From: Hadesarchaea archaeon DG-33
GTDB taxonomy: Archaea; Hadarchaeota; Hadarchaeia; Hadarchaeales; Hadarchaeaceae
Direction of reading: 5' to 3'
Assembly: GCA_001515185.1 (NCBI GenBank)
Contig: LQHI01000049.1
Span: 3,263-27,262 of the forward strand
DNA: 24,000 nt
Shown: one piece after another, positions 1 to 24,000 of the stretch
Layout of the letters: each line of letters opens with the position of its first letter
How positions within the stretch are numbered: position 1 is the first letter of the stretch
Notes under the pieces: generated by a model
What the model saw: only the letters and a program-made list of their open reading frames with translations
Told to the model about the DNA's origin: nothing
Databases searched by the model: none
Position numbers and translations under genes: made by a program

Positions 1-342
1 TGTTGTGTAAATTATTTCCGGCTGTTCGGCCTTTTTCATCGAACTTCTATAGATTTTCTCAAGTTCTCCAAAAACGCGTTCAACAGTGGCAACAGACTCT
101 TTTTGAATCAAATCTGGTGATCGTGCACGATAGCGTCTCGGCCTTCCTCGGGCGACTTCGACCCACCCTTTTTTTACGAGCGCTTCTAGGGCATCGTAAG
201 TACTGGGGTAAGGTATCCCAGCGAGACCTGCGACCTCGCGGGGAACAGCTGATCTAACCGAAGTTAATGCGACGTAGGTTTTGGCTTCATATTCCGTCAA
301 ACCAAGTCCACGCAAAACGCTGAGTTTTTCCTCATCTATCAA
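1..342 (-). CDS. TrmB-family transcriptional regulator, N-terminal winged HTH; the 3' part runs off the window
   Basis: Absent from the ORF track because it leaves the window. My minus-strand translation from TTG at 342 gives LIDEEKLSVLRGLGLTEYEAKTYVALTSVRSAVPREVAGLAGIPYPSTYDALEALVKKGWVEVARGRPRRYRARSP. This is the TrmB pattern LGLTxYEAKxY...IPxxxxYxxLxxLxxKG...GRPxxYxA. The 3..257 + ORF is its antisense shadow. Confidence 0.75.
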   Translation of the reverse strand, partial: MIDEEKLSVLRGLGLTEYEAKTYVALTSVRSAVPREVAGLAGIPYPSTYDALEALVKKGWVEVARGRPRRYRARSPDLIQKESVATVERVFGELEKIYRSSMKKAEQPEIIYTT

Positions 343-373
343 GAGTACCCCACTGATATAAAGAGGCAAAAGC

Positions 374-382
374 TTATAAATA
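374..382 (+). promoter_or_regulatory. Candidate archaeal TATA box (ttataaata) for the ferredoxin-GGR pair
   Basis: An AT-rich TATA-like octamer lies about 36 nt upstream of the ATG at 418, in the divergent intergenic region between the TrmB-like gene and the ferredoxin gene. Confidence 0.35.
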
Positions 383-417
383 GTAGTGATAGCTACTAAT
401 TTTGAGGCTATGTGAGG

Positions 418-591
418 ATGAAAGTCGATACAAACATTTGTATAAGGTGCGGTGCGTGCGCGAGCGTTTGTCCTGTAAATGCAATCGAAGTGGCGGATGC
501 CTACGTTCGGGCTGATAAAAGCTGTAATAACTGCGGAATCTGCGCAAAATTATGTCCCGTGGGGGCGGTAATGATTGAAAGAAAATTATGA
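418..591 (+). CDS. Small 2x[4Fe-4S] ferredoxin (57 aa)
   Basis: Below the ORF-track size cut-off. Hand translation: MKVDTNICIRCGACASVCPVNAIEVADAYVRADKSCNNCGICAKLCPVGAVMIERKL*. It has two CxxCxxCxxxCP motifs. It overlaps the next gene by 17 nt. Confidence 0.8.
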   Translation: MKVDTNICIRCGACASVCPVNAIEVADAYVRADKSCNNCGICAKLCPVGAVMIERKL

Positions 592-1765
592 TATCGTAGT
601 GGTGGGGGCGGGCCCAGCAGGGTCGATGTCTGCTCGAGCGGCTACCAGAGCCGGGGCAGAAGTTTTGTTGCTTGATAAGCGGCGCGAACTCGGGGTGCCG
701 GTACAGTGCGGTGAAGCGCTGGCGGAGGAGCCGCTGCTAGATCTTGGGATAAAGCCGAATCCCCGATGGATAGCTGGCGAGGTGAACGCGGTTAGACTCA
801 TTTCACCATCTGGTCTCGAAGTTTCGATAGCAGAAAAAAAAGCAGTGCACGGCAAAGTTGGCTTCATCTTGGATCGAAAGGTTTTCGACAAGCACCTCGC
901 GATGCTCGCAGCCAAAGAGGGCGCGGACGTAATGGTTGGAACTTTGGTAGATGGTTTACTGATGGATGGAAAGAAAATCGCCGGCGTGAAGGCCAGCAGC
1001 TTTGACGGCAGAATGGAAGTTAGGGCGAAGGTCGTGATAGCTGCAGATGGCGTCGTCTCCAGAGTGGCGCGCTGGGCTGGCGTTAACACTACACTCAAAC
1101 TGGTGGACATCGAGTCATGCGCGCAGTTCCAGATGGTTGGCATCGACATTAAGTCGCCGGAGGTCATGGAGTACTATTTTGGGAGCAAAATCACCCCAGG
1201 CGGTTACGCTTGGGTATTCCCGAAGGGCAGAGACATGGCGAACGTTGGCATAGGTATACTTAGCAGCCGTATGCAGCGTCCAGCGATAGATTACTTGAAA
1301 GACTTTGTCAATTCTATGCCTGGGCTCAAGAAGGGGCGGGTAATCGAAATAAATGGTGGCGGGGTACCGGTCGGTGGCCCAATACCGAAGACATTCAAAG
1401 ATAACTTGTTGATAGTTGGTGATGCAGCTCGTCAGGTCAACGCTCTGACGGGCGGCGGGATCGACTCGGCCATGCGTGCTGGAAATATAGCAGGGGAAGT
1501 CGCGGCGAAAGCGGTAGCTTCTGGGGATGTCTCAGAGAAAAAACTTAAGGAATACGAAAAACGTTGGCGCGAGCAGATGGGGAAAAGGTTCAAGCGATAC
1601 CTGAAGGCTAAAGAAGTGCTTTTGAGCATGTCCGACGAGGAGCTCGATCGACTCGCGAAGGCTCTGCAGGGAGTGGAGTTCGAGAAAATAAGCCTGACCG
1701 ACATGCTAAAGGTGTTCATGAAAGTTAGTCCAAAACTTATGTGGAAGCTCAAAGGATTGATGTGA
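575..1765 (+). CDS. Digeranylgeranylglycerophospholipid (geranylgeranyl) reductase, FAD-dependent
   Basis: 396 aa with a TTG start. It has the Rossmann motif DIVVVGAGPAGS, the conserved VQCGEA cysteine, PGGYAWVFPKG (the PxxYxWxFP motif) and GDAARQVNALTGGGI, all hallmarks of archaeal GGR. Confidence 0.9.
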   Translation: MKENYDIVVVGAGPAGSMSARAATRAGAEVLLLDKRRELGVPVQCGEALAEEPLLDLGIKPNPRWIAGEVNAVRLISPSGLEVSIAEKKAVHGKVGFILDRKVFDKHLAMLAAKEGADVMVGTLVDGLLMDGKKIAGVKASSFDGRMEVRAKVVIAADGVVSRVARWAGVNTTLKLVDIESCAQFQMVGIDIKSPEVMEYYFGSKITPGGYAWVFPKGRDMANVGIGILSSRMQRPAIDYLKDFVNSMPGLKKGRVIEINGGGVPVGGPIPKTFKDNLLIVGDAARQVNALTGGGIDSAMRAGNIAGEVAAKAVASGDVSEKKLKEYEKRWREQMGKRFKRYLKAKEVLLSMSDEELDRLAKALQGVEFEKISLTDMLKVFMKVSPKLMWKLKGLM

Positions 1766-1769
1766 AGAT

Positions 1770-3089
1770 TTAAGGGGTCAGCCTTTTCCTGTCCCGCGGG
1801 AACAGGACGCATTCTCGAATATTTTCGGCTCCGGTAAGGACCATCGTCAGACGATCTAGCCCAAGACCCCACCCAGCGTGTGGGGGTAAACCAGTCCGGA
1901 AGTTCTGAAGGTGAGATTCGAAGCTCTGCGGATTCAACCCCTTTTGTTTGAGCTGTTTCACGAGTAGAGTCTCTTGGTGGACACGTGTTCCACCCGAAGC
2001 TAACTCGATTTCTCCATACATCAAGTCGAACGCATCTGCAAGCTTTGGGTCATCTCGCTTCGGCATGGTGTAAAATGGCTTGATCGCCATCGGCCAGTCA
2101 ATCACAAAATAAGCACCGCCGACCAGTTCGCCGAGTTTTCGCTCCGCTGGAGTCGGCAAGTCCTCACCCCACGGAACTTTTACTCCCGCTTGTTCCAACT
2201 TCTTGAGGGCCTCATCGTAAGTTATGCGCGGGAACGGTTTTCTCGGGACCTCCAGCTTGCGCTCGAGCACTTTCAGTTCCTTAGCACATGTTCGCTTTAC
2301 CTGCGAGAAGACTTTAACGATTAAATCTTCTAGAATTTTCGTCACGTCCTCAGCCGTTGCATACGCGACCTCGATATCGATTGAAATTGCCTCGTTCAGA
2401 TGTCGCGGCGTGTCGTGCTCCTCGGCGCGGTAGATTGGCCCAACCTCAAAGACGCGCTCGAAACAGCCCGTGAGCACCTCCTTATAGAGCTGGGGGCTCT
2501 GGCTCAGGAAAGCCTCGCGCTCGAAGTAGGAAATGGGAAAAAGTGCGGCGCCGCTCTCGGTCGCGGTCGCTACGATTTTTGGCGTGTTCACTTCAATGAG
2601 CCCCTCTGAAATGAGATGATTTCTCACGCTCTGAATTGCTTGGTGGCGAATTTTGAAGATCGCGAGAGACTCCGAGCGGCGGAGGTCCAGCGCCCGGGCA
2701 TCTAGGCGGGTATCCAAGTTAGCTTTTACCCGTCCTCTTGGGTCAAGTGGCAGTGGGGTGATGGCGAGGTTTAAAATTCTAATCTCCGACGGCACAACCT
2801 CGACACCGCGCGGGGCCTGCTCTGCGGCTACGACCTTACCTTTCACCGCCACCGTTGACTCTTGGGTTAAGCTGTCTATCTTACCCAGAACCTTTTTGTC
2901 CGTTTTGGCCTTCGGCGCCGTAACTTGGATTGAGCCGGAAATATCAGAAAGAATGAAAAATTTGATCCCTCCAAGGTCGCGGACATCGCCGACCCTCCCC
3001 ATCACCACGACTTCTGCACCGGCCAGCTTGGGCGTGGCCTCATTGGAAAGGTGTGTTCGCCGCCAGTTCCCTAATTCATCAAGCTTCAT
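1770..3089 (-). CDS. aspS: Aspartyl-tRNA synthetase, archaeal type
   Basis: 439 aa. An N-terminal OB anticodon-binding domain (VVVMGRVGDVRDLGGIKFFILSD) is followed by class II motifs (FEVGPIYRAEEHDTPRHLNEA; GGTRVHQ; GWGLGLDRL). Confidence 0.92.
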   Translation of the reverse strand: MKLDELGNWRRTHLSNEATPKLAGAEVVVMGRVGDVRDLGGIKFFILSDISGSIQVTAPKAKTDKKVLGKIDSLTQESTVAVKGKVVAAEQAPRGVEVVPSEIRILNLAITPLPLDPRGRVKANLDTRLDARALDLRRSESLAIFKIRHQAIQSVRNHLISEGLIEVNTPKIVATATESGAALFPISYFEREAFLSQSPQLYKEVLTGCFERVFEVGPIYRAEEHDTPRHLNEAISIDIEVAYATAEDVTKILEDLIVKVFSQVKRTCAKELKVLERKLEVPRKPFPRITYDEALKKLEQAGVKVPWGEDLPTPAERKLGELVGGAYFVIDWPMAIKPFYTMPKRDDPKLADAFDLMYGEIELASGGTRVHQETLLVKQLKQKGLNPQSFESHLQNFRTGLPPHAGWGLGLDRLTMVLTGAENIRECVLFPRDRKRLTP

Positions 3090-3096
3090 CTAGTCC

Positions 3097-3414
3097 CTAC
3101 TCAAATGCAAGTTTAATGTTTTTATTAGTTAGCTTTGCTAGAACGATTTGAATCCCGTTGATGCTGGCGGGGAGGCGCTTCAGGTGCGAATGTGGCACCC
3201 TCACACGATACTCCTTCTTACCTCCAGCATAGAGAACGTTGACACCCAGGAGCTTTGCCGGGGTCAGAAGGTCTTGTGCTAACTTACGAGTTTCGGTGCC
3301 CTCCTCGACTATGCGGATTTTGGCTTGAAATCTGCGCTCGAGCGCCCGGACCACTTTGCCACCCCTCCCCACGGCGAAACGTATTTCTCCCCGCCTGACG
3401 ACTAGGGCAATCAA
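3097..3414 (-). CDS. nusA: Archaeal NusA-like KH-domain protein. The true 5' end is probably further upstream, up to 3519-3540
   Basis: GRGGKVVRALERRFQAKIRIVEEG is a KH GxxG core. The frame stays open and protein-like (SKAAISRTLFELAQKHRGLEKINFKHAIDAGN) for 42 codons upstream of the TTG at 3414, back to a TGA at 3541-3543. There is no ATG, GTG or TTG in that stretch. Confidence 0.7.
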   Translation of the reverse strand: MIALVVRRGEIRFAVGRGGKVVRALERRFQAKIRIVEEGTETRKLAQDLLTPAKLLGVNVLYAGGKKEYRVRVPHSHLKRLPASINGIQIVLAKLTNKNIKLAFE

Positions 3415-3627
3415 ATTGCCAGCATCGATTGCGTGTTTAAAATTTATTTTTTCCAGCCCGCGGTGCTTTTGTGCGAGCTCGAATAGAGTCCGTGATATTG
3501 CCGCTTTTGAGACAAATATTGCAGATAGGTGCTCGCAAGTTCAAACCCAGTAGTTCTTCGCTCTGTTGATTTAAGGGCTTTTAAAAACTGGGCAAGGGGC
3601 AAAAAAATAATAGAGCGCGGAAAGTGT

Positions 3628-3948
3628 TTACTTGCCAAGCACTATTTCTATGGTAGAAACACTAACTAAGCCGCGCTCACCCTTAAGCTCTTCAGTCCCA
3701 ATCGAAATGTTTCGCACAGCTAAACCATGCAGGAAGCGATTCCTGGTTATCTCCGCAACGTCGACGGCCCTGCTAATCGCTTTACCTCGTGCCTTGAGGG
3801 TGACGTCACCGGTCCCCATGTTGAACTGCGTTATCACTGCAAGTACGTAGTTCATCACCGGTTTTATTCCGATAAAAACGGTGTTTTCCCCAGCGGGTGT
3901 TTCTTTCGCTGCAGGTTTCTCCTCAACCGTAGGTTTCTCTTCAGCCAT
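3628..3948 (-). CDS. albA: Alba chromatin/RNA-binding protein with an acidic/proline-rich N-terminal extension
   Basis: 106 aa. [48 protein letters not shown]...EIVLGK matches the Alba fold signature. Confidence 0.88.
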
Positions 3949-4127
3949 TGTACCTTTCCTCCCTTGTTTTTATCAATCTCTATACTTTCGACCCTAATAA
4001 ATACCTTTTGGGTATACTTTTGGTCGTTATAAATAAATTTTGGTTCTACTTTAGTCTTAAAATAGATTTTGAGTTTACTTTCGGTATTACTTGGGGAGAT
4101 CGAGACGCGAGGACGAAAAGGTTAAAT

Positions 4128-4143
4128 CTTTACTTTTGTAAAG
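4128..4143. promoter_or_regulatory. Perfect palindrome CTTTAC-tttt-GTAAAG just upstream of the Lrp/AsnC gene; candidate autoregulatory operator
   Basis: 6-bp arms are separated by 4 nt, 14-29 nt upstream of the start at 4157/4160. The motif ttacttt also recurs at about 4046, 4073 and 4130. Confidence 0.35.
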
Positions 4144-4156
4144 CTTAATTTGACAT

Positions 4157-4645
4157 TTGATGATTCCCATGCCGAGGGAGGCCGAGTTGACCGAACGCCA
4201 GCTCTCCATCTTACGCAAGCTCTTCAACGAGGGCAAGGTGATGCGGGTTCGTAGGGTCAAGAAGACACAAGTAGCCTTAGCAGAGGAGCTCGGCATAACT
4301 CGACAGGCGCTCAGCAGCCATTTGCGGGAGCTACGCGAACTTGGGCTCTTGAACGCTGGCAGAGGATTTATCGATCTCTCGGAAAAAGCAGGGCACATTC
4401 TCGGGGAGCCTCCAACTCAGGCCTTCGTGTTTGCCAAAATCGAGCCAAAGAAGAGACGTAATGTCTACAAGGAGATAATGTCGCTGGATTTGTTGCAAGC
4501 CTTCCGTGTGACTGGGAATGTGGATTTGATTGTTGTAGTGGATCGGCAAAAATTAGATAAAGTGTTGAAGTCGCTCTCAGGTATTGATGGCGTAAAGGGA
4601 ACCTCCGCTCATCTCGTACTTTCCCCGCTTGTCAAAGGCAAGTAA
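4157..4645 (+). CDS. Lrp/AsnC-family transcriptional regulator (wHTH + RAM-like domain)
   Basis: 162 aa. The HTH is QVALAEELGITRQALSSHLRELRELGLL. The C-terminal part, AFVFAKIEP...LQAFRVTGNVDLIVVV...GIDGVKGT, is typical of the AsnC ligand domain. The TTG at 4157 is followed immediately by an ATG at 4160. Confidence 0.8.
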   Translation: MMIPMPREAELTERQLSILRKLFNEGKVMRVRRVKKTQVALAEELGITRQALSSHLRELRELGLLNAGRGFIDLSEKAGHILGEPPTQAFVFAKIEPKKRRNVYKEIMSLDLLQAFRVTGNVDLIVVVDRQKLDKVLKSLSGIDGVKGTSAHLVLSPLVKGK

Positions 4646-5053
4646 CTAACGCTTTTTAGCAGCTTTTTTCGTGAGTTCCACCATCCGCCGTTCGATTCGG
4701 TCTCGCAGCTCATCGAGGTTCCCCTCGCCGCGAGCTAGCGTGACGTAGTCCAACAGGTCATCCACCATGAGTTCTGCTGTCTCGGCCTCGAGAATTCCCG
4801 CATAGACTGCCAATTCTATGGTGTAGAAAGAGCGCATGACGGCGTCGCGCCCTATCCGCCAGCGCTTCCAAGCCCCAGGCCTTTGCATACGAAGCTTTTG
4901 TGCGAGTTCTTCGAAGGTCGCACCTTCGCTCCAATAGTGCAGAAGCATCGTTTTGAGCGTCTTTTCGTCTAGGTGGGACCTTTCAAGCAATGCTCGTGCA
5001 AGCAGGTTTTCGCGCAGCCATTTTTCGGCCCGGGCAAATTCCTCCCGCGGCAT
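4646..5053 (-). CDS. Hypothetical helical protein with a sigma-70 region-4-like HTH
   Basis: 135 aa. LLHYWSEGATFEELAQKLRMQRPGAWKRWRIGRDAV resembles a region-4 / LuxR-type HTH, and the C-terminal half is charged and helical. An ATG start is preceded by a gggggac SD-like element. Its stop abuts the Lrp stop with 0 nt spacing. Confidence 0.6.
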   Translation of the reverse strand: MPREEFARAEKWLRENLLARALLERSHLDEKTLKTMLLHYWSEGATFEELAQKLRMQRPGAWKRWRIGRDAVMRSFYTIELAVYAGILEAETAELMVDDLLDYVTLARGEGNLDELRDRIERRMVELTKKAAKKR

Positions 5054-5067
5054 TTAGTCCCCCACAT

Positions 5068-5086
5068 GTTTCCATTTTTTGGAAAC
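5068..5086. promoter_or_regulatory. Perfect palindrome GTTTCCA-ttttt-TGGAAAC between a TATA-like box and the 4646..5053 gene start; candidate operator
   Basis: 7-bp arms with a 5-nt spacer. On the minus strand the order is tatttatttt (5087-5096), the palindrome, the ggggg SD, then the ATG at 5053. This is the position archaeal repressors typically occupy. Confidence 0.4.
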
Positions 5087-5114
5087 AAAATAAATACTTA
5101 TTGGAAGGGAGGCA

Positions 5115-5993
5115 TCACATTAGGAAAGAAAATATCCGTTTAAAGAAAGAGCGCTTGTTTGCCCGCTTCACCACGCGCGCGTCAATCGGTGAATCCACCT
5201 CCGCAGCATAGTGAATGGCGTTGCTTGCGGCCTTCAGGGCTGATCTCGGAACACCTTTGCTGAATTTGTAGAGTGATTTAAAGCCATTTGGGGTCAGTAA
5301 ATCTTTATAACAGATACATCCAGCGTTTTTGAGGCGGAGTTCGAGCAATTCTTTGAGATTTTTTTTGTTCATTGGCTTTAGTTTGATTTTTGTTTGGATG
5401 CGGTCGGCCAGCGCCGGTACCTTGGCGAGAAATCGCTCCATCTGCTTGAACGTGCCGTTGATTAGGATTGAGATGTTTGTTATGTCGGCCAGCACGCGCA
5501 GGAATTCGCCAACCTCTAACGCGTCCGCGCCGCTTTCAGGGAGGTCATCGATGATTATCGCTAGACGTTCTTGGTGTTCTTGGGGCCATCGGCGCAGAAA
5601 CTCGAAGAGATTTTCCCGGTTTTTACTCGCATCCATTTCAAGTCCCAGAATTATCGCACGCAGTAGCTCGTCGGACGATTTGTACGCGGCGCCGTGGATG
5701 AAAACAGGTATAATCTGTTTTGAAGGATCGGACTCAGTTAGATTTTCTTCCTTCAATGATGCTACTAAAAACTCGCACACGGTAGTTTTGCCAGTTCCTA
5801 ACGCGCCTGTGAGGGCACCGATTTTGCCTTTGGACAACAACCATTTGAGTTTGCGCAAATCCCTACGTTGAAATGGGGCAAATGCTTCGATGGAGGTCAG
5901 CTCGAGCTTGAATGGGTCCTCCCGCAGCCCCCAGCTCCAGATGTAACTCTCGAAAAGCCGATCGCGGCCGATCTTTTTTTCGAAAGTGGTCAT
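5115..5993 (-). CDS. AAA_22-type (ExeA / TniB / ORC-like) P-loop ATPase
   Basis: 292 aa. It has an N-terminal GLREDPF motif as in ExeA-type ATPases, Walker A GALGTGKTT, Walker B LAIIIDDLPE and an ORC/ExeA-like lid (KLKPMNKKNLKELLELRL...SKGVPRSALKAASNAI). Its ATG overlaps the upstream HNH gene's stop (ATGA, 5990-5993). Confidence 0.75.
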   Translation of the reverse strand: MTTFEKKIGRDRLFESYIWSWGLREDPFKLELTSIEAFAPFQRRDLRKLKWLLSKGKIGALTGALGTGKTTVCEFLVASLKEENLTESDPSKQIIPVFIHGAAYKSSDELLRAIILGLEMDASKNRENLFEFLRRWPQEHQERLAIIIDDLPESGADALEVGEFLRVLADITNISILINGTFKQMERFLAKVPALADRIQTKIKLKPMNKKNLKELLELRLKNAGCICYKDLLTPNGFKSLYKFSKGVPRSALKAASNAIHYAAEVDSPIDARVVKRANKRSFFKRIFSFLM

Positions 5994-6796
5994 CTCGCTA
6001 GCCTCACGTGTATTTCAAACATCCCGTTTTTGCTCACAAGGTAACCACAAGCGGTCATTCGTTCGCAAAATGTTTTCGCGATAGCTTCGGGGCAATGGAC
6101 ACGGGCAGCTAAATCCCCCAGCGTAAAGCTCTTGAGCACGGCGGCAGCTGAGAGTAGGTCCCCAAACAAGGTGCGTTGGGCTAGTCCAGTTGGCTTGAGA
6201 TCGTCCAAGATCTTGTGGCGAGGTAGTTCGGCCACTTCGGGTACGGGGGGTGGCTGAATTTTTATGGTGGGTTTTTCGGGCTTTGGAGCAGGCGCCTCCG
6301 GCTTTATGCTTGGTTTGAAAGCTGGCATTTTACGCACACGTTTATGCACTAGGTTGTAACACTTCTGGCAAAGCGTGACTAGATTATCCGGGTCATTTCG
6401 ACTTGTTCCATTCTTGTGGTGCACCTCCAGTAGCTCCTTTCCCCCGCATTCTTGGCAGGTGTAGTTATCCCTGATGATTACAGCCTTTCTTACCAGCTCC
6501 CAATCATCCCTATGGTAAGAGAAAACATAGTTCAAAAAGGAGGAGAGGGCTTCATCCTTCGGGATTGTGGAGGGAGGAGGTGGGGCAACGGCAGATGGGA
6601 CCCGAAGTAGACGATTTATCTCGCTTTCAGGTATCCTTCTTTGCCCTCCCTGGGGTCGCACAACCTTGATTTTTCCCTGTTTATCCCACAATCTAATCGT
6701 GTTGGGATGTACTCCGAGTATCTTACAAGCCTCTTTCATTTTGTAGAGTTTTTCTTTTTGTTCCACTACCTCACCTTTTCTAACAATAACCAACAT
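5990..6796 (-). CDS. Multidomain HNH endonuclease: N-terminal excisionase/MerR-type HTH + HNH + Pro-rich linker + C-terminal uncharacterised (wHTH-like) domain
   Basis: 268 aa. The HTH_17-like segment is LYKMKEACKILGVHPNTIRLWDKQGKIKVVRPQGGQRRIPESEINRLL. The HNH is DNYTCQECGGKELLEVHHKNGTSRNDPDNLVTLCQKCYNLVH. The linker is PAFKPSIKPEAPAPKPEKPTIKIQPPPVPE. Confidence 0.8.
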   Translation of the reverse strand: MLVIVRKGEVVEQKEKLYKMKEACKILGVHPNTIRLWDKQGKIKVVRPQGGQRRIPESEINRLLRVPSAVAPPPPSTIPKDEALSSFLNYVFSYHRDDWELVRKAVIIRDNYTCQECGGKELLEVHHKNGTSRNDPDNLVTLCQKCYNLVHKRVRKMPAFKPSIKPEAPAPKPEKPTIKIQPPPVPEVAELPRHKILDDLKPTGLAQRTLFGDLLSAAAVLKSFTLGDLAARVHCPEAIAKTFCERMTACGYLVSKNGMFEIHVRLAR

Positions 6797-6904
6797 CTTC
6801 TAACAATACATACATATAAAGTTAACGGGATTTCTTAACAAAAATAACCTAAACTTTACTAAAAATTTAACAAAGGGCTGGAAATTTTTTGTTAGAATTT
6901 GTAA
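6744..6904. repeat. Direct-repeat copy A (~160 bp). It covers the 5' end and promoter of the HNH gene and the divergent promoter of the 7006 gene
   Basis: Aligns by eye at roughly 80% identity with 7704-7866. It contains internal imperfect inverted repeats acatcttctaac (6793-6804, overlapping the HNH ATG) and gttagaatttgt (6891-6902). Confidence 0.8.
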
Positions 6905-7005
6905 GAATATCAAAACTTGGTCATGAAATGAAGTGGAAGGTGATATTTTCTGCGGTCTTTTCAGCACAAGGAACGCGTTGCTAATCACTTGGGCGATAGG
7001 TCAAA

Positions 7006-7666
7006 ATGGCACGAGGATCCCCATACAAAATTCACAACGGATGGTCCGGTATAATGAACAAATTGTCCGTAGCCGAGATTATCGGAGCTGCCTTGGTGGC
7101 TGATCTTGCAGTTTCTTTCTCAACCGGAACGCTTGTTGGTGGCAATGTTTTGGAATATACGAGTCAAAAATTAGGTGGAGCCAACGTTCTGCCAGATAAT
7201 ATACAGTATCAGCGACCTAGTAAACCAGTTTCTCTACAAGAAGCTAAGGAAAAGGGCCCATACTTCCGAATGCCTTCCTACCTCTCTGAGGGAGTAACAG
7301 TAAAGGAGGTAAGAATACTGGAAGTCTTCGGAGGATACTTGGATGTTATAGTTGATCTATCTTCGGAGAATGAAATCGGTTATCTATACCCGGCCTTGGC
7401 CTACTATGGACGAGAAAAAAGTGCAGGAGTTCATAAGCACGGGATACAATGACGTGACTCCAAAAATAATCAGAATAAATGGAAACGTGGGGTTTGCTAT
7501 CGAGTACGGGAATATTGACTCGGAGACTGGGAGAATTATTCCTGCGACCGTAAGCTGGTTTGATGGGATTATTAGTTACGGCTGGTTTGATGAGACTATT
7601 AATTACCGTATTACAGGAGAACTCCCACTAGAATATCTAATGAAAATGGCTAGGTCAATATACTAA
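7006..7666 (+). pseudogene. Membrane-anchored extracytoplasmic protein of unknown function, apparently split by a +1 frameshift at an A6 run (7415-7420)
   Basis: ORFs 7006..7452 (frame 1) and 7352..7666 (frame 2) overlap. The N-terminal TM is LSVAEIIGAALVADLAVSF. Frame 1 reads sensibly up to ...PALAYYGREK, and frame 2 reads sensibly from (K)VQEFISTGYNDVTPKIIRINGN...ELPLEYLMKMARSIY. Skipping one A in gagaaaaaagtg joins them. Alternatively these are two overlapping genes, with the second starting at ATG 7406. Confidence 0.5.
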
Positions 7667-7703
7667 TTCCTTCCCTACTTCTTCCCCGTAACTCGTTTAC
7701 AAC

Positions 7704-7866
7704 TAGTTTTTCGTTTGGTTTGATCGTTACCACCACATTTTTCTGACAATAATCAACAAATTCTAACGATACATAAAAATATAAAGTTAACTAATATTAA
7801 CAAAAAATAACCCAAACTTTGCTAAAAATTAACAAAAAGGCTGGCAATCTTTGTTAGAATTTGTAA
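7704..7866. repeat. Direct-repeat copy B (~160 bp), carrying a degenerate remnant of the HNH gene 5' end
   Basis: Homologous to 6744-6904. The minus strand reads TTG TTG ATT ATT GTC AGA AAA ATG TGG TGG TAA (LLIIVRKMWW*), compared with MLVIVRKGEVV in copy A. There are perfect 12-bp inverted repeats acaaattctaac (7756-7767) and gttagaatttgt (7853-7864). Confidence 0.8.
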
Positions 7867-7881
7867 ATTGTAAAATGCCGT

Positions 7882-8898
7882 CTAGCAAATTCTAGGTGCT
7901 GGGTCCCCGATTGGCGACTCCAGCAGGCGCCGCCCACCGACAATCGTTTCAAGCATAACGTCGCCAGGGTGGTCAGTTATTACTTCCCCTATCTCACACG
8001 CTCCCTTCCCGTACTTGGTTTTTCGTATTGCGGCTAGGACATCATCACAGCGCCCGGATTCAACCCCGATTACGGCTTTTCCCTCGTTCGTTATCTGGAG
8101 CGGATCTATGCCGAGCATCTCGCTCATCGACTTGACTGCGGGCAAGAAGGGGATATCGGCTTCTCTTACGAGAATCCCGACATTTGCCTTCGAGGCCATA
8201 TCGTTGAGTGCGGCTGCTAAGCCTCCGCGGGTTGGGTCTTTCATCGCTGTTATTCCGCCGACCTTTAGTGCGGCTTCGATAGTCTCCCAAATAGGTGCGA
8301 TGTCCGAGCGGAGGTCGACGTCAGCACCAATGCCTTCCCGGTGGGCCATAATCGTGATGCCGTGGTCCCCGATTGTCCCCGTTGTAATGATTTTGTCTCC
8401 TGGTTTGAGTCCGTGGTCGGTCACCAAAGTTTCAGCCACGCCAATTCCCGTACTTGTAAGCACCGCACCGTCGAGCGCGCCCCGCTCCATCACCTTTGTG
8501 TCACCGGTTATCAGCGGGACTTTCGCCTCTCTCGCGGTGGCGTCTATCGATCGACAAATTTTTCGGAAATCTTCGACCAAAAATCCCTCCTCGAGTACGA
8601 CGGCACAGGCCATCGCGAGCGGTCGGGCTCCCATCACCGCGAGGTCGTTGACGGTGCCTGCGATCGCGAGCTTGCCGATGTCGCCCCCCGGGAAGAAAAG
8701 CGGCTTGATGGTGTGGGAATCGGTCGTCAGCACGAGGGTTTTATCACCAATCGATATCGTCGCGCCGTCGTCAAGCTCATCAAGTCCTATTTCTCCCGCG
8801 CGCTTCAGTGAGAGCTCCTTGAGAGCGACGTCCACGATGAGCTTCATCATCGCTTTGCCGCCAGCACCGTGGGCTAGCGAGATTTTTTCGTCCGACAT
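7882..8898 (-). CDS. hypE: [NiFe]-hydrogenase maturation protein HypE (carbamoyl dehydratase)
   Basis: 338 aa with a PurM-like fold (LAHGAGGKAM...DDGA...TTDSH). It ends in the diagnostic C-terminal PRIC. Confidence 0.93.
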   Translation of the reverse strand: MSDEKISLAHGAGGKAMMKLIVDVALKELSLKRAGEIGLDELDDGATISIGDKTLVLTTDSHTIKPLFFPGGDIGKLAIAGTVNDLAVMGARPLAMACAVVLEEGFLVEDFRKICRSIDATAREAKVPLITGDTKVMERGALDGAVLTSTGIGVAETLVTDHGLKPGDKIITTGTIGDHGITIMAHREGIGADVDLRSDIAPIWETIEAALKVGGITAMKDPTRGGLAAALNDMASKANVGILVREADIPFLPAVKSMSEMLGIDPLQITNEGKAVIGVESGRCDDVLAAIRKTKYGKGACEIGEVITDHPGDVMLETIVGGRRLLESPIGDPAPRIC

Positions 8899-9266
8899 TC
8901 TCGCACCTCCTTCTTTTCCAATTTTACATCAACGATTTCAAGTTCCTGACCCGAAGTGAGGGACAGTTCATGCCCGCCGCATTTTGGGCAGGGGATTCCT
9001 AGCTCGGGTTCGGGAATGTGGGTATCGATGGAGCTAGCGTTGCCCACGTATCCACATCTGCATTTGATCGTAATCGGTACTCGGGAGATGTTAAATTTCG
9101 TTGAGTTGAATTCATCCCCCCCAAGTTTATTTAACCATAACTGCAGGGAGTTCGGCTCGTTTATCTCGCCCACCCGCAGGTTCACTTCCAACACCCGCGC
9201 ACCGTGCTCGGTCGCTATCTGACGGACGGTGTTTAACACACGCGTCGCGAGCTCTATTTCATGCAC
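8874..9266 (-). CDS. hypA: [NiFe]-hydrogenase nickel-insertion protein HypA
   Basis: The track ORF (to 9452) is over-extended. The GTG at 9266 gives (M)HEIELATRVLNTV, the canonical HypA N-terminus. The zinc site is CRCGY...CPKCGG. The start overlaps the hypC stop by 8 nt, and the 3' end overlaps hypE by 25 nt. Confidence 0.85.
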   Translation of the reverse strand: MHEIELATRVLNTVRQIATEHGARVLEVNLRVGEINEPNSLQLWLNKLGGDEFNSTKFNISRVPITIKCRCGYVGNASSIDTHIPEPELGIPCPKCGGHELSLTSGQELEIVDVKLEKKEVRECRTKKSR

Positions 9267-9486
9267 CGCTTTCACCCGCAGCGACCTCTTCCCACGCACT
9301 GAGTATTTCTTTTGCTTTTGCCTCGTCGAGAATCTGGATGGCGTACCCAACATGGACGAGTACGTAATCGCCATCGCGTACGTTTCTGAGCAAGTCCAGC
9401 TTAACCTCCCGCCGCGTACCACCGAAGTCAACAGTCGCAATTTGCTCTTCAATTTTCAACACTTTACCTGGAATCGCGAGGCACAT
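9259..9486 (-). CDS. hypC: [NiFe]-hydrogenase maturation chaperone HypC
   Basis: 75 aa with the N-terminal MCLAIPGKV hallmark (essential Cys2) and an OB-fold-like remainder. Confidence 0.9.
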   Translation of the reverse strand: MCLAIPGKVLKIEEQIATVDFGGTRREVKLDLLRNVRDGDYVLVHVGYAIQILDEAKAKEILSAWEEVAAGESGA

Positions 9487-9550
9487 TCGACTTCCCCTTC
9501 AGCCATCTTAATTAGATTAACCTTTTCAATACTTATGGAGTTTATGTATT

Positions 9551-10255
9551 GTGACTTTCATGCCGGCGAAGTTCGATTTTCACACCCACACGCTCTACTC
9601 GGACGGCGCGAGCACAGTTGCGTTGATGGTTGAGGCAGCGGAGGCGCGGGGATTGGAGGCTATTGCCCTAACCGACCACGGGTTCGAGCTGAGCATGGGC
9701 ATCCCTCGAGAGAAACTAGCCTCCATGCTGCGGGACATTGAGATAGCACGCGAAGACGCGGGAATCCAAGTGCTGGCCGGGATTGAGGCGAATGTGGTGG
9801 ACGAGTGGGGAACGATCGATGTCAACGACGAGTCCAGCCGAAAGCTCGACATCTTGTTGGTCAGCATCCACAGGCTGGGCAGGGCAAGAAACCCAACCGA
9901 GATAGCTAGGGATTACCTGATGAGGGCGACGAACGCGATCGAGCACCACAAGTTTGACGTTTTTGTCCACCCGTTTTATTTTCATCACTACTTAGCACCC
10001 CACCTTTTACCGGAAGACCTCGAGGATTTCGTGAGGCTCGCGGCGGGACATGAGGTCGCGATGGAGATTAACATAAAATATCGGACACCCGATGAGGAGT
10101 TCTTGAGGCTCTGCTTGCGCGAGGGGGTCAAGCTGAGCGTGGGAACAGATGCCCACACCCCTGGTGAGGTTGGCAGGGTCGATTGGGCGCTTGGGGTACT
10201 CAGGCGCTTAGGGGCGAAGCGTGAAGATCTAATTTTGGACAGCTTTTTAAGGTGA
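9551..10255 (+). CDS. PHP-domain metal-dependent phosphoesterase (histidinol-phosphatase-like)
   Basis: 234 aa. The PHP His/Asp motifs are FDFHTHTLYSDG, AIALTDHG, SIHR and GTDAHTP. The start is ambiguous (GTG 9551 or ATG 9560). The stop lies 4 nt before the hycI-like gene, whose SD (aggtgagg) sits inside the PHP 3' end. Confidence 0.8.
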   Translation: MTFMPAKFDFHTHTLYSDGASTVALMVEAAEARGLEAIALTDHGFELSMGIPREKLASMLRDIEIAREDAGIQVLAGIEANVVDEWGTIDVNDESSRKLDILLVSIHRLGRARNPTEIARDYLMRATNAIEHHKFDVFVHPFYFHHYLAPHLLPEDLEDFVRLAAGHEVAMEINIKYRTPDEEFLRLCLREGVKLSVGTDAHTPGEVGRVDWALGVLRRLGAKREDLILDSFLR

Positions 10256-10259
10256 GGAC

Positions 10260-10739
10260 ATGCCACTTGAGCTTTCATCTTTCCTGAAGGGTGCAGACCG
10301 CGTGGCGATTGTCGGCGTTGGAAGTGGGATGCGGGGGGACGATGCAGCTGGAATCGAGGTCGTGCGCGGGCTGAGGCATAAGCTCAAGTCGTCAAAGGTA
10401 CTTTTGGTCGAGGGCGGGGTGGCGCCGGAGAACTTCACCTCGCATATCAGACGATTCGAACCCTCCCACGTGATTTTTATCGACGCAACCGATTTCGGTG
10501 CTGAACCTGGCGAAGTGATTTTAGCGGAGCCCGAGGTCATCACCGGCCAGTCCATCTCCACCCACACCCTCCCGCTTTCCATACTCGCGGGTTACCTTCG
10601 AGAACAGACGAGGTCGAAAATAATGCTTCTGGGAATTCAACCGGCACGGGCGCAGATGGGCGCGGAGATGAGTGAGCCGATAAAGGACGCGATTGAGAAA
10701 GTCAATGAAGCTTTGATGAGGGAACTTAGCTCATTTTAG
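10260..10739 (+). CDS. hycI: [NiFe]-hydrogenase maturation endopeptidase (HycI/HybD family)
   Basis: 159 aa. VAIVGVGSGMRGDDAAGIEV and HVIFIDATDFGAEPGEV...STHTLP match the metal-binding Asp/His signature of hydrogenase C-terminal proteases. Confidence 0.85.
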   Translation: MPLELSSFLKGADRVAIVGVGSGMRGDDAAGIEVVRGLRHKLKSSKVLLVEGGVAPENFTSHIRRFEPSHVIFIDATDFGAEPGEVILAEPEVITGQSISTHTLPLSILAGYLREQTRSKIMLLGIQPARAQMGAEMSEPIKDAIEKVNEALMRELSSF

Positions 10740-10765
10740 CTTGTTTCGAGCATGACACACGTGTA

Positions 10766-11092
10766 TCATTCGGACTTAGCTTGTTGTATATCATAGGTCG
10801 CGAGTTCAAATTCCCTCGTCATGATGATCGCGCGCGTCGGGCAGGCCTCAGCGCACTCACCGCAGAAGACGCACCGTCCAAGCCATATACTCGGTTTTTT
10901 CGTCTCCTTGTTTACGGTTATCGCTCGGACGGGACAGGTTCTGATGCAAAGCCAGCATCTAATGCACCGCTCCTTATCAATGGATGGGCGCCCACGGTAT
11001 CCCTCGGGGGGCTCGACCCGCACGTAGGGGTACTTCACCGTGGCGGGTCTGCGAAAGAGGTTTCGGAGCACCTGAGGGAGTATTCGGGGCAT
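10766..11092 (-). CDS. mbhN: Mbh subunit N, NuoI-like 2x[4Fe-4S] ferredoxin subunit
   Basis: 108 aa with CIRCWLCIRTCP and CVFCGECAEACP. It is the last gene of the operon, in the same position as P. furiosus mbhN. Confidence 0.85.
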   Translation of the reverse strand: MPRILPQVLRNLFRRPATVKYPYVRVEPPEGYRGRPSIDKERCIRCWLCIRTCPVRAITVNKETKKPSIWLGRCVFCGECAEACPTRAIIMTREFELATYDIQQAKSE

Positions 11093-12046
11093 CTAGGGCA
11101 CCACCAGCACGAGCACTAGGCTGATTATAGCGAGAAGCGCAACGTACGTCCAGAAGAATTTAAGAGCTTGGTCGATGCGCAGACGGGCCATGATGTTCCG
11201 GAGAGTCGTCGTCAGCAGCACGATCGCGAGGGTTTTGATGAGGAAATCGACGACGCCCGGGATTTGAATATTGCCAATCAAATAAGCCGTTGGTCCACCG
11301 AAGAAGAGGGCGGCAAGAAAACCAGCGACCACGATTGTTTCAACGTCATAGGCGAGGCGCCAAATCGCTAGCCTCGGCCCTGAGTACTCGGTCAAAGGTC
11401 CCGCCACGATTTCGGTGTGAGCTTCAGGGATGTCAAAGGGCACGCGCAAGAGCTTTCCCTGAGCGGCTATAAGCGCAGCGATTACCGCGGGCAGGAGGCG
11501 CCAGTCGAGGACGAGCCACCCTTGCTGGGCCTGGTAGCCCACGATCGTCGGCAGGCCGAGGGATCCAACCCTAACTACCGCAGCGATGATCGCAAGGATG
11601 AATATGAACTCATAGCTGAATAGCTGGACGACGTAGCGCCCTGCCCCGGCCGCGCCGAATGGGCTTCCCGATGAGTAACCGCCCAGCATCATGCAGATTG
11701 CCGGGATGTTGAGCAGGTAGATAATGACGATCAAATCCGCAACCAGCGTCAGCGCGGGCTGGGCCGAGTTAATTGGCAAGAGAAGCATCACCGTGACCAC
11801 CGCCCCCAGCGCAACCAGCGGCGCGGCGGTGAATACGGGCGACTGTGCGGCAGCAGGGGTAATATCCTCTTTGCTCAGCAGCTTGCCCACATCAAGGAAC
11901 TCCTGCCATATCGGGGGCCCTATGCGGTGCTGCATGTGTGCAGTTACCTTTCGATCGATTCCAATGTAGAGTAGTCCAATGAGAGAAGCAAAGAGGAGCC
12001 CTGGAAAGACGAGGGAGCCCAAGATAAAATTGACTACCTCCATCAT
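11093..12046 (-). CDS. mbhM: Mbh subunit M, NuoH/HycD-like integral membrane subunit
   Basis: About 317 aa and polytopic. It has HRIGPP and RVPFDIPEAHTEIVAGPLTEYSG (the NuoH signature). The ATG at 12046 forms an ATGA overlap with the mbhL stop and follows an aggaggtgg SD. The track start at GTG 12055 is an alternative. Confidence 0.88.
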   Translation of the reverse strand: MMEVVNFILGSLVFPGLLFASLIGLLYIGIDRKVTAHMQHRIGPPIWQEFLDVGKLLSKEDITPAAAQSPVFTAAPLVALGAVVTVMLLLPINSAQPALTLVADLIVIIYLLNIPAICMMLGGYSSGSPFGAAGAGRYVVQLFSYEFIFILAIIAAVVRVGSLGLPTIVGYQAQQGWLVLDWRLLPAVIAALIAAQGKLLRVPFDIPEAHTEIVAGPLTEYSGPRLAIWRLAYDVETIVVAGFLAALFFGGPTAYLIGNIQIPGVVDFLIKTLAIVLLTTTLRNIMARLRIDQALKFFWTYVALLAIISLVLVLVVP

Positions 12047-13194
12047 CCCTTCCACCTCCTGAGTTCTTTAAAGCTCAGGACACGCGTTTTACCGGTGTGT
12101 GAGTCCACTAGGGCGACGCGATCGGTGCAAGCAAAGCAAGGATCTATGCTTGCCAGAACGATTGGGATCTCTGCAACCGTCCCGCCCACGAACATAGGTT
12201 TGAACGATGGGATGTTGGCGTAAGTTGGAGTTCGAACGCGCACGCGCTCAGGTTTATCTGTGCCATTCGAGATTGCGTAATAGAGTAGTTCTCCTCTTGG
12301 GGCCTCTACGCGCCCAATAGCTTCGTTGGGTTCAATTTTTGGAGTAATTTTCGCCCGCAATGGCCCTTTGGGCAGAGCCTTGACCGCTTGGCGGGTTATG
12401 TGAATAGATTCCAAGATTTCGCGAAGCCTAACGATGACCTTGGCCAAAACGTCTCCATCCGGCTCAGTTATCACGTCGAACGAAATTTGGCCATAGGCAT
12501 CATAAGGATCATCTCTCCTTATATCAATGTCGACACCCGAAGCACGGGTGGTTGGGCCCACAGCGCACAGTTTTTTCGCATCATCTTTTGGCAGCACGCC
12601 GATACCCGCACAACGGGCCAAAATCGTGCGATCTGAAGTGCAAATGTTGATATATTGTTCGGTTGCCTTTTCGAGCTTCTCAAGTGTCCTTAGTATCTTG
12701 GGAACATATTCCGGTTTCACGTCGCGCCTTACCCCACCCAAGGTGTTTGATGCTGAGGTTTGACGATTTCCAGAGATCATCTCTTTCAAGTCAAGCACGA
12801 GCTCACGATCGCGCCAGAATAACATGAACAGAGTATCAAAGCCTATCTCGTGGGCAGCTATCCCAGCCCAAAGCATGTGACTATGGATGCGCTCGAGCTC
12901 GCATAGGATGGTTCGAATGAAACGTGCCCGATCAGGAACTTCGATGCCGGCAAGTTGTTCGATTGTTTGACAGTAGGCCGTCGTGTGAGCAACGTTGCAT
13001 ATACCACAGATTCGCTCGGAGAGGTAGATATTGTGCAGGTAGCTTCGCTCCTGCAGCGCGCGCTCGATGCCGCGGTGCACGTAGCCCAAGCGGACATCGA
13101 AGTCAACGATCTCCTCGCCCTTGACCTCGAACCTGAAGTACTCAGGCTCTTTTAGCGCCGGATGCTGAGGACCTATTGGCACGACAAACGTCAT
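12043..13194 (-). CDS. mbhL: Group 4 [NiFe]-hydrogenase large (catalytic) subunit, NuoD-like
   Basis: 383 aa. The N-terminal Ni-Fe ligand motif is RICGICNVAH and the C-terminal one is DPCFACTDR. These are followed by a 24-residue tail (VALVDSHTGKTRVLSFKELRRWKG). Confidence 0.93.
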   Translation of the reverse strand: MTFVVPIGPQHPALKEPEYFRFEVKGEEIVDFDVRLGYVHRGIERALQERSYLHNIYLSERICGICNVAHTTAYCQTIEQLAGIEVPDRARFIRTILCELERIHSHMLWAGIAAHEIGFDTLFMLFWRDRELVLDLKEMISGNRQTSASNTLGGVRRDVKPEYVPKILRTLEKLEKATEQYINICTSDRTILARCAGIGVLPKDDAKKLCAVGPTTRASGVDIDIRRDDPYDAYGQISFDVITEPDGDVLAKVIVRLREILESIHITRQAVKALPKGPLRAKITPKIEPNEAIGRVEAPRGELLYYAISNGTDKPERVRVRTPTYANIPSFKPMFVGGTVAEIPIVLASIDPCFACTDRVALVDSHTGKTRVLSFKELRRWKG

Positions 13195-13616
13195 TTCTTA
13201 GCCTCCTTGCGTAGCGGGTACACCCCTGCAGGCCAATCATCGGCTAGGAATAGTCTGCGTGGGTCGGGATGCCCTTCTACTTTAACGCCTAGCATTTCCA
13301 TGAGGTCACGTTCGTAAAGGATTGCTCCAGGAAAAATGTCGGTGATAGTTTGCACTTTTGGCGTGCTTTTCGGTAGGTTGAGCTTGAGGCTAAGCAAGGC
13401 CGGTCTACAATCGAGGTGATAAACCACGGTGATCGCATCGCCGCGGTCGACACCCGAAATTGTCGACAGGTGTTGCACATCTCGTTGTTTTAAGGCGAGC
13501 ATGGCGGCCCTGCAGCGCTCCTCATCTGTCGTGGCAAACACACGTCGCACATTCTCGATTTTTATCTCATCGACGTACTCCTTGATGACTTCTGCAACTT
13601 CGTTTGCTTTCATCAT
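13191..13616 (-). CDS. mbhK: Mbh subunit K, NuoC-like
   Basis: 141 aa. LSTISGVD....VVYHL...FPGAILYERDLMEMLGVKVEGHPD is the NuoC/HycE-N signature. It has ATGA overlaps at both ends. Confidence 0.88.
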   Translation of the reverse strand: MMKANEVAEVIKEYVDEIKIENVRRVFATTDEERCRAAMLALKQRDVQHLSTISGVDRGDAITVVYHLDCRPALLSLKLNLPKSTPKVQTITDIFPGAILYERDLMEMLGVKVEGHPDPRRLFLADDWPAGVYPLRKEAKK

Positions 13617-14029
13617 TTCAACCTCGCTAAGGCTTTGACGAGTCCATCGATAATCGCCTCAGGTTTGGGTGGACAGCCCGGCACGTAGGCGATGACGGGT
13701 ATATGCTTGTCGAGGGGCCACACTACGTTGTAGCAGTCGTGGAACACGCTGCCAGATGCAGGGCAGGAGCCAATCGCAACGACAGCCTTTGGCTCGGGCA
13801 TCTGCTCGTAAATTCTGATGAGCCTCGGTAAACACTGCTTCGTGATCGGTCCTGTCACGACCAAGATATCGGCATGTCTTGGCGTGCCCTTTGCCAGCAT
13901 CCCGAAGCGCTCGATATCGTAGCGCGGCGTAAGCGCAGCAACGACCTCGATACTGCAACCGTTGCAGCTGCCAGTGTCGAAGTGCAGTAGCCAAGGGGAT
14001 TTTTTCCTAAATAATCGAATTAGTCCCAT
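13613..14029 (-). CDS. mbhJ: Mbh subunit J, NuoB-like hydrogenase small subunit ([4Fe-4S])
   Basis: GSCNGCSIE...GSCPASG...VPGCPP are the NuoB cluster ligands. I place the start at ATG 14029 (MGLIRLFRKKSPW), preceded by a ggtgag SD and 4 nt after the mbhI stop. The track ORF starts at 14062. Confidence 0.88.
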   Translation of the reverse strand: MGLIRLFRKKSPWLLHFDTGSCNGCSIEVVAALTPRYDIERFGMLAKGTPRHADILVVTGPITKQCLPRLIRIYEQMPEPKAVVAIGSCPASGSVFHDCYNVVWPLDKHIPVIAYVPGCPPKPEAIIDGLVKALARLK

Positions 14030-14033
14030 GAGC

Positions 14034-14369
14034 TCACCACAACACCACCGCGATTGCTGCAAGGATGATGATTAGGCCGACCACCACCCAGAAGAGGTAG
14101 GTGCTCAAGATGCCTGTGTGCCCAGGGCGCACATAGCGGTAAAATGGTCCGAAGACGCGGCGGATGGGCGAGAAGAACAGCTCGCTGTCCGCATGGACCT
14201 CTTCAGCCTCAAGCAACTCACCACAGGCATAGGTCTGGACCTTTTGATCGCTGGGTTTTGCCTTAGTGATTCTTCGTCCACCGATTAGAATGAGCCATGT
14301 TACCGCGACGATGAGCAGAAGCGCGGCGGTTGCAATTATGGGACCCCAGAACCCAGGCCCGAATTCCAT
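14034..14369 (-). CDS. mbhI: Mbh subunit I, small two-TM membrane subunit
   Basis: 111 aa with hydrophobic helices at both ends (IIATAALLLIVAVTWLILIGG; LFWVVVGLIIILAAIAVVLW). Size and position match P. furiosus MbhI. Confidence 0.7.
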   Translation of the reverse strand: MEFGPGFWGPIIATAALLLIVAVTWLILIGGRRITKAKPSDQKVQTYACGELLEAEEVHADSELFFSPIRRVFGPFYRYVRPGHTGILSTYLFWVVVGLIIILAAIAVVLW

Positions 14370-14464
14370 TAGCTACCCCCCAGCTTGTTCATGTTCGACC
14401 TCATGCTTTACCACTCCTTTTGACTTAGATTTTTCATGATTATTTTTAAATTTTGATTTATCAC

Positions 14465-15565
14465 CTAACTTTCACTTTTCTCTTTCATCCAATGCGGTAT
14501 TGGCTTCCCATATTTGCCCCAGCGCTTCAACAATTTTTTAGCTGAATTTTTCTTTCTTCTTGAGAGCCGTTTAACGAGTCCAATACCGGGCTTAACTGAG
14601 TTGAGCGATTTTACACCGAGCTTTGGATTATTTCTGGCTACTTTAAAAGCCTCCGCTCCGACCTTGGTGCGCACTAATACCGTGGAGCGACCCAGGGGAG
14701 ATCCTACAGCACCGACGGATATGTCTGCTAGCTCACAGGCGAAATCCAAACAAACCGAACAGGACGTATTAACGCAATTCTTTAGGGCTTTTACATCAAC
14801 TTCCCGCTTCGACCCTTGTTTGGAATAAACGACAAAATTCCCCTTTTTGATGTCAAATTTAGAGACGTTCTCTATAGGGATTTTTAGTTTCCTCTTCACG
14901 AAATTTTTGAGCTTTTCATAATAGAATGATTCCATGCAGAACAACCCGATTACCAACTTCACGGAATCCGCTAGATGATGAAAAGCTCTATCACCGAACT
15001 GCATCCTTCGTACGGCATTGATCTGACAGGGAGTACCCACGATTGCTACTCTCTTCTTCAAGTACAGATCTACGGCGTCCCTCAGCCCTAAGAGGATTGG
15101 ACTTGGAGTATATTTTGTCCCTGCACACTGGGTTATCTCGTCTGGGGTCAGCGCCACTTTCGGCTTCGGCTTCCAAGATTCACCTTCAAATCCCGTCACC
15201 ACTGCCCCATCTATAAAATCCTTTTTTAAGAGCCAAGTAAGCATCGAAGTCACAGCGCCCCCATCTTGGCATTTCTTCCGAATTTTTGGGTCCTTCGTTT
15301 TTACGGAGAAGGCTTTTCCATATACCCCGATGTCTGGGTCGGGAGATGCCTGGCCAGATACATACTCCACAAGCTTAGCAGAGTCACCTGTTTGGGGACA
15401 TTCGTAATAACAGAGGTTACAGTCTTCGCATTTTCCAACGAGCTTAGGTTCGCAGCTAGCGAGATTCAAAGCATTAAATTGGCATGACGCGATACATGCC
15501 CCGCAGCCAGTGCAAAGTCCTGGCTTTATCACTTCTTTATAAAGATGCCCGAAGATTTTATTCAT
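14465..15565 (-). CDS. FrhB/FpoF-family flavo-iron-sulfur protein: N-terminal 2x[4Fe-4S] ferredoxin domain + FrhB_N/FrhB_C + basic C-terminal tail
   Basis: CTGCGACIASC and CEDCNLCYYECP, then QDGGAVTSMLTWLLKKDFIDGAVV, GTKYTPSP, VAIVGTPCQINAVRR, IGLFCMESF, CSVCLDFACELADISVGAVGSPLGRSTVLVRT. The tail is KRLSRRKKNSAKKLLKRWGKYGKPIPHWMKEK. The ATG at 15565 follows a ggtgaggag SD; the track begins at TTG 15577. Confidence 0.85.
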   Translation of the reverse strand: MNKIFGHLYKEVIKPGLCTGCGACIASCQFNALNLASCEPKLVGKCEDCNLCYYECPQTGDSAKLVEYVSGQASPDPDIGVYGKAFSVKTKDPKIRKKCQDGGAVTSMLTWLLKKDFIDGAVVTGFEGESWKPKPKVALTPDEITQCAGTKYTPSPILLGLRDAVDLYLKKRVAIVGTPCQINAVRRMQFGDRAFHHLADSVKLVIGLFCMESFYYEKLKNFVKRKLKIPIENVSKFDIKKGNFVVYSKQGSKREVDVKALKNCVNTSCSVCLDFACELADISVGAVGSPLGRSTVLVRTKVGAEAFKVARNNPKLGVKSLNSVKPGIGLVKRLSRRKKNSAKKLLKRWGKYGKPIPHWMKEKSES

Positions 15566-15611
15566 CTCCTCACCCAATCTTCGTGATTCAAAAGTGTGAG
15601 TTCAAATTCCA

Positions 15612-17108
15612 TTAGACACCACCCAACACCGCGCTTATGTAACCACCAGAGTTCATCACGGCTTCCTGCGCGGGGCGCACCAATTCTATCCCTAGATGTG
15701 GAAGCACGCCGAATACCAAGCAGAGCGCCGCAAGCAGCAAGATTGGAATGAGCATCGAGATGGGGGTTTCCTTTACATTTTTTAAGTGCTTTGGCCGCTG
15801 GCCTAAGAAGATCGAGTTGAATGCTTTCAAGAAGTAAGCGAGCGTCAGAGCGCTTACAACGAGGGCGATGATGGTAAACACATATTGCCCCTCTTCGATG
15901 CCTGCCACGTAGATCGTCCACTTACTTGCAAAGCCGTTCATAGGCGGCACCCCCGAGATTGCAAGCGCACCTATCATGAAGGCCATCGCGGTCACGGGCA
16001 TGTTGTTCCAGAGCCCCCCAAGCTTGTCCATGTTAGAGGTTCCCACCTGGTAGATGATCGTCCCAGCAATCATGAAGAGCATCGTCTTGTAGATGGCGTT
16101 GTTGAATAGGTGGAAGAGCCCACCTTGGATCCCCAGCGTCGTGCCCAAACCTATGCCGAGCAGGATGTAGCCGAGCTGGCAGATACCCGAGTATGCGAGC
16201 AAACGCTTCAAGTCTCGTTGGACAAGAGCCATGAAAGCGCCAAGCACCATCGAGACGAGTCCGAGGCCCGCGAGTATCATCCCCACTCCAAGAATCCCGA
16301 AAAGCATGTAGACCACTCGCACCATCGCGTAAATCCCAACGGTAGTCGTGGCCCCCGAGAAAAGAGCTGCGACGGCCGATGGGGCTGCTTGGTATGCATC
16401 TGGCTGCCACATGTGTAGGGGAACCATCGCGATCTTAATGCCGAAGCCAGTCATGAAGAGGCCTAGCGGCACAATCAGGGTTGATGGGACTACCCCTCCA
16501 AACTTTTGCATCAGGTCACCTATGTTGAGGCTACCCACTTGCCCGAAGAGCAACGCCACGCTAAGCAGGATGAAAGAGGTGCCTAGGGAGCTGACGATCA
16601 TGTACTTGATGCTTGCCTCGATCGATTGCCAATTTCGCCTGAACGCCACGAGGGCATAGGAGGAGATGCACATGATTTCGAAGAACACGTAGAGGTTGAA
16701 GATGTCTCCCGTGAGCGTGACGCCCATCATACCAGCCAGGATGAGCAAGAAAAGGGTGTAATACTGGTCTAGTCCTGTGTCGCGCTCCATGTAAACAAAG
16801 GAGTAAATCGCGACGAGTGCGCTGATGCCAACAACGATGAGCGCGACCAGCAGGTTCAGCCCGTCGATGGCGAGGTTGATTCCCCAAGGAGGTTGCCACC
16901 CCCCTAGCTGGTAGACGAGCACTTGGCCGCCCACCACCGCTGGCAACATGCTCGCCACGATTACGAGCTCCGCAAGCACCGCAGCGATCGCAAACCACTC
17001 CCGAGCGCGCTTGATGCCTCGCCGACGGGCTAAAATTCCAACCACTGGCATCAGGAACGCCGCGAACAGCGGGAGCAATATGGCTAAAATTGGAGCGTGA
17101 GGGATCAC
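15612..17108 (-). CDS. mbhH: Mbh subunit H, MrpD/NuoN-like antiporter subunit
   Basis: 498 aa with about 14 TM helices, typical of the NuoL/M/N-MrpA/D family (PLHMWQPDAYQAAP, LAYSGICQLGYILLG). The GTG start forms a GTGA overlap with the mbhG stop. Confidence 0.9.
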   Translation of the reverse strand: MIPHAPILAILLPLFAAFLMPVVGILARRRGIKRAREWFAIAAVLAELVIVASMLPAVVGGQVLVYQLGGWQPPWGINLAIDGLNLLVALIVVGISALVAIYSFVYMERDTGLDQYYTLFLLILAGMMGVTLTGDIFNLYVFFEIMCISSYALVAFRRNWQSIEASIKYMIVSSLGTSFILLSVALLFGQVGSLNIGDLMQKFGGVVPSTLIVPLGLFMTGFGIKIAMVPLHMWQPDAYQAAPSAVAALFSGATTTVGIYAMVRVVYMLFGILGVGMILAGLGLVSMVLGAFMALVQRDLKRLLAYSGICQLGYILLGIGLGTTLGIQGGLFHLFNNAIYKTMLFMIAGTIIYQVGTSNMDKLGGLWNNMPVTAMAFMIGALAISGVPPMNGFASKWTIYVAGIEEGQYVFTIIALVVSALTLAYFLKAFNSIFLGQRPKHLKNVKETPISMLIPILLLAALCLVFGVLPHLGIELVRPAQEAVMNSGGYISAVLGGV

Positions 17109-17464
17109 TCCTTCAACCTCCTGATTTTCGATGGGTCAAGCGTGCCGTAGTGGCGGTAGGCGTAGATGGCTAGCGAGAGAGCCAGCGCGAGGATGCAGAT
17201 GTTGATGACGATTGAGGTCAGCACGAGTGCTTGAGGGACAGGGTCGACGGCGTGGGCGGCAAATCCAGGGAGGTCCGAGAACATCTCCCCGCTAACGATT
17301 GGAGCCGTGCCTCCTAAGCGATATCCAATACTTATCAGGAAGAGGTGGATACCATCGGTCAACACGGCGAGGCCGATGATTATTTTGATCAAGTTGCGCT
17401 TGAGTAGCAGGCAGTATATCCCGAGAGCGACTAGGAGCATCGCAAAGATGTAGTTTAGGTCCAA
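17105..17464 (-). CDS. mbhG: Mbh subunit G, MrpC/NuoK-like
   Basis: 119 aa with 3 TM helices and DPVPQALVLTSIVI, typical of MnhC. The TTG start is preceded by a gggggtg SD. Confidence 0.82.
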   Translation of the reverse strand: MDLNYIFAMLLVALGIYCLLLKRNLIKIIIGLAVLTDGIHLFLISIGYRLGGTAPIVSGEMFSDLPGFAAHAVDPVPQALVLTSIVINICILALALSLAIYAYRHYGTLDPSKIRRLKE

Positions 17465-17495
17465 CTTTACACCCCCGTAAACTCCAAGCTGTTAC

Positions 17496-17930
17496 TCATT
17501 CTTTCTCCTCCCTGAAAGCGAACAACATCGCGTAGAAAATCAGGATGATGCCCGCCGTGACTTTTATCCCGACGCCTAGGTAGAGCAGGGGCAGGTTGCC
17601 AGCACTAAATAGCTGCCCGAGATCTCCGAGCGGGAACACGTTTTGGAGGAAGAAGGCACCGAGTAGGAGGCCAAACAACCCTAGGACTACTATCGCTACC
17701 CCCCCGATGCTTTCAAGCACCTCGGCTTGCAGGAGGCCCATCCTTTTCTGTGCCCGTTCAATGCCATAGGCTAGGAGTAGCATCACCACCGAGGCGGCGA
17801 TTATCACTCCTCCCGGGAAGCCCCCTCCGGGAGTCAGGTGGCCGTGAAGCACGATGTAGGCCCCGAAGAGGAAGGTGAACGGGAAGAGGAGCCTCGCGAT
17901 TGTTCGAACGATTACCGTCATTCCCGCCAT
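17496..17930 (-). CDS. mbhF: Mbh subunit F, MrpB-like
   Basis: I place the start at ATG 17930 ([41 protein letters not shown], the MnhB signature), overlapping the mbhE stop (TAATG). The track ORF's 34-codon extension lies inside mbhE. Confidence 0.82.
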   Translation of the reverse strand: MAGMTVIVRTIARLLFPFTFLFGAYIVLHGHLTPGGGFPGGVIIAASVVMLLLAYGIERAQKRMGLLQAEVLESIGGVAIVVLGLFGLLLGAFFLQNVFPLGDLGQLFSAGNLPLLYLGVGIKVTAGIILIFYAMLFAFREEKE

Positions 17931-18229
17931 TACTCTCGCCTCCCAAATGCCCTGAAAATCATCACTACACCCACGACGGCTGTGAAGAGCACCGTCGCCT
18001 CCCCCAACGTGTCGTAGCCTCGGTAGCCCCACACGACGCTCGTCACCACGTTTGCCGCACCCGTCTGCTGAGGGGCGTTCTCTAAAATCTGCTGGCCGAT
18101 GCTATTGTCGAAGTTTTCCCCGATCTGGCGACTGGGGAAGGAGCCGAACGGCAGTAGGTTAGTGCTGACGGTGAAAACGAGCAGCACGCCGATCGCCACG
18201 ACCATCCCGAGCGCGAGTGCCCGTTGCAT
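17930..18229 (-). CDS. mbhE: Mbh subunit E (MnhB N-terminal-domain-like)
   Basis: 99 aa. [23 protein letters not shown] is the conserved MbhE/MnhB motif. Confidence 0.8.
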
Positions 18230-18481
18230 CTATTCTTTCCTCCTTGTGCGACTTATCGCTATCACGAAGAGCACGGTCGTCACCCCCGCCCCTACAGCCG
18301 CTTGGGTGATTGCAATGTCCGGGGCCTGAAGCATAAAGAAGACAACCGCAAGTGTGATGCTTGCTCCGGCCAGCACGATTACCGAGTAGAGCAGGTCTTT
18401 GAGTTCGATCGCGATTAGGCAGAGCACGAACAGGAACACGAGCATGGCGTTTTGAATCAGTAAATCGAGACTCAACTTCAC
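18230..18481 (-). CDS. mbhD: Mbh subunit D (DUF4040-type small membrane subunit)
   Basis: 83 aa with 3 TM helices and APDIAITQAAVGAGVTTVLFV, typical of MbhD. GTG start at 18481. Confidence 0.8.
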   Translation of the reverse strand: MKLSLDLLIQNAMLVFLFVLCLIAIELKDLLYSVIVLAGASITLAVVFFMLQAPDIAITQAAVGAGVTTVLFVIAISRTRRKE

Positions 18482-18508
18482 ACCCCTGTAAACTTCACAC
18501 CCCTGTAA
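18475..18508. repeat. Perfect 17-bp tandem duplication (acttcacacccctgtaa x2, plus a partial third, acttc) covering the SD and start codon of mbhD
   Basis: Unit 1 is 18475-18491, unit 2 is 18492-18508, and 5 further matching nt run to 18513. A 19/21-identical 21-mer occurs upstream of mbhG (17463-17483). Confidence 0.9.
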
Positions 18509-18515
18509 ACTTCGC

Positions 18516-18842
18516 TCATGGTTTTTCCTCCTCGAGCTTGTCGACCACGCTGCGACGCCAGAGCTTGACGCCGGACTTATGGGCGGCTCGAGCGATTGCG
18601 TGGGCGCTTACGGGGTTAGTAAGGAAGATGAAGAAGGCGATGATGAGTATTTTTAAGGTGTAGGAGCTCAGCCCCTCAAGCACACTCGCGCCGAGCAGCA
18701 TCACGATTGCCCCACCGACCACGACCACGGTGTTGGCGTGGATTCGGTTGTAAACATCCGGGAAGCGCACGATGCCAATTGACCCAACGATAGCACAGAA
18801 AGCACCGATGCCCAGCAGGATATAAGCGATTATTTCAATCAA
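18516..18842 (-). CDS. mbhC: Mbh subunit C, MrpG-like
   Basis: I place the start at TTG 18842 ((M)IEIIAYILLGIGAFCAIVGSIGIVRFPDVYNRIHA, the MnhG signature), overlapping the mbhB stop. The track ORF (to 19061) is over-extended through mbhB. Confidence 0.8.
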   Translation of the reverse strand: MIEIIAYILLGIGAFCAIVGSIGIVRFPDVYNRIHANTVVVVGGAIVMLLGASVLEGLSSYTLKILIIAFFIFLTNPVSAHAIARAAHKSGVKLWRRSVVDKLEEEKP

Positions 18843-19096
18843 GTTTCGATCCCCCTTCCTTCGAGATATTTTGCGATAGCGAGCGTGCCCAAGAAAGCGA
18901 GGAAAGCGTAGACCAAGGCTACATCGAGGTAGATGGGGGCACGATAATAGACGCCCAGCAGCACAAGGGCACTTATCATCAGCACTACCAAGGCATCGAT
19001 GGCGACGACCCGATCGGGGGCCGTGGGACCCAGCGCGGCTCGGAGCGCGCAGATGAGGCATGCACAGAAGATGATGATGAGCACCTCGAGAATCAT
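18839..19096 (-). CDS. mbhB: Mbh subunit B, MrpF-like
   Basis: The start at ATG 19096 (MILEVLIIIFCACLICALRAALGPTAPDRVVAIDAL, the MnhF signature) forms an ATGA overlap with the mbhA stop. Confidence 0.8.
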   Translation of the reverse strand: MILEVLIIIFCACLICALRAALGPTAPDRVVAIDALVVLMISALVLLGVYYRAPIYLDVALVYAFLAFLGTLAIAKYLEGRGIET

Positions 19097-19596
19097 CTGA
19101 ATATCCTCCTGAGGAAACGCTCGAAGGGCCAAGCTATTTGCCTGCTGGTTTGCTCGGGTTCTACCGCTTCGACATTGATCCAGTGCACGTATAGGGAGGG
19201 TTCCTCTTCATTGACCTCTACGCTGAGCGTGCCTGGGGTCATCGTGATCGCGTTGGCCAAGCCGGTGATGCCAAAGTCGCTCCGGAGTTTGGTCGGTACT
19301 CGCACGATGCCGGGTTTAATGGGCATTCTTGGGTGTAAGATGCGATAGATGACGCTTGCATGCGCCTTCAGCTCGGCCCAGATGTATGCGGGCACATAGG
19401 CGAGGGCGTAGCCCCATCGCTTCGGTTCAAATTTCTCCCGCATCCCACCGTGAAAGAGGAGCTTGTAGGAAATCACGGCCACGAAGGCAGCGACGATTGC
19501 CCCCACTCCGAGCTCCTGGGGATTGAGTGAACCCGTTAGGGCAATCCATGCTAGCCACAGGCAGATGAACGCAACGAACAAACTTCCTTTAGCCAT
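19093..19596 (-). CDS. mbhA: Mbh subunit A, MrpE-like
   Basis: ANAITMTPGTLSVEV...LYVHWI is the MnhE signature. ATG 19596 (MAKGSLFVAF...) is preferred over the track's TTG at 19632. An AT-rich promoter region lies upstream (19633-19790). Confidence 0.8.
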   Translation of the reverse strand: MAKGSLFVAFICLWLAWIALTGSLNPQELGVGAIVAAFVAVISYKLLFHGGMREKFEPKRWGYALAYVPAYIWAELKAHASVIYRILHPRMPIKPGIVRVPTKLRSDFGITGLANAITMTPGTLSVEVNEEEPSLYVHWINVEAVEPEQTSRQIAWPFERFLRRIFR

Positions 19597-19962
19597 TGGT
19601 ATCGCTTCGTTGCCCCATAACACTGGGCCCAATAATTTTTTTCATTTTCATAGTATTCCGTTTTAATAGTTGTTCCAACTCTTTTACTTTTTACATCTAT
19701 ATATCCTTTATTTTCTGTGTTTTCATTAATTAAATAAAATTTGATGGGTTGGAATGAGTTTAGTGCTTTATCCAAAATTTCACTCTTTTAAATAACCTCC
19801 ACCCAAAGCCTCGGCGGGCAAATTGAACACTTTGCTGCTCGTGCACACGCTTGTCGTGATTTGGTTAAATTGGCTTGACCTTATTCGAGCGCTCTCGTTG
19901 CACACGTCAGGCAACCCGTTGGCGTTTCCCAGCGGATTTACAAATCGTGGCATGGGGAGCTT

Positions 19963-21942
19963 ATGAGGGGGTTTGCTTCGCTCGCGCTCATGCTAGCGGT
20001 GCTGCTCTTGGCGATAGTTCCGGTCAGGGCCAGTCCGGACGTTTTTACCGACGATAGCTTCAGCTCGCCCGGGGGGCTGGATGGTGTCGAGGTTGTTGCT
20101 GGTGATGTAAGATTAAAGATTACTCCCGAAAACTGGACACAGACCACAAAAGCTGATTTTGAACAGTGGGAGAATTACGAGAACATAACAGCTGTTGATT
20201 TGGATTATGTAAAACTTGAGAGCACTGGCGAAGGATGGTCAACCTTAGAAAATGCACCCTACAGCAGTACATATTGTGTAGCTACGGCTGGTGCTGGAGA
20301 CTACATTTTCATCCTCAGGGGCTACTGGTCCGGCGTCAAGGTTGGGGTAGGGCGATACAACACCGCAACCGGGAGCGGGGAGAATTGGAGCGACCCAACG
20401 ATCGAATGGCAGGAGAAGAAGCACTACTTTAAAAATGGTTGCTCGATGGCTTGGGACAATGGCGACTACATTTATGTGTTTGCGGGGGGCAGCTACGATG
20501 ATACATCTAACCCATCCAATCCCACCAAGCACGAGCCCCGTTACGGTTTCTGGCGCTTTTCGGTCGGCAATCCATCCAGCTGGGAGCGTCTCGAGAACAC
20601 ACCATGGCACCAAGGCCCGGGGGACTCTTTAGTTTGGGCAAGGGCGGACGGGGAGAACTACATCTATGCATGGATTGGCACCACGAGCAAAAATCGCGGG
20701 CGCGGTTGTGGGGCAAAATTTTATCGCTACAGCGTTCACAGCGGGCACTGGGACGCAAAGCCGATAACCGAGATAGAGAAGCTGTATTGTAATAACGAGG
20801 TTTTGCCGCCCTACGGTGCCGACGATGGCTCGAGCTTGGCGTGGACCGGAGGGGATTACATCTATTTCCTCCCGGGCGCCTATGCCGAGAACCTACCTCC
20901 AAACAAGGAGCGCTATTTCGCACGTTTTGTAATTTTGGAGAATAGGTGGGAAAATCTGGCGATGTTGCCCTACAACGAGAACCCAGACACAGCGGAGAGC
21001 GATGGTGTCGATGATGGTGGCTCGATGGTCTGGAATGGTGGCGATTATTTCTACGTTTTGAAGGGCGGAGATGGCAACGGAGATGATGAGGCGGACAATT
21101 TCTGGCGTTACAGCATCAGCTCGGACTCGTGGGAAGTGCTGGCGGGGGTTCCGCTTGGGCCGTCGAGGAACAACGGCACGAGGCTAGGTTACGCGGGCGA
21201 GAACGTGTATTACTGGCACGCCAACTCGACTGGATTCTGGGCATACACGCCGCCGAAGTATAGGAGAAGTGGCTATTTTACCTCTAGTGTTTTCGATGCC
21301 GGCGTGATCTCCACTTGGCAGCGAATGAGTTTTGAGTTCGGTGCAAGTAGCGGGGCGGCGCTGCGGGTTTGGACACGGTCGAGTTCAGACAACGTAAAGT
21401 GGTCGGATTGGGTGGAGAATCAAAGCGGGGACTTACTGCCGTGGGAGAACCGCTACCTCCGGTACCGCGTGGAGCTCTCAACCACCGACGAAGATGTAAC
21501 ACCCATACTGCACGAGATGCGCATCGCCTACGTCACGAAAATTTGGAGAACTGGCACCTTCACGAGCCAGCCCCTCGAGCTCGGTCACGTTGAGAATTGG
21601 GGCACGCTGAGCTGGGAGGCGACGCTACCGGAGAACACCTCGATATCGTTCGCCACCCGAAGCTCGGCAGATGGCTCGACTTGGTCGGAGTGGGCCGAAC
21701 TTGACTCGAACGAGATTCAAAGTCCGACTCGCGACCGGTCGTTTCTGCAGGTTCGGGCGACTCTGAGGAGCTTGGGCGCGGCCACCCCAACCTTGCGGAG
21801 CTACAGTATTTCCTATACCCCAGATCGAGCGCCGCCGGTTCAGCCGATTGAGCACGTGGCGTTGGTCGTAGCGGTTGGCGCGGCGGGCATTGTGGCGGTT
21901 GGCGTGGATCGGGCGCTCTCTAAGAGGGCTCGCCACGCCTAA
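19963..21942 (+). CDS. Secreted, C-terminally membrane-anchored surface protein: Kelch-like six-blade beta-propeller + two ~90-aa tandem beta-sandwich-like repeats
   Basis: 659 aa. The signal peptide is MRGFASLALMLAVLLLAIVPVRASP. Six blade-like repeats are centred on GDYIFILRG, GDYIYVFAGG, ENYIYAWIG, GDYIYFLPG, GDYFYVLKGG and ENVYYWH. The C-terminal repeats are SGYFTSSVFD...MRIAY and TGTFTSQPLE...YSISY. The TM is VALVVAVGAAGIVAVGV, followed by a basic tail. Confidence 0.8.
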   Translation: MRGFASLALMLAVLLLAIVPVRASPDVFTDDSFSSPGGLDGVEVVAGDVRLKITPENWTQTTKADFEQWENYENITAVDLDYVKLESTGEGWSTLENAPYSSTYCVATAGAGDYIFILRGYWSGVKVGVGRYNTATGSGENWSDPTIEWQEKKHYFKNGCSMAWDNGDYIYVFAGGSYDDTSNPSNPTKHEPRYGFWRFSVGNPSSWERLENTPWHQGPGDSLVWARADGENYIYAWIGTTSKNRGRGCGAKFYRYSVHSGHWDAKPITEIEKLYCNNEVLPPYGADDGSSLAWTGGDYIYFLPGAYAENLPPNKERYFARFVILENRWENLAMLPYNENPDTAESDGVDDGGSMVWNGGDYFYVLKGGDGNGDDEADNFWRYSISSDSWEVLAGVPLGPSRNNGTRLGYAGENVYYWHANSTGFWAYTPPKYRRSGYFTSSVFDAGVISTWQRMSFEFGASSGAALRVWTRSSSDNVKWSDWVENQSGDLLPWENRYLRYRVELSTTDEDVTPILHEMRIAYVTKIWRTGTFTSQPLELGHVENWGTLSWEATLPENTSISFATRSSADGSTWSEWAELDSNEIQSPTRDRSFLQVRATLRSLGAATPTLRSYSISYTPDRAPPVQPIEHVALVVAVGAAGIVAVGVDRALSKRARHA

Positions 21943-22182
21943 AGGGACAAAGATGACGCCTCGGATTAAGGCGCAAAAAGGCGAAGAAAGCAATAGGGGC
22001 TTTTCACGTCAATCGTCGATGGTGGTATTAACGTTCAACGTAGTAATCGGGGCTATAAAAGCTTTTTTCTGTAGAATTGAGGATTTTTGGTTCACAACGC
22101 TTAAATTAGAGGACTTTAGGTTCGCAAGCGATTAATAAAGACCTTAAAGAGTTCAGCTCGTACAAAAGAGGAGATGAATTAA

Positions 22183-24000
22183 GTGAGAGAGAAACTAGCA
22201 TTAGTAATCGCAGCCTTAATGATAACTTCAATGGCACTTTCGATATCGACAACTAGCGTTAGCGCAACGCATGCCACGCCTACGATGAGCGTCAGTCCCG
22301 ATTTCGTGAAGGCAGGAAATTCCTATGTTTTCACGCTGTCGGTGAAGAACAACGGCGGGGATCTGATTGAAAATGTCATTGAACCAATTGTGAAACTTCC
22401 AAAGGACAACATAGTGGAAAACGTCGATGTGACGTTATCAGCGGGCACACAGGTGGTAATGGAAAACGACAATATTGTTACAGTGGTTGAGAATACAGAT
22501 GTGACGCTACCAGTGGGTACGAGAATACAACTCAGCGGCAGCCTGTTTGCCGAGCTGATTGATGGAGCAACGGCGGAACTGGTAGATAACAGAACCCCAG
22601 TTCTGGCGGTAAACAACGAGGTAACGGTTGAGAGTCAGGCGGTAACGCTGGCGGAGAATGATCTAAGACTGCTTGCGGATACATCTGCGGCACTTGTAAC
22701 CCCCACCACAGCGAGGTTCCCTGAGGATACCTTGGTTGAGGTGCCAGACGATGTGGACACAAACGTATCGGGAAGCATAACACTGGTTGCGGATAATAAA
22801 GTAACTCTTGGAACGGATAATAAGAGTACGGTTGTGGCTGATGTAAGATTGCTAGCTGAGACACGTATAAAATACACAACTACAAGTCTCGCGGGTGGCA
22901 TAGTTTCATTGGACGCGGGTACTGAGGTAGACATAGGAAATAACGTTACATACACTGAGAACGTAGTCCTGCCGGCTGGTACTAAGGTAACGGCGACAAA
23001 CGCGCCTGTGACGGTGGCTGAGAATACGGATGTCACCGTCTTGGCGGGCAAGGTAGTGATTCTCCCGACAGGAACTGTACCTCAAAGTGTACCTGCGGGT
23101 TGGTCGTTTTCTGACAATGCGTGGAACGGAACTGCAGACAACATAGCAGTTGGTGAAACTGTAGAGTTCCCATTCGCCGCGACTGCGCCAACTAATGGCA
23201 CCTATAACATCACCGTAAAGACAACGGACATCAACGGCTATGAAGCGAACGTAATCATTAGCATAACTTCCGACGGTATGGCACCAACTGTAACGGCCGC
23301 CGTCTCGCCTTCTCTAGTGGGCCTCGCCACGGTTACCATTACCGTGACAGCAAGCGAGAAGTTGAGCGAGCTGGGCAAAGTGACCGTGACACAGAGCGGT
23401 GCCGTGACACAGAGCGGTGCAGTTGACGAGAACGTGTTCACCGTCACAATGACATCGACCGACGGAATCACTTGGACCGGTACGTATTCGGTGATCGAGA
23501 ACTGGGATGGCGCTGCTACAGTAGCTATTGAAAATTCGAAGGATCTGGCCGGCAACGTAGGGGGAGAGAATGCCTCAGTCGCGACCTTCACGGTCGACAC
23601 AATAGCGCCGAATGCTCCTATAGCCGTGGCTGTTCCAACCAACGACGGGGAGGTAATCCTGCTAGATAACTTTGTTAACCAACCGAACCAACTGGTGTAC
23701 GGAGTTTCGACCGAGGCGGAGGTCTTGGTCCGAGTCAACTCTGACGTGATTTCTGTAACACCTAGGACCGACAACGGGTACAGTGTCGCAATAACCCTGG
23801 TCGAGGGAACCAACGAGGTCGGTGTGAGTCTAGTAGACCTTGCGGGCAACGCCAGTGAGGAGAACGTTCAGGAGGTCGTTCTCGATTCATTGCCCCCGAC
23901 GGTCGCGGTAGTCTCGATTGCAGGCAAGGGATACGCGGCGGACATGGCGATTAACGACAACACCCCGACGATAGTGGTGAAGATGCTCGACGCTGTGAGC
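22183..24000 (+). CDS. Large secreted cell-surface (S-layer-like/adhesin-like) protein with Ig-like repeats; the 3' end is beyond the window
   Basis: Absent from the ORF track (GTG start, no stop in the window). Frame 1 is open for 606 codons from the GTG at 22183, preceded by an aaagaggag SD. The signal peptide is (M)REKLALVIAALMITSMALSISTTSVSA. Ig-like surface-repeat hallmarks are present (DLAGN...FTVDTIAPNAP; LVDLAGN...LDSLPPTV). All listed minus-strand ORFs between 22323 and 23849 are its antisense shadows. Confidence 0.85.
   Translation, partial: MREKLALVIAALMITSMALSISTTSVSATHATPTMSVSPDFVKAGNSYVFTLSVKNNGGDLIENVIEPIVKLPKDNIVENVDVTLSAGTQVVMENDNIVTVVENTDVTLPVGTRIQLSGSLFAELIDGATAELVDNRTPVLAVNNEVTVESQAVTLAENDLRLLADTSAALVTPTTARFPEDTLVEVPDDVDTNVSGSITLVADNKVTLGTDNKSTVVADVRLLAETRIKYTTTSLAGGIVSLDAGTEVDIGNNVTYTENVVLPAGTKVTATNAPVTVAENTDVTVLAGKVVILPTGTVPQSVPAGWSFSDNAWNGTADNIAVGETVEFPFAATAPTNGTYNITVKTTDINGYEANVIISITSDGMAPTVTAAVSPSLVGLATVTITVTASEKLSELGKVTVTQSGAVTQSGAVDENVFTVTMTSTDGITWTGTYSVIENWDGAATVAIENSKDLAGNVGGENASVATFTVDTIAPNAPIAVAVPTNDGEVILLDNFVNQPNQLVYGVSTEAEVLVRVNSDVISVTPRTDNGYSVAITLVEGTNEVGVSLVDLAGNASEENVQEVVLDSLPPTVAVVSIAGKGYAADMAINDNTPTIVVKMLDAVS
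23386..23421 (+). repeat. In-frame 18-bp tandem duplication (gtgacacagagcggtgcc / gtgacacagagcggtgca) giving VTQSGA-VTQSGA
   Basis: 17 of 18 nt are identical between adjacent units, inside the surface-protein CDS. Confidence 0.9.

What the first reader, a model, noticed from the sequence alone, without database searches (positions are those of the whole stretch)
4646..6796. HTH-HNH nuclease / ExeA-ORC-like AAA ATPase / sigma-r4-like HTH trio: candidate uncharacterised defence or selfish-element module between core genes
Seen in sequence:
- Three co-oriented minus-strand genes sit between an Lrp regulator and the hyp genes.
- They lie in a patch that looks AT-richer than its flanks (25/60 G+C in the line starting 5281).
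- Gene 1 has an unusual architecture: excisionase/MerR-type HTH, HNH motif (CQECGG...EVHH...N...DNLVTLCQKCYNLVH), a ~35-aa proline-rich linker, and a ~75-aa C-terminal domain.
- Its stop overlaps the start of gene 2 (ATGA at 5990-5993), implying translational coupling and probably a complex.
- Gene 2 is an AAA_22/ExeA-type P-loop ATPase (DPF motif, GALGTGKTT, IIIDDLPE, ORC-like lid) with no DNA-binding domain of its own.
- Gene 3 (135 aa) has a region-4-like HTH and its own TATA/palindrome/SD promoter.
- No integrase, transposase, methyltransferase, capsid or terminase is present in the window.

Established knowledge: ATPase + HNH pairs form known anti-phage systems such as Septu PtuA/PtuB, but those use ABC/AAA_15-type ATPases. 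AAA_22 ATPases act as DNA-target selectors in Tn7/Mu-type transposition (TniB/MuB).

Inference: an NTP-driven sensor or loader (the ATPase) could direct an HTH-tethered HNH nuclease, regulated by the small HTH protein. This could be a new archaeal defence system, or the remnant of an integrated element.
Basis: partly seen in the sequence, partly recalled or inferred. Interest (0 to 1): 0.75.

Follow-up and report, generated by a model that had tools for sequence, protein, structure and literature searches.

The report
Hadarchaeota-wide HTH-adaptor / AAA+ ATPase operon
The three genes are real, but they are not a mobile defence island: they form a vertically inherited operon of unknown function, found so far only in Hadarchaeota archaea, and the HNH nuclease is an optional part that many lineages have lost.

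Summary
All three minus-strand genes, the ATGA overlap and the domain calls are confirmed.

The defence or selfish-island reading is not supported:
- The trio sits at the same locus (hydrogenase/hyp genes | trio | Lrp/Alba/AspRS) in all 33 Hadarchaeota species genomes recovered.
- Its divergence tracks that of its neighbours.
- No relative was found in the viral, plasmid or phage collections.
- The HNH domain is intact in only 16 of 35 loci. In three it has no catalytic His, in four only one, and in 12 it is absent.

The constant core is a modular partner protein (variable DNA-binding head, Pro-rich linker, conserved winged-helix-like tail) translationally coupled to an ExeA/TnsC/MuB-like AAA+ ATPase.

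Two conserved cis-elements were found:
- A 10-bp-phased direct-repeat array spans the gene 1 promoter. Its sequence (GTTA or GACA type) co-varies with the BldC/Xis-like head.
- A TTCC-N7-GGAA palindrome lies between TATA box and start of gene 3. Its outer bases co-vary perfectly with gene 3 residue 58 (Arg/Lys with G, Gln with A).

Head and repeats are exchanged as a cassette between lineages; the rest is vertical. The physiological output remains unknown.

The parts
5990..6796 (-). Gene 1, the modular partner protein. The annotated ORF is 268 aa; the likely true start is GTG at 6766, giving 258 aa.
   Evidence: ORF and Pfam hits. The upstream ATG is not conserved in close relatives. The AF2 model has three confident domains joined by disordered linkers.
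6599..6748 (-). Gene 1 head: a BldC/Xis/MerR-type winged HTH (residues 17-66), class A, with recognition helix 'HPNTIR'.
   Evidence: HTH_17 E 9e-12. The best Foldseek PDB hits are BldC-DNA complexes 6ama and 6amk (36% identity, rmsd 1.5 A, TM about 0.8). The head class co-varies with the upstream repeat type.
6338..6559 (-). Gene 1 HNH / treble-clef zinc-finger domain (residues 80-153). It is intact here (CxxC...HH...N...CxxC...H) but dispensable in the family.
   Evidence: Pfam HNH 26.8 bits against a cut-off of 21.4. Of 35 loci, 16 are intact, 3 have no His, 4 have one His and 12 lack the domain.
6230..6337 (-). Pro-rich disordered linker (residues 154-189). It is the likely recombination zone between the head cassette and the tail.
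   Evidence: pLDDT is below 50 for residues 155-186. Head identity follows head class, while tail identity follows gene 2.
5993..6229 (-). Gene 1 C-terminal winged-helix-like domain (residues 190-268), the constant partner of the ATPase.
   Evidence: Nearly invariant columns fall here. The fold is helix-helix-helix-helix-strand-strand, with Foldseek hits to CAP, IclR, MarR and PCI winged helices. There is no Pfam or PDB sequence hit. The domain is retained next to the ATPase even in relatives with another head or none.
5990..5993 (-). ATGA stop/start overlap between gene 1 and gene 2 (translational coupling).
   Evidence: Seen in the window. A 4-bp overlap is conserved in 33 of 34 loci.
5115..5993 (-). 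Gene 2, an ExeA-like AAA+ ATPase (AAA_22). Walker A is at 5784-5807 and Walker B at 5544-5558.
   Evidence: AAA_22 46.8 bits. Walker A (G63, G66, G68, K69, T70) and Walker B (D149, D150) residues are invariant, as are E153, N179, R198 and R250, which I read as the catalytic Glu, sensor-1, Arg-finger and sensor-2 positions by their place in the sequence. Weak PDB sequence hits go to TnsC (7rzy) and Cdc6 (7jgr). phrog_296, annotated 'DNA transposition protein', hits at 1.9e-11. Only 12 representatives reach E<=1e-30 among 1.84 billion proteins.
5054..5114 (-). Gene 3 promoter and operator: TATA-like box 5087-5096, perfect palindrome GTTTCC-A6T-GGAAAC at 5068-5086, and the SD site at 5058-5063.
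   Evidence: The palindrome is present in every locus that includes the g2-g3 spacer, as GTTTCC/GGAAAC or ACTTCC/GGAAGT (two are imperfect). It occurs once in the window. It co-varies with gene 3 residue 58.
4646..5053 (-). Gene 3, an orphan all-alpha HTH protein (135 aa). The probable recognition helix starts at the invariant G60-A61-W62-K63; the codon of R58 is at 4880-4882.
   Evidence: 117 homologues; every one that carries an organism name but one is from Hadarchaeota (the exception is labelled Methanobacteriota), and none has a Pfam hit. AF2 pLDDT is 83.7, with seven helices. No significant fold match in PDB or BFVD. R/K58 goes with the G-type operator and Q58 with the A-type, 35 of 35.
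6780..6895 (-). Gene 1 promoter with an array of T(T/A)GTTA(A/G) direct repeats flanking the TATA box (6813-6820). The SD site is at 6768-6774.
   Evidence: 5 of the window's 14 TGTTAR sites fall in these 116 bp. Related loci carry 3-9 repeats per 200 bp against about 0.2 background, and 10 bp is the commonest spacing. Most clusters of three or more repeats lie within about 150 bp upstream of gene 1; the window's clade has extra ones.
7797..7857 (.). Second small cluster of the same repeat, on the far side of the AT-rich variable insert just downstream of hypE.
   Evidence: The same arrangement is seen in L002-L006, and repeat clusters separate the duplicated insert genes in L004.

Best explanation
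What it is: a lineage-specific, vertically inherited operon of Hadarchaeota built around an AAA+ ATPase and a modular partner protein. It has two self-regulated transcription units.

Unit 1 (genes 1 and 2):
- Gene 1 has a BldC/Xis-type winged-HTH head.
- I infer that the head polymerises head-to-tail on a 10-bp-phased array of direct repeats laid across its own TATA box. This would autoregulate the unit and concentrate the protein at this one locus.
- A flexible Pro-rich linker carries a conserved winged-helix-like tail. The tail is the constant partner of the translationally coupled ATPase, gene 2.
- Gene 2 resembles ExeA, TnsC, MuB and ORC, with all catalytic motifs invariant.
- By analogy with TniQ/TnsD-TnsC, MuA-MuB and IstA-IstB, the tail would recruit or nucleate ATP-dependent oligomerisation of gene 2 on DNA.
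- The HNH domain between head and tail is an accessory module. It is intact in this window, so nicking or cleavage near the bound site is possible here. It has been repeatedly inactivated or deleted elsewhere.

Unit 2 (gene 3):
- Gene 3 is an orphan dimeric HTH protein. I infer that it represses its own promoter through a TTCC-N7-GGAA palindrome placed between the TATA box and the transcription start.

Shown by computation: conservation, synteny, gene coupling, domain loss, both cis-elements, and both protein-DNA co-variations.

Inferred: actual DNA binding, the tail-ATPase contact, and ATPase assembly on DNA.

Unknown: the physiological output.
For: Distribution and inheritance:
- 33 Hadarchaeota species genomes were recovered and no other phylum.
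- The trio is contiguous and flanked by hyp/PHP genes on one side and mostly Alba/AspRS on the other.
- Gene 2 identity correlates with its neighbours, rho 0.88-0.95.
- Only 12 representatives reach E<=1e-30 among 1.84 billion proteins.

Coupling:
- The 4-bp overlap is present in 33 of 34 loci.

Core versus accessory:
- Invariant columns lie only in the head and the tail.
- HNH loss and decay are widespread.
- Relatives outside the trio keep tail plus ATPase while the head is absent, different, or replaced by a zinc ribbon on the ATPase.

Head and repeats:
- BldC is the best structural match. BldC is known to bind direct repeats head-to-tail (PMC5859096).
- The repeats are 10-bp phased and flank the TATA box.
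- The 'HPNT' helix goes with GTTA repeats and the 'C/S-x-KTIQ' helix with GACA repeats in every locus.
- Two loci examined after the rule had been stated fit it.

Gene 3 and its palindrome:
- There is one copy per locus, always at the gene 3 promoter.
- Residue 58 R/K goes with G and Q with A in 35 of 35 loci, with several independent transitions on the gene 2 tree.

ATPase:
- Walker A, Walker B and the residues I read as sensor-1, Arg-finger and sensor-2 are invariant.
Against: - No binding, ATPase or nuclease activity has been measured, and no complex model could be run.
- The tail-ATPase contact rests only on gene coupling and co-occurrence.
- The co-variation of the palindrome arms is equally expected for an RNA hairpin. 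Its position next to the TATA box, the AT-rich spacer and the residue-58 match argue for a DNA operator.
- Absence from Hadarchaeota genomes could not be counted, so 'phylum-wide' means 'in every species recovered'. The scan used exact peptide patterns, so the count is a lower bound.
- Two more distant relatives sit in contexts that resemble a mobile element or defence island (L043, L044). A defence or mobile-element role for the wider family is therefore not excluded.
- The HNH domain is strongly conserved where present, so in this window's lineage it may matter more than 'accessory' suggests.
Confidence: 0.5

Rival explanations
1. Anti-virus or anti-plasmid defence system. The AAA+ ATPase senses or loads, and the HTH-tethered HNH nuclease is the effector, regulated by gene 3.
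For: - The HNH motif is intact in this window and in 16 of 35 loci.
- PADLOC gives domain-level hits to mad1, ZorE and a weak mad8.
- A distant relative (L043) lies next to an MmeI-type restriction-modification gene and a SNF2/PLD helicase.
- Cassette exchange of the DNA-binding head could reflect an arms race.
Against: - The locus is fixed and inheritance is vertical across the phylum. Defence systems are normally patchy.
- The proposed effector is dead or missing in more than a third of lineages, while the ATPase and tail remain under selection.
- No hit goes beyond shared domains.
- Clusters of the head's target repeats were found almost only around its own promoter within +/-10 kb.
Confidence: 0.12
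2. Domesticated or decaying remnant of a mobile element, for example a transposon target-selector pair (HTH adaptor plus a TnsC/MuB/IstB-like ATPase) with a homing-type HNH. It was captured in the Hadarchaeota ancestor and is now retained for a host function or as an addiction module. This is mainly an account of origin and is compatible with the best explanation.
For: - The nearest outside relatives of the head are the N-terminal HTH domains of IS607-family transposases.
- Gene 2 matches phrog_296, annotated 'DNA transposition protein' (my reading: MuB-like), and TnsC weakly.
- An ATGA-coupled gene pair is, from memory and not checked here, also typical of IS21 istA/istB.
- HNH decay is what a former selfish nuclease would show.
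- Relatives L043 and L044 sit among unannotated genes typical of mobile elements.
- An archaeal Tn7-like element uses an HTH_17 protein as its predicted att-site reader (bioRxiv 10.1101/2025.07.27.667033).
Against: - There is no transposase, integrase, TniQ or terminal repeat in the window or in any of the 35 loci.
- No relative was found in viral, plasmid or phage collections.
- Purifying selection and synteny persist over phylum-level divergence.
Confidence: 0.2
3. Single-locus chromosome machine: a centromere-like partition site or a captured secondary replication origin. The repeat array is the cis site, gene 1 the site-binding adaptor and gene 2 the NTPase.
For: - Iterated, helically phased repeats flank the adaptor's own promoter, followed by an NTPase gene. 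From memory, this is the layout of plasmid partition cassettes such as parC/ParR/ParM.
- Repeated switching of specificity is only easy if there is one cis target.
- In the window's clade, the AT-rich region (38% G+C) is bracketed by repeat clusters.
- RacA, a protein that binds specific chromosomal DNA sites, is among the fold matches.
Against: - To my knowledge no AAA+ ATPase is known as a partition motor.
- In most lineages the whole upstream region is only 90-130 bp, with no room for an unwinding element.
- The AT-rich stretch in the window carries a variable gene and is absent in other clades.
- Relatives L042 and L045 lack the sequence-specific head.
- No whole-genome skew or origin mapping could be done.
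Confidence: 0.1
4. Dedicated transcriptional regulator of the adjacent hydrogenase-maturation and PHP genes.
For: Adjacency to hypE and/or the PHP gene is kept even where local gene order differs. In several lineages the repeat array lies in the divergent PHP/gene 1 intergenic region.
Against: - In the window neither the repeat-array clusters nor the palindrome lie upstream of another hyp or hydrogenase gene. A three-repeat cluster inside hypA occurs in four close relatives.
- Specificity switching would break a regulon.
- An AAA+ ATPase with an optional nuclease is an unusual design for a simple regulator.
- Synteny in small, slowly rearranging genomes is weak evidence.
Confidence: 0.06

Closest known systems
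BldC (Streptomyces) and Xis-type MerR-like winged-HTH architectural proteins
   Same: The gene 1 head has BldC as its best fold match (6ama, 6amk; 36% identity, rmsd 1.5 A). It is preceded by arrays of short direct repeats at about one helical turn, the substrate BldC binds as head-to-tail multimers (PMC5859096).
   Different: BldC is a stand-alone 68-residue bacterial regulator with a regulon. Here the domain is the N-terminal module of a multi-domain archaeal protein coupled to an ATPase. The NCBIfam BldC score is 34.9 against a cut-off of 77. Repeat clusters were seen almost only around its own promoter.
AAA+ ATPase plus DNA-site adaptor pairs of transposons (TnsC-TniQ/TnsD, MuB-MuA, IstB-IstA)
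   Same: Gene 2 is an AAA_22-type ATPase with weak sequence matches to TnsC and to phrog_296, a PHROG family annotated 'DNA transposition protein' (my reading: MuB-like). It is paired with an upstream, translationally coupled DNA-binding partner. An archaeal Tn7-like element is predicted to use an HTH_17 protein as site reader.
   Different: There is no transposase, TniQ domain or element ends. The locus is chromosomal, fixed and vertically inherited. The partner's tail domain has no known family.
ExeA/GspA family (type II secretion-associated AAA_22 ATPases)
   Same: These are the closest sequence relatives of gene 2 outside its own family (up to 29% identity). By my reading they share the N-terminal 'GL..DPF' motif, the Walker motifs and the 'G(V/I)PR' sensor-2 motif.
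   Different: Bacterial ExeA proteins carry membrane and peptidoglycan-binding (SPOR) parts and pair with GspB downstream. Gene 2 is a bare ATPase with an upstream DNA-binding partner, in an archaeon.
Septu (PtuA/PtuB) and Zorya type II ZorE: ATPase plus HNH defence systems
   Same: An ATPase gene lies next to an HNH-containing protein. The HNH domain resembles ZorE-type HNH at domain level, E about 1e-9.
   Different: There is no PtuA/PtuB or ZorA/B/C/D match. The ATPase is AAA_22, not ABC/AAA_15. The HNH domain is dispensable in the family, and the distribution is vertical, not patchy.
Plasmid partition cassettes with promoter-embedded iterons (e.g. R1 parC-ParR-ParM; pNOB8 AspA-ParB-ParA), recalled from memory
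   Same: Phased direct repeats flank the operon's own promoter. The adaptor has an N-terminal DNA-binding domain and a C-terminal NTPase-facing part. There are three genes.
   Different: The NTPase class (AAA+) is not one known for partition. The locus is chromosomal and phylum-wide. There is no homology to any Par protein. This is an analogy of layout only.

Membership tests
HNH endonuclease (PF01844) | beta-beta-alpha-metal fold with a catalytic His, an Asn and, in this subtype, two CxxC zinc-binding pairs | tested here: met
   The window's gene 1 scores 26.8 bits against a cut-off of 21.4 and carries C114-x2-C117, H126-H127, N139, C144-x2-C147 and H152. Across the family the feature is not conserved: 3 of 35 loci have no His, 4 have one and 12 lack the domain.
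Septu (PtuA/PtuB) | PtuA ABC/AAA_15-type ATPase paired with a PtuB HNH nuclease | tested here: not met
   The PADLOC scan returned no Ptu model for any of the three proteins at E<=1. The ATPase is AAA_22.
Zorya type II | ZorA/ZorB motor proteins together with ZorE | tested here: not met
   There is only a domain-level HNH match to ZorE (35 bits; NCBIfam 26.6 against a cut-off of 600). No ZorA/ZorB-like genes are in the window.
MADS (mad1-mad8) | Multi-gene system that includes a methyltransferase and several mad proteins | tested here: not met
   Only the HTH matches mad1 (E 8e-13), and the ATPase matches mad8 weakly (4.4e-5). No methyltransferase or other mad gene was found among the window ORFs scanned against Pfam.
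ExeA/GspA | AAA_22 ATPase domain with the N-terminal 'GL..PF' motif | tested here: met
   AAA_22 scores 46.8 bits against a cut-off of 27. W21-G22-L23...D26-P27-F28 and the Walker motifs are present and conserved.
ExeA/GspA | C-terminal membrane and peptidoglycan-binding region, and a GspB partner | tested here: not met
   Gene 2 ends at 292 aa with no such region. The neighbours are gene 1 and gene 3. The bacterial relative L038 has T2SSB downstream.
Tn7-like / Mu-like transposition module (TnsC/TniB/MuB) | Co-located DDE transposase (TnsB/TniA/MuA), TniQ/TnsD and element ends | tested here: not met
   None was found among the window ORFs scanned against Pfam, and no extra gene separates the trio from its conserved flanks in the 35 related loci. 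The TnsC match is E about 2e-3 only.
Orc1/Cdc6 initiators | AAA+ module fused to a C-terminal winged helix, scoring above the family threshold | tested here: not met
   TIGR02928 scores 16.5 bits against a cut-off of 181. Gene 2 has no winged helix. PDB Cdc6 gives E 2.3e-3.
BldC family | MerR-like winged HTH without a coiled coil, binding direct repeats head-to-tail | tested here: inconclusive
   The fold and the presence of phased direct repeats are met. The NCBIfam BldC score of 34.9 is below the cut-off of 77. The binding mode was not measured.
IS607-family serine recombinase | N-terminal MerR-like HTH followed by a resolvase catalytic domain (PF00239) | tested here: not met
   Only the HTH is shared: 44-73% identity over 19-33% of the query. 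There is no resolvase domain in gene 1.

The most novel reading that the evidence does not exclude
The trio is a previously unrecognised kind of single-locus DNA machine specific to Hadarchaeota. In this reading an AAA+ ATPase is assembled at one chromosomal site by a BldC-like filament-forming adaptor. It would serve as a centromere-like, origin-like or locus-marking device. Its site-recognition cassette (head plus repeats, with or without a nuclease) is exchanged between lineages much as plasmid incompatibility or phage immunity regions are.
Probability: 0.15. Interest if true: 0.8.

Novelty: new variant of a known kind. Interest (0 to 1): 0.55.

Why it matters
- Hadarchaeota are uncultured subsurface archaea with small genomes. 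A three-gene operon retained at one locus across the phylum, with two protein families absent from Pfam (gene 3 and the gene 1 tail), marks an unknown and probably important DNA-related function.
- The two protein-DNA co-variations give precise, cheap in-vitro tests. One is head class against repeat type. The other is residue 58 Arg/Lys or Gln against G or A in the operator.
- The locus also offers a natural example of a DNA-binding head and its binding sites being swapped as a cassette inside an otherwise vertical operon.
- For genome annotation, it warns that 'ATPase + HNH between core genes' is not enough to call a defence system.

Tried and rejected
- The defence libraries gave only shared-domain hits.
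- PHROGs gave generic HNH and HTH hits, plus a match of gene 2 to phrog_296, annotated 'DNA transposition protein'.
- Scans of IMG/VR with the gene 2 and gene 3 profiles found nothing. tblastn of gene 2 against PLSDB and INPHARED found nothing.
- Foldseek of the gene 3 model found nothing below E=1 against PDB or BFVD. The top PDB rows are MarR-family proteins at E 2-8, which is only a hint.
- The gene 1 tail profile has no significant Pfam or PDB sequence hit. It shows no detectable homology to the winged helix fused to an ATPase in L043.
- Rfam found nothing in 4000-8000, and there are no tRNA genes in the window.
- Taxonomy of the divergent loci L042 and L043 could not be obtained, because their protein clusters carry no names.
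- Literature searches found no description of this family.
- The idea of an AT-rich foreign patch was rejected on composition.
- The idea of a hyp regulon was rejected because in the window both motifs cluster only around the trio's own promoters and the adjacent insert.
- One look-up failed for technical reasons.

Full report
**1. Observation**

The three minus-strand ORFs exist as described:
- gene 1 (g1), 5990-6796, 268 aa
- gene 2 (g2), 5115-5993, 292 aa
- gene 3 (g3), 4646-5053, 135 aa

They lie between an Lrp/AsnC gene and hypE. Domain findings:
- g1 has HTH_17/MerR (residues 17-66) and HNH (114-153, above Pfam's cut-off).
- g2 is AAA_22 (46.8 bits).
- g3 matches nothing in Pfam, PHROGs, PADLOC or NCBIfam.

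The ATGA overlap at 5990-5993 is real.

The 'AT-rich patch' is not real. The trio is 49.8% G+C against 51.8% for the window. The AT-rich stretch is the neighbouring gap 6797-7881, at 38.3%.

The ATG at 6796 is replaced by CTG in the closest relatives. The likely start is GTG at 6766, behind a GGTGAGG ribosome-binding (Shine-Dalgarno, SD) site.

**2. Distribution**

Homologue searches gave these results:
- g2 has about 80 homologues at 49-95% identity, all about 290 aa. Every named source is Hadarchaeota. Similarity then drops to 25-29% identity with bacterial ExeA-like proteins.
- g3 has 117 homologues. Every one that carries an organism name is from Hadarchaeota, apart from one labelled Methanobacteriota.
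- A scan of one genome per GTDB species found the gene in 33 Hadarchaeota species and in no other phylum.
- An exhaustive profile search of 1.84 billion representatives found only 12 at E<=1e-30, above a plateau of generic ExeA-like proteins.

In every locus long enough, g1-g2-g3 are contiguous. The usual order is: membrane-bound hydrogenase, HycI, PHP, HypA, HypE, then the trio, then (Lrp), Alba, KH, AspRS. Deep branches show HypE and PHP, or PHP alone, in front of the trio.

Identity of g2 to the window correlates with that of its neighbours:

| Neighbour | Spearman rho |
|---|---|
| HypE | 0.93 |
| PHP | 0.92 |
| AspRS | 0.88 |
| g3 | 0.95 |

No relative was found in IMG/VR, PLSDB or INPHARED. 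This is the signature of a vertically inherited core block, not of a defence island or an integrated element.

**3. The HNH domain is dispensable**

In an alignment of 23 g1 homologues, invariant columns lie only in the N-terminal HTH and the C-terminal domain. The state of the HNH region among 35 loci is as follows:

| State of the HNH region | Loci |
|---|---|
| CxxC...HH...CxxC intact | 16 |
| Zinc finger kept, no catalytic His (ALKEKD, VYRKEE, VQEKTP) | 3 |
| Zinc finger kept, one His | 4 |
| Whole region absent (172-214 aa proteins) | 12 |

Where the domain is present it is well conserved, so it may be active in the window's own lineage.

**4. The constant core**

The AF2 model of g1 has three confident domains joined by disordered linkers. 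The C-terminal domain (190-268) is winged-helix-like. Its fold neighbours are CAP, IclR, MarR and PCI winged helices. It has no Pfam or PDB sequence match.

The g1/g2 4-bp overlap is kept in 33 of 34 loci.

More distant relatives of g2 keep an upstream partner with the same tail, but with different heads:
- L042: no head at all. The partner is 134 aa (Pro-rich region plus tail), and the ATPase carries a double zinc ribbon.
- L045: an unrelated HTH head, and again a zinc-ribbon ATPase.
- L043 and L044: an HTH_17 head.

None of these has g3. L043 sits among unannotated genes next to an MmeI-type restriction-modification gene and a helicase. L044 follows large unannotated genes.

The universal unit is therefore [variable head]-[Pro linker]-[tail] plus an ExeA-like ATPase. 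The trio with g3, and its synteny, are specific to Hadarchaeota.

In g2, the Walker A and Walker B residues are invariant. So are E153, N179, R198 and R250, which I read as the catalytic Glu, sensor-1, Arg-finger and sensor-2 positions. The best PDB sequence matches, all weak, include TnsC and Cdc6.

**5. Cis-element 1: repeat array at the g1 promoter**

Upstream of g1 there is an array of short direct repeats flanking a TATA box. Ten base pairs is the commonest spacing: 32 intervals in one class, and 23 of 37 in the other.

There are two classes, and they match the recognition helix of the g1 head without exception:
- 'HPNT(I/L)R' goes with T(T/A)GTTA(A/G). There are 3-9 repeats per 200 bp against about 0.2 background.
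- '(C/S)xKTIQ' goes with (T)(G)GACA(W)A, typically at -69 and -59, then the TATA box, then -31, -21 and -11.

Two loci fetched after the rule had been formulated obeyed it. They have an HPNT head but lack an intact HNH, and both carry GTTA repeats.

The best solved-structure match of the head is BldC bound to DNA, followed by Xis and RacA. BldC binds direct repeats as cooperative head-to-tail multimers (PMC5859096).

Most clusters of three or more repeats lie within about 150 bp upstream of g1. In the window's clade there are extra clusters beyond a variable insert (window 7797-7857), and four close relatives have a three-repeat cluster inside hypA.

**6. Modular evolution**

On a neighbour-joining tree of g2, the two head classes are interleaved. 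Pairwise identities show that the tail follows g2, while the head follows its class:

| Pair (head class) | g2 | Tail | Head |
|---|---|---|---|
| L008 (B) vs L010 (A) | 81% | 85% | 62% |
| L008 (B) vs L014 (B) | 66% | 62% | 90% |
| L009 (B) vs L040 (A) | 87% | 87% | 62% |

So the head, together with its repeats and with or without the HNH domain, has been exchanged between lineages by recombination in the linker. The rest of the operon is vertical. I infer that such switching is only easy if the head has essentially one target, its own promoter region.

**7. Cis-element 2: palindrome at the g3 promoter**

The g2-g3 spacer holds a TATA-like box followed directly by a palindrome. This is GTTTCC-N7-GGAAAC or ACTTCC-N7-GGAAGT, and it is followed by an SD site.

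Every locus that includes the g2-g3 spacer has exactly one such palindrome, always at this position; two copies have a single mismatch. It occurs once in the 24-kb window.

Residue 58 of g3 sits just before the invariant G60-A61-W62-K63 motif, which starts the predicted recognition helix. It co-varies perfectly with the outer base pairs of the palindrome:
- Arg (Lys in two loci) goes with the G-type arms, in 23 of 23 loci.
- Gln goes with the A-type arms, in 12 of 12 loci.

There are several independent transitions on the g2 tree. The best g2 column reaches only 0.94.

Arg with guanine and Gln with adenine are the textbook contacts. I conclude that g3 most likely binds this operator as a dimer and represses its own promoter.

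An RNA hairpin would also explain the symmetric changes in the arms. It would not explain the link to residue 58 or the position next to the TATA box.

The g3 model is all-alpha with pLDDT 83.7. It has no significant fold match. 9 of 34 members hit Sigma70_r4 weakly.

**8. Mechanism proposed**

There are two self-regulated units.
- In the first, the g1 head coats its own promoter. The tethered tails recruit or nucleate the AAA+ ATPase on DNA, as transposon adaptors do for TnsC, MuB or IstB. The HNH domain, where intact, could nick or cut nearby DNA.
- In the second, g3 sets its own level. Its link to g1 and g2 is unknown.

The physiological output is not established. The rivals I considered are defence (0.12), a domesticated mobile-element module (0.2, mainly an account of origin), a centromere- or origin-like site (0.1) and a hyp regulator (0.06).

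**9. Comparison and novelty**

The trio fails the membership tests for Septu, Zorya, MADS, Tn7/Mu modules, Orc1/Cdc6 and IS607. It shares only the ATPase domain with ExeA/GspA and only the fold with BldC.

I found no description of the family in the literature.

It is best called a new variant of a known kind: an AAA+ ATPase with a sequence-specific DNA adaptor. It includes two protein families absent from Pfam.

Interest is moderate. The defence hypothesis that motivated the high first-stage score is not supported. However, the phylum-wide conservation, the two clean protein-DNA co-variations and the cassette exchange make it a well-defined, testable unknown.

Noticed in passing
window 6797-7881: This is an AT-rich (38% G+C) variable insert between hypE and gene 1. 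Its two overlapping plus-strand ORFs (7006-7452 and 7352-7666) correspond to one intact 195-aa protein with a hydrophobic N-terminal stretch in L005, so the window copy looks frameshifted. L004 carries two tandem 276-280-aa copies, each bracketed by GTTA-repeat clusters. L002 and L006 have a 1.2-kb gap without this gene. Other clades have only 90-130 bp here.
   Followed up: partly
window 6764-6796: The annotated ATG start of gene 1 (6796) is not conserved; it is CTG in L002, L003, L005 and L006. It lies about where the transcript should start. GTG at 6766, behind GGTGAGG, is the likely start. Two GTTA repeats fall inside the 'extra' ten codons.
   Followed up: yes
window 8874-9452: This 192-aa ORF is an over-extension. 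The HypA domain covers only residues 64-177. Relatives have separate HypC (75 aa) and HypA (124-127 aa) genes at this position (L002, L040).
   Followed up: partly
window 10766-19632: A large membrane-bound hydrogenase / Mrp-antiporter-like cluster: NiFe large subunit, complex I 30-kDa and 20-kDa-like subunits, NADHdh, MnhB/E/G and proton-antiporter subunits. It includes a FrhB/FdhB-like gene (14465-15577) of lower G+C (45.6%) that is found in only some relatives.
   Followed up: no
window 19963-21942: A 659-aa protein with only a sub-threshold Kelch-motif hit. L001 has a protein of more than 3,400 aa with Kelch, alpha-amylase and CBM20 domains a few kilobases from the trio.
   Followed up: no
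L024 and L027 (both from MAG CSMAG_2688): One MAG carries two different copies of the locus (gene 2 is 61% and 72% identical to the window), each with its own hyp genes. This looks like a mixed bin, not a duplication.
   Followed up: no
L035 10001-10878; L019 8013-9016: Gene 2 in L035 and hypE in L019 each align in two overlapping pieces in different frames. These are frameshifts or assembly errors in those MAGs.
   Followed up: no
L043 3252-12861: A distant relative of the gene 1/gene 2 pair lies after a run of unannotated co-oriented genes. Its neighbours are an Hjc/Mrr-like nuclease, a 363-aa ExeA-like ATPase fused to a C-terminal winged helix, an unannotated 141-aa protein, an MmeI-type restriction-modification gene and a SNF2/PLD helicase. 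This looks like an integrated element or a defence island.
   Followed up: partly
L028 2-68: Upstream of gene 1 the GTTA repeats form a regular tandem array with a 20-bp unit (ATTGTTAGGAATGGTTAAGG, at least three and a half copies, cut off by the contig end).
   Followed up: no
L002 4749-4798 (also L003, L004, L006): A cluster of three GTTA-type motifs lies inside the hypA coding region of the window's close relatives. It may be chance.
   Followed up: no

Follow-up and report, generated by a model that had tools for sequence, protein, structure and literature searches.

The window analyzed here is a 24,000-nucleotide stretch of contig LQHI01000049.1 from Hadesarchaea archaeon DG-33, a subsurface member of the Hadarchaeota, and it carries on the minus strand an Mrp-Mbh hydrogenase operon in which an additional, frhB-like gene separates mbhH from mbhI. 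The Mrp-like ion-translocating membrane module, identified by Pfam at positions 15612-19632, is composed of mbhA (19093-19596/19632), mbhB (18839-19132), mbhC (18516-18860), mbhD (18230-18481), mbhE (17930-18229), mbhF (17496-17930), mbhG (17105-17464), and mbhH (15612-17108), in an order identical to that of the related locus L001. The hydrogenase module, identified by Pfam and NCBIfam at 10766-14369, comprises mbhI (14034-14369), mbhJ (13613-14062), mbhK (13191-13616), mbhL (12043-13194; [NiFe] large subunit), mbhM (11093-12055), and mbhN (10766-11092), whose 2x[4Fe-4S] product is the presumed docking partner of the additional protein. The succession of Pfam domains (MNHE, MrpF_PhaF, PhaG_MnhG, MbhD, MbhE, MnhB, Oxidored_q2, and Proton_antipo_M, then FrhB, and after it MbhI, Oxidored_q6, Complex1_30kDa, Complex1_49kDa/NiFeSe_Hases, NADHdh, and Fer4) bore out the Pyrococcus furiosus mbhA-N order for all subunits, with MbhI as the weak case, reaching 39 bits against an NCBIfam cutoff of 95 and finding no match in the PDB. 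Both [NiFe] motifs of MbhL (RICGIC and DPCFACTDR) are intact, and its PDB matches were Escherichia coli HycE (7z0s_E; E value, 2.8e-90), P. furiosus MbhL (6cfw_L; 6.4e-81), and Mbs (6u8y_L; 7.5e-51). A divergent gene for a HycI-type hydrogenase maturation protease (10260-10739, plus strand; Pfam HycI E value, 6.4e-21) adjoins mbhN, while hypC, hypA, and hypE were placed further upstream by synteny with L001. Rfam and tRNA scans of the window returned no matches, and the only tandem repeat in it was a 17-nt duplication at mbhC/mbhD.

Architecture and cofactor sites of the FrhB-like protein

The additional gene (14465-15565, minus strand) encodes 366 amino acids, from an ATG at 15565 to a TAG stop at 14467-14465, with a longer alternative open reading frame (ORF) starting from a TTG at 15577 and a ribosome-binding site, GGTGAGGAG, immediately upstream of it. 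Pfam recognized FrhB_FdhB_C (E value, 8e-44), FrhB_FdhB_N (7.6e-24), and Fer4 (4.9e-07), and the scores for PF04422 and PF04432 lay above both gathering thresholds (84.1 bits with a cutoff of 22 and 149.6 bits with a cutoff of 23.3), confirming the sequence-only reading, which had recognized an FrhB/FpoF-type gene at this site, in the completeness of the domains and the presence of the Fe-S cysteines. The protein is divided into a 2x[4Fe-4S] ferredoxin domain (residues ∼1-78), an FrhB flavin/[4Fe-4S] domain (79-∼325), and a basic C-terminal helix (328-351). All eight cysteines of the two CxxCxxCxxxC motifs in the ferredoxin domain (residues 18-28 and 46-56) are invariant across 22 homologues, as are C180, C210, C269, and C272 of the FrhB domain, which align with the cysteines of FrhB and 8riu_B. 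The basic tail had been suggested as a possible docking helix, but a role specific to Mbh was rejected: in the alignment it is kept in stand-alone relatives and matches the canonical FrhB C terminus of solved Frh structures, so that it is a family-wide feature. Moreover, in the solved CODH zeta subunit, the anchor is the N-terminal ferredoxin domain, and the C-terminal extension serves as a homodimer contact (PMC11493965).

Sequence and fold searches of the PDB indicated that the best solved relatives are all F420-dependent enzymes. Sequence matches included 9r51_B, 3zfs_C, and 8riu_B, the last with an E value of 5.5e-61 over residues 10-341 and 37% identity. The AF2 monomer model (pLDDT 80, pTM 0.84) likewise had 8riu_B as its best Foldseek match (TM 0.84, rmsd 2.4 Å), followed by 8rja_E, FrhB, and Fsr; the top 12 structural matches were F420 enzymes with TM scores of 0.70-0.84, and HCAR (5dqr) scored ∼0.60. 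For the CODH zeta module, F420 reduction has been measured, and anchoring via the N-terminal ferredoxin domain has been shown (PMC11493965). Considering the F420-coordinating residues of Methanothermobacter marburgensis FrhB (163, 165-167, and 208-211; PMC8115248), six of the eight positions are identical (I239, K241, G242, G285, V287, and G288), and the other two are substituted (K167 to N243 and S209 to A286); 8riu_B, a proven F420 reductase, also differs at two. The check for F420 biosynthesis genes gave a positive result in a sibling genome, whose 1.03-Mb contig CAZETV010000001.1 encodes CofD (P0206), CofE, CofC, and a Bac_luciferase (Mer-like) protein and also bears an frhB that is 82% identical and lies in an operon of matching layout.

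Junctions of the inserted gene

A repeat search revealed a 21-nt direct repeat flanking frhB, with copies that are 18/21 identical and spaced by 1243 nt, and the 11-nt core of the repeat occurs at just these two sites within the window. The left copy (15605-15625, minus strand) covers the 3' end of mbhH, where the TAA stop overlaps an ATG (TAATGGAATT), and the right copy (14362-14382, minus strand) covers the end of a mini-ORF and the mbhI start. The right copy encodes LGGS-stop, and MbhH ends in LGGV-stop. These data show that the repeat is a duplication of the old mbhH-stop/mbhI-start junction and that it marks a single insertion event. Two mini-ORFs bridge the junctions on the minus strand. 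The upstream one, of 16 codons (MEFELTLLNHEDWVRR-stop, 15562-15612), overlaps the mbhH stop at its beginning (TAATG) and the frhB start at its end (ATGA) and is in frame with frhB in three relatives (L007, L088, and L008); it resembles a leftover of the former mbhI start, MbhI itself starting with MEF. The downstream one, of 11 codons (MRSNMNKLGGS-stop, 14369-14404), has a stop that overlaps the mbhI ATG.

Upstream of frhB, the gap measures 46 nt if counted to the ATG and 34 nt, the figure of the sequence-only reading, if counted to the TTG; the frhB-mbhI spacer (14370-14464, minus strand) spans 95 nt. The latter is the largest gap of the operon, and gaps of ∼31-34 nt are also present at mbhG/F and mbhC/D. 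The 95-nt spacer is free of runs of ≥5 T and contains the A/T-rich, TATA-like stretch already pointed out from the sequence, which is present but not conserved: it sits in a 33-nt stretch common to L088 only, this stretch is missing in L008, and L003, whose corresponding gap is 29 nt, likewise lacks the TATA-like element. Thus, a conserved internal promoter in the 95-nt gap was not supported.

Conservation, loss, and origin of frhB

The mbhH-frhB-mbhI layout expected in related loci is conserved clade-wide (L001/L008, L003, L007, L087, L088, and L090), with frhB lying inside the operon throughout the clade. Within one Mbh subclade, frhB is present in every member except the nested L089, which has lost the gene precisely and retains an otherwise intact operon. 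Eight independent contigs spanning 68-98% identity all have an uninterrupted ORF that retains every cofactor ligand, and the protein is 68% identical to its counterpart in L003, where the Mbh subunits are 62-82% identical. Judged from these sequences, frhB was gained once and then codiverged with the Mbh subunits. The gene is under purifying selection, although its dN/dS of 0.18-0.27 is the highest in the operon and approximately twice that of the Mbh subunits. Single-nucleotide polymorphisms (SNPs) relative to L087 are concentrated inside frhB, in a low-confidence interdomain linker outside the catalytic core. Between operons with and without frhB, MbhJ, MbhK, MbhN, and MbhI show no diagnostic indels, and only the C terminus of MbhK is shorter, by 3 amino acids.

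The gene is AT richer than its neighbors, as originally claimed, with a GC of 0.455 and a GC3 of 0.477, the lowest GC3 among the correctly framed genes of the window, versus 0.55-0.78 for the mbh genes. This offset is equally strong in L007 (91% identical) and L008 (82%) and weaker in L003 (68%); because low GC3 persists in relatives down to 68% identity, it does not indicate recent transfer. In a neighbor-joining tree with bootstraps, frhB nests within a Hadarchaeota FrhB-like family (88% bootstrap), and the sister clade of the Mbh-linked genes is another Hadarchaeota FrhB (83% bootstrap), located between nuoH and nuoB of a nonhydrogenase complex-I-like cluster (L010/L011). The tree and the GC3 offset shared by diverged relatives led us to reject a distant horizontal origin, and the suggestion that the gene was horizontally acquired from elsewhere falls with it; frhB derives from the FrhB-like family of its own phylum and not from a distant donor. 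Linkage of frhB to group-4 hydrogenase genes also occurs in other lineages, including a Nezhaarchaeales mbhJ-K-L-N-frhB operon with a 6-nt gap, a Bathyarchaeia mbhJKLMN-frhB arrangement, and true [NiFe] group-4 clusters adjoined by frhB in Nitrososphaeria and Hecatellales. Stand-alone frhB relatives share the same architecture and lie amid cofCDEGH genes or beside mtd/mch/ftr.

Proposed function and alternative explanations

Considering these features, we lean somewhat toward the view that frhB encodes an accessory, peripheral Mrp-Mbh subunit that adds a coenzyme F420 site. Physical docking, F420 use, and coupling to ion translocation would all be part of such a role. Electrons would pass between F420/F420H2, FAD, the [4Fe-4S] cluster of the FrhB domain, and the two [4Fe-4S] clusters of the N-terminal ferredoxin domain, and from there via the two [4Fe-4S] clusters of MbhN and the [4Fe-4S] cluster of MbhJ to the [NiFe] site of MbhL. 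By analogy with CODH zeta and with FpoF on Fpo, the N-terminal ferredoxin domain may dock at the site usually used by free ferredoxin, and ferredoxin activity would probably be retained alongside the F420 link. In such an enzyme, the interconversion of F420H2 and H2 would take place at a site with coupling to the Mrp-like ion module. Given the E0' values (∼−340 to −360 mV for F420 and −414 mV for H+/H2), F420H2 can yield H2 only when H2 is very scarce or when the ion gradient helps, and running in reverse, with H2 reducing F420, the enzyme could conserve a small amount of energy. That the complex is a true F420-linked, ion-translocating Mbh, a living Mbh/Fpo intermediate of a kind that would have evolved several times over, in Hadarchaeota, Nezhaarchaeales, Bathyarchaeia, and Nitrososphaeria, is a more tentative proposal, to which we give slightly less than even credence.

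A role as a peripheral Mbh subunit is supported by a fold and architecture that match proven F420-reductase plug-in modules; by the interior position, the Shine-Dalgarno sequence, the lack of a T-run terminator, and the mini-ORFs bridging stop/start overlaps; by the invariance of all 12 Fe-S cysteines and the identity of 6/8 F420 contacts; by the single gain with codivergence under a dN/dS of 0.18-0.27; by the sister clade in a complex-I-like cluster together with the independent linkage in other lineages; and by the F420 biosynthesis genes in the sibling genome and around stand-alone relatives. It is weakened by L089, which lost frhB yet kept the operon, so that Mbh does not need the gene and the module is accessory; this also argues against the earlier wording that frhB converts the hydrogenase. 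The dN/dS of about twice that of the Mbh subunits, the lack of distinguishing indels in MbhJ/K/N, scores below the FrhB and FpoF equivalog cutoffs, the two differing F420 contacts, and the little free energy that the F420H2-to-H2 step offers for ion pumping weaken it further.

Moreover, the fold alone does not imply docking on Mbh, because stand-alone relatives share the same architecture, and these close relatives, found beside F420 biosynthesis or tetrahydromethanopterin (H4MPT) C1-pathway genes, fit a soluble ferredoxin:F420 oxidoreductase comparable to the free FpoF of Methanosarcina. Such a protein would be no subunit and would be cotranscribed with Mbh to balance the ferredoxin, F420, and H2 pools, a soluble role that the literature gives to orphan FrhB/FpoF (PMC11176372, PMC10667645). 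The dispensability of frhB in L089 and its weaker constraint relative to the Mbh subunits point the same way. However, a site inside the operon, flanked by two genes for membrane subunits and retained ever since L003 branched off, would be unusual for mere coregulation, stop/start coupling is preserved at both frhB junctions, the sister clade and several unrelated lineages place frhB in or directly after peripheral-arm genes, and the solved homologues of the same architecture are docked subunits. We judge a soluble enzyme unlikely, if still deserving of serious attention. 

Clearly less probable is an FrhB-like module that is attached to Mbh or cooperates with it but whose acceptor is not F420; a different flavin or deazaflavin, NAD(P), or some small redox protein might then take that place. 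Family members that do not use F420 exist, HCAR (5dqr) being among the fold matches, and FrhAGB of Thermococcus onnurineus, from the F420-free Thermococcales, was reported to reduce rubredoxin (PMC13333549); scores below both equivalog cutoffs and substitutions at 2/8 contact positions are also compatible with another acceptor. Against this, the top 12 fold matches are all F420 enzymes (TM 0.70-0.84, versus ∼0.60 for HCAR), the contact positions of the proven F420 reductase 8riu_B have diverged to the same extent, CofC, CofD, and CofE are encoded in the sibling genome, and members of the family sit in F420 biosynthesis and Mtd/Mer contexts. A passenger insertion, tolerated in the operon and with no role in hydrogen metabolism, might account for the lowest GC3 of the window, the highest dN/dS of the operon, the harmless loss in L089, and the clustering of SNPs versus L087 within frhB. 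We consider it very improbable, given an ORF intact in eight contigs (68-98% identity) with its ligands kept and a dN/dS well below 1, and given that the SNP cluster falls in the low-confidence interdomain linker, not in the catalytic core.

Implications

To our knowledge, no F420-coupled group-4 hydrogenase has been characterized biochemically. If docking is true, the F420 pool would be linked directly to H2 at an ion-coupled site, which would help explain F420H2 reoxidation and F420 reduction in archaea with only orphan FrhB, namely, Hadarchaeota and other Wood-Ljungdahl or alkane-oxidizing archaea; culture papers on Hadarchaeota explicitly leave this question open (PMC10811742, PMC11297162). 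It would also provide a concrete intermediate for the proposal that complex-I-type enzymes dependent on F420 or NADH evolved from ferredoxin-dependent Mbh. Should Mbh be F420 linked, an ion gradient might drive electrons from F420H2 to H2, offering a hydrogen outlet for syntrophic F420H2-producing archaea, e.g., alkane- or C1-oxidizing Hadarchaeota; alternatively, energy might be conserved from H2-dependent F420 reduction, energy that soluble Frh wastes. The natural sister operons with and without frhB (the window and L089) make a clean comparison possible.

Comparison with known systems

The closest parallels are the CODH zeta subunit (8RIU chain B) and FwdI (8RJA chain E) of “Candidatus Ethanoperedens thermophilum,” which share the three-part architecture of an N-terminal 2x[4Fe-4S] ferredoxin domain, an FrhB-type FAD/[4Fe-4S] domain, and a C-terminal extension, with 8RIU_B as the best full-length sequence and fold match. 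The logic is also shared, in that a plug-in module rewires a ferredoxin-dependent enzyme to F420 (PMC11493965). CODH and the formylmethanofuran dehydrogenase Fwd are soluble, whereas here the module would serve a [NiFe] hydrogenase that is membrane bound and translocates ions. FpoF/FqoF, of Fpo in Methanosarcina and Fqo in Archaeoglobus, has the same domain architecture and would be a parallel in role, as the module through which F420 electrons enter a complex-I-like membrane complex. The FpoF model aligns with residues 11-342 of the protein, but the scores of 178 bits versus a cutoff of 475 (NF040616) and 175 versus 444 (PRK09326) show that it is no orthologue of FpoF. Moreover, the NuoD-type subunit of Fpo and Fqo lacks a [NiFe] site, and their electrons go to methanophenazine or quinone, while the [NiFe] ligands of the Mbh described here are intact, with H+/H2 as the couple; the closer Fpo analogue is the sister cluster of L010/L011.

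FrhB of the soluble group 3a FrhAGB hydrogenase is 38-41% identical across its whole length, including the basic C-terminal helix, and the protein passes the NCBIfam subfamily model PRK09325, falling below the frhB equivalog TIGR03289 (264 bits versus a cutoff of 331.5). Unlike in FrhAGB, frhA and frhG are absent nearby, the neighbors being the group-4 Mbh genes mbhH and mbhI, and the protein carries an N-terminal ferredoxin domain of its own, which resembles the C-terminal domain of FrhG. The 14-subunit, ferredoxin-dependent Mrp-Mbh of P. furiosus (6CFW) agrees with the operon in mbhA-N order, [NiFe] motifs, and neighboring maturation genes; no flavoprotein belongs to the classical Mbh, whereas a 15th gene is present here between mbhH and mbhI. 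That group-4 hydrogenases can carry extra modules is well established (PMC9723716), and modular relatives of the Mbh type include formate- or CO-linked complexes and Ehd/Ehe/Ehg/Drh. Our literature search turned up no report of an mbh operon from Hadarchaeota that contains frhB; the nearest case is the Syntropharchaeia family YL-1, where frhB adjoins a group 4g hydrogenase and H2 turnover with F420, not ferredoxin, was deduced on purely genomic grounds in 2025 (PMC12533140). That precedent takes away the novelty first attached to the F420 link itself, although it concerns another phylum and another hydrogenase subtype and is a case of adjacency, not of insertion into a 14-gene Mrp-Mbh operon. 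The idea of an F420-linked group-4 hydrogenase has thus been raised from genomes before, and the insertion in the Hadarchaeota Mbh operon is a further variant of it.

Organization of the mbh operon and its additional gene

ORF and Pfam scans placed the mbh operon on the minus strand from ~19632 to 10766. Scanning of every ORF revealed the order MNHE, MrpF, PhaG, MbhD, MbhE, MnhB, Oxidored_q2, and Proton_antipo_M (mbhA to mbhH), followed by the additional gene, a 111-aa membrane protein at the mbhI position (weak NCBIfam MbhI match, 39 bits against a cutoff of 95), and Oxidored_q6, Complex1_30kDa, Complex1_49kDa/NiFeSe_Hases, NADHdh, and a 2x[4Fe-4S] protein (mbhJ to mbhN), bearing out the sequence-only reading that the mbhA-N order is that of Pyrococcus furiosus, one extra gene aside. 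MbhL retains both [NiFe] cysteine pairs (RICGIC and DPCFACTDR), and its closest solved structures are Escherichia coli HycE (E 2.8e-90) and P. furiosus MbhL (6cfw_L, E 6.4e-81), with Mbs and complex I far behind; the encoded hydrogenase looks genuine. A HycI maturation protease gene (Pfam) adjoins the operon, with hypC, hypA, and hypE next, as judged from synteny with the related locus L001.

The additional gene, frhB (14465-15565, minus strand; 366 aa from ATG), matched FrhB_FdhB_C (E 8e-44), FrhB_FdhB_N (E 7.6e-24), and Fer4 (E 4.9e-07), confirming an FrhB-type protein with a ferredoxin domain between mbhH and mbhI. Its GC content is 0.455 and its GC3 of 0.477 is the lowest among the correctly framed genes of the window, against 0.65 to 0.78 in the mbh membrane subunits and 0.55 in mbhK and mbhL, so that the reported AT-richness is real. 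The offset is equally strong in two relatives (GC3 0.45 in L007 and 0.49 in L008) and weaker in a third, L003, where frhB (0.53) lies inside the range of its neighbors (0.52 to 0.71). Since low GC3 is kept in L007 and L008, it is a standing property of frhB rather than a sign of recent transfer. Upstream of frhB, the gap is 46 nt when measured to the ATG and 34 nt, as previously counted, when measured to an alternative TTG; the downstream gap is 95 nt and has no run of at least five T. The TATA-like A/T stretch noted in this spacer is present but not conserved, as it sits in a 33-nt piece common to the window and the related locus L088 only, is absent from L008, and the spacer of L003 is 29 nt.

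The surroundings showed further features. A 659-aa protein with weak Kelch-repeat matches (19963-21942) is encoded divergently from mbhA, and beside the hyp genes lies a pair encoding a MerR-HTH/HNH protein (5990-6796) and an AAA_22 ATPase (5115-5993); both arrangements are kept in L001. After this pair comes a low-GC stretch (0.39 to 0.43, within 5115-7700), containing a 148-aa ORF without any Pfam match (7006-7452) and a 27-nt tandem repeat (7554-7606).

Insertion scar at the mbhH/mbhI junction

The longest direct repeat around frhB is 21 nt (18/21 identical; spacing, 1243 nt), and its two minus-strand copies, 15605-15625 and 14362-14382, exactly flank the insertion. An 11-nt core shared exactly by both copies (CTAATGGAATT, coding strand) is absent from the rest of the window. 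The left copy comprises the end of mbhH (..LGGV, with TAA overlapping ATG GAA TT), and in the right copy an 11-codon mini-ORF ends (..LGGS, TAA) in overlap with the true mbhI start, ATG GAA TTC; the repeat duplicates the old mbhH/mbhI junction. From the relic ATG after mbhH runs a 16-codon ORF that ends in a TGA overlapping the frhB ATG; its frame matches that of frhB in L007, L088, and L008. Stop/start overlaps are therefore retained at both new junctions, which fits ongoing coupled translation along the operon.

A second junction duplication within the operon, a perfect 17-nt tandem duplication of 2.4 copies at 18474-18513 (TACAGGGGTGTGAAGTT on the coding strand), creates a 34-nt mbhC/mbhD gap; L008 instead has an mbhC stop that overlaps the GTG of mbhD. 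Moreover, mbhK (13191-13616) has a dS of ~1.0 against L008 and L088, compared with 0.15 to 0.4 for neighboring genes, MbhK is merely 61% identical to that of the related operon L089 (87% for MbhL), and dS is raised in mbhC and mbhE as well, a pattern that suggests mosaic recombination inside the operon.

Distribution, gain, and loss

In a homologue scan with one genome per GTDB species, the nearest relatives of frhB were found in Candidatus Hadarchaeota (L007, 91% identity; L008, on a 1.03-Mb contig of a sibling genome, 82%). The mbhH-frhB-mbhI arrangement recurs in the related loci L001/L008, L003 (68%), L007, L087, L088, and L090. A metagenome scan with MbhL as the seed retrieved close Mbh operons without frhB, namely, L089 (MbhL 87% identical) and L091, L092, and L098 (68 to 69%). 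The mbhH stop overlaps the mbhI start in L089, L091, and L092, while L098 starts inside mbhI, leaving the junction outside the contig. Neighbor-joining of the MbhA-H concatenate gave (L091, L092), (L003, (L089, (L008, window, L088/L090))), with 100% bootstrap at the backbone nodes nesting L089. The frhB-less L089 thus sits among frhB-bearing operons, indicating that the module is accessory, and the simplest history is a single gain of frhB followed by a single precise loss.

The window and L087, which belong to the same population, are 99.5% identical at the nucleotide level across 7.9 kb and show 40 differences. Of these, frhB holds 19, and 14 of the 19 are packed into 122 nt (15277-15398) that encode the low-confidence linker joining the ferredoxin domain to the FrhB domain (residues ~56-96). 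A recombination tract or a local hot spot could account for this cluster.

Neighbor-joining of the FrhB domain alone from 88 sequences grouped the Mbh-inserted genes in one clade (100% bootstrap), with the FrhB of L010/L011, likewise Hadarchaeota, as sister (83%). The two groups are in turn nested within the stand-alone FrhB-like genes of Hadarchaeota (88%), and methanogen FrhB falls outside. Given this nesting and the long-standing low GC3, the horizontal acquisition proposed earlier did not hold up; capture from a foreign donor was rejected in favor of recruitment of a resident paralogue. In the cluster that harbors the sister FrhB, the order NuoH-FrhB-NuoB-NuoC-NuoD-NuoI precedes genes for an FdhB-like protein, FlpD, and an FdhA-like protein, and CODH/ACS adjoins the cluster; the NuoD-type subunit encoded there lacks the [NiFe] cysteines. 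From this position, the frhB lineage was probably already associated with complex-I-type peripheral arms before entering Mbh. The cluster itself (L010:9000-17800 and L011:2800-8300, also L004/L005) encodes a single membrane subunit and may specify an F420- and formate-linked complex anchored in the membrane.

Protein family, F420 site, and constraint

The protein passed the cutoff of the FrhB subfamily PRK09325 (295 bits against 269) and failed those of the frhB equivalog TIGR03289 (264 against 331.5) and FpoF NF040616 (178 against 475; all NCBIfam). Its FrhB domain is 38 to 41% identical to the solved FrhB chains 9r51_B and 3zfs_C and 36 to 37% to that of M. barkeri (6qgr_B). These alignments span the entire solved chains, basic C-terminal helix included; the basic tail, once proposed as a docking helix, is instead a family feature, seen in stand-alone relatives and canonical FrhB. 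The top full-length sequence match in the structure database was 8riu_B (E 5.5e-61, residues 10-341), the CODH zeta subunit of Ca. Ethanoperedens thermophilum. An AlphaFold2 monomer model (pLDDT 80, pTM 0.84) likewise matched 8riu_B (TM 0.84, rmsd 2.4 Å, 341 columns), followed by FrhB, FwdI of the same organism (8rja_E), and Fsr, with the non-F420 relative HCAR at only ~0.60. The protein keeps six of the eight positions that coordinate F420 in M. marburgensis FrhB (PMC8115248); 8riu_B also deviates at two.

The eight ferredoxin-motif cysteines and four FrhB-domain cluster cysteines are invariant among 22 homologues. The dN/dS of frhB is 0.27 against L008 and L088 and 0.18 against L003, with adjacent mbh genes mostly at 0.06 to 0.16 (range, 0.015 to 0.20), showing that frhB is under purifying selection about twice as relaxed as that on the core subunits.

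Linkage in other lineages and F420 supply

Across 80 species-level loci, several lineages place FrhB-like genes of separate clades beside true [NiFe] group-4 clusters. In Nezhaarchaeales L064 (7540-11011), mbhJ-K-L-N-frhB is a tight operon (6-nt gap) that diverges from the one encoding the membrane subunits, so that frhB is co-operonic specifically with soluble-arm subunits. In Bathyarchaeia, L052 (6522-11095) carries mbhJKLMN-frhB and L078 also shows adjacency; Hecatellales L039 and L060 likewise have frhB beside such clusters, and at five Nitrososphaeria loci frhB is convergent on mbh genes (e.g., L045:9911-15568). F420 biosynthesis genes were found in the sibling genome, where a CofD homologue (P0206) shares the 1.03-Mb contig with the L008 operon and has CofE, CofC, and a luciferase-family (Mer-like) gene beside it. 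Stand-alone family members are found either among cofC/D/E/G/H together with a Mer-like gene (L006) or next to F420-dependent mtd along with mch, ftr, and fwd (L002). In the sibling genome, a few kilobases from the CofD/CofE/CofC genes, L099:1-5800 encodes a Cas3-like, Cas4, Cas1, and Cas2 set for CRISPR-Cas adaptation and interference.

Proposed function and comparison with known systems

The best-supported reading is that the product is an accessory F420 oxidoreductase subunit. Its ferredoxin domain would dock on MbhN, extending the Fe-S wire from the [NiFe] site to the flavin of the FrhB-like subunit, which would exchange hydride with F420; the F420-linked reaction may also be coupled to ion translocation. 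The main rival, a soluble Fd:F420 oxidoreductase merely co-expressed with Mbh, draws on the existence of stand-alone relatives, the loss of frhB in L089, and the looser constraint on frhB than on the mbh core genes. For an Mbh-docked subunit, sequence favors neither reaction direction. The standard potentials are ~-340 to -360 mV for F420, -414 mV for H+/H2, and ~-450 to -500 mV for ferredoxin; H2 formation from F420H2 therefore requires very low H2 or ion-gradient input, while F420 reduction by H2 is mildly exergonic.

Papers on cultured Hadarchaeota raise the possibility that FrhB or Frh leads from F420H2 to H2, none of them mentioning linkage to Mbh. An F420-reductase role is widely proposed for orphan FrhB (PMC10667645, PMC11176372), group-4 hydrogenases with modular add-ons are already known (PMC9723716), and a 2025 paper drew the identical inference for frhB adjoining group 4g hydrogenases in a Syntropharchaeia family (PMC12533140). 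The general idea of an F420-linked group-4 enzyme was thus voiced earlier. New are the insertion into the 14-gene Mrp-Mbh operon, its scar, the gain-and-loss history, the sister relation to a complex-I-like cluster, and the breadth of independent frhB/group-4 occurrences. To our knowledge, no enzyme of the F420-linked Mbh type has been characterized.

The closest full-length sequence and fold match, CODH zeta (8RIU_B), is anchored by its ferredoxin domain (1-83), carries an F420-reductase domain (84-349), and makes a homodimer contact through its C-terminal extension (PMC11493965). FwdI (8RJA_E) is itself an F420-reductase module, taking the place of the polyferredoxin FwdF in formylmethanofuran dehydrogenase, and F420 reduction was measured for these Ca. 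Ethanoperedens thermophilum modules (PMC11493965). CODH zeta and FwdI provide a direct precedent for a plug-in module rewiring a ferredoxin-type enzyme to F420.
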